Shown: piece after piece, positions 1 through 64,000 of the stretch
How positions within the stretch are numbered: position 1 is the stretch's first letter
Layout of the letters: every line of letters begins with the position of its first letter
The notes under the pieces: model-generated
What the model was told of the DNA's origin: nothing
What the model saw: the letters and a program-made list of their open reading frames with translations, nothing else
Databases searched by the model: none
Source of the DNA: a virus
Lineage: Duplodnaviria > Caudoviricetes
Length of the DNA: 64,000 bases
Direction: 5' to 3' (one strand)
Virus record (IMG/VR): IMGVR_UViG_3300020578_000065
Coordinates: 986 to 64,985 of that record
Program-made: the position numbers and the translations under genes

Positions 1-447
1 ACCTCCCCTAGCAGGCATTACTCCCTGCTGTCCCTGATAGCCCTCTATAGCATGTTTATATAGTGTTTCTTTGCCTTGCGCTATTCTGACTGCCCAAGCA
101 GCTTTGTCATCCGATCTAGGAGCACCCGCAAGACCGTTAAGATGACAAGCAGCGCATACTTGTTCATATACACCTATACCATCTGATGGTATTTCTAAAG
201 CGACTATTACTGCGCCCTCTGCTGCTACTATTGCTAGTGATGAGTTATCCTGACCTGAAACTGCTACACGGGCTATAGCAAGATTGCTTTCGACCTGTTT
301 GATATACTCTTGGTCACTAAATTTGTAGGTTGATTGTGTATTTTTTCCTACTTGCCACGCTACCGCAAACAATAAAATGACAACTACAAAAAGTATGCTT
401 ATTACATAACTAAAAGTATTGAAAAATTTTACGTCTTGACTTTCCAC
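1..447 (-). CDS. Membrane-anchored cytochrome c5 family protein (3' end truncated by window edge; not in ORF track)
   Basis: Manual translation from GTG at 447 (AAGGA upstream): MESQDVKFFNTFSYVISILFVVVILLFAVAW...GIGVYEQVCAACHLNGLAGAPRSDDKAAWAVRIAQGKETLYKHAIEGYQGQQGVMPARGG. It has an N-terminal TM helix, CxxCH at 142-156 and the c5-type GxAGAP...W..R..QG...L..HAI.G...MPARGG signature. Confidence 0.92.
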   Translation of the reverse strand, partial: MESQDVKFFNTFSYVISILFVVVILLFAVAWQVGKNTQSTYKFSDQEYIKQVESNLAIARVAVSGQDNSSLAIVAAEGAVIVALEIPSDGIGVYEQVCAACHLNGLAGAPRSDDKAAWAVRIAQGKETLYKHAIEGYQGQQGVMPARGG

Positions 448-465
448 GATAATAATCCTTTGTTA

Positions 466-1386
466 TTATCGTGCGTCATTGCCGTCTTTATCTTTAAATG
501 TAAATCCTTGTTGTTTTTTGCCATCAACATATAAAGGTCCTATATTATCATTTAAATATTGTTGATTTTCCATACAAAACACGTAACTACCGCTGTGACG
601 CAATAATACACGCCTATCGACCCAAACACGACCGCCTAAATCACGCCAGTTTTCACAGAACGTCCAGTCCTCACTATAGTATCGATTCTGACGCACTGCG
701 GTATCAAAGTATGTTTTAAGGTGTACATCGTATTTAGGATCAAGACCAATATCGTTTTTATATTGTTTAACTGCTGGATGAGTCTTTAATTTTTCAAATA
801 CATGCTTTTTCATTAATAAGAAACCTGTGCCAGCTTTGCTAACTTCTTGTAAACCGTCTGGGCCTTCTTCTGCGCCTTCAAATCCATTAACTACCCACTT
901 AATAGGCATAGTCTTCATTGGGTACAATCCACCAATCACATCTACATTTCTATTCAATAGAACTAGCAAATGCCATGGTTCCCAACCAATATCAGCGTCA
1001 ACAAAGAATAAGTGAGTACTGTCTGGCATATCTAAAAACTTTGCTGTTAGCGTATTACGCGCACGACTAATTAAACTTTCATTAACCATTGTTTCTAGTG
1101 TCCAGTCTATACCCAACTGACGGGCAGTGTTTGCCCATTTGATGAAACTCATAAATGTAGACTCAGTAAGCATACCACCGTAACATGGCATTGCTATATG
1201 AACTCTGGTAGTCTTAAGAAAGTCTACATTTACTTGAACTTGATTTTGTCCTGGAGCAGGGGGCGCATTTTCTGCGGGGCCAGTTGCGCCTGTTGGGCCT
1301 GTTGGGCCTGTTGCTGCTTGATTTTCTACAATCTCCTGTAACTGTTCTACTGGTACAGTGTTTTCTTCCTTTTTATTTTTTGCCAT
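466..1386 (-). CDS. GT-A fold (GT2-like) glycosyltransferase with a short N-terminal collagen-like/low-complexity segment
   Basis: Motifs HIAMPCYGG, SLISRARN, HLFFVDAD (DxD), GTGFLLMK and SEDWTFC; N-terminal GPTGPTGATGP. Confidence 0.75.
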   Translation of the reverse strand: MAKNKKEENTVPVEQLQEIVENQAATGPTGPTGATGPAENAPPAPGQNQVQVNVDFLKTTRVHIAMPCYGGMLTESTFMSFIKWANTARQLGIDWTLETMVNESLISRARNTLTAKFLDMPDSTHLFFVDADIGWEPWHLLVLLNRNVDVIGGLYPMKTMPIKWVVNGFEGAEEGPDGLQEVSKAGTGFLLMKKHVFEKLKTHPAVKQYKNDIGLDPKYDVHLKTYFDTAVRQNRYYSEDWTFCENWRDLGGRVWVDRRVLLRHSGSYVFCMENQQYLNDNIGPLYVDGKKQQGFTFKDKDGNDAR

Positions 1387-1409
1387 GTTATCCTCTCAAA
1401 ATGTATGAA

Positions 1410-1416
1410 TATTTAC
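1410..1416 (-). promoter_or_regulatory. T4-like late promoter (GTAAATA)
   Basis: TAAATA core in the intergenic gap upstream of the glycosyltransferase and cytochrome c5 genes; the same core recurs upstream of many genes and gp55 is encoded in the window. Confidence 0.55.
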
Positions 1417-1436
1417 AGTCTGAGAAGCTTGTGAAA

Positions 1437-4094
1437 TTATTTTTCTGGTAGATAATCTATTGTTTCAGATACAGACTTTTTAGACTTTTTAGGCTTTTTA
1501 TTACGCTTTTTCATATTGATAGCGATTGCTGCTTGCTGTGCTAGATTTGCTGCTTCTAGCATTTTTAATAGTTTTTGCTTTTGCTCAAGTGTAGCATTTG
1601 GTAACAGTGGTTGCATTTTTCGATAAAACTCTTTGAGTTTTTTGCCTTTAGGTTTTGGCATATTGAATTTAACAAGATTGTCTTTTGCTATCTTCATCAT
1701 GTCTAATACTTCTTTATCACTCAATGATAGGCTCATTGAGTCACGCCATATTTTAAACTTTTCTTCCTCGCTCATATTAGGGTCTAGTAATGCGTTACGC
1801 ATAGGTGTTGCTCTTGGCCCTTCGTGATAATCTTTACTACTTGGGTCGCTGCCAGGAGCCTTAGTATCTTGTCTACTCATTACAGTCAAGTTATCTAAGC
1901 CAAATGACTTATATGGTTCTACGCCCGTACTTTTTGCTGGCTTTAACAAATAACCAAATGCTTCTTTTTGATCTGCGCCTACAACTAATGCTACATCTTT
2001 GTAACCCTTACTACCTAAATCAGTCAATACATCGTTGAGTGTAGGTTTATCTTCTGAGGGTAAATTAAATATGTTTTTGTACTTAGGAAACTTCTTTTGA
2101 TACATCTGTAGTTTCATTTCAGGTGGAATAGGATCGTCTTTACCAAAACTGCGTGAAACGATAAAGAATGGTTGTGCGTCTGTACTTTGTGCTTGATGTA
2201 TAACTGCGTTTGCTAATGCGTCATGACCTGTATGACCCATACCACGCCCCCAACCTAACACAGCCTTTTTACCTTGCTGTTCTTTTAGTACGCTTTCTTT
2301 TGGGCTCCATGTTGGTTGATCAATGACCTTAATAAACTGTCCTGGTATATCATAGTTAAACTTGCGTCCTGGATGTGCCTGTGCATAACCTTCTGGTTTT
2401 GTTTGGCGTATGCCACCATGACTCATTTGATTTAGTTGATTGATGAAGTTTGTTTTTTCTCTACTTAATACTTCTATAGCGCCTAGTGTTGCTAGCATTC
2501 CTTCTTTGTCTGCTAACATTGTTTTTGCTTTATTAGCACTTAGATTTGTCTCAGCCCATTGTGGGAAATCACGCATCAATCCATCTCTACGCAAATGGTC
2601 ATTTAAGTAAGAATATAGTTCTGCTGCTGGTTTGCCTAAGCCAGGCTTTGGTTTAAGATAGTTGTCAATTTTTTGTGCGTGTGACTTAATAAATTTTTCA
2701 GCGTTATCAAGCATCTTTGTATCAACTTTCACAGGTTCTTGTACAAATGTAGTACCCTGTACTAATACATCAGATGTGCTTAAATTCTGTGCATCAGGGA
2801 AACGTTGCTCGTCACTTGAGCCTAATGCAGGATAATAACCTGTAGCAGCAACTCCTACTTTCGCTCTAGCAATCTTTTTACCTAAATCACTATCTGCTGG
2901 TACATGAAATTCTGTAATGTTTGGTTGAAAGTCATATGTGTTTGTTTCTTTATTGAGTACAGGCATAGCACTTTGACCATCTGGCTTAGTACCTGGATAG
3001 AATAATAATCCACCTTCAATAAATCCTTGTTTAGGACTAATCTTTTCAAAATATGGCCACAACATAGCAAACTGTTTAGCAAATTTAGCACGTTCTTTAG
3101 GATCACCTCTCCCTGTGCCTAATATAAACTTAGCAACATCTTGTGGTGATTTAGTTAATGTAGGTGCCCCACTAGTTGTTTGTGTTGAACCACGCTTTAG
3201 ATATGCCCATGCATTCTTGGGAATCATCATGAAGTTACCACTTTCATCACGACCCCAATACACTACAGGCATCCCGTCCCACTTTAATTCAAGGCTACCA
3301 CCTGTTGTTGCCATGTCACGCAATCTTTCTATTGCGTGTAGTCCACCATAACTACCATGACTCAATATTAAATCTTCAATATGTTGATACTTACGACCTA
3401 CATCGGTTGCTTCTGAGATTTGGTCTGAAAAATATTTGTCTTTAATTGCTTGATATTTCTCAGGATATTTTTGTAGCGCCTTCATCAACTTTGTAGGATT
3501 GCCCATATCGTCTGCTGATGCTGTTGGTCCTATAATGATTTTGGCAATCTTATCTTTGTCATTAGTCACTAATTCTTTTGTTTCACGATCTACTAAACCC
3601 TTATATGGGCTCATCATTAAACTACTATGACCTTTAATACTACTCATGTTAGCAAGATCAGCCCACATACCATGTAGTGTGCCGCCCTTCATTGTTGGGT
3701 CGGTATAATCGTGTGTATGTAATGGCACCGCTGCTTTAGCATTTTCTACAGCCATTAAATCTACTTGAACAATATCATCACCAGCGCCTGTAGGTATACC
3801 AACGTGTATGCTAACTCCTGTTCGTGCTGCTGGTAATCCTTTATCTTTAAAATAATCTTCTAATGCTTTGCGACTGAGTTTTAATTCTTTAGCAGGAAAT
3901 GCTTTCATTAATTCGCCTGCATCAATCAATGCGTCAATGTCACTACTAATTTCTTTTTTGCCTGCACTACCAATTGGATATAAGTTTATACCTTTTGGTA
4001 AAATCTTTTGTAGGTTTTTTACAGCGGTAAGAAAGTTAGCCTTGTTAATAGGTTTGGCATTTGGAATAACATTGCCGCCCTCTTGTAAAATCAT
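1437..4094 (-). CDS. Multidomain protein: Pol-beta-type nucleotidyltransferase + ligase-like KxDG domain (DUF6267-like) + HIGH-type cytidylyltransferase-like domain
   Basis: GSAGKKEISSDID (Pol-beta G[GS]...DxD); HIEDL...LKWDG (3273-3284), PEGY, IKVID; GRGMGHTGH (2223-2234), VALVVGADQ, RATPMR. Confidence 0.7.
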   Translation of the reverse strand: MILQEGGNVIPNAKPINKANFLTAVKNLQKILPKGINLYPIGSAGKKEISSDIDALIDAGELMKAFPAKELKLSRKALEDYFKDKGLPAARTGVSIHVGIPTGAGDDIVQVDLMAVENAKAAVPLHTHDYTDPTMKGGTLHGMWADLANMSSIKGHSSLMMSPYKGLVDRETKELVTNDKDKIAKIIIGPTASADDMGNPTKLMKALQKYPEKYQAIKDKYFSDQISEATDVGRKYQHIEDLILSHGSYGGLHAIERLRDMATTGGSLELKWDGMPVVYWGRDESGNFMMIPKNAWAYLKRGSTQTTSGAPTLTKSPQDVAKFILGTGRGDPKERAKFAKQFAMLWPYFEKISPKQGFIEGGLLFYPGTKPDGQSAMPVLNKETNTYDFQPNITEFHVPADSDLGKKIARAKVGVAATGYYPALGSSDEQRFPDAQNLSTSDVLVQGTTFVQEPVKVDTKMLDNAEKFIKSHAQKIDNYLKPKPGLGKPAAELYSYLNDHLRRDGLMRDFPQWAETNLSANKAKTMLADKEGMLATLGAIEVLSREKTNFINQLNQMSHGGIRQTKPEGYAQAHPGRKFNYDIPGQFIKVIDQPTWSPKESVLKEQQGKKAVLGWGRGMGHTGHDALANAVIHQAQSTDAQPFFIVSRSFGKDDPIPPEMKLQMYQKKFPKYKNIFNLPSEDKPTLNDVLTDLGSKGYKDVALVVGADQKEAFGYLLKPAKSTGVEPYKSFGLDNLTVMSRQDTKAPGSDPSSKDYHEGPRATPMRNALLDPNMSEEEKFKIWRDSMSLSLSDKEVLDMMKIAKDNLVKFNMPKPKGKKLKEFYRKMQPLLPNATLEQKQKLLKMLEAANLAQQAAIAINMKKRNKKPKKSKKSVSETIDYLPEK

Positions 4095-4095
4095 A

Positions 4096-4452
4096 TTAGT
4101 AACTCAACTTAACAAAGTTTACAATACCATATTGAAAATCTTCAATCTTAGCACGTAGATATACAAAGTTACCTTCAATATTAGTATATGTGCTTATATT
4201 TGCATTTGCATTGTTACTTGATTTGTATACCTGAAAATAATCAGTTGTCGAACTGTTTGCACTAAGTGTTGCTTCAATTATAATATTACCAGTAAAATCT
4301 GTAGTTTTAAAATTAATAGTTTGTAAATCTTCATTACCTAAATAATATCCGGCTGCTGGTTGAGCATTACTTGTAAGAGTATAAACATTAGCAGTACCAC
4401 CACCGTCATATGTGGTTTGTGGAAATAGTATCAGTATAGTTTGTTGGCTCAC
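4096..4452 (-). CDS. Hypothetical beta-rich (probable virion) protein
   Basis: 118-aa ORF with GTG start overlapping the upstream stop (GTGA); FTGNIIIEATL and GNFVYLRA motifs. Confidence 0.7.
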   Translation of the reverse strand: MSQQTILILFPQTTYDGGGTANVYTLTSNAQPAAGYYLGNEDLQTINFKTTDFTGNIIIEATLSANSSTTDYFQVYKSSNNANANISTYTNIEGNFVYLRAKIEDFQYGIVNFVKLSY

Positions 4453-4616
4453 GCTTTTAATACCTCTACGACTATACCCTCGCCTACAAGTTCTTGGGCT
4501 ACCTGTTCTAGTGCTTGCTCTACGTCTTGCCCTGTAATATTTTCCTGTGCTTTATCTGTGTCCTTTACAATCTTGCTGAATTTTATTAAAAGAACCTCTT
4601 CCACTATTTTAGCCAT
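4449..4616 (-). CDS. Small hypothetical protein, 55 aa (not in ORF track)
   Basis: MAKIVEEVLLIKFSKIVKDTDKAQENITGQDVEQALEQVAQELVGEGIVVEVLKA*; GGAG RBS, GATAAATA at 4638-4645 upstream, stop overlaps the next start. Confidence 0.75.
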   Translation of the reverse strand: MAKIVEEVLLIKFSKIVKDTDKAQENITGQDVEQALEQVAQELVGEGIVVEVLKA

Positions 4617-4650
4617 AAAAACTCCAATTTCTCAGAGTATTTATCTACTT

Positions 4651-5340
4651 TTACTGCTCTTTTGCTAGAGTATAGGTTTTACCCAACATATCTGAAAACC
4701 ACATGCTTAAAACGTATAGCATTTTCTCATCGTTATATTCTACAAAAAACGACCCGTGCATGTATCTATAGGCATGCCAATTATTAGTAGTAAAAAGATG
4801 ATTTGCTAAACCCCTACTAAAATGTAAAGTTTTATACATATCTACTAGTGCCCTAACATTATCACTAAAGTCTTTTGGCATGCGTCTAGCCTTAAAATAT
4901 GTTCTAAATTTATATTTAGGCTGACGCCTAAAATATAAGGTCTTTGGATCATGGCATATTGCTTCATACAATTTTAGTTGCGGGTCCAAATTATCTAAGG
5001 TTTTAAGTAATTGCAGTTCATTACTAAAGAAACTTACGCAGTCTTGCTGAATTCTTATTACACAGCGTTCTTTTCCAATAAGGGTACGCCACGTTATAAA
5101 TGCAGCGATTTGGTCTATATTAACTTCGTCCCAATATTCTTGCCAATCGTCATCTATCACTCTTATGCCGTACTTAGTACGATTCGTTTCACGCAACTTT
5201 TCCATGCGCCCAATAAATGTAGATATATCGGGCGTATAATAGGTGTAGGACGCCCCTTTGATTTTGCAAACTGCCTTGTACGAAAATTTATTAAAGTATA
5301 GTTTGTTTCTTTTTTCAATTTTCAATTTTGATAATTCCAT
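4651..5340 (-). CDS. Hypothetical protein
   Basis: ORF track gives 4651-5358; ATG at 5340 (MELSKLK) is the likelier start and overlaps the clpA end. Confidence 0.7.
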   Translation of the reverse strand: MELSKLKIEKRNKLYFNKFSYKAVCKIKGASYTYYTPDISTFIGRMEKLRETNRTKYGIRVIDDDWQEYWDEVNIDQIAAFITWRTLIGKERCVIRIQQDCVSFFSNELQLLKTLDNLDPQLKLYEAICHDPKTLYFRRQPKYKFRTYFKARRMPKDFSDNVRALVDMYKTLHFSRGLANHLFTTNNWHAYRYMHGSFFVEYNDEKMLYVLSMWFSDMLGKTYTLAKEQ

Positions 5341-7585
5341 CTTCACCAATACTAGCACTAGTTTTTTGTGTCACATTAAATGTAATATTATCATCATTAT
5401 CTAATATAGCCATAATATTTGCATTATTAATGCGTTCAAAAAGAATTTTCTTACTTAATGGTACTCGAATTAATTCATCAATTTTACGTGCTAGAGGACG
5501 TGCGCCCATCTTAGTATCGTATCCCTTTTCGGCAAGATATTCCACAACTGGTTCACTTAAGTTAAGTGTAATATTGTGTTTCTCAACTAATGCTTTCTTA
5601 ACATCTTCAGTAAATTTAACAACAATCTTCTTAATGCTAAGTAGATCCAACTTTTTAAACTTACATACTTTATCAAGACGATTTCTAAACTCTGGTTTAA
5701 AGAAGTCCTTAAATGCTTTATCATCCTCTCCAGTCTTTTGCAGATCACCGAATCCAATATTGTTACGCTCACTATCAGCACTGCCAAGATTAGTTGTTAA
5801 AATAATTACACAGTTTTTACAACTTACTTCCTTGCCATTACTACCAGTAATACGACCTTCGTCAAGAATTTGCAAGAAGATATTAAAAATATCTGGATGT
5901 GCCTTCTCGACTTCATCAAAAAGCATAATAGCATGTGGGTTTTTACTTAGATCACTAATGAGTCGCCCACCCTGTACTTGACTATCACTAAAGCCAACAT
6001 AACCAGGGGGAGGGCCAATCAAAGCACTCACAGTATACTTTTCGCTATATTCGCTCATGTCATATTTCAATAATGGCATGTCAAGGTTCTTGCTTAATAA
6101 TTTTGCTAATTCAGTTTTACCTGTGCCAGTTGGACCCATAAACAAGAAACTTGCTATTGGCTTAGTTTCATTATTAATACCTGCAAATGAAACGTATATA
6201 CGTTCCAATACATTGTTTACTGCTTCATCCTGTCCATATAATTTGTCTTTAATATTTGTATCTAAACTATTAATGCGTTCAAAGTTATCGTTATTAAGTT
6301 TGTCAGCAGGAACTCCTGTATATTTTTCAATCTCATCGAAAATCATACTTTTAGTAATTTCAATATTCTTGTTACCTTTTACCTTTTGTTTTGCACAGGC
6401 TGCATCAAGTAAATCAATACTCTTATCAGGGTTTTTACGATCAGGAATATATCTTGTAGCCCCATCGACTGCTGTATCAATCGCTTCTTGGCTTATAGAC
6501 ACTTCATGGAAGTCACCCAAACGCTGACTTAAGCCATTAAGTATACGAATAGTACTTTCTTTACTTGGCTCGTCTACAGTAATTTTAAAGAATCTACGCA
6601 TTAAAGCACGATCTTTTTCAAAACTTTCATAGAAATCTTCCCAAGTTGTTGAAGCAATGACCTTAAGTTTGCCCTTTGTTATGGCAGGCTTAATCATGTT
6701 GCTAAAGTCAACACTTCCGTTTGAACTGCCACCAGCACTTTTCATGGTATGTGCTTCATCAATGAACAAGATAGCTTTCTTTTTGGTTGATAACGCATCG
6801 ATTACATTCTTTACCTTTTCTTCAAAGTCGCCGCGATATCTTGATCCTGCAAGTAGTCCTGCTACTTCAAGACTATACAAATCATAACCCTGTAAGAATT
6901 CAGGTACTTCATCTAATACAATAGCCCGTGCAATACCCTCAGCAATAGCAGTTTTGCCAACTCCAGGATCGCCGACCATCAACACATTACTTTTAAAACG
7001 TTTTGCTAATACATGGATAATATTTTCTATTTCTTTGTGACGCCCAATAACAGGTTCAATTTTATCTTCTTTTGCAAGATTAGTAAGATTTGTAGTATAT
7101 TCACTTAGTACTTCGTCTGCTTGACTTTCTGTTAATTGTGTTGAATATTCTCCGCCCTTATATGTTTTTTGCCAGTGTAGTAAAAATTCCTGTCTATTGA
7201 TACCATACTTTAATAAAAAGTAATGCGCATGACTATTGTTTTCAGCAGCAATACTTAAATATAAGTCAAGTGTAGTAACCATGCGACGACCAGTGAACAA
7301 TACTTGTGTAACACTACGATTCATCACACGTTCTAGACTATTGGTTTTACGTGGCTTACAATCTGGATCTCTACTTTTAATTGCGTGAAATCCTGAAATA
7401 TAATTTTGCAGTTCACCAATAAACATATCCGTTTCGCAACCAAATCCACTCAAGCATTTCTTAAATGGCTTGTGTGTAACAAGTGCTAATAGAAGATGTT
7501 CCACTGTAACATATTCGTGATTAAAACTTTTTGCAATGGTAACTGCTTGTTCAATAATATTTTCAATTTCGGGTGAATTTTGCAT
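5315..7585 (-). CDS. clpA: ClpA-type AAA+ chaperone/unfoldase
   Basis: Clp N-domain (HEYVTVEHLLLAL), two Walker A motifs (GDPGVGKT, GPTGTGKT), Walker B motifs (LFIDEAH, LFDEVEKAH), GARPL, IGF loop, no long ClpB M-domain. Confidence 0.93.
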   Translation of the reverse strand: MQNSPEIENIIEQAVTIAKSFNHEYVTVEHLLLALVTHKPFKKCLSGFGCETDMFIGELQNYISGFHAIKSRDPDCKPRKTNSLERVMNRSVTQVLFTGRRMVTTLDLYLSIAAENNSHAHYFLLKYGINRQEFLLHWQKTYKGGEYSTQLTESQADEVLSEYTTNLTNLAKEDKIEPVIGRHKEIENIIHVLAKRFKSNVLMVGDPGVGKTAIAEGIARAIVLDEVPEFLQGYDLYSLEVAGLLAGSRYRGDFEEKVKNVIDALSTKKKAILFIDEAHTMKSAGGSSNGSVDFSNMIKPAITKGKLKVIASTTWEDFYESFEKDRALMRRFFKITVDEPSKESTIRILNGLSQRLGDFHEVSISQEAIDTAVDGATRYIPDRKNPDKSIDLLDAACAKQKVKGNKNIEITKSMIFDEIEKYTGVPADKLNNDNFERINSLDTNIKDKLYGQDEAVNNVLERIYVSFAGINNETKPIASFLFMGPTGTGKTELAKLLSKNLDMPLLKYDMSEYSEKYTVSALIGPPPGYVGFSDSQVQGGRLISDLSKNPHAIMLFDEVEKAHPDIFNIFLQILDEGRITGSNGKEVSCKNCVIILTTNLGSADSERNNIGFGDLQKTGEDDKAFKDFFKPEFRNRLDKVCKFKKLDLLSIKKIVVKFTEDVKKALVEKHNITLNLSEPVVEYLAEKGYDTKMGARPLARKIDELIRVPLSKKILFERINNANIMAILDNDDNITFNVTQKTSASIGEDGIIKIEN

Positions 7586-7593
7586 ATATGTAT

Positions 7594-8394
7594 TTAATTT
7601 CCTTTATTACGTAATATACTATCAACAATATCTTGACTAATGTTATCAGGTATATATGGCTTTAGCAATATTAGTTGGTCACCATATTGCATAGTATTTG
7701 GTATTGGCATACCTTGATTAGTTAACTTAAGTTGCATAAACGGTTGAGTTTTTGCAGGTACATTTACATTTAATACTCTACCTGATATAGTCATAAAATC
7801 AAATTTGGTTCCCACAATCAAATCTAATACACTAATACTATGATTGCTATACAAATTATCTCCTTCACGGTCATACGACAGATGGGGCATAACAACGAAT
7901 TCAACAAGTAATGTTGCATTAGTAAATATATTATCTAGTCTAACTTGTTGTCCACTTTGTATGCCTTTAGGAATTTCTACATTTACAATTTTTTGTCCCT
8001 GAGCAGTATTTAATTTTAACGTTTGGCTACTGCCGTTATATGCATCTAGCAATGAAATTTTAATCTGTGTTCGCATTAACTGTCTTTGGTTTCTTCGTTG
8101 ACCAAATGCATTATTATTAAAGATTTGTCCGAATATGTCATTCATATCCATACCTGGACCCATGTTAAATTGAAATCCTCCAGGGCCCATATGAAATCCT
8201 TGTGGCTGAGGATTATCATATTGTTGACGTTTTTCACTATCGCTTAATGTATCGTAGGCTGTTTGAATTTCTTGGAACTTTGTAGTATTGCCGCCCTTGT
8301 CAGGATGATGCTGACTAGCGAGTTTACGATAGGCTTTTTTGATTTCATCAGGCGTAGCAGTTTTGCTTACGCCCAAAACAGCATAATGATCCAT
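7594..8394 (-). CDS. dnaJ: DnaJ-family co-chaperone (class B, CbpA-like)
   Basis: J-domain with HPD (HHPDKGG), G/F-rich linker, C-terminal domain, no Zn finger; ATG at 8394 preferred over TTG at 8400. Confidence 0.92.
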   Translation of the reverse strand: MDHYAVLGVSKTATPDEIKKAYRKLASQHHPDKGGNTTKFQEIQTAYDTLSDSEKRQQYDNPQPQGFHMGPGGFQFNMGPGMDMNDIFGQIFNNNAFGQRRNQRQLMRTQIKISLLDAYNGSSQTLKLNTAQGQKIVNVEIPKGIQSGQQVRLDNIFTNATLLVEFVVMPHLSYDREGDNLYSNHSISVLDLIVGTKFDFMTISGRVLNVNVPAKTQPFMQLKLTNQGMPIPNTMQYGDQLILLKPYIPDNISQDIVDSILRNKGN

Positions 8395-8412
8395 GCTCAA
8401 ATTTTAACAGTT

Positions 8413-8646
8413 TTAACTCTTCTTAGCAAATTTTTCGGCGCCGGTAATACCCAAACCGCCAATTACTATCCACATCATTGCATTAAACAATTCTGGAGTA
8501 ACTTTATAGACTGAGAATTGATCTATAAAATAACTAACCAATATTGCCAAAAAGGCTAAAAAACTAATTACTCTTTTAGAGGACAGCATTGAAGCATCAC
8601 TGCTGTCTGCTAACATTCCTTTGAGATTTTGTAAAATTTTATCCAT
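8413..8646 (-). CDS. Small two-TM membrane protein (holin-like)
   Basis: SSKRV followed by two hydrophobic helices and a basic C-terminus. Confidence 0.5.
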   Translation of the reverse strand: MDKILQNLKGMLADSSDASMLSSKRVISFLAFLAILVSYFIDQFSVYKVTPELFNAMMWIVIGGLGITGAEKFAKKS

Positions 8647-8647
8647 A

Positions 8648-9208
8648 TTATAATCCTGCTGCTGATTTCATGTTATCTAGTTCTGCGTCTGGTACTGAAG
8701 GTTCCGCTTCAACATCAGGGCGTTCTAAATTAGCAATATCACGCATTTGGTTAAGTTCATCTTCTTTATCTTCTTTGCGCTTTGCTCTAGCATACTCTCT
8801 AGGGCTTAATTCAATAACTTGTTTTAATATTTCTTTATCTGCTTGATATGTATTATCATTTACTTTTATTTTGTAATCTTCTAAATCTAATGCAGTTAAA
8901 GTTTTTAGGTCACTTAATAACTCTACAATTCTTTCTGGCACACTAAGTCGGCGTTGTAATTCTACGAATACTAACCACTTTCCATTATCGAGTTCACCGT
9001 CACTAACTGCTGCGTCCTTTACAAAATCATAGCCTGTTTCGAACCAACTTACTAAATCTTCTCCGCATTTTTCAGATCCTACAATAAATGTAAGTGTTAC
9101 TAAATCTTTATCTTTGCCCATTTTAGCAGAGTATTCGTCCACAGTTACAACTGGTTCTACCTCATTTTTCATGTCATGGTAGTCTAGTGCTTCATTTAAA
9201 TGTCTCAT
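8648..9208 (-). CDS. Hypothetical phage protein
   Basis: 186-aa ORF translationally coupled to its neighbours. Confidence 0.75.
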   Translation of the reverse strand: MRHLNEALDYHDMKNEVEPVVTVDEYSAKMGKDKDLVTLTFIVGSEKCGEDLVSWFETGYDFVKDAAVSDGELDNGKWLVFVELQRRLSVPERIVELLSDLKTLTALDLEDYKIKVNDNTYQADKEILKQVIELSPREYARAKRKEDKEDELNQMRDIANLERPDVEAEPSVPDAELDNMKSAAGL

Positions 9209-9798
9209 AACGGTACTGCGCCCTGTAACGCTGATACATCAATAGCAGCGTTAACATCAGTGGCTTCGTCTGCTTTTGTAGTTTTGTCCATATCTTGTTT
9301 ATAACTATCTTGTAATTCTTGTAAGTCAATCTTTTGATCAGCAAGTTCCATACTACCTTGTTTAATGTTGTCAAGTAGTGACATCGGTAATCTAACTTTA
9401 ACTAGCCAAACTTTAGTTTTAATCATTTTTGGATAGTTAGTACCAGGAACGAAATCATCGTAATTTTTTACTTGTATTGGAATATCTGTTTTCTTGCAGG
9501 TAAAATAACATTTACCCCCAATTGATAAAATACGTTTTGCCCCGCGAGGATCTGGCATTAAATTATAGGGCCACATAAATGTGCAAGTAATACTATAACG
9601 ATCAATTTCTGGACCGTCTACAATCTCGCCTAATATCCAATTTTTATATGCGTACAAATCTATGCTATCTAGTACACGTTCAAAGTCTAGCAAAACAGAC
9701 ATAGATCCGTCGCTAGTTAATATTCCTTTAAGGTTAGTAACTATGCTAACAAAGTCTACATCATTAAAGAATTCGTTTGCTGGTAAATTTTCAGACAT
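9205..9798 (-). CDS. Hypothetical phage protein
   Basis: 197-aa ORF (WILGEIVDGP...MPDPRGA...VWLV); GATAAATA lies 4 nt upstream of the ATG. Confidence 0.75.
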   Translation of the reverse strand: MSENLPANEFFNDVDFVSIVTNLKGILTSDGSMSVLLDFERVLDSIDLYAYKNWILGEIVDGPEIDRYSITCTFMWPYNLMPDPRGAKRILSIGGKCYFTCKKTDIPIQVKNYDDFVPGTNYPKMIKTKVWLVKVRLPMSLLDNIKQGSMELADQKIDLQELQDSYKQDMDKTTKADEATDVNAAIDVSALQGAVPL

Positions 9799-9949
9799 AT
9801 TGTATTTATCAAAAAGACAACTTAGCGGTTCATTGTTTTATAGACTGGTGTTGTATATTTATCACCTTTTTACAACACAAATAGCGTTAACACTTAAGGT
9901 TTATAAAGGCTTTAAATATTATTGTACTGTTATAAAAAGGAGGTACAAA

Positions 9950-10720
9950 TTGGGCAAGAGAAAAACTGGTGAGTTACGTAAAGAACAACAGAAATACATC
10001 AATAAAAATTATGTAAAAACAATCAAAATTCAAGAAAATACAGTAAATCTTGTTACAGAAAATTATAAACGAAACAATAAAAAACCTATTGTACTGCTAC
10101 CGCAGTCAGTCAATCAAGAAAAATACATCCTATCACTAATCGACAGAGACTTAGACATCGTAGTTGTATCCGGTCCAGCTGGCACCGGTAAGACGTACTT
10201 AGCGATGCTAGCCGCGATCAAGTCCCTAAGACAAGGCGACTGCGATAAGATCATATTGACTAGACCTGCGGTAGCGGTCGATGATGAAAAACATGGATTT
10301 TTACCCGGTGATTTGAACAGTAAAATGGAGCCCTGGGTAAGACCATTAATTGATGTTGTTCAGGAGTTTTATTCTATTAAGGAAATAAAATACATGCTAG
10401 AAGAACAGATAATTGAAATTGTTCCATTAGCATTCTGTCGTGGTCGTAATTTTAAAAATGCTTTTATCATATTAGATGAAGCACAAAATGCTACACCAAG
10501 TCAATTAAAAATGTTAATGACACGTATTGCAGAAGGTAGTAAAATAGTCATTACAGGAGATATTGATCAAACAGACAGACGAACAATAGATAATGGTATA
10601 TATGACCTTATACAAAGACTAAATTTTAAACCTACAAATAGAATTGATGTTTGTAAGTTTGAAACAAAAGATATCAGAAGACATCCAATTATTGAAAGTG
10701 TGTTAGCACTTTATAATTAG
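9950..10720 (+). CDS. phoH: PhoH-family ATPase
   Basis: GPAGTGKT, ILTRPAV, GFLPGDL, RGRNF, LDEAQN, GDIDQTD, IRRHP; probable start is TTG at 9950 behind AAGGAGG (the ORF track overextends to 9662). Confidence 0.95.
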   Translation: MGKRKTGELRKEQQKYINKNYVKTIKIQENTVNLVTENYKRNNKKPIVLLPQSVNQEKYILSLIDRDLDIVVVSGPAGTGKTYLAMLAAIKSLRQGDCDKIILTRPAVAVDDEKHGFLPGDLNSKMEPWVRPLIDVVQEFYSIKEIKYMLEEQIIEIVPLAFCRGRNFKNAFIILDEAQNATPSQLKMLMTRIAEGSKIVITGDIDQTDRRTIDNGIYDLIQRLNFKPTNRIDVCKFETKDIRRHPIIESVLALYN

Positions 10721-11004
10721 AATTTTTTCTTTTTATCTTGTTGCGCCTTAAATGATATTGGAGCGTCACGCTCTAGTTGTGTGACGAGGCTAGGATATAC
10801 CTTTCTATAATACTCGGCCAATTCATCAAAGGTCTTGTCAAGTTTTTGTCCTTCTATTACACACTTTTCAACTTTGCGTGTAGCAAAGTCCATAATTACG
10901 TGGCAGGTAGAACCATCACTCTTTTTTAAGGCTTTACGTACAACCAGTTGTTCATCAATTTGACCGCCTGGCTTACGAAAAAAGGTTAAACACAAATATC
11001 TCAT
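10717..11004 (-). CDS. Hypothetical protein
   Basis: 95-aa ORF downstream of the clamp loader, convergent with phoH. Confidence 0.65.
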   Translation of the reverse strand: MRYLCLTFFRKPGGQIDEQLVVRKALKKSDGSTCHVIMDFATRKVEKCVIEGQKLDKTFDELAEYYRKVYPSLVTQLERDAPISFKAQQDKKKKF

Positions 11005-11017
11005 ATTAATACCTGTT

Positions 11018-11944
11018 TTATAGTTCTGATAATTCTGCTAGGGTAGCCGAAACTGCTATTTCAGAAATTGCAACTGATGGCAACACAGCCATGTTATTTT
11101 TAATAATTTGTATTGCCTTATCTTTCTTTTGATTTGTATCAGCCCATAAATCTAGGTTATTATACATCCAACGATAAATCTCTTCAACTCTAGTTGGATG
11201 CATATTTAGATGTTCAAGCAATTTCTTTCTTGCTTCATAGGCTTGCTTAGTTTTAAATAATTGAACTGCATTTACTAGAAACGCATCATCATCAGTATTA
11301 GAATTAATTAATGAATTAAGTTTACCATTAATGACACTTTGCTGTAATGTGTTTAGACACTTGCGTAAATCGGGATAACTTCCGCGCACATATGTGTCCA
11401 AAGTGTCTAAATCAAAATCGACATTTTCACTTACTAATACTGTAGCCGCTCTTGATGTGAACTCAACAATATCTGGATTATTAATGTGGAATTCCTGACA
11501 GCGACTTTTTAGCGCAGGAATAATACGATACTGATAATTGCATGTGAGTATATAGCGTACTGTCATGTGATATGCTTCCATATCATTTCTTAAAGCAGCT
11601 TGTGCATTAGGAGTAAGATAATCTGCCTCATCTAAAAGAACTACCTTTAACTTGCCAAACGGCATAGTCTGTACGAAACTGTTGATCTTTGTACGTAGGT
11701 TCTCAATACCATTTTCACGACTTGCGTTAATTTCTAGCACATCGTATGGGTCTATTTCAAGTGCTGATATAAGAACTTTTGCTAGTGTGGTTTTTCCAAC
11801 ACCAGGATCGCCGCTTAATAATAGATGTGGGATGCTTTCTTCAGCGATCCAGCGTTCAACAGTTTGGCGCTGAGTGTCATCAGCAAATACATATTCGCTA
11901 ACAGTTTTAGGTCTGTATGCTTCGACCCAGAGTTTATTTTTCAT
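11018..11944 (-). CDS. gp44: Sliding-clamp loader large subunit (T4 gp44/RFC-like)
   Basis: LWVEAYRP, GDPGVGKTT, EINAS, LLDEAD, ALKSRC (SRC motif), YPDLRK. Confidence 0.92.
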   Translation of the reverse strand: MKNKLWVEAYRPKTVSEYVFADDTQRQTVERWIAEESIPHLLLSGDPGVGKTTLAKVLISALEIDPYDVLEINASRENGIENLRTKINSFVQTMPFGKLKVVLLDEADYLTPNAQAALRNDMEAYHMTVRYILTCNYQYRIIPALKSRCQEFHINNPDIVEFTSRAATVLVSENVDFDLDTLDTYVRGSYPDLRKCLNTLQQSVINGKLNSLINSNTDDDAFLVNAVQLFKTKQAYEARKKLLEHLNMHPTRVEEIYRWMYNNLDLWADTNQKKDKAIQIIKNNMAVLPSVAISEIAVSATLAELSEL

Positions 11945-11983
11945 ACAACTAGATTATCTAAACTATAGTGTTTAGTCAAGTAA

Positions 11984-12337
11984 TTAAATGCCCTTATCAC
12001 TAAATGTAAGGTCGTTAACGGGTTCGTCGCTAACAAGCAATATGTCTTTTGGATCAACTTTGCGTATTACAACTTCGCCATTTTCATCTTCAATATTAAT
12101 GCCACGTGTCCAACGACCATGACTGACCATAATATATTGTCCAACTTCTAATCCTTTTACTTCAGGGCCTAGTGCGTATATCTTACCCCAGCGTGGGCGT
12201 ATACCATTACTTTTCATATCGTCATTAATAATCACGATACCACCATCACTTAAACGTTCATCAAACTTCATATCAGATACGATAATGGTATCCTTAAGTG
12301 GACGTATTTTACCAGTTTTTGTTAATCCATATGCCAT
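11984..12337 (-). CDS. groES: GroES-like co-chaperonin
   Basis: IRPLKDTIIV, GGIVI mobile loop, G.IYALGP, LEVGQ, KDIL. Confidence 0.8.
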   Translation of the reverse strand: MAYGLTKTGKIRPLKDTIIVSDMKFDERLSDGGIVIINDDMKSNGIRPRWGKIYALGPEVKGLEVGQYIMVSHGRWTRGINIEDENGEVVIRKVDPKDILLVSDEPVNDLTFSDKGI

Positions 12338-12338
12338 A

Positions 12339-12680
12339 TTACTTTTTTATCCCCTTGGCTTTAATTTTTTCTACTTCAATATCATGTTGTAGATCACTAA
12401 TTAAATCTTTTTCCTCTTCAGTAAGAGTATATTCAGATTCTGGTGCCTGTGTTGGCTTCTGAACAGCGCGTTTTGCTTGTGCAGAGCGTGTACCAACAGT
12501 AGCAGCATACCCTGAAGCAACTTTTTCAGTGACGGGTACGATTACCTTACCTTCACTATCAATAGTGTCTCCACGTGCATTAACTTTCATGTTGCCAACA
12601 GCGCGAGCCTTTTCATTTTTAGCTGCTAATGCTGTCATGTCTAATGTTCTACCTTGTGCTGTTCGATATTTACCTGTCAT
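12339..12680 (-). CDS. Hypothetical protein
   Basis: 113-aa ORF with a GGAG RBS (YRTAQGR...AVGNMKVNARGD). Confidence 0.7.
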   Translation of the reverse strand: MTGKYRTAQGRTLDMTALAAKNEKARAVGNMKVNARGDTIDSEGKVIVPVTEKVASGYAATVGTRSAQAKRAVQKPTQAPESEYTLTEEEKDLISDLQHDIEVEKIKAKGIKK

Positions 12681-12689
12681 AAAAAACTC

Positions 12690-13190
12690 CTATTTTAGAA
12701 ACTCCTCAATAGGGAGATCATAATATAGACTATTTATTTTGTGAATACCTATCAAAAATAATACAAAACTTGCTACACTACTACCTCTACCCACACCCCA
12801 AACTATATTATTTTCTCGCATAGTATCGACCAAATATTTAAGATATTGCAATAACGAAAACATATTACGCTCTTGAAATAATAGTAACTCATGTCCTGCA
12901 CGGTGTAATTCGCTATCGGATTTACACTGTTCTAATACCCATTTAGCGATATCCATATTTTTATATTCGTCCGGCATAAGCCAATTTGATTGTTTTTGCT
13001 CATCAAATTTATCTATAGAAATATCCGGGTCATTGTATTTTTGTAGATTTGGAAAATTATCTAAATTTAAAGTATTTGTAATTTCAGTGGCGGTCAAAAC
13101 ATTACGTAACTTAAGTTCAGGATTTTCCAGATAAAGGTCGCAGAGTTCGCCTTCACTATAAATGAATTGTCCATACTTATCTATTAGCAT
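12690..13190 (-). CDS. dnaE: DNA polymerase III alpha (DnaE) fragment, probable split polymerase
   Basis: LQYLKYLVDTMRENNIVWGVGRGSSVASFVLFLIGIHKINSLYYDLPIEEFLK matches the DnaE GxGRGS...L.FERFL region and ends before the PDxDxD motif. Confidence 0.8.
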   Translation of the reverse strand: MLIDKYGQFIYSEGELCDLYLENPELKLRNVLTATEITNTLNLDNFPNLQKYNDPDISIDKFDEQKQSNWLMPDEYKNMDIAKWVLEQCKSDSELHRAGHELLLFQERNMFSLLQYLKYLVDTMRENNIVWGVGRGSSVASFVLFLIGIHKINSLYYDLPIEEFLK

Positions 13191-13196
13191 CTATTA

Positions 13197-13224
13197 ATTA
13201 TAACAGATATATTACTATTGTCAA
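13197..13224 (-). promoter_or_regulatory. Sigma70-type promoter TTGACA-N16-TATAAT with extended -10 TG; probably leaderless
   Basis: TTGACA at 13224-13219, TATAAT at 13202-13197, ATG 6 nt downstream of the -10. Confidence 0.8.
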
Positions 13225-13760
13225 TTTTTCCAAATAAGGCCTGTCTTATTCCAATCTTCAATATCATTAAACTGTACAATCTTTTTATTTTTGGTTTTAC
13301 GTAATTTGGACTGATAATTTAAGTTGGGATCATTATACCAGTCATCTTCATTAAACTCTTCTGCTTCTTCAACTACATTATGAAAACGTATATCTGCACT
13401 AAGTTTACTACTAAGTTTGATTTCATCAATGTTGACTCGTCCTTCTGTTATAGCATTAAATTTGCGTAATAATATTAAACTAATAATTTGATCATAGGGA
13501 TCTGTGGGCAGTGTTAGGATATTCATACCTGTTTTTTCGTATAATGCTATTTGCTTTTTGTCATTTTTATTAATAAAAATACTATGCTCAACATAATTCT
13601 GTATAAAATAAAATATTCTTTCAACTGCTGTAAGTTGCTCTTCCTCTTTTTCGGTTAGTATATCTATATAAAGCGTCATATGATATAGATTCATCATATG
13701 TGCCTTTTCAAAATAAACTGCACTTAAAAAAGTAAAATCTTTTTCAATTCTAGCATTCAT
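13221..13760 (-). CDS. Hypothetical protein
   Basis: 179-aa ORF coupled to the upstream ORF by an ATGA overlap. Confidence 0.7.
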   Translation of the reverse strand: MNARIEKDFTFLSAVYFEKAHMMNLYHMTLYIDILTEKEEEQLTAVERIFYFIQNYVEHSIFINKNDKKQIALYEKTGMNILTLPTDPYDQIISLILLRKFNAITEGRVNIDEIKLSSKLSADIRFHNVVEEAEEFNEDDWYNDPNLNYQSKLRKTKNKKIVQFNDIEDWNKTGLIWKN

Positions 13761-13987
13761 TTTTTGTCAACTTTAATTTGCATGTTGACCTTTTGCTTAT
13801 CAATTAAGTCATTCATTTTTTTATTATATGCAGTACGATAACTATCTATAGCCATATTAATTTGATTAATCATTGGCCTATTACCCATACGATATGCAAA
13901 ATTTAGTTTATTTGTCAATTCACTTAATTTTGTTTGCAAATCTTCTAATGATTTATCATTCAAATCTTGAATAAACGGATGTTCCAT
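13757..13987 (-). CDS. Small helical hypothetical protein
   Basis: 76-aa ORF with a predicted helical hairpin. Confidence 0.65.
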   Translation of the reverse strand: MEHPFIQDLNDKSLEDLQTKLSELTNKLNFAYRMGNRPMINQINMAIDSYRTAYNKKMNDLIDKQKVNMQIKVDKK

Positions 13988-13990
13988 AAA

Positions 13991-15292
13991 TTAGAACGGC
14001 TGTAGCGGTACTCTCGTAAAAATATCTTTGCCTTCATAGATTGTATAATCTATATCAACGTTGCCCGAACTTACAGTTGTTAATGTATTTACCTCTGCGC
14101 CCGCTATACCATTAAATCTATTTTGGCTTATTGTTATATTAGAACCAGTAACTGATCTAACATAGTATGCTTCATTAATAGTTACATTGCCAGTATTTCC
14201 TGTACTCTCTCCGGTAAAAACGATTGGCATATTTGCAACTAAATTTGCTGTAGATCCACTTACGGTTATAATGTTTGGAGCAGTTATACTTGTAATACTA
14301 CGGTCAAATACATTTGCTGAAAAATCATCTTTAGCAACATATAGATAAGTTACTGGGTTTACTTTCATGTTACCACTGCTGCCTGCTAAATCTACATTAC
14401 CAGAAATATTAGCATTTGCTGATACTGTAAAGTGCGTAGTGTTAGCAATATTACCTACATAGTAAGTTGTACCAACCGTTACATTGGCTTCAAAGCTTGT
14501 GCCAGTAAACACTACAGGCATACCACTGTATAATGTAATAGTATTTGCAGTTACAAAGAAGTCTGAGGCTGTGCTTGATGTTGCATAAAGTTGTGTGACT
14601 TCTGGACTTACACAGACTGTACCTTCCATATCACCATACTGACCAGTGCTTGGTGGTGTACGTTGTACAATTTGTGTGCTTTGATATGGTCTGTTTACTG
14701 GAGTGATGTAAATCGAGTTGCCGCAATCAGTTGAATAACAATCTAATACTAATTCAGTACAATTATGTGGAAATGTTAATGTTGCTAAATTACCAACATT
14801 AGCATAGTTGTTTAATAATGTAGTACCATAGTCATCGTTTGAAAAAATAACTTCGCTGGGAAACTGTAGATTATAGTTTGCTGCGGTGTTACTAGTACTA
14901 ATCATTAATGTAACTTTGCTTAGTGTACCAGTTGGTGCCCAATTACCAAATGATAGTAATACGTTTCCACCTAATGTGCCGTAATGTACATCAGCAATAC
15001 CCAAATCAACAAGTATGCCGCCTGTAATAGATCCGCCAAGATTATACATAGTGCTGCGAAAGCCTAGTACGCTAGCATTAGCAATCAATACGTTAGCCAT
15101 GTTGTTATCAATAGCAGCACTGCCTATAGCATTTTTAACTACAACACTTGTTTCTAAATCTGTAATCTCCGCAGATGCTATGTCTAGATTTTGTTTGATA
15201 TTAGTGAAATTATTACGAAATCCTTGGCTATTATTATTAATGCCAGGTATTGGATAATTTACATCTAGACCATTTGTGTTAATTGTACTCAT
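13991..15292 (-). CDS. Virion structural/tail fibre-associated protein
   Basis: N-terminal YPIPGINNNSQGFRNNF...EITDL and two MP(V/I)VFTG...YYV...(F/I)T(V/I)S modules; late promoter CTAAATA at 15299-15305. Confidence 0.7.
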   Translation of the reverse strand: MSTINTNGLDVNYPIPGINNNSQGFRNNFTNIKQNLDIASAEITDLETSVVVKNAIGSAAIDNNMANVLIANASVLGFRSTMYNLGGSITGGILVDLGIADVHYGTLGGNVLLSFGNWAPTGTLSKVTLMISTSNTAANYNLQFPSEVIFSNDDYGTTLLNNYANVGNLATLTFPHNCTELVLDCYSTDCGNSIYITPVNRPYQSTQIVQRTPPSTGQYGDMEGTVCVSPEVTQLYATSSTASDFFVTANTITLYSGMPVVFTGTSFEANVTVGTTYYVGNIANTTHFTVSANANISGNVDLAGSSGNMKVNPVTYLYVAKDDFSANVFDRSITSITAPNIITVSGSTANLVANMPIVFTGESTGNTGNVTINEAYYVRSVTGSNITISQNRFNGIAGAEVNTLTTVSSGNVDIDYTIYEGKDIFTRVPLQPF

Positions 15293-15327
15293 AGTGTGTA
15301 TTTAGTATTTTATAATCCTGGGCTTTT

Positions 15328-18300
15328 TTATGCTTTTGGATATGCTGTTTTATTAGGCAATATTGTCTTTCTAGGAAACAACACTTGAAAATCTTGACTA
15401 TCAATAGGATTGGGTTGTGGAACAGCACTTGGGAGGTTTATAAATGCTCCAGGGTTAAATGTTGTATCATAGTCATATGTAAGTGATTTATTCACTGTGA
15501 ATCTATCTAATTGGAAATCAATGAGATTAAGCGATATTTTATTACCTATCTCATCTCGCCAGTTATTATTAATATTATATGCTATTTGTTCAGCATAACT
15601 TTTAAAATTATTTCTTATCCAACCGTTTTCAGTTTTTTGTTCTTCAAATTGTTTATAAGTTAACGAATCGTTATTAACTATTATTTTTGCTTCGCAATAT
15701 GCTATGACCCATGCTTTTGTAAACCCTAATGTGCTGCCATTTAATTGTTGACTTGACATCCATAGTGGTAGAAGAGCAGCACTACTGTCAACGCCTAGTA
15801 CATCTTCAACTTGCTTACGCATATTTTCTAAACTATTTGGATATAATAATCTAGCATAGCCTGGGGATAAGCTTGTATAGAAAGTTGGCTGTCCTTGATT
15901 AGTTTTAAATTTTATATCATCTTGTGTTGATAACCAAAATATTTTATCTTGTGCAAGTATATTGAGTTGAAATGGATAAATGTAACTAGTATAGATATCT
16001 GTAATACTAGTGTACCATGGTCCTAAATTTAAATCTATCCAAAAGGGCCAATTAATTTCTTTACTTACGCTAATTCCTTGGGGGTTCACTAAGTTGTCTA
16101 CAATTTCGCTATAAACAACTTCGTAAATAATTTCATTCTTTTCATTTCTTGCGATAGCAGTTTTAAGTGGACCTAAGGTAATATTTCTAAAATAATGCTG
16201 TATATTCACGCTGGCTATATATTCTGGCAAACTACTAGCTTTAATACCATAGGCATGTACATATGTAACATTTTTTGCTTTTCCAAAATTACTATCATTA
16301 ATACGATATAAATAATTGTTTGGTATTAGAGTTGTATTATCTAATAAACTGTAAATAAGTTCTCTATCAGCAATACTTGGCGTGCATTTCATATATAATG
16401 ATTCGGTCGGCTCAATAAATTTTTGAACCACATTTATTGTAAAGGTTTTTTCTTTTTGTATGTTTAATTTAAAATCTTCGCTATATGCATTTACAGTAAA
16501 TGTATATGGAATAGATATATCTTTTGATTTATAATCATCTGTAGTTTCATATGCTACGTTTCCAACTATATCCCCATTAGATAATAAAGATAAATTTTTA
16601 GGGAGTGTGTTTGCATCAGTAGTCAATTCATATAGTAATGGTACACTACTGTTTTCAGCCTGTACACGAAATACACTTGTAGTGCCATTAAATATATTAC
16701 CAAGATTATTTGGAGTGATCCATGTTATGGTATTACTAATATCATTAGTTACTAATATGCTAAAGTTATAGGCAGGACTAATAATACTTGGATTATTTGC
16801 TTTTCTTACTCTAACAGAAAAATTATATTTGTAAATAGTAGTAATAGGTACGTTTATATTGCCACGTATCCAACCTGTGCTACTATCTCCAATTAATTGT
16901 GTATCTAGTTCGGTATTATCATCTGTTGGAAAACTAAACAAATATTCTATGGTATCACTATCAAAATCATACCCTAGTATTTTAAATGTAAAATAATTAT
17001 TAGCAAAATACTTTCCAATTGGTGCATTAGTAGTTAAGGGAAATGTATCGCCAGTTATAATACTGCCTTCTGGTAAGACATAGAATCCATAATTTGAAAC
17101 ATCTTGGTCTATATTATATGTTTTTGGTCTTGTATTATAGATAATGGGAGTTCTAATATTTCCTACGCCCGTAACTAAATTTTGATTTAATACCTGTATA
17201 CTAAAACTTCTTAAAATATTTCCTAATTCGCTATCTATTCTTAGAGTAAAATTAAATATTTTATTTATTGGAGTAACTTGTGTATTGTCAGGCAATGTTG
17301 CATCCATAATGCCTGTGTCGCTTGAAATTATAAATTCTGGCCCACCCAGTGCTGTACTAATAGTAAATTCTGAGTTGCTAACAATTTTTTTAATAAAATA
17401 TGTAGTACCAGTAATATTTAAAGGATCAAATGTAGCAACACCACCAAACACTACTCCAGAAAATCTTATTGGTCTACCTATCTTAAATCCTATAGTAGAT
17501 AATGCTGTCAGTGTATTTTTTCCATATGTAGTTTTTGTAATAGCAGTATTAATTTGTTCGTAAATCTCTGTTATTACTGGTGCTTCGGCATAGCCGCGTA
17601 TTAGCCCTGCCTCGTTTATTTCTAATCCTGGTGGTAATGATCCGCTTGCTATCGCTATACTAGCGGCATACAAATTTTCTGCTGGATTAACAAATTCTAT
17701 TTGATTTGTATACCAAGTGCTATCAAGTGTTGCTTGTAATGCCCCGGCAGGAGTTTCAAAATAAGGAACTAAACTTCCAGAAATAGTCATGCTAAATGTT
17801 CTATCACTAATAAAAGAGTTATTGTCTGTGCAACGAATTACAAAAATATAAGTTTCACTTTCAACATCTTCTGACGGCGTCCCTTGTAATATTGCACTAT
17901 TATTTTGTTTGTCATTTACTAAACTTAAACCTAAAGGCAGTTTGCCTGAAATTATTTTGTATGTAAGTCTAGCAGTGGGATATGTTAGAAATGCAGTACC
18001 AGTTCCTGTTGCTGCTCCGGTAGCAATAAACTTTGTACCTATATTATTATTTGGGGCTCCTACAGTGGTAAAGTTTGTTTCTGTTAGAGGATTAACGCCA
18101 GCATTGGTACTTAATATTTCATAAGTATCTCCTGCTGTTAAATTAGTAGCTGATACAGCAGGACTACGGGCTTTAATTAGAATTCCAGGTATATTAATAT
18201 CATTTGGAAAAGTTCCTAAATTCCATGTAACATTATTATAGATGCTTGTATCAGTTACTTGTCTGCCATTTAATTCATAAAAACTAGGTGTTATCCAAAC

Positions 18301-18597
18301 AGGGTTAGGATTTTTAATAGTAATGAAAAAATCTCTTAATGATGTATTTCCTAAATCGTCATATGCTTGTATTGTAAAACCATATACAGTATCAGCGTTT
18401 ACAAATTGTGCTGTGCCACTAATTACTCCTAGCACTGACAATACTAAACCAGGAGGTAAATTTTCTGAGTATATTTTATAGAAAATGGTAGTTGCAGGAT
18501 AAACAGGAGTAGCAGACAAAGTAATAGGTATTATTAATTTTTGACTTACTATAGTACCTAAATTTCCTGCAGGTGTTACCCAAATTGGATCTGACAT
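15328..18597 (-). CDS. Large virion protein with putative Ig (He_PIG-like) repeats
   Basis: Repeated W.TP.G.LG and LP.GL.L...G.I.G motifs with Y.FT(I/V).A strands. Confidence 0.75.
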   Translation of the reverse strand: MSDPIWVTPAGNLGTIVSQKLIIPITLSATPVYPATTIFYKIYSENLPPGLVLSVLGVISGTAQFVNADTVYGFTIQAYDDLGNTSLRDFFITIKNPNPVWITPSFYELNGRQVTDTSIYNNVTWNLGTFPNDINIPGILIKARSPAVSATNLTAGDTYEILSTNAGVNPLTETNFTTVGAPNNNIGTKFIATGAATGTGTAFLTYPTARLTYKIISGKLPLGLSLVNDKQNNSAILQGTPSEDVESETYIFVIRCTDNNSFISDRTFSMTISGSLVPYFETPAGALQATLDSTWYTNQIEFVNPAENLYAASIAIASGSLPPGLEINEAGLIRGYAEAPVITEIYEQINTAITKTTYGKNTLTALSTIGFKIGRPIRFSGVVFGGVATFDPLNITGTTYFIKKIVSNSEFTISTALGGPEFIISSDTGIMDATLPDNTQVTPINKIFNFTLRIDSELGNILRSFSIQVLNQNLVTGVGNIRTPIIYNTRPKTYNIDQDVSNYGFYVLPEGSIITGDTFPLTTNAPIGKYFANNYFTFKILGYDFDSDTIEYLFSFPTDDNTELDTQLIGDSSTGWIRGNINVPITTIYKYNFSVRVRKANNPSIISPAYNFSILVTNDISNTITWITPNNLGNIFNGTTSVFRVQAENSSVPLLYELTTDANTLPKNLSLLSNGDIVGNVAYETTDDYKSKDISIPYTFTVNAYSEDFKLNIQKEKTFTINVVQKFIEPTESLYMKCTPSIADRELIYSLLDNTTLIPNNYLYRINDSNFGKAKNVTYVHAYGIKASSLPEYIASVNIQHYFRNITLGPLKTAIARNEKNEIIYEVVYSEIVDNLVNPQGISVSKEINWPFWIDLNLGPWYTSITDIYTSYIYPFQLNILAQDKIFWLSTQDDIKFKTNQGQPTFYTSLSPGYARLLYPNSLENMRKQVEDVLGVDSSAALLPLWMSSQQLNGSTLGFTKAWVIAYCEAKIIVNNDSLTYKQFEEQKTENGWIRNNFKSYAEQIAYNINNNWRDEIGNKISLNLIDFQLDRFTVNKSLTYDYDTTFNPGAFINLPSAVPQPNPIDSQDFQVLFPRKTILPNKTAYPKA

Positions 18598-18603
18598 TTT
18601 ATA

Positions 18604-19092
18604 TTACCAACTTGTTGTACCTGAGAACTTAGCCCAGGTATTTGCGTCTACACAAATATATAAGTTTCCACCGATATCATATGCAGCCTCTCCAGCAGTT
18701 CCTGGATCAGTATTTGCTGTTGGCGCTGTTGCCCATATTATGCCAGCAGCACCGGTGGCTCCGACGTTACCTTCAGGCCCAGTTGCTCCCGCACTTCCAG
18801 TGGCTCCTGCTGCCCCTGTAGCACCTGCAGCACCTGCTGCACCAGTTGCTCCCGCACTTCCAGTGGCTCCTGCTGCCCCTGTCGCCCCTGCTGGACCAGT
18901 AGCACCTGTAACATTAGCAAGAATTGATACACCGTTAGCGTAATTATAAACGTTTGCAAAAACACGATTTGCTGTAACATTACCATTAGCATAATTTAAA
19001 TTAGTAATAATATTGCCATTGGCATCAACAACATCGATAGGTGGAATGCCTACTGTGATACCGCCTAGTGAATTAAATGGTTCAGCTGCCAT
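18604..19092 (-). CDS. Collagen-like fibre/decoration protein
   Basis: Continuous Gly-X-Y run ([19 protein letters not shown]...); located directly downstream of the major capsid gene. Confidence 0.75.
18779..18882. repeat. 41-bp exact direct repeat (63-bp period) in the collagen region
   Basis: ccagttgctcccgcacttccagtggctcctgctgcccctgt at 18779-18819 and 18842-18882. Confidence 0.85.
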
Positions 19093-19123
19093 ATGAATTA
19101 TCCTTTATAAGAATATTTATCAC

Positions 19124-19150
19124 AAAAAAGAAAGGGCGCACTAGGCGCCC
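19124..19150 (-). terminator. Rho-independent terminator after the major capsid gene
   Basis: Minus strand reads GGGCGC-CTAGT-GCGCCC followed by TTTCTTTTTT; a late promoter GATAAATA (19114-19121) lies just beyond it. Confidence 0.85.
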
Positions 19151-19176
19151 AATCTTTTGAACAACACTTCCAACTA

Positions 19177-20373
19177 TTATTGGAATGTTAGGTTCTGTAC
19201 AGCGATCTCGCCTACATAGTCAGCTGCGTTACCGAAGCTGCTTGCAGTGTTAGTCAACTCTACATAACCATAACGTGTCATAAATGACACGACTGGTTCG
19301 AAAGTTGATGGATCAAGTACAACACCGCTTGACATCAATGGGATGTATGGGCAGTAGAATGCTGCTGCGTCAGTCTCACTTGAGCCCTTATAACCAACCA
19401 ATACTGGTTGAGAATCGTTAGCATATGAGTTGACGAATACACGCATTGCACCGTTCAATGTACCAACAAACTTAGTGTTAGTTGGTGCTTCGAAAGTGCC
19501 TTCAGTTGTACGTGCGAATGCTGAAGTTGTTGCTGACTGTAGAACAGTCAAAGCTGCTGAAGATACAACTGCAAAGTTACCTGCACCGCGACGAGTGCGC
19601 TGTGCAATCAAGTTTGCAACGCGGTTGATTAGAACTGCTAGTGCAGCGTGTTCGTCACCAACATAAGTTGCTGTGCCTGATACTGTTGCTTGGTTGTATG
19701 TAAATTCTGTTGCTGCTAGAGTGCTTAGTGACAACAAAATTTCTTGGTCGATTTCAGCAGTGATTTCCTGTGCTAGAGCAGCCATAATTTCTGCTTCTAC
19801 GTCGATACCATGCTGTGACTGTGCATCTTGAGCGGCTTCGAATGTCCAGCGAGCTTGTAGCTTGCGTGACTTTGCTTCAACAGCCTGTCTTAAGATTTGT
19901 ACAGAAATTAACTTACCGCCGTTACCTTCTAATGCTGCTGTATCATTGCCTGTGTAGCTTGATGATGAAGCAGTATTTTGTGGTGTACGTGAATATGCCT
20001 GAGCAATTTTGAATGGGCTCAATGCTTCTTCACCAGCAGTTACGCTTGTTGCGGCTGCTGAAGTGTCAGTTAATGACTGTGCGTAACGAACACGTAATGT
20101 ATGAATCTGACCCACTGGACCAGTCATTGGCTGAACGCCTACTAATTCGTTAGCGATAACAGTTGGCATAACACGACGAATTACTGGAAGAATAACGCGA
20201 TTTAGTGTTGCGATATTACCAGCAGTTGTAGTGCCTGCAGAAGATTCTGCTAGCAACTGCTTGCGAGTGTTTTCTAGAATAACACCCATTGTTGAACGAC
20301 GAGTTCCCTTTAGACCTTCTAACAGGGCATCTTTAGTCTCGTCCCAACGGCTTTCTAAGAGTACTTTAGACAT
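19177..20373 (-). CDS. gp23: Major capsid protein (T4 gp23-like)
   Basis: LVGVQPMTGPVG, AKSRKLQARWT.E.AQD...HGID, EIDQEI, FYCPYIPL, FMTRYG. Confidence 0.97.
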   Translation of the reverse strand: MSKVLLESRWDETKDALLEGLKGTRRSTMGVILENTRKQLLAESSAGTTTAGNIATLNRVILPVIRRVMPTVIANELVGVQPMTGPVGQIHTLRVRYAQSLTDTSAAATSVTAGEEALSPFKIAQAYSRTPQNTASSSSYTGNDTAALEGNGGKLISVQILRQAVEAKSRKLQARWTFEAAQDAQSQHGIDVEAEIMAALAQEITAEIDQEILLSLSTLAATEFTYNQATVSGTATYVGDEHAALAVLINRVANLIAQRTRRGAGNFAVVSSAALTVLQSATTSAFARTTEGTFEAPTNTKFVGTLNGAMRVFVNSYANDSQPVLVGYKGSSETDAAAFYCPYIPLMSSGVVLDPSTFEPVVSFMTRYGYVELTNTASSFGNAADYVGEIAVQNLTFQ

Positions 20374-20399
20374 TATATTATCTCCTAATTGTCTTTATA

Positions 20400-21509
20400 T
20401 TAAAGCCCTGCCAGACGCTTGAAATCAATCAAGTTACTTTCGGCAACTGGATCTTCTTCAACTTTCTTATTGGCAGTTTGTTTATCACCTGTAACTTCTT
20501 TTACAACACTTTCAGTTATAGTAGTTTTAGCGCCTACTTTTTCACTTCCAGTGTTAAGTACTGATGGTAAATATTTGTCGAAAGCGACCTTCAATTTTGG
20601 TGTTTGGACGCCTTCAAGTAAAGTTTTCATTACTGAAGCCTTCTCATCGTTTAATGGCGATAGCAATTCTGCCATAGCCTTTTCGCGCTGAGTTGATTCT
20701 TTAATAATGCGAACTTCACGATCCTTTGATTCTACTAGCTTTTGGGCTTCATCAACCTTTGCTGTAGCTTGTGCTAGTTCTTGTTCCTTAGCAGCAAGTT
20801 CTGCCTTTATCTTGCGAGTTTCAGCCTTATCATTTAGATAAGTTACACTGTATTCGCTAGCATAGGCTTCGAACAACTTGCGACCAAAGTTATTTTCTCT
20901 AGCAACTTTGATATCTTCTTTAAGCTGTGATAGTTCAGTCTTAAGATGTTTAGCAACAGCAGTGCCAACTTTTGATGCACTTTCAGCAATAAATTTTGCT
21001 TTGAGTGCTTCTAATTGTTCGCGACCTTCTGCTACTAACTTAACACGTGCTTCAACAACTGCTTGTTTGTCTGTGCTAAATTCCTTGATTTCACGCGCTA
21101 AGGCATGAACAATGAACTTTTCAAGTTTTTGTTGATTTTCCGTTTGAACTTTACGATCATTACGTAGTTCACGAATTTCTTCAGCAAGTTTAGTGACCAT
21201 AAAGTCATTAAACTTTTCTGCGTGTTCTTGCATCTTTAGTTGACCCTTGACTCGATCTTCACTTATAATCTTCTTTTCTTCGTGGAACTCACGAATTTCT
21301 TCTGATAGACTTTCAGTTACCATCTTGTCTAGAGCCTCAACCATCACGCTTCTGTCATGCTCATACTTTTGTGCATACTCCTCACGTAGTTCTGCACGTA
21401 CTTGTTCTTTGGCTTCAACTAACTTTGCTTCCCAAGCCTCATTTAAAGTCTTGGAAACGTCTTCATTAATGAGACCACTGTCAAGTAATGGTTTGATAGC
21501 ATCTAACAT
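20400..21509 (-). CDS. gp22: Prohead core scaffolding protein (gp22-like)
   Basis: Coiled-coil, E/K-rich protein located between the protease and MCP genes. Confidence 0.8.
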   Translation of the reverse strand: MLDAIKPLLDSGLINEDVSKTLNEAWEAKLVEAKEQVRAELREEYAQKYEHDRSVMVEALDKMVTESLSEEIREFHEEKKIISEDRVKGQLKMQEHAEKFNDFMVTKLAEEIRELRNDRKVQTENQQKLEKFIVHALAREIKEFSTDKQAVVEARVKLVAEGREQLEALKAKFIAESASKVGTAVAKHLKTELSQLKEDIKVARENNFGRKLFEAYASEYSVTYLNDKAETRKIKAELAAKEQELAQATAKVDEAQKLVESKDREVRIIKESTQREKAMAELLSPLNDEKASVMKTLLEGVQTPKLKVAFDKYLPSVLNTGSEKVGAKTTITESVVKEVTGDKQTANKKVEEDPVAESNLIDFKRLAGL

Positions 21510-21523
21510 GCTGCGTTCCCCTA

Positions 21524-22165
21524 TTATGTAATTTTCAACTCTTTGATGAGGCGTTTAACTTCCTCAGCCAAATAGTTTTGTACCTTCTTGTCGCCCCTTG
21601 TTTCCCTAGCGATTTCTAAAACTTTATGACCATACTTCATATTATGAAGGCTTTCATAAATTGCTTTAGGATATGCGTTAGGTGCGCTTGGCTGTGCGAC
21701 AATATCAACAGTGATTATTTCAAAATCACTTACCTTACCGTTCAAGTCACTTACATTACCTGATCCGCGACTTGAAACGCCTAGTTTAACACCACTCTCC
21801 AACATAGTCTTTACAAGTTGACCCATTGGAGTTGGTAAAATCTTTAGTTTGCCGTAGCCGTTTGGCCCATCCATCCACATGCTTGTAATCATGTGACTTA
21901 CACGATCTAAATTAATTTTTAGATCATCTGGGTGATCGACTTCGCCTAATACTGAGTAACCTTCTGTAATCTGCTTGTTTAACGTTTCAACGGCAGTCTC
22001 AATTTCAGCAACGGGATAAACACGCTCATTTGCGTTCTTTACCCCGCCCTGAATAAAGATGCCCTTCATATAGAGGGTCTTTAGGTCGCTGCCCTGTTCA
22101 CTAACAGATTCAACGACCATGTTTGCTCTATCAAACGTTAAGTGTTCCTTGAGATACAAAGCCAT
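21524..22165 (-). CDS. gp21: Prohead protease (gp21-like)
   Basis: GIFIQ...NANERVYP, GEVDHP, SHMI, LGVSSRGSG, DIVAQPSAPNA. Confidence 0.95.
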   Translation of the reverse strand: MALYLKEHLTFDRANMVVESVSEQGSDLKTLYMKGIFIQGGVKNANERVYPVAEIETAVETLNKQITEGYSVLGEVDHPDDLKINLDRVSHMITSMWMDGPNGYGKLKILPTPMGQLVKTMLESGVKLGVSSRGSGNVSDLNGKVSDFEIITVDIVAQPSAPNAYPKAIYESLHNMKYGHKVLEIARETRGDKKVQNYLAEEVKRLIKELKIT

Positions 22166-22184
22166 GTTTACAAGTTACCCTTAA

Positions 22185-23003
22185 TTAGCCTTTGGCCACT
22201 GGGCTCTTGCCACCAGCTGAGCCATCTTTCGTGACTGGCTTAGGTGCTGACTCACCCTTTTCTTTGAAATTGTCCTGGCCTGGGACATTCTTAAACTTAC
22301 CTGCGCCTGGAAGACTGCCTTCTTTCTTGCTGTATTCATTTGATGGAGCCTTTGGACCAGTTGGGACCACTTCTGCATCGCCTGAGAACTTGACTGGTTT
22401 CACACCTGCTGCTTCAACCTTAGGTTTAGTTAATGCTGGGCTCTTAGTGTTTGCACCATTGTCCCCGTGAGTTACACTTACTTTCTTGAGTGTTACTGCT
22501 TCTTCTAGATGTTCCTCTGATTCTTCCATTGCTTCATCTTCTTCATCTTCATCTTCCATCATTTCTTCAGACATATCTGCTTCTTCTTCCATTTCTTCGC
22601 CTGCACCACTAAGTTCTTTTTCGAACTTAGCAATTAGTTCGTCAATTTCGTTTTCAGCGTCAACGATACGATCTTCTAGGTCATCTACTTTATCTTCGAT
22701 GTCCATATCTTCATCGCCGTCTTTTTCCATGTCTTTTGTTAGTTCGTCGCCGGCTTCTTCTGCATCGTGATCTAGTTCTTCTACATCTGAATCATCTTCT
22801 GCCATAGTTTCATCGGCTTCGATTTCATCCATCATGGATCCAACCATGTCACCTTCTGACATGTCTTTTTCTTCTTCTGCCATGATATTTTCATAAATTT
22901 CGCGTGACTTTTCTACTACGATTTCGTGGAATAACTCGCGAGCTTTTTCTTCATTCTCATTGATAATTAGGTCAATGAGTTCTTCATACTTTTTGTTTTC
23001 CAT
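22185..23003 (-). CDS. Highly acidic prohead core/internal head protein
   Basis: D/E-rich sequence in the gp67/gp68-equivalent position between portal and protease. Confidence 0.65.
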   Translation of the reverse strand: MENKKYEELIDLIINENEEKARELFHEIVVEKSREIYENIMAEEEKDMSEGDMVGSMMDEIEADETMAEDDSDVEELDHDAEEAGDELTKDMEKDGDEDMDIEDKVDDLEDRIVDAENEIDELIAKFEKELSGAGEEMEEEADMSEEMMEDEDEEDEAMEESEEHLEEAVTLKKVSVTHGDNGANTKSPALTKPKVEAAGVKPVKFSGDAEVVPTGPKAPSNEYSKKEGSLPGAGKFKNVPGQDNFKEKGESAPKPVTKDGSAGGKSPVAKG

Positions 23004-23111
23004 TTGAAATTCTCCTTGTAAGAAATGGCTTTGTAGATTTATTTATTGAGTATCAATAAAAAGTGTTCAATAAGTGCGATTTTTTTGCGTTTTTAAGGAT
23101 TTTAGAGAAAA

Positions 23112-23333
23112 TTATGGAGTTGGGGCCTGAGGCGATGCTCCATACTGTTTACGTATTTGCTCTAAACTTAGTTTTTTTTCATAGTTACGTACATCCAACA
23201 TTTTACGTAAATGTCGTAATTGTTTAAGAGTAAGTTTGGATTTACGTGTAGTTTCCCACTTTGGTTTACTGTTATCATTCTTTACGTCCTGATACCCAGT
23301 AAGAGGGGGATCAAACATTTCAAATAGTTTCAT
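23112..23333 (-). CDS. Small basic head-module protein
   Basis: 73 aa (TRKSKLTLKQLRHLRKM...QYG); GATAAATA 5 nt upstream. Confidence 0.7.
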   Translation of the reverse strand: MKLFEMFDPPLTGYQDVKNDNSKPKWETTRKSKLTLKQLRHLRKMLDVRNYEKKLSLEQIRKQYGASPQAPTP

Positions 23334-23346
23334 AAAATTATTTATC

Positions 23347-25137
23347 TTAAGTTACAGGACTAGCGGGAGTTGCTGGCGCTTCTGGGGCTGCTGGGGCGCC
23401 CCCTGCTGGTGCTGTCGAGACTGGCCCAGCAATATTTTCTGGGCCCAATGCTGCATTGGCTTCTGGAGCTGCTTGTAATTCATCTGCTGAGTCCTGATCA
23501 CTGGAAATGTCACTAATAGATAATCCAACGCTACGCAAATCTTTACCAACAGGTTTATCTAATTTTTCATCAGTATTTTCTTGACGCCATAATTTATCAT
23601 TCTTGGCCATTTCTTCCTCAGTTAAGCCTAAAAATCTTTCTAGTGCAAAACGTTTGCTAACATAGGGAAATTGTTGTATCGTATTGAAATTATTAGCGCG
23701 AACTGTATCCAGTTCGCCCTGACGATAACTAGCAAAATTTTGTGGAGGATTAAATTGTAATTTAAATAATCCTGCGTCAATACTAAATCCTCTCCAACGT
23801 AAGAATAATTTAAATTCTTCGTCGAATCTAGTTGCCATATAACTTTGCAAACGTTCACAATATTGATTAAAACGAAATTCTTGAATTAGTGCAGTACCAA
23901 CTTTACCATCAGTCATAATACGCTCACTGTCATCTGGACCAGTTGGCAAGTATGAACTTGGTACACGCAGACCACGTGCTAATCTATTATTGAAATAACG
24001 TAGATCGTCAATCTCACCTAAATTTTGTCCGCCCTGCATAACTTCTACACTTGATCCGCGACCATCTGCGGTGACTGGAAAGAAGTAATCCTCATTCATT
24101 GAAAGTGGGTTATATGTAGCATCTACAATTGATTGTCCGCCATACACGCTGGGAATTCTACGCTGGTGTATTTCGTTTTTAATGCGCTCTACAAATGCCA
24201 TAGCCATATGACTTGGCATGTTACCTACGTCAATCTTAAATAATCTGCGTTCTGGAGCACGTTGGACACGATAGATTAATACTGCATCTTCAAGTAATTC
24301 TTTTTGTTTGTAAACTTTAAATATATTTTCTAATATACTTTGACCGAATGGCCAAAATCTATCAAGTCCTTCAGTAAGACTAAAATGCACTACATGTTTT
24401 GAATCAATAGCACTTTCGCTTTGACCCAATGTAAAACGACTGCCTGTGGTATTATATGGCATTGCAGGTACAGTGTAAGGTGTATTAGTTCCGCCACCTG
24501 TTCCGCCTAATCCTGTTGCAGGATTAGCAGCAAAATCTGTATTTGTTTTTTGTGCTACGCTTAAATTTTGTAGATTAATATTTAAATCTTTTAATACATA
24601 TTGCTCGGGCAGTTTGCCTTCGCTTTCATTCACAATAACTTTGATAACTTTTACCATATCCACCCAAAACAATTTAAATGTTTCTGGGTCTCGCACAAAA
24701 ACTTGATCGCCATACTTAATTGTATTACGAAATATTTTAAATATTCTATGGTTAAGTTCGTTTAAATTAGTCCATTGCTGTAGTTGAGTTTTTAATATTT
24801 CAACTTCGTGTGGCGTAGGATCATCTAAGAATTTAAATGCAAATGGTGTTCCATTTTGTTCATTTGTTTGTGTGCTGAATTCTGATATAATGTCTAAACA
24901 AGCATTTATTTCAGCGTCAACATCCATCATTTCATATTGATTGTAACGTTCAATACGATTAGGATGTCCAGTGTAGACTTCAGGAAGTCTACTCATGTAG
25001 TTACGGAAACTCCAATCTAAATTGCTATTTTGCGTAGTATTATTAACGCTATTGTTCCAGGCACCAGTGTTACTATTAAGACCGCTAATGGGACTACTAA
25101 TACCCGATTTATTTAAAAAACGTTTGGTTAATGGCAT
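23347..25137 (-). CDS. gp20: Portal protein (gp20-like)
   Basis: LLEDAVLIYRVQRAPERRLFKIDVGNMP, EDYFFP...GRGSSVE, GGQNLGEIDD, LRVPSS. Confidence 0.96.
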   Translation of the reverse strand: MPLTKRFLNKSGISSPISGLNSNTGAWNNSVNNTTQNSNLDWSFRNYMSRLPEVYTGHPNRIERYNQYEMMDVDAEINACLDIISEFSTQTNEQNGTPFAFKFLDDPTPHEVEILKTQLQQWTNLNELNHRIFKIFRNTIKYGDQVFVRDPETFKLFWVDMVKVIKVIVNESEGKLPEQYVLKDLNINLQNLSVAQKTNTDFAANPATGLGGTGGGTNTPYTVPAMPYNTTGSRFTLGQSESAIDSKHVVHFSLTEGLDRFWPFGQSILENIFKVYKQKELLEDAVLIYRVQRAPERRLFKIDVGNMPSHMAMAFVERIKNEIHQRRIPSVYGGQSIVDATYNPLSMNEDYFFPVTADGRGSSVEVMQGGQNLGEIDDLRYFNNRLARGLRVPSSYLPTGPDDSERIMTDGKVGTALIQEFRFNQYCERLQSYMATRFDEEFKLFLRWRGFSIDAGLFKLQFNPPQNFASYRQGELDTVRANNFNTIQQFPYVSKRFALERFLGLTEEEMAKNDKLWRQENTDEKLDKPVGKDLRSVGLSISDISSDQDSADELQAAPEANAALGPENIAGPVSTAPAGGAPAAPEAPATPASPVT

Positions 25138-25162
25138 TGATATATCTCAAAGACTATTTATA

Positions 25163-28100
25163 TTATGACCTTGATGCACGTAGTATTTTTTCTTGTGTAC
25201 TTTGTTGATTTTGTAGTATATCGATTACCCTTTCCAATCTTAAAATATACTCTCCGGTAGATTTAACTGTTTGATCGGAAACATGTCTCATCGCTGTTTC
25301 TACTTTTTCTGCTATTTGTTGGTTAATACTTTCAGCATTTGTTAAATTACTTTCCTTTGTTTCTTCCATTTTACTTATTTTATCTAAAATAGTATTTGAA
25401 ATAGATATTTGTTTAATTGAATCATTTTTGGTAATTCCTAATGATCCTTCATAAGATGGATTACCCATGGACATTTGACCTAATTGAGCAAGTACACTAT
25501 TTTTTGCTAATGGCACAACAGCTTCAAGACCGTGCATTTCTACATCATATCCAGACTTAGGTCCTTGTACAATACCGCCTTCTGCCAACTGTGCGTGTAT
25601 ATGTCCACCTGTTGATTTTTCAGTTCTATTATTGTATTCATCTATTGCGTGGCTAAAGCCCATTGACTTTAGTTGTGCAACAATGTCTCTACCTTCTTTT
25701 ACACTTGGCGTGCTAGTTAGTGTAAAATCTACTGCTCTGCCTTTTGTATGTTGACTATTAGGACTGTTCTGTTGATGATATTGATCATTGAATGATGAAA
25801 AATATTTAAAGTCAGGAATAGTATTTTGTATTTGTTGTGATAAATCTATTAACCTACTATCTACTCTTGCCCCGGGAGCCTGAACATCTCCTTGTTTTAG
25901 TTTAAGTCCTTCTGCTATAAGATCGCCGCGATCTACTCCACTTGATGTGCTTGCTCCTGCTCCACCACTTAGTGGAGTTTTGCCGCTTACTAGGTCTGCT
26001 AGTATCTGAAGTCTTTCGTCAGTTACCTTACTAAATGCTGCGGCATGTTCTCTAGTGATTTGAAGTTTTCTTCTTTGTTCTTCTAAATCATCTCTACTTT
26101 TAACATATTCTTTTTCTAATGCATTTAAAGCTTGAGTGCGGGCACTTACGGATTTTTTTGTTGATGAAATTTTATTTTCTAATTCTGCTAATGATTCCTT
26201 AGCAGCCTTATCTTCAATATACTTTTCTTTAGCCATTATTGGGCCAAATTCACTAAACCCAACTACTACATCGCGCTCCCTTGTAAATCTATCGCGCATT
26301 TCTTTGGCTTCTTTTTCAAGTCTTTTTAATTCTGCTTCGTCATTTTTATTCCATGCATCCCATAATTTTTGACGTTTTGAGACATAGTCTTTTGCCATTT
26401 CAACTTGGCGTTCATCAAATCCTGCTTCTATTTGTTCTACTGTTTTTGATGGCCCAGTAGTTTCTTCTCCAGGTCGCGCTTCGGCACCCGGTACGGCACC
26501 AGACTGTGTGGTAACTGTGGTATTTTGTCTAGTTGCTTCTGTATTTGCTTCAATTGCTAATTTTAAGAAATCTTCATTGCGTGTTCTTTGGTCTGTTAAT
26601 GTTTGTGATGCAATCGTTGCTGCTTCTGTTGCTTCTTTTGCTTTTTCTGTGATTTCATTGCTATCACTAAAGAATGATTTAATACCATCATAGTTTTCAA
26701 TAACGCCCATTAACCCGCCGGCTACTGCTCCTAATCCTGTACCTATAGGACCAAAGACAGAACCCATCAGAGCAAATTGTGCCGCCGAACCTATTATTCC
26801 ACCTGCCGCACTTAATCCTTGCGCGCCCTTTGCATCAACAACGTTTAGGCTTTGTAACATTCCTGCGCCTTGTTGTAGGGCATAACCACCTACCATAGCA
26901 GCAGCGCCGTGACCTCCTACCGTAGCCATATGGCCCATACGATCTCTAACACCTGCGCCGCTAGTAGGAATAATTCCAGTAGTATTTTCGTCGCCTAATA
27001 CTAATCTTCCGAATCTACCTCGTTGTGGTCCACCTGCTTGAGGTCCAGTAGGAGCAACTATGCCTCCTGTGCCCGGTAATGGCATACCTGTGCCAACGCC
27101 GCCTGCCCCTAAAATTCTACCACGAGCCTGTGCCTCTGACATGCCTTGGGCTCGCATTTTTCTATATTGTTTTTGCTGAGCCTTAGTCATGCCTGTAGAA
27201 CCTATAGGCATCATAGCGCCGCCACCTACACAGTTACATATTTCTTGTAGGTTAATAACTCTTACCAACATAGCATTTGCTGGTGTTTGACCTAACTGAC
27301 CTTGACCTGGACCAGTTAAACGACCAAATCTATCTTTGGTATTACTAAATGGGTTTCTACGTGCTTGCGCACTAGTCATAATACCCATAGCATATGTTGC
27401 AGCAAAGGCTGCTGCTGCTAGAACCTTAAAGGAGTCAATAGCATCTTCCATACCAACGGCTAATGGGTTAAAGCGGTCTATTACACGATCTAGGCCTTGC
27501 TGGAACTTTCTTTCCATTGCTTCCATGTTAGCAACGCCTTCCATTAAGGCGTCCCTAGTAGCCTGCTGTGCATCTACACCTTTTTTACCTGCCTCTAATG
27601 CTGCTTGCGCATTTTTTCTTTGACCAGTGACACCTTGCTCTGATGCCATAGTCATTCGTTCAGTGCTTACTCCTATAGTTTTTGCTAATTCAATACCGGC
27701 TGGACCTAATTCAGCAATGCCGGTACCAAAACGTTGCATAGTCTTGTCAATTGAAGCAGTGTTTTCATTCATTATATTTGCAGTTACAACAGTGCCTTCT
27801 ACGCCTGCTTCTAAATCTCTACCTGCTTTTAATACATCTAGACCGCTTACTTGCAATCGCGCAGTGTATTCAGTCATTACCTTACCGCCGCTGGCAAATG
27901 ATTGTAGATAGGCTATCTGCGCTTCTTTATCAAATCTTGAAATGCCTTTTATAGCAGTTTGTATATTTTCAACTTGTTGACGTATTCTTTTTTCAGTATC
28001 AAAGTCTCCGGCTCTATTTGCGTCTGATGCTTGTTTTTCAAGCATCATAATTTTCATTTTAATATTTTCATTTGCTGCTGCTAAGTCAAGTGCTGCTTGC

Positions 28101-28837
28101 TGTTGTTTAATATCGGCTCCAGTTAAATCAGCCAATATAACTAAATTCTTCATGTAGGCTTCAGATGATTTTCTTAGATCAGCAACAGGGCGATTTAAGT
28201 TTATACCTAATGCGTTGGCTTGTTGTAAATATTTGCCGGTGTATTCAAAAACTTCTTCAAATGTAAATCCTAATTTTCTAAATCCAGTCATGTTTTTGGT
28301 GACGATATCACCAAATTTCTGCATACCAGTACCTACACTATCACCGACATTTATAAATGCAGCGCCCGCAGTCTTAGCAGCCTTACCAACAGCCTGCATT
28401 TGGAATGTACTACCACCTGCGGCTTCTGTCACACCTCTTAATGCTTGTGCTGTAAAATGTGCTTGTGCACCTATATCAGCAATCTCATCAAATCCTCTAC
28501 TAATTCTATCAGTCTGAGCAAAGACTTGTTCGATCATAATTGCTGAGGCTTTAGCAGCAGCACCTATACTTTTTCCAAAGACACCCATATCAGAGGTTAG
28601 TTGTCCTACAGTATCAGCCAAGCCTTGGAATAAATTGCCGTATTTGCTGAAACCTTTTTCTGCTGAACTAATGGCGCTAACAAAACTCATGGTTGCCTTG
28701 CCGGCACCCTCGAATGCAACATTCATAGCCTTGCCAAACTTTGAAGTATCGGCTGTTAGTTTAGATTGGATCTTCGACTGTTCAATAATATAAGCTCTAA
28801 CGCTTTCTGGGTCGTTTACGTCATATTTTTCTGCCAT
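25163..28837 (-). CDS. Tape-measure-like protein with a C-terminal M15/LAS-type peptidoglycan peptidase domain
   Basis: Long helical A/G-rich protein with a hydrophobic G-rich segment; SQHTKGRAVDF...GGHIH near 25590-25800; AEGGIV.GP..G...HGLEAVVPL. Confidence 0.75.
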   Translation of the reverse strand: MAEKYDVNDPESVRAYIIEQSKIQSKLTADTSKFGKAMNVAFEGAGKATMSFVSAISSAEKGFSKYGNLFQGLADTVGQLTSDMGVFGKSIGAAAKASAIMIEQVFAQTDRISRGFDEIADIGAQAHFTAQALRGVTEAAGGSTFQMQAVGKAAKTAGAAFINVGDSVGTGMQKFGDIVTKNMTGFRKLGFTFEEVFEYTGKYLQQANALGINLNRPVADLRKSSEAYMKNLVILADLTGADIKQQQAALDLAAANENIKMKIMMLEKQASDANRAGDFDTEKRIRQQVENIQTAIKGISRFDKEAQIAYLQSFASGGKVMTEYTARLQVSGLDVLKAGRDLEAGVEGTVVTANIMNENTASIDKTMQRFGTGIAELGPAGIELAKTIGVSTERMTMASEQGVTGQRKNAQAALEAGKKGVDAQQATRDALMEGVANMEAMERKFQQGLDRVIDRFNPLAVGMEDAIDSFKVLAAAAFAATYAMGIMTSAQARRNPFSNTKDRFGRLTGPGQGQLGQTPANAMLVRVINLQEICNCVGGGAMMPIGSTGMTKAQQKQYRKMRAQGMSEAQARGRILGAGGVGTGMPLPGTGGIVAPTGPQAGGPQRGRFGRLVLGDENTTGIIPTSGAGVRDRMGHMATVGGHGAAAMVGGYALQQGAGMLQSLNVVDAKGAQGLSAAGGIIGSAAQFALMGSVFGPIGTGLGAVAGGLMGVIENYDGIKSFFSDSNEITEKAKEATEAATIASQTLTDQRTRNEDFLKLAIEANTEATRQNTTVTTQSGAVPGAEARPGEETTGPSKTVEQIEAGFDERQVEMAKDYVSKRQKLWDAWNKNDEAELKRLEKEAKEMRDRFTRERDVVVGFSEFGPIMAKEKYIEDKAAKESLAELENKISSTKKSVSARTQALNALEKEYVKSRDDLEEQRRKLQITREHAAAFSKVTDERLQILADLVSGKTPLSGGAGASTSSGVDRGDLIAEGLKLKQGDVQAPGARVDSRLIDLSQQIQNTIPDFKYFSSFNDQYHQQNSPNSQHTKGRAVDFTLTSTPSVKEGRDIVAQLKSMGFSHAIDEYNNRTEKSTGGHIHAQLAEGGIVQGPKSGYDVEMHGLEAVVPLAKNSVLAQLGQMSMGNPSYEGSLGITKNDSIKQISISNTILDKISKMEETKESNLTNAESINQQIAEKVETAMRHVSDQTVKSTGEYILRLERVIDILQNQQSTQEKILRASRS

Positions 28838-28846
28838 TTATATGCT

Positions 28847-28870
28847 CACTAAATACATTACTATTTAGTG
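28847..28870. promoter_or_regulatory. Face-to-face pair of late promoters forming a 9-bp inverted repeat
   Basis: CACTAAATA-cattac-TATTTAGTG between the divergent tape-measure-like and gp26-like genes. Confidence 0.65.
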
Positions 28871-28904
28871 CCAAAATTACACTATTATTGAGGTTAATCC
28901 ATTT

Positions 28905-29729
28905 ATGAATACTAATCCTTTAAAACAGTATTTTCGTCGCCCTAGCGTTTATTTAAAACTTCCTAGCGGGGGTCAAGGATATCCAGAAGGTTCTATCACA
29001 CTTAGTGATTCAGGTGAACTTCCTGTCTATCCAATGACCGCTATAGATGAAATTACTAGTAAAACTCCAGACGCACTGTTTAATGGTACTGCTGTTGTTG
29101 AAATTATTAAAAGTTGTGTACCAGATATTAAAGATCCATGGGTAATAAAGAATATTGATATTGATAGTATCTTAATTTCTATACGTGCTGCTTCAGGAGC
29201 AGGAAGTATAGATGTGAACACTAAATGCCCAAAGTGTTCAAATGAAGCCATGTATGGTGTTAATTTAGTGAGCGCACTTAATACTATGAAAAGTGGCGAT
29301 TATAATAAAGAACTATCAATAAATGATTTAAAAATTAAGTTTAAACCGTTAGATTATCGTGAATTAAATCGATCTAGTTTAGAACAAATGGAGATACAAA
29401 AACTTTTTACATCAATTGAAGGCACTGAAGATATAGCACAAAAGAATAAGTTAACAGAACAAGCATTACGTGGCCTTACTGATTTAACTATGGAACTAGT
29501 TTCTAAAGCAATAGATTATATAAAAACTCCAGAAACCATAGTGTCTCAGCCTGAATATATTTTAGAATTTTTAAAGAATGTAGATATGAAAGATTATGTA
29601 ACTATACGTGATTATAATGCTAGCCTTCGCTCACAGGCATCTTTAAAACCACTCGATATAAAGTGTACGGAGTGTGGGAACGAGTTTGAACAACCGTTTA
29701 CACTAAACATGTCTGATTTTTTCGGCTAA
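28905..29729 (+). CDS. Baseplate hub assembly/tail chaperone (T4 gp26-like)
   Basis: NPLKQYFRRP..Y.KLPS.G, YPMTAIDEI, two CxxC motifs (CPKC, CTEC), C-terminal DFFG. Confidence 0.8.
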   Translation: MNTNPLKQYFRRPSVYLKLPSGGQGYPEGSITLSDSGELPVYPMTAIDEITSKTPDALFNGTAVVEIIKSCVPDIKDPWVIKNIDIDSILISIRAASGAGSIDVNTKCPKCSNEAMYGVNLVSALNTMKSGDYNKELSINDLKIKFKPLDYRELNRSSLEQMEIQKLFTSIEGTEDIAQKNKLTEQALRGLTDLTMELVSKAIDYIKTPETIVSQPEYILEFLKNVDMKDYVTIRDYNASLRSQASLKPLDIKCTECGNEFEQPFTLNMSDFFG

Positions 29730-29953
29730 GGCTTCTTTATCTCGCTCCTGACGAAATTAAGAAGCTCATAGATCAATACGAAAAAGACGTTAATACAATT
29801 AAAAAAAATGCTCTATCAATAGCATGGTATATGCGTGGTGGTATTTCCTATACAGATGTTTTAAACTTAAGTCAAGAGGAATATGACATGTGTAATAAAT
29901 TAATTGAGCAAAATCTTGAAACAACCAAAAAGAGTAATTTACCATTCTTTTAA
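29717..29953 (+). CDS. -1 frame extension of the gp26-like gene (gp51-like segment), probably made by programmed frameshift
   Basis: 78 open codons (FFRLRLLYLAPDEIKKLIDQYEKD...WYMRGGISY...LETTKKSNLPFF*) begin at slippery T TTT TTC (29717-29723), immediately after an in-frame TGA, with no start codon until the internal Met. Confidence 0.65.
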   Translation, partial: FFRLRLLYLAPDEIKKLIDQYEKDVNTIKKNALSIAWYMRGGISYTDVLNLSQEEYDMCNKLIEQNLETTKKSNLPFF

Positions 29954-30362
29954 AGTTGTCCTACGGACAACTACTTCGTTCGCTATCGCTCACTCAGTTT
30001 CTTTTAAATTATTCTTGGATTTATATATTTTGCCGCTTTGAAGCCATGGTAGTGCTATTACAGCACTACCAAAGATTGAACTTGCCTGCCCATCATCCAT
30101 GTCGTTTGTTCCCATAATACTATCCTGTTTTGATGTATTATGCTACCGGTTATACTGTAAAGTTTATGGACTGTAGTTGTAGACTCATCATCTACTATAA
30201 CGCATGTTACATATCCGCAAAACGAAATAAGATATGTACTCATTGAGGGTTCGCAAACCTTTCGATTGCCCTCTCGGTATACGATACTATAAAAGTATCT
30301 TTACTCCAGATCCGCAGGCTACTGGCTTCCCAGGCTTGCTCAAGGAGGATAGTTAAACTATC
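29954..30362 (-). ncRNA. Candidate large structured non-coding RNA
   Basis: About 400 nt non-coding in a gene-dense genome, GC-richer than its flanks, with at least 8 hairpins, a long-range closing helix and a 7-bp crossing (pseudoknot) pairing. Strand inferred from G-U pairs and a GAAA loop. Confidence 0.6.
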
Positions 30363-30942
30363 AATTAAGTTTTGTGCTAACTAAAGTATTGGTATTTGTA
30401 TCAAGTGTTATAGTATTCGACTTGGTGTCTATAGAGATATTAGAGTATTTTTTAACGAAATCTTTATTCAATTTAAAAAAGTGATCAAAATCAATTATTA
30501 ACCAATCACCCAATTTATTACTAGTATAATACATAAATTGATCAGTGACCCAAGTGTATTTGCTTTGTACGCATACAAAACGTCCCTTGCGGTTAAATTT
30601 CATAAACAGTATATTAAAATCATCAGATTCAGCTACAGCCATCATTTGTTCTAACCAACCATCTAATACTTTACAGTCGCCCATTAGTACTAAATGAAAT
30701 GGAAAATCAGCGTAACTCTTACATTCTGCATTAAATTTTGGGAAACTCTGTCCTGGAACAATGTCACCCTTAAAACTACGTATTTGGCCTTCGTGTAATA
30801 TCTGTGTACGAACTTGATTTTTGCCGCCCACATATGCGCCGCTGCCCGGAGCACGTATAAAACTTTCGCGGTATAGGTTGCTTAAAAAAGCAGCAATTTC
30901 ACGTTCAAAACTTGAACCCTTTTGTTTTTGTGGGCTAGGCAT
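30361..30942 (-). CDS. Holliday junction resolvase-like PD-(D/E)xK nuclease (Hjc-type)
   Basis: KQKGSSFEREIA, RAPGSGA, GDIV, AECKSY. Confidence 0.8.
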   Translation of the reverse strand: MPSPQKQKGSSFEREIAAFLSNLYRESFIRAPGSGAYVGGKNQVRTQILHEGQIRSFKGDIVPGQSFPKFNAECKSYADFPFHLVLMGDCKVLDGWLEQMMAVAESDDFNILFMKFNRKGRFVCVQSKYTWVTDQFMYYTSNKLGDWLIIDFDHFFKLNKDFVKKYSNISIDTKSNTITLDTNTNTLVSTKLN

Positions 30943-30950
30943 ATTGTTAG

Positions 30951-32153
30951 TTATTCGTAAAATTTGTTATGAAATATTTTCTTACTTATTAATACACTTT
31001 GGTTGTGTTTGGTAATTTCCTTTACACCGTTAAGAAAATAAGTTAATTGATCTTGATTTAAATTACACAATCTTTCAATTTCTAACAGTATACAATATAG
31101 TCTCTCATTGTCATCTAAAACTGTATCATAGAACTCATTAATGTAAGGGCTAAATGTTTTGTATCCTATCTCTTTAAGTTTTTCTAGAAAATTAGGAACG
31201 CTTACTACGATAAAAGGATGTCCACACAATATAGGCTTGAAAATTTTCTCGCTTAATAATCTACCAGATTGATTATTTAAATGTGGTGCAGTACCAGTAT
31301 AAAAGTTAGTTTCAGTGATTACACTAAAATATGAATCTTTATAATACTTTATTAATTTTGGTTCTAAAGCTACACGATTTGTTTTTAAATCTGTAGTATC
31401 TACATATAGTGAAGGACTGTTAATTAAAGACTCTTTATTTTTATCTAAAGAATTTTTTATAATTGCATAATGTTTACTTAATTCTATAATTTCATCCCAT
31501 ATGTTTGACCAATTTTTATTATCATCAGCCTCACCTAAACTTACAAAGCCCTTATCAATTAAATTAAAATCTTTTAGCAGAGCAACTAATGTTACTCTAT
31601 GTGGGCGCCATCTGCGATTTAGACATAAGAATTTCTTATCATATTCTTTAGTCTGCAATATATTTACATTTTGGTTACGTATAAGTTTACTACATTTTTG
31701 TATGTCGTACTCTCCCTGACGTAACCATTCTGCTTTAATTAATTCTTTATTATAAATTTTACTTACACTGAGAATTTTATCAAATATGTCACTAGATTCA
31801 CTGCATAGTATTATTTGTGATTCAGGTATATGCTGCTCAATTACTATATTGGTATAGATACTGTCTACAACATCATGGAATGATTCATAGGAGTTGTTTA
31901 GTACCAAAAATATATCTTTGTTTATTATTTTATTTAAAATTTCAAAATTAATAAATGAATTTAATTTAAATTTGTTAAGACTTTTTGCTGAATTAAATTC
32001 CAGATAATATACAGGCAATTCAGAAAAATTACGAAAGCGTAACGAAATACCTCCATAACCCTGAACCATTTTACTAGTATGAACTTGTATTAGTTCGTCT
32101 TTGATATCATCACTATACAAATAGTAAATTTTGTCAGGATTTAGTATTGGCAT
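30951..32153 (-). CDS. Putative glycosyltransferase-related protein (GT10/exostosin-like C-terminus)
   Basis: KKFLCLNRRWRPHR, SYFSVITET, LSEKIFKPI...HPFIVV, LKEIGYKTF; visibly more AT-rich than its neighbours. Confidence 0.5.
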   Translation of the reverse strand: MPILNPDKIYYLYSDDIKDELIQVHTSKMVQGYGGISLRFRNFSELPVYYLEFNSAKSLNKFKLNSFINFEILNKIINKDIFLVLNNSYESFHDVVDSIYTNIVIEQHIPESQIILCSESSDIFDKILSVSKIYNKELIKAEWLRQGEYDIQKCSKLIRNQNVNILQTKEYDKKFLCLNRRWRPHRVTLVALLKDFNLIDKGFVSLGEADDNKNWSNIWDEIIELSKHYAIIKNSLDKNKESLINSPSLYVDTTDLKTNRVALEPKLIKYYKDSYFSVITETNFYTGTAPHLNNQSGRLLSEKIFKPILCGHPFIVVSVPNFLEKLKEIGYKTFSPYINEFYDTVLDDNERLYCILLEIERLCNLNQDQLTYFLNGVKEITKHNQSVLISKKIFHNKFYE

Positions 32154-33919
32154 TACATTGCATATTCGGCAGAAGCATTGTATGTTGTAAAGCCATTTTC
32201 TTTTACAACCTTAAGTACACTAGGAACACGCCCCGCTAATTCCTCACGATGCGAAACTAGCCATACTGATTTGTTTCTATTGCGTGACATGTCTTTGAGA
32301 ATAGCCATGCTATTTTCTACGCCCATACTATCCATACCACTATCAATTAATTCGTCAATAAATAATGTGTTAATTGGACTATATAAACTTTCCCATACAT
32401 CACGGAAAGCAAATGATAGACCCAGTATTAATCTATTGCGTTCACCACGACTTAGATTATCGAAATCAAGTTCGCGTCCATACTCAGTTATCTCAACAGA
32501 TAGATCGTTTAAAAATATTACTTGATGAGGTAATCCGATTCTATCAAGGTAGTGTGTGAGCCTTGCATTGAGATAACTGAGATTTTGATCAATAATTTTC
32601 TTACGTACAAAACTGTCTTTGCTGGTTAATAAATCTAATAAGAACTTTTGATGGTCAAGAACTCTATTGTATGTGTTGATATTACTAAAGTCAACGATTT
32701 GTAATGCTTGATTCTCCATCTCACTTATTTGATCAGTATATGGATTTTCATCACTTTCTTTTTCATCTATAGATTTAACAAGACTGTCAACCATACTACG
32801 ATGTTGGAACGCCTCTTGCTCTGTGTCGTAATATAGTTTTGGTTGTTTACCTATAGGACCCAATGCTATTTTAGCAGATTTAAGTTCATGTAAAAATTCA
32901 GTATGTTCGGTAATTGCTTTATTACTTTCTGCTTTGGCTAATTGTTTTTCTTTTAATACAGTAGCATGTTTATCATCGTGCAAGTCTTGCCCACAAGCAT
33001 AACACTTGTGTTCAGCAAGTTGTTCTAGTTCCTTTTCTACCTTCTTAAGATTTTTTTCTTCTTTGTGAATATCATCTTCAGTGCGCGAGATGTTTTTGTC
33101 GATATCAGCCATGTCTTTTTTACGCTGATTATACTCAGACAAATCTTTGTGACCTTGTAACTCAACATCAATGTCTAACTTCTTAAGTTCTTCAAGGTCA
33201 TCCTTTAACCTCTTTAAATCTTCGTTGTGCTTGGCATCCCACAACTTTGACCTTCGTTTTAGGTTTTCAATTTGTTCTTGTATACGTTTGTTTGCTTCTT
33301 CAACTGCTTTGTTCTTGTATTCTTCTTCGGTTAGTTTATCTTTAGTTAATTTAATTTGTTCTTTGATAAGGTCTGCTTTTTCCGAGAGTAATGTTATGCC
33401 AAGCAACTGTTCGATAATGTTACGTTGATCATTAGCCTTCATGGCTAAAAAAGGTTCACTATAGGTATTTAGCGCAACAATATGTTTAAACATATCAGGT
33501 GTCATGTTTAACGCACGTTCAATATGCTCTTGTGTTTCTTTATTCTCACCCTGAGCATCGTTCACACATTCTTCTTCTTTGTTATCTACATAAAACTTAA
33601 GTATATTTGGCTTGCGTCCACGTTCAATCTTATAATCAACTCCGTTTACAGTAAATTCAAGTGTAACCATCATGCCTTTGGCATTAGTGCGATTGATTAA
33701 ATTATCTTTACGAATTTGATTGATTGGAGTACCAAACAATACATATGAAAGACCTTGGATTAGGGTAGTTTTACCAGTACCATTTCTAGCACCATCTCCC
33801 CCTAAATCAAGATTCTCACCCAGTATTAATGTTAATTCTTTGCTATCAAAGTTCACAGCCTGTGTAACTGCACCAATAGACAAAAAATTTCTTAATGTAA
33901 TATTTTTTAATAGTATCAT
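32153..33919 (-). CDS. gp46: Recombination endonuclease ATPase subunit (gp46/SbcC/Rad50)
   Basis: RNFLSIG, NGTGKTT, coiled coil with CYAC zinc hook, LSRGE, LFIDE, VSH. Confidence 0.95.
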   Translation of the reverse strand: MILLKNITLRNFLSIGAVTQAVNFDSKELTLILGENLDLGGDGARNGTGKTTLIQGLSYVLFGTPINQIRKDNLINRTNAKGMMVTLEFTVNGVDYKIERGRKPNILKFYVDNKEEECVNDAQGENKETQEHIERALNMTPDMFKHIVALNTYSEPFLAMKANDQRNIIEQLLGITLLSEKADLIKEQIKLTKDKLTEEEYKNKAVEEANKRIQEQIENLKRRSKLWDAKHNEDLKRLKDDLEELKKLDIDVELQGHKDLSEYNQRKKDMADIDKNISRTEDDIHKEEKNLKKVEKELEQLAEHKCYACGQDLHDDKHATVLKEKQLAKAESNKAITEHTEFLHELKSAKIALGPIGKQPKLYYDTEQEAFQHRSMVDSLVKSIDEKESDENPYTDQISEMENQALQIVDFSNINTYNRVLDHQKFLLDLLTSKDSFVRKKIIDQNLSYLNARLTHYLDRIGLPHQVIFLNDLSVEITEYGRELDFDNLSRGERNRLILGLSFAFRDVWESLYSPINTLFIDELIDSGMDSMGVENSMAILKDMSRNRNKSVWLVSHREELAGRVPSVLKVVKENGFTTYNASAEYAM

Positions 33920-34935
33920 AGATTCTTATAAATCTCTAGCAATAATTTTTGGTCATAAAATTGACTTTCAATATTGCTGATTTGATCTAATATTATCTGA
34001 TCAACACTTTCGAATTTCAACTCACCTGGAGCAAGATCAAGTGTGTGCTGATCAAGTTTTATGGGTATTAATCCCATCTCACGTAATTGATGCTTTGGTA
34101 CAAGTGTTTCTTTAATGTAATTTGCCTCTTCATAACTAATATCAATATCAAGATGTACACGAATACTACTGCGTGGTAATAGATATCCGTCAGGATTTTC
34201 TAATACTTCACTTAATTTATAAACTCTAAATGTTGGTTGTTTAGGCCATGATTTGAATATAGGATCCTCTCCCCATTCAATTATCATCATGCCACGTGCG
34301 TCATCACCTGCATCAGCATAGTTGTGTGGGAAAGCATTGCCCATATACCATATATTTTTACGCGATTGTCTTTTGTGAAAATGTCCTGAATATACTTGTT
34401 CAAATCCAACTACATGTTCATCGCTAATTTCACCATGATCTGGCATTTCTACCATGGCATTCATATAGAAGCGTGGCAACTCAAGATGCGAAAACAAATA
34501 TTTTGTTGCTTTGATCTTGGGCAGTTTCTTATATTCATCTCCTACTAACCATGGCGCGATAGTGACATCGCCTTCACTAAACCAGTCATTGATGATATGC
34601 ACGTTTGGCAGATGCCTTGCCCACTCAACACTATGTATATCTCTGCGGTCACGATAATAAAGATCGTGATTGCCTGGAATAAAATAAACACTATCAAAAT
34701 TGTCATTTAATTTTTCTAATGCACGTAATCCATATTGCATAGTATGGATATTAATACTGGCACGATGATGATTATAATCACCTAAGAAAAAGCATGTCTT
34801 ACAACCTTCACTTTTAGCAGTTTCTATGAACCAATCAATGAAATCGGCGCAATCTTGATTATGTTCCAGACTATTTGACTTTAAACCAAAATGTATATCT
34901 GTAAAGATTGCTGCCTTCTTAAATAAGTTAGACAT
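33916..34935 (-). CDS. gp47: Recombination endonuclease nuclease subunit (gp47/SbcD/Mre11)
   Basis: TDIHFG, LGD, GNHD, SHLE, SGHFH metallophosphoesterase motifs. Confidence 0.95.
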   Translation of the reverse strand: MSNLFKKAAIFTDIHFGLKSNSLEHNQDCADFIDWFIETAKSEGCKTCFFLGDYNHHRASINIHTMQYGLRALEKLNDNFDSVYFIPGNHDLYYRDRRDIHSVEWARHLPNVHIINDWFSEGDVTIAPWLVGDEYKKLPKIKATKYLFSHLELPRFYMNAMVEMPDHGEISDEHVVGFEQVYSGHFHKRQSRKNIWYMGNAFPHNYADAGDDARGMMIIEWGEDPIFKSWPKQPTFRVYKLSEVLENPDGYLLPRSSIRVHLDIDISYEEANYIKETLVPKHQLREMGLIPIKLDQHTLDLAPGELKFESVDQIILDQISNIESQFYDQKLLLEIYKNL

Positions 34936-34979
34936 CTATATATTTTATCTAAGTTGTTGATTTACTTAAAGTTTTTTGG

Positions 34980-35879
34980 TTATTCTTCATATTGATTGAA
35001 TTTTGTTCCACTCATTTGACGAGTAAAACTTGGGTTCAATCCATTCATTTCAAGAATATCATCACGAATATTTTGATTACGCTTTTCAGTATTCAATACA
35101 CGGCAGAAACTATTTGTGATAGCAGCAGTGTAATAAGCGAATGGATTAGCACTCTTTGCTTCATTGAAACGTAATCCAACATATGTCAATTGAAGTATGG
35201 CACTGTTACGCATTTCATCGTTGTATGTGTAACCGCGCCAGTTAAACTTCATGGCATATTTTTCGCAAAGCATGATAAACATACGTGCTAACTTATCAGT
35301 TAGTTTACCATGATCTTTACTAAACTGACCGGTCTTAACACCGCCCTTCCAATGACTTTTACCTACGCATATTGCACTATTGTTTTGATCTAACTTGTAG
35401 TGTTGGAACGGTGGAAAGTTCACCTTAACATGAACCATATCATCCACATCATCTTTGGTATAATCTTCAAGGTCAAGGTCGGCAAATAGGTTCTCTTCAC
35501 TATCTTCAAATTCAAGTATATCTAATGCTGTTTTCTTTTTTACAACCTTACGTGGTTGCTTTGGACTAACTGGGATATGATCCCAAGTCATAACACGAAA
35601 TACTAGATCAGTTACAGGAATATCTTTTAATTTTACTTCTTGTCCTGTTTGATTTAGTATTCTTGCTGCTCTTGCTTCTCTAGCAGCCTTAATGTTTTTG
35701 GGTCTTGATAATTGATCTAATGACTTTTCTAATGCACTTTGTGGCATATCAATGATTAGATCGTATTGATGATATTCCTGCCTAGCATAGCAGCAATATG
35801 ATGTTTTGCTAGCGTGAATCTCTTTGAGAATATCTTTATTGTTTAAATAATTTACAGGTTTCTTAATTGTTATAGACAT
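34980..35879 (-). CDS. gp55: Late transcription sigma factor (gp55-like)
   Basis: NYLNNKDILKEI, NWRGYTYNDEM, FNEAKSANPFAYYT...F...LNTEKRNQNI; ATG at 35879 behind an AGAGGA RBS. Confidence 0.88.
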   Translation of the reverse strand: MSITIKKPVNYLNNKDILKEIHASKTSYCCYARQEYHQYDLIIDMPQSALEKSLDQLSRPKNIKAAREARAARILNQTGQEVKLKDIPVTDLVFRVMTWDHIPVSPKQPRKVVKKKTALDILEFEDSEENLFADLDLEDYTKDDVDDMVHVKVNFPPFQHYKLDQNNSAICVGKSHWKGGVKTGQFSKDHGKLTDKLARMFIMLCEKYAMKFNWRGYTYNDEMRNSAILQLTYVGLRFNEAKSANPFAYYTAAITNSFCRVLNTEKRNQNIRDDILEMNGLNPSFTRQMSGTKFNQYEE

Positions 35880-35905
35880 AGTTCCTCTATTAATATGTTG
35901 CGTAA

Positions 35906-35934
35906 ATGATACATGGCCTGGCAACCTTTGTCAA
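35906..35934 (-). promoter_or_regulatory. Sigma70-type promoter for gp55 (TTGACA-N17-TATCAT)
   Basis: TTGACA at 35934-35929 and TATCAT at 35911-35906. Confidence 0.75.
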
Positions 35935-35966
35935 GCCTAATTAACAAAAACGGTGATTTTTAGGGT

Positions 35967-35996
35967 GATAAATAATACACAGACATGCTATTTATA
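35967..35996. promoter_or_regulatory. Opposed late promoters: GATAAATA (+, 35967-35974) and TATAAATA (-, 35996-35989)
   Basis: T4 late-promoter consensus on both strands at the gp55/baseplate divergence. Confidence 0.6.
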
Positions 35997-36018
35997 CTAG
36001 CATTACAGGGTAAAAATA

Positions 36019-37461
36019 ATGGCTACTTGTATAGAACTATTTGAAATCGCTTTTGCAGATGCTAGAAATTTAGGCAATTATGAAGGCGAAATCGAAAACG
36101 TCCGTAGAGACATATTTAGTGCCACATATGGTCCACCTGCCACAAGAATTAGTAGGATTGAAGATTATAAAAATCAAGTAAGTTCTATAAAAAATAAACT
36201 TCAAACTCTTTTGGCTCAAGCAAAGCAAGGTACAGATTCAAATTGTCCCGCCGCCATCAGAGACATCGAAAAGTTTATCATACAGGCTGATTCTGTAATA
36301 AGCAAAGCCAATGCTGCACAGACTGAAACCAAAGCCAGAGCGGAAGAGAATGCGAAAAAAGAAGCAGAAGCCGCTGCTGCGGCAGCAGCAAAAACAAATA
36401 ATCAAGGTACCGGCGCTCCAGGCACTGCAGGACAAGGTACTACCGGAGCAACGGGCGCTACGGGAGCAAGTAAACCAGCAACGCCACAAGGTGTAGGCGC
36501 TACAGGAGCAACAGGAGCAACGGGGCCAGTAACTGGTGCAACAGGACCAACAACCCCGCAAGGTGCGGGCGCGACCGGCGCAAAAGGTGCAACCGGCGCA
36601 GTTGGCGCAGGCAGTCCATCACCGGGCGCAACGGCTACTACCCCAGCAACTACTCCGGCTACAGCACCCAGTACTTCAAATAAGAATGGACTTACCAATC
36701 AAGCAAGAGATCAAGTAGCAGTAGGCGAAGCAGTTAATATTCAACATAAAGGTGATTGGCGCGTTAGATTGAGTTTGGCTGTAAATTCAAATTACTTTTA
36801 TAATTCAAGTGATAACAAAACAATTTTATTACCACTGAAAGCAACCAATGGCATTGTATTTCCATACACACCACAAATTTCAGTAAATTATAGTGCCAAA
36901 TATGATAGCAATAATCCTGCACATAGCAATTTTAATATTAGCCAATATCAATATAGTCAAGTAGAAGATATTAATATTGCTTGCGACTTTACAGCACAGT
37001 CAACGCCAGAAGCAAATTACGTATTAGCAGTAATACATTTTTTACGTAGTGCTACAAAAATGTTTTATGGCAAGGATACTGATCCTATTGCAGGTACCCC
37101 TCCTCCATTAGTTTACTTAACAGGATTAGGATCATATCAATTTAATGGTCATCCAATGGCTATATCAGGATTTACATATTCATTACCAAATGATGTAGAT
37201 TATATTCAAACGGGAAAAATAGATATTCCCTCAGGTCAAGGCAACTCATCAGGACAAGCAGGATCAGGTGGTAACCCAGAACCAGCGCAGTTTGATACAG
37301 AGGACATGCCAACTTATATACCCACAAAGATTTTAATTACGATCAGATGTATACCAATGGTGGCTAGAAATACAATTAGCAACGAATTTAGTTTAAGGGA
37401 CTATGCATCTGGCAAACTATTATTAGGTAAAAATAATAGAACAGGCGGAGGTATTTGGTAA
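36019..37461 (+). CDS. Baseplate/tail-tube initiator protein (gp48/gp54-like C-terminal domain) with N-terminal helical domain and collagen-like linker
   Basis: DWRVRLSL, GIVFPYTPQI, HFLRSATKMFYG, GTPPPLV.L.G.G; GAT repeats at about 36400-36630. Confidence 0.7.
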   Translation: MATCIELFEIAFADARNLGNYEGEIENVRRDIFSATYGPPATRISRIEDYKNQVSSIKNKLQTLLAQAKQGTDSNCPAAIRDIEKFIIQADSVISKANAAQTETKARAEENAKKEAEAAAAAAAKTNNQGTGAPGTAGQGTTGATGATGASKPATPQGVGATGATGATGPVTGATGPTTPQGAGATGAKGATGAVGAGSPSPGATATTPATTPATAPSTSNKNGLTNQARDQVAVGEAVNIQHKGDWRVRLSLAVNSNYFYNSSDNKTILLPLKATNGIVFPYTPQISVNYSAKYDSNNPAHSNFNISQYQYSQVEDINIACDFTAQSTPEANYVLAVIHFLRSATKMFYGKDTDPIAGTPPPLVYLTGLGSYQFNGHPMAISGFTYSLPNDVDYIQTGKIDIPSGQGNSSGQAGSGGNPEPAQFDTEDMPTYIPTKILITIRCIPMVARNTISNEFSLRDYASGKLLLGKNNRTGGGIW

Positions 37462-37775
37462 TGTCAATTAATAATTTGTATCCAGCAACCAGTCCTTATT
37501 TTACTACAGATGTTGTTAATAACAAATATTTGAATATCATGTCTGATAGACCTTTTCCTGCTAATCCTGATGATATACTTTATACTATACCAAAAATTTA
37601 TGAATTTAGACCAGACTTGTGTGCTTATAATTTTTATCAAGATAGTAGATTATGGTGGGTATTTGCTGCTAGAAATCCTAATAGATTAGGACCAGATCCA
37701 TATTTTAATTTTATTGCTGGTGTAGATATCTATATACCTAAAATAACAACATTAAGAACTTATTTAAGAATATAA
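37461..37775 (+). CDS. Baseplate wedge protein (gp53-like, LysM-type)
   Basis: RPDLCAYNFYQDSRLWWVFAARNP...IYIP; TAATG coupling to the upstream gene. Confidence 0.8.
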   Translation: MSINNLYPATSPYFTTDVVNNKYLNIMSDRPFPANPDDILYTIPKIYEFRPDLCAYNFYQDSRLWWVFAARNPNRLGPDPYFNFIAGVDIYIPKITTLRTYLRI

Positions 37776-37785
37776 AGGTAGTTGA

Positions 37786-40506
37786 ATGGCAGTTACAATA
37801 CAACAAGTAAACGATGCAGCCACGCAAATATTATCCTTATTTAGTAAGGCAGAAGGAAAAACTGCTGAGGCTTTAGCATTAATTCAAAATCTAGACCCTT
37901 GCTCTGCAGGTGCTAAAGCAGCATTGGATAAATCCAAAGTTATATATGACCAAGGTAAAAGCCTATTTAACAATGACCGTAAGCCACTACTTGATGCTTT
38001 GGAAAAACTAGACCAACAAGCCGAAGGTGAGGTCAAAGCAAAAAGTCAAGAGTTAATAGGGCTTACTAATCGTGAGGCTAATAGACTCGCTGCACAAGCC
38101 GGGCTTTACACAAAAACCAGAGACAGTTTCGCTGAAAAGATTGCTAAGTGTCCAAACACTACTCCACCTGCCGCTAAGCCTAATGAACCAGCCGCTAACC
38201 CTGCAGCACCTGCTACTGCCGGGACTGATCCAAAAACTAATATAACAGGCGAGGGTGACGGAGATAAAAAAACCGGTACGAACACTACGGCACCTGCGAC
38301 AGCAACCAATGCAGCGGCCACAGCCAAGGCACAAAATGATAGCCCTGGACGTAGATTATATAATCCACTTTCAGTATTTCCCTCATACACATATAATATT
38401 TCATTATATATGATAACACCTAAAGCCTATGATGAATTTACAGGGTCAGGCAGAACCATATTACCAGTAGATGGTGTAGCATTAATATGCCAATCAGGCG
38501 GAGTCAATAATGATGTACAAAAACGCGCCGTGGGTTTTACACTTGATTATTATATTGATAACTTAAGAATAGAAACATTTACTAGTGGCATGGATACTCA
38601 AACAAGTACTAATACAACCAATATAGAGTTTCAAATTAACGAACCATATGGTTTTAGTTTTATTACAAATTTGCAGCGCACCGCTGACGCCATAATTGCA
38701 GACAGCGGAGCTAAATCATTAAAAAATCCTACAAGACAATTTTTTATACTGGGTATAAGATTTACTGGTTTTAATAATGATGGCACTCCAGCATCATCAA
38801 AAGAAGATCCATTGTTTGAACGTTTCTATGATATCTATATGACTGAAGTAAAATTCAAATTAGATAATAAAGCCACAACATATAATATAAAAGCTGTGGC
38901 TTCAAGCCCTGCCGTAGCGTTTGGAACTAAACGTGGCATTTGGGACACAGGCGGAACTTTACGCGGTACTACTGTATATGACATGCTTACAAATATGATG
39001 AATCAGTTGAATAAAACTGCCGCAGATAGCGTTAAAGATATTAAAATAAAACCAAATAAGTATTCTTTTAAATTTGTTGGTGAGGGCATTGAAGAAAATC
39101 TAGAAAAACAAAAGTCTGCACCAATTTTTAGAGAAAGAATGGTTAGCGAAACTGATGTTACTAAAGCATCATTGGTAGGTACAAAACCTACCACTACAGG
39201 ATCAAAAGCAGGAGAAGAGCAAGGCAGACCAGACACTAGTGTAGGAGAATTAACCATACCTTCAGGTACGCCGATTTTACAAGCATTTGAAACTATTATT
39301 TCACGTAGCACATATATTACAAGTGCATTCAAGACAATACAAAATAATAACTTAGAACCAGATCCACAAAAAACAAATGGGGAGTTACAACAAGATACAG
39401 ACAATAAAAATTTTGTACGTTGGTATAATGTTAGCGCACAAATTAGCAACGGCAAATTTTTTGACAAAATCCAAGATTTTACATATGACATAACGTATGT
39501 GTTTCAAATTTATGAAACTCCTATTATAACAAATGCTTATAGTAACCCGGGTATTCCATATTATGGACCACACAAACGTTATAAATATTGGTTTACAGGA
39601 CAAAATAGTGAAATACTAGGTTATACACAAAATCTAGACAATACATTCTTTACCGTAGCAGTAGCTGGTCTTAATAAAGAACAAAATACAGAAACACAAC
39701 CGGGCACTCCGGTTGCCCTCGTTAAGGATGCAAATGCAACAAAAACAGATATATCTAATTTACAAGACTTTGGTAAACGTGCTTATATTACAAGTTTGTT
39801 TGATCCAGTATCACAAGCAAACGTATCAATCAAAATAATGGGAGACCCAGATTATCTTATGCCAGAAAGTACAGTGCCCATCAATAAATTATATAATAGA
39901 TTTTATGGTACACAAGATAATACTATCAACCCAAATGGTGGACAAGTTTTTATTGAAGTAGATTTTAAAGAACCGCAGGATTATAATTTTCGTTCAACCG
40001 ACGGTATAGCATTTAGTTCAACCGGCACTGGTCTTATGAGTGTTAATGAAAAAGTTCAATTTTGGAATTATCCTAAGAAAGTTGCAGATATTGTAGAAGG
40101 GGTAAGTTACCGTTTAATTAAAGTGTCAAGTAAATTTGATAAGGGTATTTTTGAACAAGATTTACAGTGTGTAATTAATACTTTCCCGGATGTTGAAGAT
40201 GATCTTGAAGAAGTAACGATCACAAGCACTAAAAAAACTATATCAAATCCGGCAAAGGGTCTAGTATCTGATCCGCCTCCCGATGCTACACAATCACAGA
40301 CAGATCCAGGGATAACCACTAATATGAAAAGTTCAGTTGGTGGACAAACACAAACAACAGCTAAAGGCGTAGCAAATGATGATAGTCAATTACAAGAAGT
40401 ACAAGTCACAAAAAGAGGACTAAGCGTTACTGCACCCACGTTTATAGATGCAGGCAATGTAAGTATTACAGCGCCAAACTTTAATCTTGGTAGAGGCAGG
40501 GGTTAA
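37786..40506 (+). CDS. Baseplate hub protein (gp27/GpD-like)
   Basis: NPLSVFPSYTYNISL, FQINEPYG, IMGDPDYL, YRLIKVSSKFDKGIFEQDL; located between the gp53-like and gp5-like genes. Confidence 0.65.
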   Translation: MAVTIQQVNDAATQILSLFSKAEGKTAEALALIQNLDPCSAGAKAALDKSKVIYDQGKSLFNNDRKPLLDALEKLDQQAEGEVKAKSQELIGLTNREANRLAAQAGLYTKTRDSFAEKIAKCPNTTPPAAKPNEPAANPAAPATAGTDPKTNITGEGDGDKKTGTNTTAPATATNAAATAKAQNDSPGRRLYNPLSVFPSYTYNISLYMITPKAYDEFTGSGRTILPVDGVALICQSGGVNNDVQKRAVGFTLDYYIDNLRIETFTSGMDTQTSTNTTNIEFQINEPYGFSFITNLQRTADAIIADSGAKSLKNPTRQFFILGIRFTGFNNDGTPASSKEDPLFERFYDIYMTEVKFKLDNKATTYNIKAVASSPAVAFGTKRGIWDTGGTLRGTTVYDMLTNMMNQLNKTAADSVKDIKIKPNKYSFKFVGEGIEENLEKQKSAPIFRERMVSETDVTKASLVGTKPTTTGSKAGEEQGRPDTSVGELTIPSGTPILQAFETIISRSTYITSAFKTIQNNNLEPDPQKTNGELQQDTDNKNFVRWYNVSAQISNGKFFDKIQDFTYDITYVFQIYETPIITNAYSNPGIPYYGPHKRYKYWFTGQNSEILGYTQNLDNTFFTVAVAGLNKEQNTETQPGTPVALVKDANATKTDISNLQDFGKRAYITSLFDPVSQANVSIKIMGDPDYLMPESTVPINKLYNRFYGTQDNTINPNGGQVFIEVDFKEPQDYNFRSTDGIAFSSTGTGLMSVNEKVQFWNYPKKVADIVEGVSYRLIKVSSKFDKGIFEQDLQCVINTFPDVEDDLEEVTITSTKKTISNPAKGLVSDPPPDATQSQTDPGITTNMKSSVGGQTQTTAKGVANDDSQLQEVQVTKRGLSVTAPTFIDAGNVSITAPNFNLGRGRG

Positions 40507-40515
40507 ATAATGTAA

Positions 40516-42207
40516 ATGCAAGACGATTTTCAAGCCAGGGGACAGCCTAAATATACAAGAGCAGATGCAGGTAGTGCACCTCTTTTGCCATATCCTGTAT
40601 GGGGTATTGTCAAATACAATTTTGATGATACTAGACAGGGCGGAATAAGAGTGTTTATAGCAGATGGTACTGGTAAGGACCCTAATTCTTCTACTAATTG
40701 GTCTAAACCAATTTATCCTATAGGTTTTTATGGCCGTACTATTGGAGAATCCCCTAAGACAGGGTTTGGTACTTTTAAAACTAATCCAGCAAGTTATGGT
40801 GTTTGGCATAGTCCACCAGACATCGGTACCAGAGTAGTTTGCATATTTATAAATGGCGATGCTAATTTTGGTTATTATTTAGGCGGTGTTTACGATCCTG
40901 ATGCCATGTATAGTCTACCTGCTATAGCAGGCTATAAAGATGTATTATTGAACGAAGCTGAAGGTCAAAGTTATGGTGGCGCAGTTGTATTACCAGTTAC
41001 AAATTTAAATGACAACAGTCCAGAAGCATCAGCACCAGAAAAATATGTTGATGCACCTAAACCTGTACATAGTTATCAAGCAAGTATATTATTTCAGCAA
41101 GGTTTAATACGTGATCCAATACGCGGTGTAATAAGCAGTAGTGCGCAGCGTGAAACTTCTAGTAGAGTAGGCTGGGGTGTAAGCACTCCAGGACGCCCTA
41201 TCTATCAAGGTGGTATGAACGATGATAATATAGCAAGCGAGTTAAAAGGCGGTGCTGACCCTGCTAAATTCAAAATTGTAGGTCGTCGAGGTGGGCATAC
41301 TTTAGTAATGGATGATGGTGATATTATAGGTAGAAATAATCTGATACGTTTAAGAACTTCTACTGGACATCAAATTACTATGAGTGATGACGGTCAAACA
41401 TTGTTTATTATACATAGTAATGGACAAAGTTATATTGAATTAGGCAAGGAAGGCACTGTAGATATCTATAGTACAAATAGTTTTAATGTTAGAACACAGG
41501 GTGATTTAAATTTACACGCAGACAGAAACATTAATATACACGCTGAAAAAAATTTGAATATACGCGCTGAAAATATACATGTACAGGCTGAAGGTACTTA
41601 TAAATTGCGTGTATTAAAAGATTATGCTGAATCTATATCAGGAAAGTTAACTTCACTAATAGCAGGAGCATATGCTGTGAAAGCAGGAGGACAAGCCAGT
41701 ATGGTTGCTGGTGCAGAAGCTTTTGTTGTTGGTACTAAAGTAAACCTTAACAGCGGCGACCCATCAACTACTCCAGAGGCAGTAGAAGCAATAAAGGCTT
41801 TTGCACAAACAGATACATTGTTTGATAAACAAAAAGGATTTATTGCAGCACCAGGAAAATTATTATCTATTGCAAGTCGTGTACCAGCACATACCCCTTG
41901 GGCTTCAGCAGGACAAGGAACTGATGCTAAAACTGATTTGGGCGCAAGTGCAAATCTGCCCGAAGCACCAAACGCAGCAGTAAGTGATGTCAACGATGCA
42001 GCAGCAAATTCAACATCGCCCAGCGCAGCTACAGCAGTAAGTTCAAGTTCAGTACAAGCAGGAACTAATGCTGTTAGCGGCGCATTAAATAAGAACGCAA
42101 CAAGCGCATTATTAGGAGCAGGCGCACAAGCAATGGCAAGCAATCCCTTAACAGCGAAGGTGCAACAAGCCAAAGCAGGCGTTGCCAAGTTGCCTGGAGG
42201 TGGATAA
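40516..42207 (+). CDS. gp5: Baseplate central spike (gp5/VgrG-like; OB fold + beta-helix), no lysozyme domain evident
   Basis: SYGVWHSPPDIGTRVVCIF, RRGGHTLVMDDG, IRLRTSTGHQI, beta-helix repeats, RVPAHTPW. Confidence 0.8.
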   Translation: MQDDFQARGQPKYTRADAGSAPLLPYPVWGIVKYNFDDTRQGGIRVFIADGTGKDPNSSTNWSKPIYPIGFYGRTIGESPKTGFGTFKTNPASYGVWHSPPDIGTRVVCIFINGDANFGYYLGGVYDPDAMYSLPAIAGYKDVLLNEAEGQSYGGAVVLPVTNLNDNSPEASAPEKYVDAPKPVHSYQASILFQQGLIRDPIRGVISSSAQRETSSRVGWGVSTPGRPIYQGGMNDDNIASELKGGADPAKFKIVGRRGGHTLVMDDGDIIGRNNLIRLRTSTGHQITMSDDGQTLFIIHSNGQSYIELGKEGTVDIYSTNSFNVRTQGDLNLHADRNINIHAEKNLNIRAENIHVQAEGTYKLRVLKDYAESISGKLTSLIAGAYAVKAGGQASMVAGAEAFVVGTKVNLNSGDPSTTPEAVEAIKAFAQTDTLFDKQKGFIAAPGKLLSIASRVPAHTPWASAGQGTDAKTDLGASANLPEAPNAAVSDVNDAAANSTSPSAATAVSSSSVQAGTNAVSGALNKNATSALLGAGAQAMASNPLTAKVQQAKAGVAKLPGGG

Positions 42208-43355
42208 TGACTAATATACCCTTAGTAGGACAGTTTGGTTTAAATCCAGAACAGATGCAAGCTGCTGGTATAATTAAGCCCGGCAGTGCTAAATTAGTAC
42301 AGGCACTAGTTGATAGTGGTAAGCCATTGGCAAACTCTATGCCAAAAAACTTGTTTACAGGCAGTCAGGGTGCAAAATCCCTAAATGATTTAAAAAACAA
42401 TTTTAATGCACAATCTTTAGCTATGACTAATGTTATGAAAAAAAGTCAAGCACAATTAATGAATGCAAAAATTATTACAGGTAAGGAAAGCCCAACTGCG
42501 ATTGCTGGTCTAGTAAATTCAACTGCTACTGTTGGTATTGGCGCTACCTTAGCAGCAGTAAAAAATTCTACTGGTAGAGGTAGAGGAGGTAGAGTAGCAA
42601 GACCACAAAGATTAGCCAGTAATCCTAAAGGGTCTATATCTAGTAATATTAATCCAGTACCACAACAACTACCATTAACAGAAGTGGATACATTAGCATT
42701 TACTGCGCCAAAAGTAACTGTACCGTCGGCTGCAGGCGGTTTAAATGCGTTAAAGGGCGCGGCAGGTGAAGCCGCAGGAAGTTTAAAGGCGGGCGCTGAT
42801 GCAGCTTTAAGCAAAATTGGAAGTGGAAATCTTGCAGGCAAGATGGCTGATGAAGTAACTTCTGGATTAGGTTCATTAAAGGATTCACTATCAGGACTAG
42901 CAGAAAGTAAGGGGTTGGCATCACTACAAGAGCAAGCAAAGGGTTTAGCCGCGTCTGCATTTGATGCTATTAAGTCTGGATTTCCATCACTACCAGCAGG
43001 TGTGCCAGTAGATGTAGAAAAAGAAGCAAAAGATGCATTCGCTAAAGTATCTGAGGCAGCAGCTGGAAAATCAGGCGACTTAACAAACAAGTTAAGCGAC
43101 TTGGCTAGTAAAGGCGGCGCATTGAAAAATGCATTATCAAAGGCGGGAGGGGAACTAACAAATAAATTAAGTGGAGGTGCAGCAGCACTAGGTAAAAATC
43201 TTCCTGGAGCAGCAGCCATAAAAGATAAGGTATCAGGATTGGCTGGCGCTGCTGCTGGTAACGTAGGGTCACTCGCATCTAAAGCAACTGGTATTCAAAA
43301 CTCTGCACAAAGTGCTGTAAGCAACTTAACAGCAAAAGTACCTGGATTAGGATAA
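42207..43355 (+). CDS. A/G/K-rich baseplate-associated protein
   Basis: TAATG-coupled to gp5; long low-complexity amphipathic region. Confidence 0.65.
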   Translation: MTNIPLVGQFGLNPEQMQAAGIIKPGSAKLVQALVDSGKPLANSMPKNLFTGSQGAKSLNDLKNNFNAQSLAMTNVMKKSQAQLMNAKIITGKESPTAIAGLVNSTATVGIGATLAAVKNSTGRGRGGRVARPQRLASNPKGSISSNINPVPQQLPLTEVDTLAFTAPKVTVPSAAGGLNALKGAAGEAAGSLKAGADAALSKIGSGNLAGKMADEVTSGLGSLKDSLSGLAESKGLASLQEQAKGLAASAFDAIKSGFPSLPAGVPVDVEKEAKDAFAKVSEAAAGKSGDLTNKLSDLASKGGALKNALSKAGGELTNKLSGGAAALGKNLPGAAAIKDKVSGLAGAAAGNVGSLASKATGIQNSAQSAVSNLTAKVPGLG

Positions 43356-44260
43356 TGTCACTATCATTAAAACAAGCAGCAACAGCAGTTAGTAGTGCCG
43401 GAGTTAATCCTAGTCAAGTCGTTGCCGCAACGGGCGGACTAGCAGGCGCATTACAGCAAGCAGCCTCAGGCGTAAATACAAAATCAGCAGCATCCGCGAG
43501 TTCTACCTTAGCAAGTGGATTAGGTAATTTACCTGGTGGAGCAGGGGCTGCAGGCGCTTTAAAAAATTTAGGTGCTGGAGCCAAAGATAAAATAGGGGCA
43601 TTAGAGGGAAAGCTTAGTGGTTTAAAGGATTCTGCGTCAGCAGCAAAAGATAAACTTAAGGGTATGAATAATAAATTAGGCGGGGCATTAGATAAATTAA
43701 AAGATGGTATTGCATCCTTGGCCACTGCTAAATTAGCTGGTATTGATATTCCAAAACTTGATATAGCTGCAGCCTTAAGCAAATCTGGATTGCCCAGCGG
43801 TATTGCGTCACAACTAGAATCACAGTTGTCAGCAATAAGTTCTGGTGGCGGTGTACCAGTCAGTATGCCAGTAATAGCAATTAATACAACAGACAGACAA
43901 GAAATCACAGCAGCAATAGATAACCTATTAGGCGATCCTAGTATACCTCCTCCTAACATGCTAGGAGAAGTGTCTGAAGAAGCGACTTCAGAATTAGAAA
44001 GTACAAACAAAATAACGATAGAACAACTACAAGAAATTGGTAGCGCTGGTAGTGCCTATACACAAGCGGCAAGCAAAGCAAGTAAAGCATATGCTAAATT
44101 TGAAAAAGCATTGCATAAATTGCCACAGGGTGATCCGCAAATTGAAGCATTAAGAGAAGAGGCTTTAAAACTAGTTCAAATATCAGACGAAAAACAAAAA
44201 ATATTTAAAGATTTGAAAGCCAAATACAAATATGATGACGGCGTCACCGTCATCTACTAA
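43355..44260 (+). CDS. A/G/S-rich baseplate-associated protein
   Basis: TAATG-coupled; helical C-terminus. Confidence 0.65.
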   Translation: MSLSLKQAATAVSSAGVNPSQVVAATGGLAGALQQAASGVNTKSAASASSTLASGLGNLPGGAGAAGALKNLGAGAKDKIGALEGKLSGLKDSASAAKDKLKGMNNKLGGALDKLKDGIASLATAKLAGIDIPKLDIAAALSKSGLPSGIASQLESQLSAISSGGGVPVSMPVIAINTTDRQEITAAIDNLLGDPSIPPPNMLGEVSEEATSELESTNKITIEQLQEIGSAGSAYTQAASKASKAYAKFEKALHKLPQGDPQIEALREEALKLVQISDEKQKIFKDLKAKYKYDDGVTVIY

Positions 44261-44270
44261 TAGACTGAGA

Positions 44271-44278
44271 TATAAATA
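44271..44278 (+). promoter_or_regulatory. T4-like late promoter TATAAATA
   Basis: Exact T4 late consensus, 5 nt before the gp25 ATG. Confidence 0.75.
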
Positions 44279-44283
44279 CTAGT

Positions 44284-44730
44284 ATGCCGCAATATATTGG
44301 ATTCAGCACAATAGCAGCAAATAAACCCAAGACTACTAACCCCCCTCCGGGAGAGTATGGCGGTCCGGGTAGTATTACTAATTCATTAATAAGCGGTAAA
44401 AAGTTTAAAATGACTGATGCGCCGTTGGTAATACAAGATTTTTTAAACGCTCTTAATATAAAACAAGGACAAAAAGTAGGCCAACCTGAATATGGTTCAC
44501 GTATTTGGGACTTTGTGTTTGAACCAAACGATTTTACAACGCAAGAAAATATCGAGGCTGAAATACGTAGAATAATAAGTCTGGACCCACGTTTACAAGT
44601 AGGTACTATAAGAGTTTATCCGCAGGAAAACGGCATATTAGTTGAACTACAACTCGCTGTATACCCTTTCAATCAGGCTGAACTTTTATCTATATTTTTC
44701 AATAGTAGAACAGGGGCTGCTAGTATCTGA
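44284..44730 (+). CDS. gp25: Baseplate wedge subunit (gp25-like)
   Basis: QDFLNALNIKQGQKVGQPEYGSRIWDFVFEP, DPRL. Confidence 0.9.
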   Translation: MPQYIGFSTIAANKPKTTNPPPGEYGGPGSITNSLISGKKFKMTDAPLVIQDFLNALNIKQGQKVGQPEYGSRIWDFVFEPNDFTTQENIEAEIRRIISLDPRLQVGTIRVYPQENGILVELQLAVYPFNQAELLSIFFNSRTGAASI

Positions 44731-44769
44731 TTCCAAAAATCACGGTTTTCCATATAGATAAATATTAGT

Positions 44770-47700
44770 ATGGCTACTAGTAGTAAACAAACCTCTTTGT
44801 TTGGTATAAATGATTGGAAGGCAATTTATCAAACTTTCCGCCAGGCCGATTTCCGTAGTTATGATTATGAAACACTACGCAAGAGTTTCATTGACTACCT
44901 ACAAACTTACTATCCAGAAACGTTTAATGACTTTACAGAATCAAGTGAATTTATAGCCTTACTTGACGTAATGGCGTTTATGGGTCAGGGTCTTGCTTTT
45001 CGAAATGACTTAAATGCTAGGGAAAACTTTTTAGATACGGCTGAACGCAGAGATAGTGTTGTTAAACTAGCCAACCTTGTTAGCTATACGCCAAAACGTA
45101 ATTTATGTGCTGAAGGTTATTTGAAAGTTACTAGTATAAGCACAACACAAAATATTACTGATCTAAATGGAGTAAACTTAAGCAATCTTCCTATATTATG
45201 GAATGACCCTGCTAATCCAAACTTTTTAGAACAATTTAATACCATTATTAATGCTACACTTGTTAATAGTCAAAAAGTAGGACGTCCAGGAAATGTCCAA
45301 GAAATTTTAGGTATAACCACTAGTGAATACAGTATAGCGATACCAGAAGGATCATTGCCTATTGCACCTTTCGTATCTACTGTTGATAATATTAGAATGA
45401 ATTTCGAACTTGTAAGCGTTACAAGTTTAGATCAACCTAATGTATATGAAATCAGTCCATCACCAAGCGGACGTTTCAATATGTTGTATAGAAACGATCA
45501 GTTAGGATTTGGTAGTCCAAATACTGGATTCTTTTTTTACTTTAAACAAGGTACATTGCTTGATTTTGATTTTGATTTACAGGAACAAATTGCAAATCAA
45601 AATATACCTATTGGTGAAATAGAAGGCGTAAATAATACAGATACATGGTTATATCAATTAAATGAAAATAATCTAGGTAGGGCAGAATGGCGTAAGGTTG
45701 AAAGTGTCTATGCTGATGCCTATCTACAAACAGAAAACAGTAATAGAACTATTTTTAGTGTTGATTCAGGCTTCAACGATAGAGTTTCATATGTATTTGG
45801 CGATGGCGTTTTTTCAAAGATTCCTGTAGGTAGTTTCCGTGCCTATGTACGCTCAAGCAACGCATTAACATATACTATAGATGTAAGTGAAATGCAAGGA
45901 TTGACTGTAGCATTTAACTATGTCAGTCGCGTAGGTAGAGTAGAAACACTTACTGTAGGATTAGCACTAACTAGTCCAGTCTCAAATGCACAGGCAAGAG
46001 AAAGCATACCAAACATCAAGCAACGTGCGCCAACTCGTTATTATACGCAAAATCGTATGGTTAACGGAGAAGATTACAATAACTTTCCTTATACTTTGTA
46101 CAGCTCAATTATTAAGTCAAAAGCAATTAATCGTAGCAGCATTGGGGTAAGTAAAAATTTAGACTTGCTGGATCCAACTGGAAAATATTCAAGCATATTA
46201 AGTTTAGGCAACGACGGCGCACTATGGCGCGATAAAACCAACTTTACTTTTGCTTTTACTTTTGACAGTACAAGCGATATTATGTTTTTCTTAACACAAT
46301 CATTAACTAATCAACTATCAAAAATAGAAAGTTATCAATACTATACGACTTATTATCCAAGATATGCTGTAACAGGAAGCGATACTAGTTTGCCTGTCTA
46401 TTGGAAAATGGCAGTGGTTGGTGCCAATTCATTAAATGGATATATTACAAATTATCCAACTTTAGAAAAAAATGCATTATCTACTGGAGTATTTACAACT
46501 AACAATTTAAAATATATAACGAAAGGTGCATTGATTAAAATATCTGCTCCTCCAGGCAAATTTTTCGATAGTAATTATAGGTTAGTAAATGGTATTCCAA
46601 AGTCCACCGACGTTACGTTTTTCTTCACTACAGTGCTTGAAGTTATAGGCGACGGCGCAAATGGCGGTGATGGTATATTTCCTAATGGTACAGGGCCAAT
46701 TACTTTAGATGGTTATGTTCCAACTGGAGCGATACTATCGCAAGTTATTCCAGCCTTTAGTAATAGTTTGCCAACTAATATTATACTTGAAGCAAAACAA
46801 AGACTTGAACTTAATGAAAGTTTTAGTCTACTGTTTAATAACAAATTAGCGATTGATCAAGATCGTTGGTCGATACATCCTGTGGATACGAATAATAGTT
46901 TTGTAAAATTTATTAGTCAAAATATACCAAATAGTTATATTGTTGAAGTAAAATCACTAGAATATTATTTTGGTAGTGTAGACGACGTAAGGTTTAGTTT
47001 CCCACAAAACGAATTAGTTTACGATCCATTCTCCGGTACTGTGCTGCAAGACAATGTTAACGTATTAGGTATTAATACTGTTGTTGATACTAGCACACCA
47101 TTGGCAAAAGACTACAAAATAAATATTACAGGACAAACTATTGAAAGCGACGGGTATATTAATGATTATGAAGTATCTGTAAGTACTACCAGTGATAACA
47201 ATGGAACACTAGTTACTAATCCTGATTTTTTTAGTGAAATTACTGGATTTACATATACAACAAATGCAACTACTGGTTTCAAAACTGATGCTACAAATAC
47301 AAATAGATATGTATTTTTTGAAACTATTCAAGATGCTATAAATTTAACTAGACAACAAATTTTGCCCTCAAAGGATGTAGTAGATTTATACGCAATTAAA
47401 TCTGACATTGAAGTTATAAAATATGAATATCCCGAAAAAACATTATTCTATGCTTTTAGTGAAAATAAATTTTACAAAACTTTTCAGGATCCAGAAGTTA
47501 CAACACAATCATATATATTAAAAGAAATGTCAAACTATAGTATTATGTATGGTAGACAGGGTCTTACTTACAAATACACTCACAATTCTAATAATACTGT
47601 GCGTATTGATCCGGCAACAACAAACATTATTGATTTGTATTTGGTTACACAGGAATACTATACAGCCTATACAAATTATATACAAGATACTACAAACACT

Positions 47701-48177
47701 ATTAGTAAACCTGCTCAACCAACTATTACAGAACTTAACGCTAGCTATGAAAAATTACAATTTTATAAAATGGTCAGTGATAGTATGATTATGAATAGTG
47801 TAACTTTCAAGCCATTATTTGGACCTAAGGCAGCGAAGGCATTACAGGGTACAATTAAAATTATTAAGAATTCAATTTCAACCGCTAGTGATAGTGAAAT
47901 TCGTAGTGCTGTGATTACTTCTATGAATGAATATTTTAATATACAAAACTGGAACTTTGGTGATACATTTTACTTTAGTGAACTATCAGCATATCTACAT
48001 AATGAAATAGGAGACTTAGTAAGTTCAGCAGTAATCGTGCCCAATGATCCAAATGAATCGTTTGGTGATTTATATGAAATTAAATGTCAACCTTATGAAA
48101 TTTTTGTTAACGCTGCGACGGCTAATGACATTGTAATAATTGCAGCACTTACTCCTGATCAGTTAAGGGCAGTGTAA
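44770..48177 (+). CDS. gp6: Baseplate wedge subunit (gp6-like)
   Basis: FRSYDYETLR, ARENFLDTAERRDSV..LA..V.Y.PKR, FGDGVF.KIP, QNRMVNGEDY; GATAAATA at 44757-44764. Confidence 0.88.
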   Translation: MATSSKQTSLFGINDWKAIYQTFRQADFRSYDYETLRKSFIDYLQTYYPETFNDFTESSEFIALLDVMAFMGQGLAFRNDLNARENFLDTAERRDSVVKLANLVSYTPKRNLCAEGYLKVTSISTTQNITDLNGVNLSNLPILWNDPANPNFLEQFNTIINATLVNSQKVGRPGNVQEILGITTSEYSIAIPEGSLPIAPFVSTVDNIRMNFELVSVTSLDQPNVYEISPSPSGRFNMLYRNDQLGFGSPNTGFFFYFKQGTLLDFDFDLQEQIANQNIPIGEIEGVNNTDTWLYQLNENNLGRAEWRKVESVYADAYLQTENSNRTIFSVDSGFNDRVSYVFGDGVFSKIPVGSFRAYVRSSNALTYTIDVSEMQGLTVAFNYVSRVGRVETLTVGLALTSPVSNAQARESIPNIKQRAPTRYYTQNRMVNGEDYNNFPYTLYSSIIKSKAINRSSIGVSKNLDLLDPTGKYSSILSLGNDGALWRDKTNFTFAFTFDSTSDIMFFLTQSLTNQLSKIESYQYYTTYYPRYAVTGSDTSLPVYWKMAVVGANSLNGYITNYPTLEKNALSTGVFTTNNLKYITKGALIKISAPPGKFFDSNYRLVNGIPKSTDVTFFFTTVLEVIGDGANGGDGIFPNGTGPITLDGYVPTGAILSQVIPAFSNSLPTNIILEAKQRLELNESFSLLFNNKLAIDQDRWSIHPVDTNNSFVKFISQNIPNSYIVEVKSLEYYFGSVDDVRFSFPQNELVYDPFSGTVLQDNVNVLGINTVVDTSTPLAKDYKINITGQTIESDGYINDYEVSVSTTSDNNGTLVTNPDFFSEITGFTYTTNATTGFKTDATNTNRYVFFETIQDAINLTRQQILPSKDVVDLYAIKSDIEVIKYEYPEKTLFYAFSENKFYKTFQDPEVTTQSYILKEMSNYSIMYGRQGLTYKYTHNSNNTVRIDPATTNIIDLYLVTQEYYTAYTNYIQDTTNTISKPAQPTITELNASYEKLQFYKMVSDSMIMNSVTFKPLFGPKAAKALQGTIKIIKNSISTASDSEIRSAVITSMNEYFNIQNWNFGDTFYFSELSAYLHNEIGDLVSSAVIVPNDPNESFGDLYEIKCQPYEIFVNAATANDIVIIAALTPDQLRAV

Positions 48178-48178
48178 A

Positions 48179-51100
48179 ATGGCAAGAATTAGAACGTTAA
48201 ATTTCTTACCTGAAATTTTTCATACTCCAACCAATCAACAATTCTTATCCGCTACTCTGGATCAAATTGTAAACAACTCTGATCAGAGACGTATACAGGG
48301 CTATGTAGGTAGTAAGTTTGGTTATGGTATTAACGCCAATGATCGCTATATTACAGAGCCTACTAAAATTAGAACAGATTATCAATTAACTCCTAGCATA
48401 ATCTTTACTAAAAAAGATGAGATGGCTGCTAAAGATTTTATAACTTACCCTGGATTAATTGACGCATTAAAGTTACAGGGCGGAGTTACTGAGAACAATA
48501 GTAAACTTTTCGAAAGTCAAATTTATAGTTGGGACCCATTTATTGACCTTGACAAAATTATTAACTTCAATCAATATTACTGGGCGCCAGAAGGGTTGCC
48601 AGCAGTTGAAATTGCTACTAATGTTGTATATAACAATACTGACTATGTAGTTAAAAGTGAATCAAATAATTATAATATTAGAAGTCTAGAAACGGCTACT
48701 GGCGAAGAAAATCCAACGTTAACGTTGTTGCGTGGCGGTACATATCGTTTTATTGTTGATCAAGATAGTGGTTTTTTTATTCAAACACAACCAGGCACCA
48801 GCGGTACAAGTGCCACACAACCAAATCGTAGTACACGACTAACACAAGATAATGGTGTAATTAACAATGGCGCTAGAGCAGGAGCAGTAATTTTTGAAGT
48901 CCCACAAGTTACAGCACAAGACAATCTTGTATTTACAAATCAAGTAGATGTTGATCTAGTAAGTAACTTAAACTTTCAAGATATAAATGGAAAATTATTA
49001 CAAGATGTAGAAAATATCGATGGAGTAACTGATTTAGAAGGCAGAACCATATTATTTTATAATAATACTACTGACGAAAAAGCATTTACAGATGGATTCT
49101 TTGCAGAAAGTAATTACGATATTAATATTGGCCTAATTAATGAAGCGGATCCTGATGAAATTTTTAATCCATCAGATAATTTTGCTAGCACTACGCCACT
49201 TACGATTGTAGTAACAAATACTTTAGCAAGTACTAATCGTTTGATAGTTGATACTACTAACTTACCCCAAAATGATATTAAGAATGTATTACAAGTAAAC
49301 AACGTTATTACATTTCCAAATAGTGTATTTGGGGGTATAAACCAATATAATGGTGCATTAAACAACGTAATTTATTATGTAAAAGAAATTATTGACGCAA
49401 ATAAATTTACAATATCGCAATCAATTAATGGTCCAGAAGTTACATTAACTACAGCAAGTGGTTCCATGAATGCTACTGTAAATCAAGGATTAAATGAAGA
49501 AGGATTTTACTCATTTGTTAATAATTATTTTTATATTGTAACTTATGTTGAAAATATAGATGATCCAGTAAATCCTATTATAAGATTAAAGCCTTATCAA
49601 CTAATTAATGAAAATACTCAAATTACAGCACTATATGGTACTGAATATATTGGTTTAGATTTTTATAAAGATTTAACAGGAAGTATAAAAGAAGTTCCAA
49701 ATATAACTGCTAATCTTAATACTCTATATTATCAAGATGCAAGTAATCCTAATAAGGTAGGTATACTACGCATAATAGAAAATAATATTGGTAATAACTT
49801 AAATGTTGAAACAGATATACTAGGTAAAAAGAATTTTCAAATTACAGTACCAAATCAGCAAGTAGTTATTTTTACTAATGGACTAAAGGTTTCCTTTAGT
49901 GGCGACGTTACCCCTATTAGTTATTTGGAAGGAGAGTATTATGTACAGGGTGTTGGTACTGAAAAAGGTATAGAATTAATTGATTTAAAAGAAACAGTAA
50001 CACCAGAGGCTTACACTTTTGAAAATCCTATACCATACGACATTTTTCCTTGGGACATAGGCGCATATAGTGGTAGTAATTCTATACCAATAAACAAAGA
50101 TTATATTACAATAGCACGTAATGCTATTAATAAAAATGGTTGGTCACGTAGCAACCGTTGGTTTCATAGTAGTGTAATTGATGCTACAGCAAAATATAAT
50201 AATAATCCAGAAATATTAAATGAATACGCAGTTGAAAAAAATAAAGCTAATCGTCCTATTATTGAATTTTATCCTAACTTAAAACTTTTTAATCAAGGCA
50301 CATTAGGTAAAACGCCCGTCGATTTTATAGATCGCAGAACATCTGATGCTTTCTCTATAGTAAATGGTCAGGTTAATTACTACCCTGATGTTAAAATATT
50401 TACAGGATATAATGCCACGATACAAGCAAGTCCGGGCTATAGTGGTACAGACAACGTTAATAGTACCGATTTAATTGTTGGCGAAATTTATGAAATTGTT
50501 AGTGTTGGTACTACCGATTGGATAGCATGCGGAGCAGAAAGTAACACAGCAGGAATATCATTTACTGCATCAGCAATAGGAGCAGGTACTGGCACAGCGA
50601 AGGCTTTAAGTTATACGTATGCATTAGTGCCACAAAGTTCAGTTAAAACATCACAGTCAGATGGTAGTATAATTGCTGCCACATTCACATTGACACAATA
50701 CATCAGTGATTTGGGAAACTACGAAAATCCTACTCCACTAAGTGGTATATTACCAACGAATGCTATAATTTCTTCAATCAGTGATATTACTATTTCTAGT
50801 ACAAAATATTTTAAATTACAAATTTCTTGGGCGAAAAATGATCCAATAGAGTCAGCATATACTAATAGATCACTTATTGCTAATCCATTTTTACAAGACT
50901 TTGATAATACAAATTATAATTTATTCAATGGCGCAAGAATAATTTTTGCAGCGGATACAAATGCTGAAGTACGTGATAAAATTTATGTTGTAAACTTATC
51001 GCCGATTACTGTAGGGGGCAAACCAATAATCTCATTGGTAGAGGCAAGTGATGGCGCTATTAAAGATAACGAACAAACAGTAATTACAAGAGGTTATTTT

Positions 51101-54100
51101 AATACAGGTAAAACGTACAGATTTACAGATGAAAATTATGGGGCATGGATATTAGCGCAGTTTAAATACGATACCAACCAAGAGCCTTTATTTGATGTAT
51201 TTGATAAAATAGGACAAAGTTTAAGTAACCAAGAAATTTATGAGGGCAGTAACTTTGCTGGTAGCAAACTATTTGCTTATGCGAAAGGTACTGGTACTGA
51301 TGATCCTGTATTAGGATTTCCTTTAGCATATAGTAGTTTAACAAATGTCGGTGATATTAAATTTGATGTTGCATTTAACAGTCAAAGATTTGATTACGTA
51401 AATAATTTAACAAACCTACCTGCGAATGAACCTATCAATTTGGGTTTCGTAAGAAATTATGAAACACGTAGTCTGTTTGAAAGATTGACAGGATGGGTAC
51501 CAGCCATTGCACCTAGCGTACAATATCAAAACTTCGAATTTGATTTTTTCTCTGAAAATCCAAATAGAATATTTCAAATCGATGTACCTGTAAACGATCA
51601 GAAGCCTGACTCATGGCCAGTTGCGTTTGTTTATATTAATAATATACCCGTAGAAAAATCAGATTACATATATGCTGTAGAAAACGGAAAAACAAACTTT
51701 TTCATAGATGTAAAAAGTTTAACTAATACCAAAGTTCAAATACAGGTATTAAGTGATAAAGTAAGTAGTTCTGGTTATTATAGTATACCAATAAATTTAA
51801 ATAATAACCCATTTAATACAGATATTAAAGAAGTTAATATTGGCGATATACGTAGACAATATACAAGTATTTTCTATAATAATAATACCATAAAAGGTGA
51901 AATTTTTGGCAATAATAATTTCCAAGATTTAGGAGATTTAATTTATTGGGGCGATAAAATTATACAGAATAGTGCTAGTTTAGTCGCTCCAGGCACTTTT
52001 AATAGAACTGAAAATAATAATTTATTTAATGCATTACTTTACAATAGTAGAGAATATATTAAATTTAAAACTTTATTAGTTGATACTGTAAACAATACAG
52101 ATTATCCACAAAGATATACTCCAGCAGTAATATTAGACGATGCATTAGATCAAATTACAAGTTCAAAAAGCCAAGAACAAAGTTTCTTTTGGTCTGATAT
52201 GGTTCCAAGTAAATCTCCATTTATAACAAATACGTATACCATAAAAAATAATATTGAAACTAGTTTTTATGATCTTAGTAAAATCTATAATTATACAAAG
52301 GCAAATTACGATGGAGTTTTAGTATACCTACAACGCAAAGCAGGAGTAATCAATAATGTATCGCAGTTAATGAAAGATGTTGATTATACAATTAGTACTG
52401 ATAGTCCATCATTAACAATCACAAAAGATTTGTTAAAGGGCGACACAATAATTATAAACGAATACAATCAAACATATGGCTCATATGTTCCTAACACTCC
52501 AACTAAGTTAGGTATGTATCCTGCTACAAAACCAGCAGTAATATATGATAAAAGTTATCAAAATTTTACATACTTTATTGTTGGTCATGATGGATCTTAC
52601 AATAAACTATATGGTAACTACGATCCTGTGACAAATACGTTACAGGACTATAGAGATCAAGTTTTATTTGAATTTGAAAATAGAGTTTACAATAATTTAA
52701 AACTTGAAGGATTGATTAGCCCAGTACAACAATTTGATTATATACCTGGATTCTTCAGATCAGAAGTTAATAATTTAACTAATTTAAATTATGAGCAATG
52801 GATCAGTATGTATAGTTTAACTTTCCTTGATTGGATTGGTCAAAATAGATTAAATTATAAAACACAAGTGTTTAACAGAAGTTCGCCATGGACTTATAAT
52901 TATAGAGATAGTTTAAATAAAGTTAATAAATCTTTAGTAACACAGGGTGATTGGCGTGGGTTGTATCAATATTTTTATGATACAACAACTCCTAACACTA
53001 CTCCTTGGGAAATGTTAGGATATGCTAATAAACCAAATTGGTGGGAAGAACGATACGGTCCTGCACCATATACAAGCAACAACCAACAATTATGGCAAGA
53101 TTTAGAAGCAGGATATGACTATGGCAGTCCAATATTAGATAGTAAGGATTTAATTATAGGAAAAAAATATAGAATTATTACATTAGGTACAACTGATTGG
53201 AATATAGTAGCAGGTACTTCAGGAGTTGCTTATAATGTCAATGACGATATCACTATAGTAAATCAGTACTTAGGGACAGGCACAGCGAATTCCATTATTA
53301 CATTTGCTGCTCGTCCAGGTCTATCTGAGATACTTCCAGTTAACGCCGCAGGTCAATTACTTAATCCAATAGAGTGTTTACTATCTAATTATGACGGAAA
53401 TATTTTTAAACGTGATTGGATTATAGGAGATAACGCTGCTGTAGAACTTTCATATCGTAGAAGTAGTTCATATCCTTTCGATTGTTTAAGAATTTTTGCG
53501 CTTTCTAATCCTGCAAAGTTTTATAACCTTTGTATCGATTTGGATGATTACAGATACAATATTGAATTTAATCAATATCTAGTAGATGATCGTAAACACT
53601 TAATTTACGATGATATAAAAATTTATGGTAATGGCACAGCAAAAACTAGTTACCTAAACTGGATAGTTGATTATCAAAAACAACAAGGCATCAAGGCAAC
53701 ACAAAATATTGAAGATTTGTTATACAATCTAGATGTAAGACTTACATACCGAATGGCAGGCTTTAGTGATAAAACTTTACTTAAGTTCTTTGTAGAAAAG
53801 AGCAATCCTAGTGCAACAAATACTTCATTATTAATACCAGATGCAAGTTATCAAGTTTTATTGTATGAAAATCAACCATCAGATAAAATAATTTTTACAT
53901 CAGTAATTATACAAAAAACAAAAAATGGATTTAAGGTATATGGTAATAGTCAAAAAAATGCATATTTTACTACTCTAGCACCTGACATAAACTCTCAACC
54001 TCTGCAAATTATTGTTGAAGGCCTTGAAGTAAATGTATATTCAAGTAGTTTAAATGAATATGAATATGTTCCATATGGCACTGAGTTTTATAACGTACAA

Positions 54101-57100
54101 GATGTAGCACAATTTATGCTTAATTATGGTGCTTATACCATATCATTAGGAGCAAAATATGAAACTCAATTAAATGGTATTGAAATAAATTGGGAAACTA
54201 TGGTTGCTGAGTTTTTGTATTGGGCGCAAATAGGTTGGGTAATTGGAGCAACATTAAATTGTAATCCAGCAGCATTGAGTTTAGAAATTGATAAAGAGAG
54301 TCATGTTGTACAACCATTAACTTTATATAAAGAAAATTTTGTACTAAATCAAAATCTTTTCCCTATTCAATTGAGCAATTTATCTATAGTGCGTGATGGT
54401 ACCAACTTTAAAGTTACTTGTTTAAATGAAGGAGAAATAGTAAGTTATGGTGAATTTAATTTGTCAAATATGGAGCATGGTATAGTATTTGATAACATAA
54501 CAGAATTCCAAGATATCATCTATAATTTAACAACCGGGGTACGCCAGAATAGAATTTATACTATAGGTAGTAAGAGTGCTGAATGGAACGGTTTCTTGTA
54601 TATTGCTGGCTTTATTTATAATCAAGACAATATTAAAGAATGGAATAAAAATACAAAATACACTAAGGGCAACATAGTAGAATATAAAAATAGATATTAT
54701 AGTGCTACTAAAGTTATTCAACCAGCAGAATCTTTCCAAGAAACTGAATGGATCGTAACTGATTATAATGAAATACAGAAAGGATTATTACCGAATAGTG
54801 CGACACGTAGTTACGAAAGCACATTGTATTATAATTCAAATAATGCAAACCTAGAAAATGAAGCGGACTTATTATCGTTTAGTTTGATAGGTTTTAGACC
54901 GCGCAGTTATATGAAAGCAGCGGATCTGACTGATATTACACAAGTTAACGTATTTAAAAATCTAATTAAAAATAAAGGCACGAAAAATGCAATAGACGCA
55001 TTTAAAGGCGCAAATTTACCGCAGGGCGGAATACAATATGATTTATATGAAAACTGGGCCATACTATCAGGAAAATTTGGTGGTTCACTAAGTGAAAATT
55101 TTATTGAAATAAGACTAAATGAAAATAAAATGGTAGGCAATCCTGGTACAGTATCGCTTACTACTGGCGATTTTACACCAGGCATGCAACAGTATGTACC
55201 ACTGAACAAAATATTTAATTACTCTCAGCCAATCACTAATGTGAACGTACTGCCAACTAAACCATACTCTCCGAATATGGTGTATCCTGATGCAGGATAC
55301 GTAAACTTTAATGATGTTAAAATGTCAAGTTATTTTTATAGCGACTTGCCAAATGCTATAAACAAGCAAGGTGATGTTGTTCCAATAGAAAATGTTTATG
55401 TTAGAGATTATATTTGGTTAGCAGATTATTTAGGCTCATGGAAAGTATGTACGCCTGACATTTTAATTAATAATTATAACAAAAGTTCTCCTGCTCCAGT
55501 CATTATAAATTTGACAACTAATCCCAATGGTACTGCAACACTTACATTTAATAATGCTCATGGATTAGAAAAATTTGATTTAATTATAATTATTAATTTT
55601 GATACAAGTGTTAATGGATATTATACAGTTTCAGAAATTATAAATCCAACACAAATATTAATAAACTTTGTTACCACAGAAGGTCTTATAATATCAGGCG
55701 AAGGCACTTGCTTAAAGTTAATAAATCAGCGTGTAAGTAATCCTACTAAGATACTTAATTTACCATTGCTATCAAGCGAATTTACACAAAATACTGTTTG
55801 GGTAGATGAAAATGATGATGGTGCTTGGGCTGTTTATCGCAAGAGTTTAAATTACAAGCGTGTAAAAGAATTAGAGATTGAAGGCAGCACCTCGTATGGA
55901 TATAGTGTTGCTTATAATGATAATTTTGGTTATCTAGTAGGAGATCCAGGGGATGTTGATAATACTGATGATATAACTCCAGGTAACGTTTATAGATACA
56001 CAGGACCATTAGATAACTTATTATTACTAGAAACATTTAATACAGGGGAAAGAAGTTTTGGACAAACAATAGCATACAATAATAACACAATAGTAATTTC
56101 ACAACCAACTGCAACTACAGACAAAAAAGTTTTTGTTTACGTTTATAATTCAAATAATAGTCTTACAGAAGATTTATTACTAACTCAGGAAATAGAACCT
56201 CCAACAACTGTAGATTCTTGGGGAGAATCATTAGCAATTAGCAATGATGGTAACTACATCTTTATCTTGAACAATGAAGATGCATTATCAAACAATAAAG
56301 AAATCTATGCTTACAAGCGTCAAAATATTAATCTAAGTGCAGAATATTTAACAGCCGACGAAACATATATTATTACTAGTGTGGGCACTACTGATTTTGC
56401 AGCAATTAGTACAACTACAACTACTACTGAAAACAAAGTAGGACAAATATTTGTAGCGACAGGCGCAGGCACAGGAACAGGCACGGTCACACAAATTAGT
56501 TATAAATTTGCTGGAATCATTTCTGATATTGATTCTACTGTGGGCGATAATTTTGGTAAATCTATTGCTTGCGATTACTATGCTGATACTATAGTTGTAG
56601 GAGCACCTAATTCAGATTACACAAGTCTTACTACAACTAAAAGTGATTGGGGTAGAGCAGTAGTTTATAATAGAATTTCACAAAATATTGAAGTGCAAAG
56701 CAATAGCGTTGGCGAAAATGCACAAGTATTCACGCTATTTGTTGATCCAAGTCCAGACACGGTTACTGTTAACTTATTAAACACTTATTCAAATAATGCA
56801 ATGGAACTATCAAGCACGACTGATATAAGTGTTAATGACCCAATAGTATTTTTAGGATCAGGACTTGCAGCAACTAATATTATAACAGCAAAAACTTATT
56901 ACGTAGCAGAATTAATTGCTGGTAATAAAATTAAAATTAAAACATCAAGATCAACAACTGATGTCTCTACACTAATAGAAAAACTAAGCATACCAGAAGG
57001 TACAGCAACGGCAACACCACAATTTTTACATGTTGATGTTACTGTTAACGGTATTAGCGTACAAGATAATAATTATGCATTAGTTGATACAACACTTTAT

Positions 57101-60100
57101 TATTCAACATATCTCAATGCAGGAGATATTATAAATATTAGCCAAAACACTTTTGTTAAGGTTCAAACTTTAACCTCAACGAATACACCAAAGACAGGTG
57201 TAGCCTTTGGTACAAGTGTTGATATTACATCTTTCGGAACAGAGATTATTGTTGGTGCTCCATTTGAATTACAAGATGGCAATGAAGGGGGCGTTTATAG
57301 ATTTACTGACGCCGGCGGCGAATATGGTATGATTATAGGCAGTGAAGAAGTTAATCTGACTACAAACCAATCAATATTATTAAATGGATACATGGTAAAT
57401 TTACTAGACGGATCAAATGCTGCTGATGTCGCGCAAACAATTAATTCAGCAAAAATAACCAATGTTCAAGCAGCAAGTACAGATCAAAACAAACTTATTA
57501 TTTCTTTAAGAAATATGTCTATTGCTGCTGCTAACCATGAATTAGAATTAACTGTTTCATCAATTGATACATTAAATGAATTAGGTATTACAATCTATCC
57601 TAATACACAACTTATTTCTTGTCCGCACAGTGAAACTCAGACGCAGTTTGGTAGCGTAGTAAAATTTGACGAAAGTAATAATAGTTTTGTTGCTAGTGCT
57701 CCAACTGGCACACGTTTTGCTGCTACTACTTTTGATTTTATTGATGATGAAAATCAGGACAACGATACAGTATTTGACAATAATGCAACACGTTGGATAG
57801 ACACATTTAGAAATGCTGGCGCAGTTTATATGTTTGATTATATTGCAAAATATGATGAAACTGTAACTGAACCAGGGGCCTACGTTTATGCTCAAAGTGT
57901 AAATTCAAATAGTTTAAGTTATGGTACACAGCCATTATATGGGTCAGCATTAGCATTTACAGACAATACAGTATTAGTAGGTACCCCTTATTATAAACCA
58001 GAAAGCGTGGATGGCCAAGTTGTAATATTTGATAATACTACTGGTCAAACAGACTGGGCAGTGTATCGTAAATCATGTGATATTGTTGATATTAATAGAA
58101 TAAACAATATACAATTATTCAGTGCTGAGACCAACAATTCTCTTTTAAACTTAGATTATATCGATCCATTAGCAGGTAAGATTTTTGGTGCAGTAAGACA
58201 AAATATTGATTATGTTTGTAACTTAGATCCAGCAAGTTACAATAATATTAGTAATAATACTAATGTTATTTGGGGTGATAACAACGTAGGCAAATTATGG
58301 CTAGATACATCAAACATGCGTTTTGTAAATTATCATCAAAATGACCCTGTTTATAATGCAACATATTGGGGAACATTATTCCCAGGTAGTGATCCAGCAA
58401 TTTATACATGGGTAGTCAGTGTTGATCCACCAACGCAATATACAGGGGTAGGCGTACCTAAAGATTTTAATAAATTTAGTATACAAACATTTATTGATCA
58501 ATCAGGCACGGTAACTCTTTGTTATTACTTCTGGGTGCGCTTTACTAATGTTATTGTACCCAATAGTGGAAAAACTTTATCTGATACAGTTATGGAGTCA
58601 TACTTATTGAATCCGCTACAATCTGGTATATCATATTTTGCTCCTCTGTTACCAAACAGTTATGCGATTTACAATGCTCAACAAAGTATTAAAAACACTG
58701 ATACAATATTGCATATAGGATATAAGAGTACAACAAGCGAAAGTATACCACATCAAGAATTTAATTTAGTTCGTTCAAACTTTGCTGATGACTTTTTGCC
58801 AGGACTGCCCAATACACAATATCCACATCCAACCTACTTATATGATAGAATGCTTGATAGCATGGCGGGAGTAGACGAGGAAGGTAGCACAGTACCTAAT
58901 CCGTATTTGCCAAGAGCAGTACAAAGTGGCGTATTGGTACGTCCAAGACAAAGTTTCTTTTATAATCGTTATACTGCATTAAAAAATTACATACAATATG
59001 CCAATACAATTATGGCACAATATCCGTTGGTTGAAATACGTCCAGACGCAACATTTTTTTATAAAGAAAATAAACCAATATTTGATATTGTTACTGGATT
59101 ATTAATTGTAAAGGACTTAACGTATAACATAGTAACATTAGGTAATACTACTTGGAGCACCATTGGCGCAACATTAGTCAGTGCAGGAGATTTTGTTATA
59201 GGTAAAACCTATATTATTAATACAATTAGCAATACAGATTACACGCTAATTGGGGCTAATACAAATAGTGTAGGAGTAAAATTTATTGCTACTGGTACTG
59301 GAAACGGCAACGGAACTGGCACTGCGTATGAAATTACTTTTACTGCTACTGCTAATGGCAACGGCGATGGCACTGCAAGCACATTGACATTTGATGAGGG
59401 AGAATTATATAAAACTTCTGATTATGTAACAAGAATAGATTGGTGGGCAGAAGGGTTCGATAATAATACCAAACCAGCATTTCAAGTGCAGTTATATAGC
59501 GATTTGCTACGATTGGAAAATATTGATATTAACACTATAGCCAGAGTTATAAAGGGCGGCAACAATACTAGAGAAACTTATATCTATGTTATCGAAACAT
59601 TAGATGATAATACTCAAATTGAACGTTGGAAGAGAATTGGGCTTGAAAAAGGCACATATGAAATTAGCAAAGAAATATATGATTATGATTTAGGTAAATA
59701 TGGCTACGGTGGAAACTTTTATGATACTGATAGTTTTGATGACTTCCCAAGTAATGAAACACGTTGGATAATACGTTGCTTAAACGAACAAATATTTACC
59801 AATGAACTGTTAATACATCGTAATAAAGCATTAATATTGCTATTTGAATATATTGTAAGTGAAACAAATGAAAGTCAAAATTATTTACCATGGTTAAACA
59901 AAACATCGCTGGTAGATGTAAAACACACAGTACGTGAACTTCTACCAACTGAAAAATTTCGTACTGATAGTGATGAGTTTTTAAGTGGCTACTTCAATGA
60001 AGTGAAACCTTATCACGTAGTAATAAAAGAATTTTTATTAAATTATACAAAACTAGATGTTTACCCTGGTACATTAACTGATTTTGATTTACCAGCATCA

Positions 60101-63100
60101 TATAATACTACTCAAGACGAATTCATTACTCCTCAGTTAGTTTACGGCCCACTTGTACAAAATAATAATAATCAATTCGATAAAACTAGTAGTGAGTGGC
60201 AAAACGATATTTACAACGAATGGTACAATAATTGGGGCTTGATGTTAAGCAGTTCCTATCAGTCTCCAAGTTATACAGACTACCTAACTGAAAATGAAAA
60301 ACTAGAAGAAACTATATATAGTGCAAACTATTTTATGACTACTCTACAAACATATTTGCCAATAACATCTACTACAGCAATTATGAAAAATGTTAGTGGT
60401 TTTCCGGTAACAGGTACATTTAGAATTGAGGAAGAACTCATTACCTATGCTGGAATTGATCGTGCAAGAAATTTATTAACAGGATTAACAAGAGGCGTAG
60501 AGGGTACAACTAAAACCGTACATTTGCCTAACTCAGAAGTTTATATGGAATTGCCGCCTATTATCGTAATTGACAGCGGTAGTCAATATAATGAGTTCAC
60601 ACCAAAAGTAACTGCTGTTGTTGATGAATTGATATATAGTGCACCAAGAAAACCTGCAGTACTTCAAGCAGTAATGGCCCTAGATAAAGTTATTAATATT
60701 GAAGTTTTGGATCCAGGATCTGGCTTCGAAACTAAGCCAGAAATAGTTATTGAACCATCTATAAAAATAGTCTTTAATAGCACAGCAGTAGACAATAATA
60801 CTAATACTATTTCAATTAGTGGTTTCACATTAAAAACAGGCGATAGTATAAAATATATTGCTGGATTCATAACTGTTGACGCTACAAATATTGTCCCGTC
60901 ACAAATTTATACAATCCAAACTATAGGCACTACAAATTTCACATTAATGGGCGCACCAAATAATCTAGTTGGAACAAAATTTATAGCAACTAGAGTTGGT
61001 ACAGGCACAGGCACATTAAAACAAAGCGTTCCAATTGATTATCTTGTAGACAATCAATGGTATTATGTTAGATTAATTGATAATATTCCTAATCCTATAG
61101 TAGCATTGTATGCCTCATACGCAGAAGCAGTACAGGATAAAAACAAGATTCCAATACAAGTATCAACTACAAATGTTGAAAATCAACTATGGTTAGGTGC
61201 AAGAGCATTAGCGGTCACAACAGCACAACCTGTTCGTGAAAATATTGTATCAATTAAATTTGATAGAAATAGTTTTGATAGTAAAGTCACTGATTGGGCT
61301 AAAGATAGGTTTTATGGTAGTTTCTTTGCAGGCGATTACGAAAGTCAAAGTGCTTCAAGTTGGTCACTAAAACTACAGTCAACACAGCCTGATATCAACT
61401 CAGTTTTAACATCATCACAAGGCTTTGTATTCCCAATTTACAATGCAACTAGAGAAAGTGAAGTAATACAGTCAACATTTGAACGTAGCGTCGAAAGTTT
61501 TATAGGCTCTACAATTACTTTAAAACTAAATGCCCCTTTATCTTCAACCACTTCTGGATCAACAATAGGCTTTTATGTTGGTATGCCAATTAAATTCAAT
61601 GGTAATATTTCTATTACCGGGTTACAAAATAATACCTATTACTATGTTAAAACAATATTAAATGAGACTGACTTTACAATCAGCGCAGAGCCAAATGGTA
61701 CAGTTATTTCATTTCCAATTAATTTGATTCCTACAGCAACAGTAGCATGTTATACAGGGGACGTTGTATATGGCACTCAAATTACTACAAATTATGATGG
61801 TATAAGAAAAGTTACAAAAAGCAGCAGTACAAATAATGCTTATACAATACCTGTAACTGCATTGGGCACCGGGGGTACACAACATATGTATATTGGTGCT
61901 CCAGTTATGTTTACACTTGATTTATTTGGCGGTGTAAGACAGAATCAGGTATATTATGTAACCACAGTTATCGACAGCGAGAACTTCACTATAAGTGAAA
62001 ATTCTACTCCATCAACATATTCTTTATTATCAGCATCATCAACAACAAATGAAATTCAATTAAATGTAGTGTCTGGCTTGAATATTGGCGATCCAATTAT
62101 TGTTAATAGCATGAGTATTGATGGTGTCTCAGTCCTTGACTTTGGTAATATTATTGCAGGAACAGTTTACTATATCTATGATATAGATGTACTAAATTCT
62201 GTCATAAAATTAACTACTGTTAAGAATGGTACAACAGAGTTAAGTTTAGATGATGTTTCAGAGGGAACAGGAACGTCAGCACTACTTACTTCACAAGTTG
62301 ATGTCGTACAGTTAGATAATTATACCAATGGCGATATGACTATGAACTTAGGTCTACCAGTAAGTCCTGGACAAGTCAATGGTCAAGCATTTACATTCTA
62401 TGAAACAGGTGCTGTATATGGGCCATTAGAACCAGATTTATTATTAAATGTAATTCAACGTAATATTGTGCAAAGCGTGGATACTAGCGACATTTTAGCA
62501 TTTAGTGAGTTGGGCGCTGGATTAACTGATGTGTACGTAAATATGCCATTTACACTTAACAAAAACATAGGTGGTTTAATCAAAAATGATGTGTATTATG
62601 TAAAATCGCAGAATACTATTAACGTATCTTGCAGTAGTAGTGGCAGTGGCACAATAATTAATTGTACAAGTACTAGTTTAATATACGATAAAATGCCAAT
62701 AGTATTTCAACCAGATCCCAATGGGGCTGAGCCAAAAGTATTTGGAACTATTATACAAGGACAAACTTATTATGTAAGAACAATAGGCATTGCTCCTTAT
62801 ACTAGTTTCCGTATTGCAAATTATCCTAACGGTACTCCTATTAATATAGGTAATGATTCAGGTAATATGCTAGGTATAGGCCCAGATTACATTACTGTAA
62901 GCAGCACATTAGGTGGCTCAACATTAACTTTATCTAGCCAAGCATTAAATGTTGTACTAACACAACATACAGACTTTGAAACAGATACTCCAACGTTTAC
63001 TGTACAATCGTTCTTAGGAGGATACAGCGTTCAGATTGTAAATCCAGGATCAGGCTTTACAATAGGTAATAAATTAATAATTTACGGGGAATATATAGGC

Positions 63101-64000
63101 GGCACTACTTCTAAGAATAACCTTACATTAGAAATTAACAATGTTAATAGTATAGGCGCTATTACTAGTGTAGTTGCATCAGGTACTGTACCAACTGATA
63201 AGGCAATTTATTACGTAGAAATTGATGGCTCAAATAAATTTAATCTATATCAAGATGCAGCATTAAACGAACCCGTAGATGTTTCAGCCTGGGTTTATAA
63301 TGGTATAGAGCAAACAACCGCAACAGCAACTACAACTGGAACTAATTATATAACTGTATCTGATAGTACAATATTTGAAGAGTATGACACTGTAAAATTC
63401 TCAGGTACAGTATTTGGCAATATAGAATTAGTCACTACATATTTTATCAAATCAATACCAAACAGTACAACAATAGTTGTAAGTGAAACGCAAGGTGGTA
63501 CAGCAGTAGCACTTGACACAGCCACTGGTACTATGACTGTAAGCAAGTTTGGTAGTATGATGCTACTACCAGAGCCATTCTATTTCCAAGCAAGTATCGT
63601 AAAGTATGACAATAAAGTATATCGTTGCTTAGTATCAAATAATGATCAAGAGTTTATATTTGGTAAATGGTTAGAAGTATATAGTGGTGACCAAGAACTT
63701 AACGCGCTTGATCGTGCTGTCGGATACTATCAACCTACTAGCAGTATGCCTGGATTAGATTTACCTCAGTTGTTTACTGGACTTGAATATCCTAATACAA
63801 CTTATTTAGGTCAGGCGTTTCAACCAAATACTGTATTACCATTAGATATTGAATTACAAGATGTTAAATTTGAGCCAAAAGATTTAAATTTAGTAACAGG
63901 TGTTTATCGTAATACAAAGTATATAATACCAACAAATACTTCACAATATTCTGGATTATCAAAAAACTTAACTGGTATTAAATTTAATGTTACAAAGGTA
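48179..64000 (+). CDS. Giant virion/baseplate protein (gp7-position), at least 5,274 aa, runs off the window (not in ORF track)
   Basis: ATG at 48179 (MARIRTLNFLPEIFHTPTNQQFLSATLDQ...). The frame is open in every stretch translated and still in frame at 64000. No terminated plus-strand ORF is listed here, consistent with one uninterrupted frame. It contains FG-GAP-like repeats and VKPYHVVIKEF. Confidence 0.88.
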   Translation, partial: MARIRTLNFLPEIFHTPTNQQFLSATLDQIVNNSDQRRIQGYVGSKFGYGINANDRYITEPTKIRTDYQLTPSIIFTKKDEMAAKDFITYPGLIDALKLQGGVTENNSKLFESQIYSWDPFIDLDKIINFNQYYWAPEGLPAVEIATNVVYNNTDYVVKSESNNYNIRSLETATGEENPTLTLLRGGTYRFIVDQDSGFFIQTQPGTSGTSATQPNRSTRLTQDNGVINNGARAGAVIFEVPQVTAQDNLVFTNQVDVDLVSNLNFQDINGKLLQDVENIDGVTDLEGRTILFYNNTTDEKAFTDGFFAESNYDINIGLINEADPDEIFNPSDNFASTTPLTIVVTNTLASTNRLIVDTTNLPQNDIKNVLQVNNVITFPNSVFGGINQYNGALNNVIYYVKEIIDANKFTISQSINGPEVTLTTASGSMNATVNQGLNEEGFYSFVNNYFYIVTYVENIDDPVNPIIRLKPYQLINENTQITALYGTEYIGLDFYKDLTGSIKEVPNITANLNTLYYQDASNPNKVGILRIIENNIGNNLNVETDILGKKNFQITVPNQQVVIFTNGLKVSFSGDVTPISYLEGEYYVQGVGTEKGIELIDLKETVTPEAYTFENPIPYDIFPWDIGAYSGSNSIPINKDYITIARNAINKNGWSRSNRWFHSSVIDATAKYNNNPEILNEYAVEKNKANRPIIEFYPNLKLFNQGTLGKTPVDFIDRRTSDAFSIVNGQVNYYPDVKIFTGYNATIQASPGYSGTDNVNSTDLIVGEIYEIVSVGTTDWIACGAESNTAGISFTASAIGAGTGTAKALSYTYALVPQSSVKTSQSDGSIIAATFTLTQYISDLGNYENPTPLSGILPTNAIISSISDITISSTKYFKLQISWAKNDPIESAYTNRSLIANPFLQDFDNTNYNLFNGARIIFAADTNAEVRDKIYVVNLSPITVGGKPIISLVEASDGAIKDNEQTVITRGYFNTGKTYRFTDENYGAWILAQFKYDTNQEPLFDVFDKIGQSLSNQEIYEGSNFAGSKLFAYAKGTGTDDPVLGFPLAYSSLTNVGDIKFDVAFNSQRFDYVNNLTNLPANEPINLGFVRNYETRSLFERLTGWVPAIAPSVQYQNFEFDFFSENPNRIFQIDVPVNDQKPDSWPVAFVYINNIPVEKSDYIYAVENGKTNFFIDVKSLTNTKVQIQVLSDKVSSSGYYSIPINLNNNPFNTDIKEVNIGDIRRQYTSIFYNNNTIKGEIFGNNNFQDLGDLIYWGDKIIQNSASLVAPGTFNRTENNNLFNALLYNSREYIKFKTLLVDTVNNTDYPQRYTPAVILDDALDQITSSKSQEQSFFWSDMVPSKSPFITNTYTIKNNIETSFYDLSKIYNYTKANYDGVLVYLQRKAGVINNVSQLMKDVDYTISTDSPSLTITKDLLKGDTIIINEYNQTYGSYVPNTPTKLGMYPATKPAVIYDKSYQNFTYFIVGHDGSYNKLYGNYDPVTNTLQDYRDQVLFEFENRVYNNLKLEGLISPVQQFDYIPGFFRSEVNNLTNLNYEQWISMYSLTFLDWIGQNRLNYKTQVFNRSSPWTYNYRDSLNKVNKSLVTQGDWRGLYQYFYDTTTPNTTPWEMLGYANKPNWWEERYGPAPYTSNNQQLWQDLEAGYDYGSPILDSKDLIIGKKYRIITLGTTDWNIVAGTSGVAYNVNDDITIVNQYLGTGTANSIITFAARPGLSEILPVNAAGQLLNPIECLLSNYDGNIFKRDWIIGDNAAVELSYRRSSSYPFDCLRIFALSNPAKFYNLCIDLDDYRYNIEFNQYLVDDRKHLIYDDIKIYGNGTAKTSYLNWIVDYQKQQGIKATQNIEDLLYNLDVRLTYRMAGFSDKTLLKFFVEKSNPSATNTSLLIPDASYQVLLYENQPSDKIIFTSVIIQKTKNGFKVYGNSQKNAYFTTLAPDINSQPLQIIVEGLEVNVYSSSLNEYEYVPYGTEFYNVQDVAQFMLNYGAYTISLGAKYETQLNGIEINWETMVAEFLYWAQIGWVIGATLNCNPAALSLEIDKESHVVQPLTLYKENFVLNQNLFPIQLSNLSIVRDGTNFKVTCLNEGEIVSYGEFNLSNMEHGIVFDNITEFQDIIYNLTTGVRQNRIYTIGSKSAEWNGFLYIAGFIYNQDNIKEWNKNTKYTKGNIVEYKNRYYSATKVIQPAESFQETEWIVTDYNEIQKGLLPNSATRSYESTLYYNSNNANLENEADLLSFSLIGFRPRSYMKAADLTDITQVNVFKNLIKNKGTKNAIDAFKGANLPQGGIQYDLYENWAILSGKFGGSLSENFIEIRLNENKMVGNPGTVSLTTGDFTPGMQQYVPLNKIFNYSQPITNVNVLPTKPYSPNMVYPDAGYVNFNDVKMSSYFYSDLPNAINKQGDVVPIENVYVRDYIWLADYLGSWKVCTPDILINNYNKSSPAPVIINLTTNPNGTATLTFNNAHGLEKFDLIIIINFDTSVNGYYTVSEIINPTQILINFVTTEGLIISGEGTCLKLINQRVSNPTKILNLPLLSSEFTQNTVWVDENDDGAWAVYRKSLNYKRVKELEIEGSTSYGYSVAYNDNFGYLVGDPGDVDNTDDITPGNVYRYTGPLDNLLLLETFNTGERSFGQTIAYNNNTIVISQPTATTDKKVFVYVYNSNNSLTEDLLLTQEIEPPTTVDSWGESLAISNDGNYIFILNNEDALSNNKEIYAYKRQNINLSAEYLTADETYIITSVGTTDFAAISTTTTTTENKVGQIFVATGAGTGTGTVTQISYKFAGIISDIDSTVGDNFGKSIACDYYADTIVVGAPNSDYTSLTTTKSDWGRAVVYNRISQNIEVQSNSVGENAQVFTLFVDPSPDTVTVNLLNTYSNNAMELSSTTDISVNDPIVFLGSGLAATNIITAKTYYVAELIAGNKIKIKTSRSTTDVSTLIEKLSIPEGTATATPQFLHVDVTVNGISVQDNNYALVDTTLYYSTYLNAGDIINISQNTFVKVQTLTSTNTPKTGVAFGTSVDITSFGTEIIVGAPFELQDGNEGGVYRFTDAGGEYGMIIGSEEVNLTTNQSILLNGYMVNLLDGSNAADVAQTINSAKITNVQAASTDQNKLIISLRNMSIAAANHELELTVSSIDTLNELGITIYPNTQLISCPHSETQTQFGSVVKFDESNNSFVASAPTGTRFAATTFDFIDDENQDNDTVFDNNATRWIDTFRNAGAVYMFDYIAKYDETVTEPGAYVYAQSVNSNSLSYGTQPLYGSALAFTDNTVLVGTPYYKPESVDGQVVIFDNTTGQTDWAVYRKSCDIVDINRINNIQLFSAETNNSLLNLDYIDPLAGKIFGAVRQNIDYVCNLDPASYNNISNNTNVIWGDNNVGKLWLDTSNMRFVNYHQNDPVYNATYWGTLFPGSDPAIYTWVVSVDPPTQYTGVGVPKDFNKFSIQTFIDQSGTVTLCYYFWVRFTNVIVPNSGKTLSDTVMESYLLNPLQSGISYFAPLLPNSYAIYNAQQSIKNTDTILHIGYKSTTSESIPHQEFNLVRSNFADDFLPGLPNTQYPHPTYLYDRMLDSMAGVDEEGSTVPNPYLPRAVQSGVLVRPRQSFFYNRYTALKNYIQYANTIMAQYPLVEIRPDATFFYKENKPIFDIVTGLLIVKDLTYNIVTLGNTTWSTIGATLVSAGDFVIGKTYIINTISNTDYTLIGANTNSVGVKFIATGTGNGNGTGTAYEITFTATANGNGDGTASTLTFDEGELYKTSDYVTRIDWWAEGFDNNTKPAFQVQLYSDLLRLENIDINTIARVIKGGNNTRETYIYVIETLDDNTQIERWKRIGLEKGTYEISKEIYDYDLGKYGYGGNFYDTDSFDDFPSNETRWIIRCLNEQIFTNELLIHRNKALILLFEYIVSETNESQNYLPWLNKTSLVDVKHTVRELLPTEKFRTDSDEFLSGYFNEVKPYHVVIKEFLLNYTKLDVYPGTLTDFDLPASYNTTQDEFITPQLVYGPLVQNNNNQFDKTSSEWQNDIYNEWYNNWGLMLSSSYQSPSYTDYLTENEKLEETIYSANYFMTTLQTYLPITSTTAIMKNVSGFPVTGTFRIEEELITYAGIDRARNLLTGLTRGVEGTTKTVHLPNSEVYMELPPIIVIDSGSQYNEFTPKVTAVVDELIYSAPRKPAVLQAVMALDKVINIEVLDPGSGFETKPEIVIEPSIKIVFNSTAVDNNTNTISISGFTLKTGDSIKYIAGFITVDATNIVPSQIYTIQTIGTTNFTLMGAPNNLVGTKFIATRVGTGTGTLKQSVPIDYLVDNQWYYVRLIDNIPNPIVALYASYAEAVQDKNKIPIQVSTTNVENQLWLGARALAVTTAQPVRENIVSIKFDRNSFDSKVTDWAKDRFYGSFFAGDYESQSASSWSLKLQSTQPDINSVLTSSQGFVFPIYNATRESEVIQSTFERSVESFIGSTITLKLNAPLSSTTSGSTIGFYVGMPIKFNGNISITGLQNNTYYYVKTILNETDFTISAEPNGTVISFPINLIPTATVACYTGDVVYGTQITTNYDGIRKVTKSSSTNNAYTIPVTALGTGGTQHMYIGAPVMFTLDLFGGVRQNQVYYVTTVIDSENFTISENSTPSTYSLLSASSTTNEIQLNVVSGLNIGDPIIVNSMSIDGVSVLDFGNIIAGTVYYIYDIDVLNSVIKLTTVKNGTTELSLDDVSEGTGTSALLTSQVDVVQLDNYTNGDMTMNLGLPVSPGQVNGQAFTFYETGAVYGPLEPDLLLNVIQRNIVQSVDTSDILAFSELGAGLTDVYVNMPFTLNKNIGGLIKNDVYYVKSQNTINVSCSSSGSGTIINCTSTSLIYDKMPIVFQPDPNGAEPKVFGTIIQGQTYYVRTIGIAPYTSFRIANYPNGTPINIGNDSGNMLGIGPDYITVSSTLGGSTLTLSSQALNVVLTQHTDFETDTPTFTVQSFLGGYSVQIVNPGSGFTIGNKLIIYGEYIGGTTSKNNLTLEINNVNSIGAITSVVASGTVPTDKAIYYVEIDGSNKFNLYQDAALNEPVDVSAWVYNGIEQTTATATTTGTNYITVSDSTIFEEYDTVKFSGTVFGNIELVTTYFIKSIPNSTTIVVSETQGGTAVALDTATGTMTVSKFGSMMLLPEPFYFQASIVKYDNKVYRCLVSNNDQEFIFGKWLEVYSGDQELNALDRAVGYYQPTSSMPGLDLPQLFTGLEYPNTTYLGQAFQPNTVLPLDIELQDVKFEPKDLNLVTGVYRNTKYIIPTNTSQYSGLSKNLTGIKFNVTKV

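Follow-up and report, generated by a model that had tools for sequence, protein, structure and literature searches.

The ORF on the minus strand near one end of the window (the whole stretch of DNA that was analysed, 64,000 nt) encodes a three-enzyme polyprotein, P0001, of an uncultured T4-related giant phage (Table 1). The reading that we favour, with a probability of roughly 45%, is that this is a fill-and-seal nucleic-acid repair polyprotein that is probably packaged in the head and cleaved, its DNA or RNA substrate and the role of its C-terminal module being predictions. The first-pass annotation had described three unrelated nucleotidyltransferase folds on one chain, and this core claim stands, with the Pol-beta and HIGH types being clear and the ligase type weaker by score. 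A literature search found no paper describing such a polymerase-ligase-adenylyltransferase polyprotein.

The ORF starts with an ATG located 1 nt past the stop of the upstream ORF. The full-length AF2 model of its product had a pLDDT of 89.3, with low-confidence stretches limited to residues 1-6, 224-232, 604-606 and 864-885 (pLDDT below 50 in the linkers and the end of the tail); as modelled, the three modules fold independently. The motifs named in the first-pass annotation were all located, namely GS...DID (42-54), KWDG (271-274), EGY (568-570) with K589, and HTGH (621-624). Catalytic residues were found to be kept in the homologues of all three modules and the motifs are therefore not chance strings.

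Table 1. Features of the fusion gene and of the protease gene in the window
Feature	Position in window	Strand	Basis or remark
Whole ORF, three-module fusion protein P0001	1437..4094	-	885 aa plus stop
N module, residues 1-223, minimal family-X (Pol-beta-type) polymerase-like palm and thumb	3426..4094	-	AF2, VIA-wide, Foldseek
G42-S43 ... D52-I-D54 nucleotidyltransferase signature	3933..3971	-	invariant in alignment
D112, candidate third catalytic carboxylate (VQVD)	3759..3761	-	invariant
Linker 1, residues 224-232 (QISEATDVG), with I-S-E228/A site	3399..3425	-	disordered in model yet conserved
Middle (D) module, residues 233-603, Pfam DUF6267	2286..3398	-	Pfam, AF2, VIA, Foldseek
K271-W-D-G, candidate ligase motif I with candidate adenylylated lysine	3273..3284	-	alignment conservation
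E568-G569 (candidate motif IV) to K589 (candidate motif V)	2328..2393	-	invariant
Linker 2, residues 604-607, with V-L-K-E605/Q site	2274..2285	-	pLDDT <50 at 604-606
C module, residues 608-833, HIGH-motif nucleotidyltransferase, NMNAT/PPAT-like	1596..2273	-	VIA-wide, phrog_3041, hhalign
H621-T-G-H624 (HxGH) within GWGRGMGHTGH	2223..2234	-	>=90% conserved
G759-PRATPMR766, candidate ISxTxxR equivalent	1797..1820	-	G, P, A, T, R invariant in alignment
Helical lysine-rich tail, residues 834-885	1440..1595	-	ends in conserved DYLPEK (1440-1457); pLDDT <50 at 864-885
gp21-type prohead serine protease	21524..22165	-	Peptidase_S77 E 4.1e-28, phrog_207 E 1.7e-60

On the evidence of its modelled structure, the N module belongs to the Pol-beta superfamily and more precisely consists of a family-X palm plus thumb. 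The VIA-wide fold search matched it to Pol beta (3k75_D; Z 10.6, rmsd 4.1, 178 residues aligned) and to ASFV Pol X (5hr9_A; Z 10.3, rmsd 3.1, 154 of 176 residues aligned), with TUTases and MenT aligning to the palm only at Z ~8. Foldseek against the PDB gave Pol mu, Pol lambda, TdT or PolX in all but one of the matches listed (E ~1e-4). Both the 8-kDa dRP-lyase domain and the fingers (HhH) domain are missing, alignments with Pol beta beginning at chain residue ~98-143. At 223 residues the module thus falls short of a cellular family-X enzyme, and the match is to the minimal form, as in ASFV Pol X. Residues G42, S43, S50, D52, D54, Q110 and D112 did not vary among 15 sequences of the N domain, with identities as low as 26%. 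The first five residues, MILQE, which stand ahead of a conserved GGN, are a possible short propeptide.

The middle module was assigned by Pfam to DUF6267 alone and to no ligase family. DUF6267 was found in 466 isolate phage records, mostly of cyanomyoviruses. When modelled separately the module had an AF2 pLDDT of 92.5, and it contains a helical insert of ~100 residues (about 459-555) and no OB domain. Across 56 DUF6267 sequences, down to 25% identity, KWDG had a conservation of at least 90%, and E568, G569 and K589 were invariant; KWDG was also invariant in a further alignment of relatives and is present in S-SZBM1_141 of cyanophage S-SZBM1. Conserved candidates for ligase motifs III, IIIa, IV and V, numbered as in the full-length model, follow in the expected order as E360-G361 (strand 357-365), strand 395-399, E568-G569 followed by strand 569-572, and K589 (strand 587-590), and it is from this order and these strand positions that E568-G569 and K589 are regarded as candidate motifs IV and V.

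When the modelled fold was compared by VIA-wide, polynucleotide ligases or a capping enzyme took 12 of the first 13 rows and 27 of the best 50 (best Z 6.6); by the tool's own warning, a Z below 8 may reflect a common arrangement. The same applies to a second VIA search against the PDB, in which all of the best 50 rows were ligases, led by the Naegleria RNA ligase NgrRnl (6vtg_A; Z 7.3, rmsd 4.6, 179 residues aligned). RNA ligases were the nearest (NgrRnl 7.3, TbREL1 5.9, Trl1 5.9 and T4 Rnl1 5.7), with DNA ligases at 5.3 or below. The best Foldseek match was the ligase domain of Trl1 (E 3e-3), and BFVD matches beyond the module's own family were phage RNA ligases. The sole named Atlas neighbour, with PF09414 on 48% of its members, had a score of 0.77 and is a lead only. 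Sequence methods gave no such match: a PDB sequence search of the fusion protein was empty, hhalign of DUF6267 with T4 Rnl1 and T4 DNA ligase gp30 gave probabilities of 0.1-0.2%, and no ligase family was found for the 56 DUF6267 members among the 25 listed of 51 matched Pfam families. Together the models weakly suggest that the middle module carries a very divergent covalent (ligase) nucleotidyltransferase fold, the scores being weak and the neighbours consistent. The AF2, Foldseek and VIA comparisons thus clearly bore out the Pol-beta and HIGH folds named in the first-pass annotation and agreed with the ligase-type fold more faintly.

By its modelled fold the C module belongs to the HIGH-motif nucleotidyltransferases of Rossmann type, its nearest structural relatives being NMN/NaMN adenylyltransferases. 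Its VIA-wide matches were NadM (2qjo_A; Z 11.2, rmsd 3.7, 163 residues aligned), archaeal NMNAT (1f9a_A; Z 10.8), 1k4k_A (Z 10.7) and PPAT (4nah_A; Z 10.2), with NadD and NadR among the neighbours, and it also resembles the ArgRS catalytic domain (Z 10.0) and the tRNA-modifying TmcAL (Z 9.2). In 25 sequences of the C domain, H621, G623 and H624 had a conservation of 90% or more, and HTGH comes after strand 609-616. For the fusion protein there was no match to PF01467 (CTP_transf_like) at E <=1 and none to an NCBIfam NMNAT model; 25 close relatives did not match PF01467 either. An indirect link was provided by phrog_3041, which the fusion protein matched at E 1e-16 and whose members Melnitz_18 and HTVC008M gp130 scored 27.4 and 20.4 bits, respectively, against PF01467 (cut-off 21). 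The module is also homologous to cyanophage genes named 'cytidyltransferase' (hhalign 98.2% for P-HM2, and 97.4% and 96.6%). These homologues carry a GRxxPxxxGH-type motif, which we take to be of the NMNAT type, and SASKMR; in the fusion family GPRATPMR (759-766), near the C-terminal end of the fold, is conserved and is a candidate equivalent of the ISxTxxR motif of the superfamily. A C-terminal end of the form D[YF][LIV]xEK was present in 123 of 235 C-containing relatives and in none of the 31 without C. What the module does in the fusion protein is, from its modelled fold, a guess.

Sorting of 266 relatives by domain HMMs gave the architectures N-D-C (41), D-C (82), N-D (14), D-N (2), C (112), D (7) and N (8). 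Among 80 viral loci with N relatives, 41 had N, D and C as separate genes, 15 had N beside a fused D-C, 13 had N beside D, ten had the fused N-D-C and one had N-D; N is therefore a separate gene adjoining other modules in 69 of the 80. This survey, which had been proposed in the first-pass annotation, showed the modules to be separate genes, adjacent and co-oriented, in most relatives, and fused in several other combinations elsewhere. Being adjacent and co-oriented or fused across the relatives, the modules therefore work together. Accessory domains or neighbouring genes in the relatives were HD, NT5C (HAD-type), Zeta/AAA_33 (Pnk-like P-loop) kinase, deaminase and GNAT, that is, end-healing or nucleotide enzymes.

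Evidence for packaging was drawn from the ends and junctions of the modules and from the gp21-type protease gene, which lies ~17 kb from the fusion gene. All three modules share leaders that resemble T4 capsid-targeting sequences and end in hydrophobic-x-Glu: those of the free modules include MKINEFLTEA, MLLRQLFEA and MRIAEILNEGG, and T4 IPII and IPIII begin MKTYQEFIAEA. The leader of the fusion protein itself is just five residues long, and the DUF6267 protein has none in either P-HM2 or S-SZBM1, both of them cyanophages. At internal junctions [LIVFM]xE was kept in 51 of 53 cases from N to D and in 124 of 125 from D to C. Of the 11 hydrophobic-x-Glu sites in the fusion protein, five fall within its 40 disordered residues (p 6.9e-5). 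The site in linker 1 corresponds to the leader with which free DUF6267 genes begin and is the top position for the leader PSSM in the fusion protein. When 409 T4 ORFs were ranked with a PSSM built from DUF6267-type leaders, the first 30 included seven of ten known substrates of T4 gp21 (p 5.8e-7); this PSSM was built after a mixed-leader PSSM that had ranked UvsY first and T4 DNA ligase second, neither of which is a known head protein. Homologues of the C module, S-SZBM1 gene 140 (which starts MRFRQFIIEA) and S-CREM2 gp154, are reported from virion mass spectrometry (PMC9146016, PMC10665884), while the main text of the S-SZBM1 proteome paper makes no mention of S-SZBM1_141, the DUF6267 protein. 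Judged from sequence, the fusion protein is probably loaded in the head and cleaved; the junction motifs could also be inherited remnants of gene fusion, as opposed to cleavage sites in use. The most telling features, which the first-pass annotation had missed, are the capsid-targeting-like leaders, the conserved DYLxEK tail and the presence of protease-type sites where the modules join.

In the proposed mechanism, the polymerase module would fill short gaps or add a few nucleotides at a 3' end, and the ligase module, adenylylated at K271, would seal the remaining nick in a duplex nucleic acid, most likely DNA, possibly with a ribonucleotide on the 3' side. The C module would transfer AMP to a phosphate, and in this way may make or regenerate a dinucleotide cofactor (e.g. 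NAD+) for ligation or act on the broken end. Less surely, the fusion protein would be loaded into the prohead in the manner of the T4 internal proteins, the gp21-type protease would cut after E5, E228, E605 and perhaps E877, and the protein would leave the head with the DNA, so that repair enzymes would be present ahead of any phage gene expression. The first-pass annotation had suggested tRNA/RNA repair, synthesis of cofactors or counter-defence, a range too wide to be in error; the PolX-like N module leans towards duplex gap filling over tRNA work, with RNA kept in consideration by the folds nearest to the ligase module.

Several known systems resemble parts of this arrangement. PgVPolX of Phaeocystis globosa virus, a PolX fused to an NAD+-dependent DNA ligase, is reported to carry out both gap filling and nick sealing in biochemical work (PMC5537341), and likewise has a viral family-X polymerase and a ligase on one polypeptide. 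However, PgVPolX combines a full Pol-beta-like core, including the 8-kDa lyase domain, with a LigA-type ligase, whereas the fusion protein combines a palm-thumb minimum with DUF6267, a ligase by no sequence method; it further differs in possessing a third, NMNAT-like module and in belonging to a bacteriophage and not to an algal giant virus. ASFV shares a minimal palm-plus-thumb Pol X (about 174 aa) with a virus-encoded ligase alongside. The two ASFV enzymes are paired in base-excision repair, but they are encoded by separate genes, the ligase can be recognised as an ATP-dependent DNA ligase and includes an OB domain, and ASFV has neither a HIGH-type module nor T4-type leaders.

As to packaging, T4 IPI, IPII, IPIII and Alt have similar short N-terminal leaders ending in hydrophobic-x-Glu in a phage that encodes a gp21-type protease, and Alt is described as a head-borne enzyme whose two ends are both processed (PMC9026906). 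The T4 cargo includes no polymerase, ligase or adenylyltransferase, however, no multi-enzyme polyprotein cargo that is cut internally has been described for T4, and packaging of the fusion protein is a prediction. DUF6267 resembles NgrRnl (an Rnl5-type nick-sealing RNA ligase) and the ligase domain of fungal Trl1 in having a KxDG core without a C-terminal OB domain, but identity to these is just 10-12%, and it differs in having a helical insert of ~100 residues between candidate motifs IIIa and IV and an invariant GRKYQHxED ahead of motif I. The C module shares the Rossmann-type HxGH fold of NadM, archaeal NMNAT and NadR (Z 10.8-11.2), but has its own motif, GWGRGMGHxGH, and lacks their Pfam and NCBIfam signatures.

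It is possible, although we consider it doubtful, that the fusion protein is an unpackaged replication or repair enzyme acting within the cell. DUF6267 would then supply the nick-sealing ligase that is 'missing' from T4 relatives of the cyanophage type, the PolX-like domain would trim gaps at Okazaki junctions or damage, and DYLxEK would dock to a partner, e.g. the sliding clamp. The tails of T4 gp43, gp55 and gp33, which are presumably clamp-binding, end in [ST]LDFL and resemble [ST]xD[YF]L of the fusion tail; the late sigma factor (gp55 homologue) of the carrier phage lacks such a tail, however, and the clamp gene was not found in the 65-kb record. Four complete Kyanoviridae genomes with DUF6267 (P-HM2, Melnitz, HTVC008M and S-SZBM1) gave no match to PF01068, PF01653 or PF09414 at E <=0.01 in a profile search in which the T4 control was positive for PF01068 and PF09414. 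The phage records with DUF6267 are mostly those of cyanomyoviruses, the group for which a review reports that g30 ligase homologues were not found, adding that distant ones may be unrecognised (PMC2984593). T4 DNA ligase starts MILKILNEIA and leader-like N-termini thus also occur on unpackaged enzymes, but the reported presence of C homologues in purified virions of two cyanophages and the capsid-targeting-like leaders common to all three modules speak for packaging. Action within the cell and packaging are not mutually exclusive.

We regard as rather unlikely a role in the healing and sealing of RNA (tRNA or mRNA), by which cleavage by anticodon nucleases of the host or by other defensive ribonucleases would be undone, with N rebuilding 3' ends and the middle module acting as an RNA ligase. 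This would suit the top structural neighbours of DUF6267, which are RNA ligases without an OB domain, the BFVD matches and the PF09414-bearing Atlas neighbour (as a lead only), the likeness of C to TmcAL and ArgRS, and the occurrence in relatives of HD, NT5C and Pnk-like kinase, enzyme types of RNA end healing. It is opposed by the N module, which matches DNA family-X polymerases over both palm and thumb (Z 10.3-10.6) and RNA-specific nucleotidyltransferases over the palm only, by an RNA-versus-DNA ligase Z gap of just ~2 on weak scores, and by a search of the window that found no tRNA genes. Less plausibly, the modules could form mainly a nucleotide-cofactor set, e.g. for rebuilding NAD+ against NAD-depleting defences, in which polymerase- and ligase-like folds would act on small molecules. 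In favour of this improbable role, C alone is the commonest form (112 of 266), its closest relatives by fold include NadM and NadR, and relatives pair it with a P-loop kinase, as does NadR. We know of no Pol X or ligase fold that acts on small molecules, however; no NAMPT-like or Nudix partner stands beside the fusion gene, and Pfam places C in no NMNAT family. That frameshift or assembly errors joined three genes, or that the ORF is a decaying pseudogene, is very improbable: the modules are indeed separate genes in most relatives, but the identical 885-aa protein was recovered as five member sequences on two contigs, ~25 further clusters (74-94% identity) have the same length, the full fusion occurs at 10 of 80 independent viral loci, and the frame is open throughout with catalytic residues intact.

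Carried further, the preferred reading of a packaged fill-and-seal polyprotein leads to a bolder proposal, which we hold to be speculative and on balance unlikely. The prohead protease would cut the polyprotein at its two conserved junction sites into three enzymes that are ejected with the genome, the mini-PolX and the new ligase family DUF6267 would mend nicks and gaps left by nucleases of the host ahead of any phage gene expression, and the NMNAT-like enzyme would recharge the adenylyl donor (e.g. NMN + ATP -> NAD+); in DUF6267, T4-like cyanophages would have the ligase that has long been sought in them. If this is true, sealing would continue even where abortive-infection defences have drained the cell of NAD+.

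The gene of the fusion protein, which joins three nucleotidyltransferase modules, was found to consist of one uninterrupted reading frame of 885 codons, with its ATG situated one base past the stop codon of the upstream ORF. The viral record (64,985 bases) was estimated with CheckV to be 19% complete, which suggests that the whole phage genome is several hundred kb in size. The gene is surrounded by T4-type genes, namely those for the major capsid protein gp23, the portal gp20, the gp21-type prohead protease, a clamp loader, the late sigma factor, an SbcCD-like nuclease and PhoH (coordinates of features are collected in the table). No tRNA genes were found in the window. The T4 late-promoter word TATAAATA was not enriched in the window, with 8 copies seen against 15 expected from shuffles, so the late promoters of this phage may differ from those of T4; no copy of the word was situated close to the fusion gene.

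Coordinates of features in the window and, where named, in other phage records
Feature	Position	Strand	Description
Partial ORF	1-447	-	Pfam match to a cbb3-type cytochrome c domain (E 4.1e-7), truncated by the window edge; a possible respiratory auxiliary gene of the phage
Fusion gene	1437-4094	-	N, D and C modules
C-terminal D[YF][LIV]xEK peptide of the fusion protein	1440-1457	-
ClpA/ClpB-like ATPase and DnaJ	5315-8400	-	Neighbouring phage-encoded chaperone pair immediately upstream of the fusion-gene operon; 756-aa double AAA+ ATPase (phrog_4871, E 2e-231) adjoining a full DnaJ with both J domain and C-terminal domain
166-aa ORF	12690-13190	-	Pfam match (E 3.7e-11) restricted to a part of the DNA polymerase III alpha NTPase domain; perhaps a split or fragmentary gene
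Collagen-repeat protein	18604-19092	-	162 aa, encoded immediately downstream of the gene for the major capsid protein
gp21-type protease	21524-22165	-
Baseplate-hub-like protein	28905-29729	+	C-terminus ..MSDFFG, resembling the LDFLFG end of T4 DNA polymerase
T4 ORF (T4 record)	18966-19130	-	54 codons, starts MKTFKEFIKED, a near-IPI/IPIII leader; 2nd of 409 ORFs with the leader matrix; could encode a small head cargo so far overlooked
HTVC008M gp129 (L003)	4751-5413		Zeta-toxin/AAA_33-type P-loop kinase, weak polynucleotide-kinase PHROG, starts MIPFILKEG; located between both C-type genes of the pelagiphage cluster

The motifs of three nucleotidyltransferase superfamilies reported in the first-pass annotation were all confirmed to be present (GS...DID, residues 42-54; KWDG, 271-274; EGY, 568-570; K589; HTGH, 621-624). 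The sole Pfam match of the protein was DUF6267 (residues 237-558, E 1.9e-13), while PHROGs identified 'cytidyltransferase' families on residues 603-852 (phrog_3041, E 1e-16) and an unnamed family on residues 237-288. With the whole protein as query, NCBIfam returned no match and PDB sequences returned noise only (ribosomal protein S8, E 0.16). An Atlas search gave a weak lead only. The full-length AlphaFold2 model (81-sequence alignment) had a mean pLDDT of 89.3 and a pTM of 0.52, with pLDDT below 50 only at residues 1-6, 224-232, 604-606 and 864-885. This combination of high pLDDT with the given pTM points to three confidently modelled domains, the mutual arrangement of which is uncertain.

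When the full-length model was searched with Foldseek, the N module (residues 1-223) accounted for the listing, all PDB rows but one being Pol mu, Pol lambda, TdT or bacterial PolX (E ~1e-4) and the other domains being masked by these PolX matches. Comparison to 48,161 representatives using VIA-align showed that N aligns with the palm-thumb of Pol beta (Z 10.6, 178 residues aligned, rmsd 4.1) and with ASFV Pol X (Z 10.3, 154 of its 176 residues aligned, rmsd 3.1); for RNA uridylyltransferases and MenT the alignment is confined to the palm (Z ~8). Residues G42, S43, S50, D52, D54, Q110 and D112 are invariant in 15 N-domain sequences with identity down to 26%. A profile of the domain reached the terminal uridylyltransferase Tailor among PDB sequences, aligned on GS/DxD at E ~1, which is suggestive and not significant. 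On the basis of these fold matches and the invariant GS/DxD/D residues, N is predicted to be a minimal family-X polymerase of the kind of ASFV Pol X, which is likewise minimal, without the 8-kDa and fingers domains that cellular family-X polymerases possess. No match to N was found among 50,697 isolate phage records, and hhalign found no relation between it and PHM2_161, the gene upstream of DUF6267 in cyanophage P-HM2 (0.4%). Free-standing N proteins (IMG/VR loci L017-L056) carry an extra C-terminal amphipathic peptide (..EWFRKTLDIIK) that is absent from the fused forms.

The middle module, D (residues 233-603), was modelled alone with a pLDDT of 92.5 and a pTM of 0.87. Ligases or a capping enzyme made up 12 of the top 13 and 27 of the 50 listed rows of its VIA comparison to representatives (best Z 6.6), and ligases all 50 listed rows of a second VIA search, in which a Naegleria RNA ligase was the best neighbour (Z 7.3, 179 residues aligned, rmsd 4.6), followed by TbREL1 and Trl1 (both Z 5.9), T4 Rnl1 (5.7) and DNA ligases (5.3 or lower), all of these scores lying below the Z of 8 under which, as the tool warns, a match can mean merely a common arrangement. 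The best Foldseek E-value was 3e-3. Of the 25 Pfam families listed for 56 DUF6267 members, none was a ligase family, and their alignment showed no relation to T4 Rnl1 or T4 DNA ligase (hhalign 0.1-0.2%). Weak as the fold scores are, the ligase assignment is strengthened by the conserved K271-W-D-G, E360-G361, E568-G569 and K589, which occupy successive strands and follow the order of ligase motifs I, III, IV and V. The domain is set apart by an invariant GRKYQHxED motif that precedes motif I, by a helical insert of ~100 residues that contains an invariant K547, and by the absence of an OB domain. DUF6267 is thus likely to be a ligase-type nucleotidyltransferase, and is put forward as a putative one. 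It was identified in 466 isolate phage records, nearly all of cyanomyoviruses with the addition of Melnitz and HTVC008M, and in isolate phages it adjoins a C-type gene. No paper naming DUF6267 was found in the literature searched.

The C module (residues 608-833) resembles NadM (Z 11.2), M. tuberculosis NadD (10.9), archaeal NMNAT (10.8) and E. coli NadD (10.7), followed by PPAT (10.2), NadR (9.2-9.3) and TmcAL (9.2) (VIA-align), with HxGH and GPRATxMR conserved in its alignment. Small cyanophage 'cytidyltransferase' genes were found to be homologous to it (hhalign 98.2%, 97.4% and 96.6%), and no relation to PHM2_164 was found (0.15%). The fusion protein and 25 C-domain relatives gave no match to Pfam CTP_transf_like, a family reached by more distant members of the PHROG matched by C; among PDB sequences, the sole match of a profile of the domain was a low-complexity one, to huntingtin.

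Two large protein searches returned 170 and 898 relatives (E <= 0.001), the 898 representatives, matched with the whole fusion protein, indicating hundreds of DUF6267-bearing metagenomic clusters. Classification by domain HMMs of 266 relatives among the matches listed, a biased sample of best matches, gave C alone or with other extensions (112), D-C (82), N-D-C (41), N-D (14), N (8), D (7) and a permuted D-N (2). Homologues with 70% coverage of the fusion protein proved by these HMMs to be D-C and not N-D forms. The survey for separate adjacent genes that had been proposed at first pass was carried out on IMG/VR, where 129 N-domain relatives were identified, and among the best 80 loci 41 were found to encode N, D and C as three separate neighbouring genes. 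The rest of these 80 comprised N beside a D-C fusion (15), separate N and D genes (13, many ended by the contig edge), the full N-D-C fusion (10) and an N-D fusion ended by the contig edge (1). As N, D and C are fused or adjacent across relatives, they constitute a functional unit, with which enzymes that heal ends or handle nucleotides are associated in relatives, by fusion or as neighbours: HD/HD_4, NT5C, dCMP-deaminase-type, GNAT and DUF6321 domains, and a Zeta-toxin/AAA_33-type kinase with a weak match to a polynucleotide-kinase PHROG.

Free N, D or C genes open with a similar short leader, whichever module comes first (MKINEFLTEA.. and MKPSDFLTEA.. for D, MLLRQLFEA.. and MRLRNLFEN.. for C, MRIAEILNEGG.. 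and MKLFEGGN.. for N). In the T4 record, IPII and IPIII start with MKTYQEFIAEA and IPI with MKTFKEF. PMC9026906 and PMC5694885 describe the first ten residues of IPIII as a capsid-targeting sequence, cleavage by gp21-type proteases after Glu, and processing of Alt at both ends. In fusions the leaders are kept as linkers, with hydrophobic-x-Glu ahead of the D anchor at 51 of the 53 internal junctions, as also in 70 of 74 leaders at N-termini, and ahead of the C anchor at 124 of 125 internal junctions. The fusion protein carries such sites at E5, E228 and E605, plus E877 and E884, and 5 of its 11 lie within its 40 low-confidence residues (binomial p 6.9e-5).

A position-specific matrix mixing two leader registers had put UvsY and gp30 (DNA ligase) on top of the T4 ORFs. 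The matrix subsequently built from 37 D-type leaders placed gp24 1st, gp22 3rd, IPI 10th, gp21 14th, Alt 18th, and IPIII and IPII 29th and 30th among 409 T4 ORFs, i.e. seven of ten known gp21 substrates within the top 30 (p 5.8e-7, a post hoc test since this matrix was built after the mixed one failed); gp67 (68th), gp23 (115th) and gp68 (158th) ranked lower. T4 gp30 starts with MILKILNEIA and UvsY with MRLEDLQEEL, and neither is known to be a head protein; their high scores with the mixed matrix call for caution in taking leaders as packaging signals.

At the opposite end, D[YF][LIV]xEK closes 123 of the 235 listed relatives containing C, proteins that differ widely in length and in their domains, and was seen at the end of none of the 31 listed that lack C. 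In 74 of these 123 a hydrophobic-x-Glu site stands ahead of it, and it may be a C-terminal propeptide or docking peptide. The tail is faintly like the [ST]LDFL tails of T4 gp43, gp55 and gp33; a clamp-binding role was considered and not retained. The gp55 homologue of this phage is without such a tail, and no clamp gene was found in the 65-kb record.

Evidence from virions concerns the C module. According to PMC9146016, the product of the cyanophage S-SZBM1 'cytidylyltransferase' gene 140 and that of its neighbour, gene 139, are among 30 proteins identified in purified particles, and PMC10665884 lists gp154 of cyanophage S-CREM2 as a virion protein. The products of S-SZBM1 gene 140, which starts with MRFRQFIIEA, and of S-CREM2 gp154 were confirmed as C-module homologues. 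Speaking against loading into the head, P-HM2 and S-SZBM1 encode DUF6267 proteins that carry no leader, S-SZBM1_141 is not named in the main text of PMC9146016, and the leader of the fusion protein itself is only five residues long.

The favoured reading, given a probability of 0.45, casts the fusion protein as a fill-and-seal repair unit, in which the mini-PolX module would fill gaps, the DUF6267 ligase module would seal the remaining nick, and the NMNAT-like module would supply or regenerate the adenylyl donor, or act on ends; the unit would probably be loaded into the head, cleaved at its junctions and ejected along with the DNA. PolX and ligase are likewise united in one viral protein in PgVPolX, reported in PMC5537341 as active and joined to an NAD+-dependent ligase; given this dependence, the combination of ligase and NAD-synthase-like enzyme in the fusion protein merits direct testing. 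Literature searches on phage PolX and ligase in virions returned nothing relevant, and those on the missing cyanophage DNA ligase and Okazaki joining returned nothing on the DUF6267 family among the papers listed.

A ligase serving replication without being packaged is a tentative alternative, and could be the one that cyanomyoviruses seem to be without: no DNA ligase has been recognised in marine T4-like phages, and a 2010 review (PMC2984593) allowed for undetected distant homologues. An RNA heal-and-seal kit is slightly less probable still; in its favour, the nearest ligase folds of DUF6267 are RNA ligases. A role in cofactor metabolism only is considered very improbable, and that the fusion is an artefact hardly credible.

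The folds of all three modules are already known; in the literature searched, no description was found of a ligase-like family formed by DUF6267, of a mini-PolX in a phage, or of the union of both with an NMNAT-like enzyme that bears cargo signals of the T4 type. The minimal PolX, unmatched among the isolate phage records searched, is new for phages and may serve as a compact enzyme. The ligase reading would give DUF6267 a fold and testable chemistry, making it a concrete candidate for the unrecognised DNA ligase of marine T4-like phages. If packaging is true, repair enzymes (polymerase and ligase) would join the known virion cargo, possibly as a new cargo class, and the fusion protein would be a first example of several enzymes made as one polyprotein and cleaved by a head protease of the T4 type.

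What the first reader, a model, noticed from the sequence alone, without database searches (positions are those of the whole stretch)
30030..30362. Candidate novel large pseudoknotted ncRNA downstream of the resolvase gene
Seen in sequence (read on the minus strand): a long-range helix TTGAGC-AA-GCCTG (30343-30331) pairs with CAGGC-AA-GTTCAA (30088-30076). A crossing 7-bp pairing GAAGCCA (30329-30323) with TGGCTTC (30046-30040) forms a pseudoknot. An inner helix TACCG/CGGTA (30279-30275 with 30148-30144) encloses several stems. Hairpins occur at 30283-30299, 30245-30273 (GAAA loop), 30208-30238, 30179-30195, 30113-30142 and 30047-30071 (10 bp). This is the largest non-coding gap in the window and is GC-richer than its flanks. 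I recognise no tRNA, tmRNA or group I/II core; the GGAAGCCA/UGGCUUC pairing only loosely recalls RNase P P4. Inference: an undescribed phage structured RNA (ribozyme, scaffold or replication-associated), co-transcribed with gp55-gp47-gp46-resolvase.
Basis: partly seen in the sequence, partly recalled or inferred. Interest (0 to 1): 0.85.

Follow-up and report, generated by a model that had tools for sequence, protein, structure and literature searches.

The report
New structured RNA in jumbo phages
A conserved, intricately folded non-coding RNA of about 335 nucleotides sits just after the resolvase gene in a group of uncultivated freshwater jumbo phages; it matches no described RNA family and its function is unknown.

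Summary
The element is real and it is RNA. Window 30362-30030, minus strand, is a single-copy, non-coding sequence. It lies directly after a RusA-like/PDDEXK resolvase gene and faces a convergent baseplate-hub gene. The core was found in 79 of 80 related phage loci collected through the protein alone. It occurs once in each of 5 near-complete 303-525 kb phage genomes.

On 102 non-redundant copies, 88% of cells pair against 75% in shuffles (0/500). The covariation score is 0.386, against 0.156 in shuffles and 0.06-0.09 in slid controls. G-U outnumbers A-C 336 to 24, which fixes the strand.

The fold has about 12 helices around a four-way junction and two pseudoknots. PK1 pairs the P7 loop with 30107-30102. 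PK2 pairs 30170-30168 with 30112-30110.

Its long-range helix and its GAAGCCA/TGGCTTC pseudoknot do not (51.4% paired vs 50.9% shuffled).

No Rfam family, tRNA, tmRNA or coding signal fits. No cellular genome and none of three named jumbo phages holds it. I read it as a new family of ornate phage RNA that probably acts as a folded RNA in trans. Expression could not be tested.

The parts
30030..30362 (-). Core of the structured RNA (P1 to the 3' tail), about 333 nt in the window and 335-410 nt in relatives.
   Evidence: blastn found it downstream of the resolvase gene in 79 of 80 loci. 124 of 125 distinct extracts have the 5' block 270-354 nt before the 3' hairpin. Covariation is shown.
30348..30362 (-). 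P1 hairpin (GAUAG UUUAA CUAUC), closed directly before the CUCC block.
   Evidence: 97 of 102 sequences have at least 5 uninterrupted pairs here, against 14 of 102 shuffles. It is misaligned in the MAFFT alignment, so it scores low.
30304..30347 (-). P2 (CUCC 30347-30344 with GGAG 30307-30304), enclosing the invariant UUGAG and hairpin P3 (30335-30318).
   Evidence: P2 is 100% paired; 2 sequences change C-G to U-A. P3's outer pairs are 99.5% paired. Its inner stem varies in length: 54 of 102 sequences have at least 5 uninterrupted pairs, against 20 of 102 shuffles.
30283..30299 (-). P4 hairpin; most relatives cap it with a GNRA tetraloop.
   Evidence: 6 of 6 pairs change on both sides; 92.4% paired. 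Loop sequences were read.
30275..30279 (-). P5 5' strand (UACCG).
   Evidence: Pairs with 30148-30144. 98.2% paired, 3 of 5 pairs with double changes. RNAalifold predicts it independently.
30144..30148 (-). P5 3' strand (CGGUA).
   Evidence: Same as the P5 5' strand. Variants GUCG/CGAC and AUCG/CGAU were seen.
30245..30273 (-). P6 (GAGGG/CCCUC) with inner helix P6a (UCG/CGA) and the invariant GCGAAC.
   Evidence: P6 is 100% paired, 4 of 5 pairs with double changes. P6a is 99.7% paired, 2 of 3. RNAalifold also predicts both.
30204..30243 (-). P7 hairpin: 3 outer pairs, a small internal loop and 8 inner pairs. Its loop carries the PK1 5' strand.
   Evidence: 10 of 10 counted pairs change on both sides; 99.1% paired. 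The third outer pair (30243 with 30204) comes from RNAalifold only.
30220..30225 (-). PK1 5' strand (UCGUUU), in the P7 loop.
   Evidence: Pairs with 30107-30102. 97.4% paired, 5 of 6 pairs with double changes. It was found first as top mutual-information pairs.
30102..30107 (-). PK1 3' strand (AAACGA).
30196..30201 (-). P8 5' strand. It follows the invariant UGCG and stacks on P5.
   Evidence: Pairs with 30154-30149. 96.5% paired, 4 of 5 pairs with double changes. RNAalifold adds a sixth pair.
30149..30154 (-). P8 3' strand.
30179..30195 (-). P9 hairpin, of variable length.
   Evidence: 86 of 102 sequences have at least 4 uninterrupted pairs, against 17 of 102 shuffles. It is only 59.8% paired in the MAFFT alignment.
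30155..30178 (-). Nearly invariant junction strands (C)AACUACAG ... AUAAACUUUACAG, flanking the PK2 5' strand (30170-30168).
   Evidence: Invariant and 90%-conserved columns are listed.
30110..30112 (-). PK2 3' strand (GGA; GGGA in most relatives), pairing with 30170-30168 (UCC).
   Evidence: 94 of 102 sequences form 3-4 contiguous pairs. Permuted partners give a mean of 64 and a maximum of 73 in 1000 trials. First-pair types are U-A 60, C-G 16, A-U 10, G-C 6.
30113..30142 (-). P10 hairpin (8 + 3 pairs).
   Evidence: 10 of 11 pairs change on both sides; 93.3% paired, with many U-G pairs.
30078..30091 (-). P11, a tentative hairpin with a GGCAA-type loop.
   Evidence: 57% paired. It was not separated from shuffles, so it is unresolved.
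30048..30070 (-). P12, a 9-bp hairpin of almost invariant sequence with a variable loop.
   Evidence: 99.7% paired, 8 of 9 pairs invariant. Most sequences were collected or filtered with this very pattern. Among the protein-collected copies shown the stem is also nearly constant.
30030..30047 (-). Conserved 3' tail AUGGCUUCAAAGCGGCAA.
   Evidence: Conservation is shown. A non-Watson-Crick covariation (G-G to U-U) links 30036 and 30089. No Watson-Crick partner has been proven.
29954..29998 (-). Two further conserved hairpins: H13 (about 29998-29973) and H14 (29972-29954, AGUUGUCC GUA GGACAACU). They abut the stop codon of the convergent reading frame.
   Evidence: H14 is present in 130 of 130 distinct loci with 33 different stems. 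Pairs 1-7 are Watson-Crick in 908 of 910 cells, with no G-U. The loop is GNA in the RNA sense. It is not repeated elsewhere in the window.
30361..30942 (-). Upstream gene: PDDEXK / RusA-like Holliday-junction resolvase.
   Evidence: PF24608, E 1.3e-22; phrog_244. It lies upstream of the RNA in 161 of 162 loci with enough sequence.
28905..29953 (+). Convergent baseplate-hub gene (to 29729) and its -1-frame extension (to 29953).
   Evidence: PF12322; phrog_150. It is convergent downstream in 165 of 173 loci. The extension was read.

Best explanation
This is a new family of structured non-coding RNA carried once per genome by a clade of uncultivated freshwater T4-like jumbo phages.

Shown:
- It is encoded on the window's minus strand. 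It lies directly after the resolvase gene and converges with the baseplate-hub gene.
- It folds into about 12 helices.
- A four-way junction (P5/P6/P7/P8) carries long, nearly invariant single strands.
- Two pseudoknots lock the fold. PK1 ties the P7 loop to a strand 110 nt downstream. PK2 ties the invariant junction to the strand right after P10.

Inferred:
- The RNA works as a folded molecule, not as a message or a simple mRNA signal.
- Most likely it is a stable trans-acting RNA of the ornate kind. The invariant junction and the invariant P12 stem would form a binding or catalytic surface for a phage or host partner, or for copies of itself. PK1 could pair in cis or between molecules.
- It would be made by read-through from the recombination operon or from its own promoter. 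Its 3' end would be bounded by the two stable hairpins H13 and H14.

My odds: a real structured RNA family, about 0.95. Acting in trans as an RNP or RNA assembly, rather than in cis, about 0.45.
For: Conservation:
- The covariance model of the core finds one full-length match on the resolvase strand in 79 of 80 loci collected through the protein alone. The miss, L027, ends 117 nt after the gene.
- There is one match in each of 5 genomes of 303-525 kb, with CheckV completeness 86-100%.
- The window has one match of 126.7 bits; the next best is 9.9 bits.

Structure:
- On 102 non-redundant sequences, 88.0% of cells pair against 75.2% in shuffles.
- 63 of 92 pairs change on both sides.
- The covariation score is 0.386, against 0.156 in shuffles (0/500) and 0.061-0.093 when partners are slid.
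- RNAalifold on an independent subset recovers P5-P8: 23 of 29 predicted pairs show double changes.
- PK2 forms in 94 of 102 sequences, against a maximum of 73 in 1000 permutations.

Strand: 336 G-U cells against 24 A-C cells over the 65 well-aligned pairs.

Not coding.

Sophistication:
- 57 invariant columns, of which 37 lie outside the pattern used for collecting.
- There are two pseudoknots and a multistem junction.
- GNRA loops cap P4.
- These are the criteria that Weinberg et al. 2017 use for biochemically sophisticated RNAs (PMC5737381, passages read).

No fixed relation to the upstream stop codon: it lies from -51 to +57 nt relative to the CUCC block in 112 distinct loci. This argues against a recoding signal.
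Against: - No transcript evidence of any kind. Start, end, abundance and stability are unknown.
- The synteny is rigid: 161/162 upstream and 165/173 downstream. A purely trans-acting gene need not keep its place, so this equally fits a cis role at the end of the operon.
- No candidate partner protein was found. SmpB, RNase P protein and Ro/TROVE are absent from 5 genomes. The adjacent 400-aa ORF is not conserved with the RNA.
- The sample is ascertained. Most sequences were collected or filtered by the exact P12 pattern and a near-exact 5' block, which inflates the apparent invariance.
- The sequences are related, so shuffle controls overstate significance.
- P11, the 5' domain's long-range contacts and the partner of the 3' tail are unresolved.
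Confidence: 0.6

Rival explanations
1. A cis-acting element at the end of the recombination operon. A compact fold plus the terminal hairpins would protect the mRNA 3' end from exonucleases, or insulate the two convergent transcription units from each other. It would have no independent trans function.
For: - The position is invariant: directly after the resolvase gene and facing a convergent late gene.
- Two stable hairpins follow the core. H14 keeps strict Watson-Crick pairing with no G-U in 130 loci, as expected if both transcripts must fold it.
- The window shows no recognisable promoter of its own.
Against: - A nuclease block or terminator does not need about 330 nt, two pseudoknots and 37 invariant, mostly unpaired positions.
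- The G-U/A-C asymmetry shows that only one strand's fold is selected in the core.
- Neither hairpin is followed by a U-run: only 15 of 129 loci have at least 4 T in the next 9 nt.
Confidence: 0.2
2. A new large ribozyme. One option is a self-processing RNA that releases itself from the operon transcript. Another is a catalyst that acts on a further RNA.
For: - The complexity and the invariant junction nucleotides resemble those of large ribozymes.
- The order P5[...PK2 5' strand] P10 PK2 3' strand has the same topology as the P3-P7-P8 pseudoknot of group I introns. That comparison is my own, from recalled group I architecture.
Against: - No known ribozyme family matches, even at E<=10.
- No conserved cleavage-site context was identified.
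- The joining regions differ from group I: 13 nt lie between the PK2 5' strand and P8 3', and 0 nt between P10 and the PK2 3' strand.
- The element is not inside a gene.
Confidence: 0.12
3. A replication-associated element. Either an origin transcript or primer RNA comparable in principle to ColE1 RNA II or T4 origin transcripts, or a DNA-level structure.
For: - It lies next to recombination and replication genes.
- An A+T-rich stretch follows the core.
- GNA-loop mini-hairpins (C-GAA-G) follow it. From recall, these are known as very stable single-stranded DNA hairpins at some phage origins.
Against: - G-U pairs are frequent in the core (336 vs 24 A-C), which points to RNA rather than duplex DNA or a cruciform.
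- There is no change of GC-skew trend at the site.
- No origin features were tested.
Confidence: 0.05
4. A very divergent member of a described family: RNase P RNA, tmRNA, group I intron, GOLLD/ROOL or phi29 pRNA.
For:
- A short similarity between ACAG..AACCGGUA and the RNase P CR-V region, from my recall.
- The weak, wrong-strand RAGATH-33 hit: 19.7 bits against a gathering score of 120.4.
Against: - No family reaches its gathering score in 64 kb.
- Only unrelated chance hits appear at E<=10 in the window and in two divergent homologues.
- ARAGORN finds no tmRNA.
- The helix order differs from that of RNase P and tmRNA.
- SmpB and RNase P protein are absent from 5 genomes.
- The proposed P4-like pairing fails.
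Confidence: 0.03

Closest known systems
GOLLD and ROOL RNAs (large ornate RNAs often found in prophages and phages)
   Same: Large, intricately folded, pseudoknotted non-coding RNAs carried by phages. They have many conserved nucleotides and no known function. GOLLD, ROOL and OLE form RNA-only multimers; I saw only the start of the abstract of PMC12286853 in the listing. The properties of ROOL and GOLLD come from passages of PMC5737381.
   Different: - No covariance-model match.
- Roughly half the size or less: about 335 nt against 581 nt for ROOL.
- Not near tRNA genes; there are none in the 64-kb window.
- Fixed synteny in one lytic-type jumbo-phage clade rather than scattered across bacterial phyla.
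- Absent from 185,579 species' genomes by the pattern scan.
phi29 packaging RNA (pRNA)
   Same: A phage-encoded structured RNA that works as a part of a molecular machine and oligomerises through loop-loop pairing (recalled). PK1 here could equally be intermolecular. The gene lies between a resolvase and virion genes.
   Different: No Rfam match. The size and fold differ, the phage group is unrelated, and nothing here shows oligomerisation or a role in packaging.
Group I intron catalytic core (P3-P7-P8 pseudoknot)
   Same: The strand order has the same topology. An enclosing helix holds several hairpins and the 5' strand of a pseudoknot, whose 3' strand follows the next hairpin (recalled architecture).
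   Different: It is not inside a gene and has no exon context. No Rfam group I model matches. The junction lengths and conserved sequences differ.
Bacterial RNase P RNA
   Same: Similar size, a long-range helix with conserved flanks, and pseudoknots.
   Different: No model match. The helix order differs. No RNase P protein gene was found in 5 complete relatives.

Membership tests
Any Rfam 15 family (4227 covariance models) | Score at or above the family's gathering threshold. | tested here: not met
   There are 0 matches in the whole window. At E<=10 only unrelated hits far below threshold appear in the window and in homologues L054 and L126. No family recurs.
RNase P RNA | A P4 long-range helix between conserved regions CR-I and CR-V, and a match to an RNase P model. 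| tested here: not met
   No model match. The GAAGCCA/UGGCUUC pairing shows no covariation: 42.4% paired.
RNase P RNA | Pre-tRNA 5' cleavage activity. | not testable with these tools
   This needs a biochemical assay.
tmRNA | A tRNA-like domain formed by the 5' and 3' ends, plus a tag reading frame. | tested here: not met
   ARAGORN finds none in the window. There is no Rfam tmRNA match. The partner SmpB is absent from 5 of 5 complete relatives, and the same search rang in 10 control genomes.
Group I intron | Interrupts a gene, has P1 with a U-G at the 5' splice site, and matches a group I model. | tested here: not met
   It lies after the stop codon, at variable distance. No reading frame continues downstream on that strand. 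No model match.
GOLLD / ROOL | Match to the family model. | tested here: not met
Biochemically sophisticated RNA, by the criteria of Weinberg et al. 2017 | [quoted passage not shown] | tested here: met
   PK1 and PK2 covary. P5/P6/P7/P8 form a four-way junction. The criteria were read in PMC5737381.
Biochemically sophisticated RNA, by the criteria of Weinberg et al. 2017 | Multiple nucleotides conserved at 97% or more. | tested here: met
   57 invariant columns in 102 sequences, 37 of them outside the collecting pattern. This is inflated by the way the sequences were collected.
Biochemically sophisticated RNA, by the criteria of Weinberg et al. 2017 | Present in multiple phyla. | tested here: not met
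   It was seen only in one syntenic clade of phage contigs. There are 0 pattern matches in genome contigs and 0 of 3 named jumbo phages have it. The hosts are unknown.
Protein-coding gene | A conserved open frame, 3-periodic substitution, and indels in multiples of three. | tested here: not met

The most novel reading that the evidence does not exclude
The RNA is a new class of large functional RNA specific to jumbo phages. It would be either a ribozyme or a self-assembling RNA component of a phage machine, for example in recombination-dependent replication or packaging, or in virion assembly. PK1 would pair between molecules. The invariant junction and the P12 stem would serve as the active or docking surface.
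Probability: 0.2. Interest if true: 0.9.

Novelty: new member of a known kind. Interest (0 to 1): 0.72.

Why it matters
- Large natural RNAs with complex tertiary folds are rare. Most of those known turned out to be ribozymes, riboswitch-like sensors or architectural RNAs.
- Jumbo phages are known for their protein novelties, not for RNA genes of this kind.
- This one is single-copy and kept in every near-complete genome of its clade that I examined.
- Parts of it are more conserved than the neighbouring proteins, so it is probably important for infection.
- The alignment is ready-made and rich in covariation, with more than 100 distinct sequences. That makes the RNA directly tractable for probing, cryo-EM and activity assays, even though the phages are uncultivated.

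Tried and rejected
- Expression: the look-up of sequencing runs listed 22 holders, all lake-water DNA, and no RNA holder.
- DNA similarity: blastn of the interval against 50,697 phage records found nothing.
- Named relatives: the resolvase has relatives in Salicola phage SCTP-2, Pseudomonas phage PA5oct and Sinorhizobium phage Phosso, at 42% identity or less. These have no intergenic gap after that gene and no R1 match anywhere (0 of 3).
- Partner proteins: SmpB, RNase P protein and TROVE/Ro are absent from 5 of 5 complete relatives.
- The 400-aa ORF just upstream: it has no Pfam or PHROG family and no solved relative. The Atlas lists only unnamed viral clusters. It is present in only 2 of 5 complete relatives, far from the RNA. 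I rejected it as a partner and did not fold it.
- A closing helix UUGAG (30343-30339) with UUCAA (30042-30038): 90.7% paired, but with one-sided changes only. It stays unproven.
- Partners for the strands flanking P3 and for the 3' tail: a mutual-information scan found no Watson-Crick partner.
- P11 and a helix closing it: not distinguishable from shuffles.
- Recoding signal: rejected, because the stop-codon position varies.
- Late promoter in front of the RNA: the canonical TATAAATA occurs elsewhere in the window but not here. The motif TAAAAATTNGTT precedes P1 in most relatives but not in the window, so this is unresolved.
- ACGAAGT as a repeated element: 5 matches against 4.7 expected. The other four lie in coding sequence.
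- Literature: three searches by topic and one by six 9-nt motifs, requiring at least 2 of the 6 (0 papers), found no description. The preprint 10.64898/2026.10.21.760802 holds none of six context words. Subscription journals and all supplementary files were not searchable. The supplement of PMC5737381, with the diagrams of all 224 motifs, was not seen. From recall, those motifs are in Rfam, which was searched.
- Not used: one metagenome-contig scan and two RNA-model slots.
Full report
**What is there**

The window is a 64-kb piece of a 64,985-bp IMG/VR virus record. CheckV estimates it at 19% complete, which points to a genome of roughly 300 kb or more.

On the minus strand the genes run in this order:
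- a late sigma factor (gp55-like, 35924-34980);
- an SbcD/gp47-like protein (34935-33916);
- an SbcC/gp46-like protein (33919-32153);
- a 400-aa ORF of no known family (32153-30951);
- a PDDEXK / RusA-like resolvase (30942-30361).

A plus-strand baseplate-hub gene (28905-29729) converges on them. Between the two lies the interval of the finding.

I found no coding signal in the interval:
- The longest stop-free stretch per homologue equals that of shuffles (median 61 vs 60 aa).
- Conservation has no three-base period.
- Length differences are spread over all three residues modulo 3.

ARAGORN finds no tRNA or tmRNA in the window.

**Is it more than chance?**

The single sequence folds better than shuffles on both strands: z -4.1 and -4.0. 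That alone is weak evidence. The comparative evidence is strong.

- I collected 80 IMG/VR loci through the resolvase protein. blastn found the interval downstream of the gene in 79 of them.
- The alignment shows long, nearly invariant single-stranded blocks that alternate with variable stems.
- The same pattern found none in one genome each of 185,579 bacterial and archaeal species.
- In 124 of 125 distinct extracts the conserved 5' block lies 270-354 nt before the 3' hairpin.
- I built a covariance model of the P5-enclosed core (R1, 154 positions). It finds one full-length match on the resolvase strand in 79 of the 80 protein-collected loci. The missing locus ends 117 nt after the gene. Many of these loci contributed to the model.
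- R1 finds exactly one match in each of five genomes of 303-525 kb, 86-100% complete.
- In the window R1 gives one match of 126.7 bits; the next best is 9.9 bits.

**The fold**

I aligned 102 non-redundant full-length copies (A1). I then counted pairs for a structure derived from the window sequence, from mutual information and from inspection.

Whole-structure counts:

| Measure | Observed | Shuffles | Slid partners |
|---|---|---|---|
| Cells paired | 88.0% | 75.2% (0/500 as high) | 34-43% |
| Covariation score | 0.386 | 0.156 (0/500 as high) | 0.061-0.093 |
| Pairs changing on both sides | 63 of 92 | 52.2 (mean; 0/500 as high) | 31-40 |

Well-supported helices:

| Helix | Cells paired | Pairs with changes on both sides |
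|---|---|---|
| P4 | 92.4% | 6 of 6 |
| P5 | 98.2% | 3 of 5 |
| P6 | 100% | 4 of 5 |
| P6a | 99.7% | 2 of 3 |
| P7 | 99.1% | 10 of 10 |
| P8 | 96.5% | 4 of 5 |
| P10 | 93.3% | 10 of 11 |
| PK1 (P7 loop 30225-30220 with 30107-30102) | 97.4% | 5 of 6 |

RNAalifold was run without my structure on 59 core sequences. It recovers P5, P6, P6a, P7 and P8, and 23 of its 29 pairs show double changes.

MAFFT misaligns the length-variable hairpins, so I re-tested them anchored on their flanks:

| Helix | Criterion | Observed | Shuffled |
|---|---|---|---|
| P1 | at least 5 uninterrupted pairs | 97 of 102 | 14 of 102 |
| P9 | at least 4 uninterrupted pairs | 86 of 102 | 17 of 102 |
| P3 | at least 5 uninterrupted pairs | 54 of 102 | 20 of 102 |

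The second pseudoknot, PK2, pairs the 3-4 nt after the invariant ACUACAG with the G-run right after P10. It forms in 94 of 102 sequences. Permuted partners give a mean of 64 and a maximum of 73 in 1000 trials. All four Watson-Crick types occur at its first pair.

P12 is paired but almost invariant. P11, the long-range contacts of the 5' domain and the partner of the conserved 3' tail remain unresolved.

One non-Watson-Crick covariation, G-G to U-U, links 30089 and 30036.

Caveats on these numbers:
- The sequences are related.
- Most were collected or filtered through the exact P12 pattern and a near-exact 5' block.
- Invariance is therefore overstated, and the shuffle controls are generous.

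**Strand**

Over the 65 well-aligned pairs there are 336 G-U cells and 24 A-C cells. The RNA is therefore read on the window's minus strand, in the direction of the resolvase gene.

- All six local hairpins and the TACCG/CGGTA helix are right.
- The long-range helix 30343-30331/30088-30076 and the pseudoknot GAAGCCA/TGGCTTC are not. They give 51.4% paired against 50.9% in shuffles, and a covariation score of 0.093 against 0.093.
- GAAGCCA belongs to the local, variable hairpin P3.
- The interval is slightly richer in G+C than its flanks.
- Once the giant open-ended ORF at 48179-64000 is counted, it is the largest ORF-free gap in my crude gene call.

**Context**

- The position is fixed. The resolvase gene lies upstream in 161 of 162 loci with enough sequence. 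The baseplate-hub gene lies convergent downstream in 165 of 173.
- The distance from the resolvase stop codon to the RNA varies: -51 to +57 nt relative to the CUCC block in 112 distinct loci. A recoding function is therefore unlikely.
- About 70-80% of 126 distinct upstream regions carry TAAAAATTNGTT directly before P1. This contains a -10-like TAAAAT six bases upstream. The window itself does not carry it.
- Canonical T4 late promoters (TATAAATA) occur elsewhere in the window but not here.
- Downstream of the core come an A+T-rich linker and two further conserved hairpins.
- The last of these, H14 (29972-29954), abuts the stop codon of the convergent frame. It is present in 130 of 130 distinct loci with 33 different stems. 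It keeps strict Watson-Crick pairs (908 of 910 cells in pairs 1-7) without a single G-U. That pattern is expected if both convergent transcripts must fold it.
- Only 15 of 129 loci have a T-rich run after the strongest hairpin.

**What it is not**

- No Rfam family reaches threshold.
- Permissive scans of the window and of two divergent homologues give only different chance hits.
- Three named jumbo phages with a related resolvase have no room for the RNA at that position and no R1 match anywhere.
- SmpB, RNase P protein and Ro/TROVE genes are absent from five complete relatives. The first two searches rang in 10 control genomes each; the Ro/TROVE search rang in 2.
- The neighbouring 400-aa ORF is not conserved with the RNA.

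**How it most likely works**

Shown:
- It is a single-copy, strongly conserved, one-strand-selected RNA fold.
- It has a four-way junction, two pseudoknots and long invariant junction strands.
- GNRA caps on P4 occur in most members.

Inferred:
- Such features are those of RNAs that act through their three-dimensional shape.
- I therefore read it as a stable, trans-acting ornate RNA. It would bind a partner, assemble with itself or catalyse a reaction. I give this about 0.45.
- A cis role at the operon's 3' end comes next, at about 0.2.
- A ribozyme is at about 0.12, a replication-linked RNA at about 0.05, and a divergent known family at about 0.03.
- Covariation cannot tell whether PK1 forms within one molecule or between molecules.

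**Novelty**

I found no description in Rfam 15. Full-text searches by topic and by sequence motif also found none. These searches do not cover subscription journals or supplements.

It is a new family within the known kind of large structured phage RNAs of unknown function. GOLLD and ROOL are the nearest in spirit (PMC5737381, passages read; PMC12286853, abstract start only).

No transcript data could be obtained. No RNA holder was listed.

Noticed in passing
window 29715-29953 (+): The baseplate-hub gene ends ...GAT TTT TTC GGC TAA. The -1 frame then stays open for 75 more codons, up to the hairpin H14. The T TTT TTC heptamer is visible in several relatives. The extension keeps the same relative frame in 15 of 16 distinct junctions (a crude count). 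This is a candidate programmed -1 frameshift that would give a long form of the gp26-like hub protein.
   Followed up: partly
window 29954-29998 (-): Two conserved hairpins lie between the RNA core and the convergent stop codon. H14 is strictly Watson-Crick in 130 loci, with 33 different stems and a GNA loop. H13 has a conserved purine-rich loop that holds a mini-hairpin of the C-GAA-G type. They may be a bidirectional terminator or stabiliser, or the RNA's own 3' domain.
   Followed up: partly
60 nt upstream of P1 in 126 distinct loci; window 30363-30375: The motif TAAAAATTNGTT lies directly 5' of P1 in most relatives. It is -10-like and could be an own promoter. The window has CAAAACTTAATT instead.
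   Followed up: partly
window 48179-64000 (+): A giant open reading frame of at least 5274 codons runs off the end of the window.
   Followed up: no
window 30951-32153 (-): A 400-aa ORF between the gp46-like gene and the resolvase has no Pfam, PHROG or solved relative. It belongs to unnamed viral clusters. It is found in only 2 of 5 complete relatives, elsewhere in the genome. It looks like a mobile or variable insertion in this phage.
   Followed up: partly
window 30089 and 30036 (-): A non-Watson-Crick covariation links a G in the GGGC block before P11 with the base before CGGCAA in the 3' tail: G-G 69, U-U 18, G-C 10, G-A 8. This may be a tertiary contact.
   Followed up: partly
window 25162, 35996 (-) and 44271 (+): Canonical T4-type late promoter sequences (TATAAATA) lie 13-72 nt before gene starts. 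This fits the gp55-like late sigma factor at 34980-35924.
   Followed up: no
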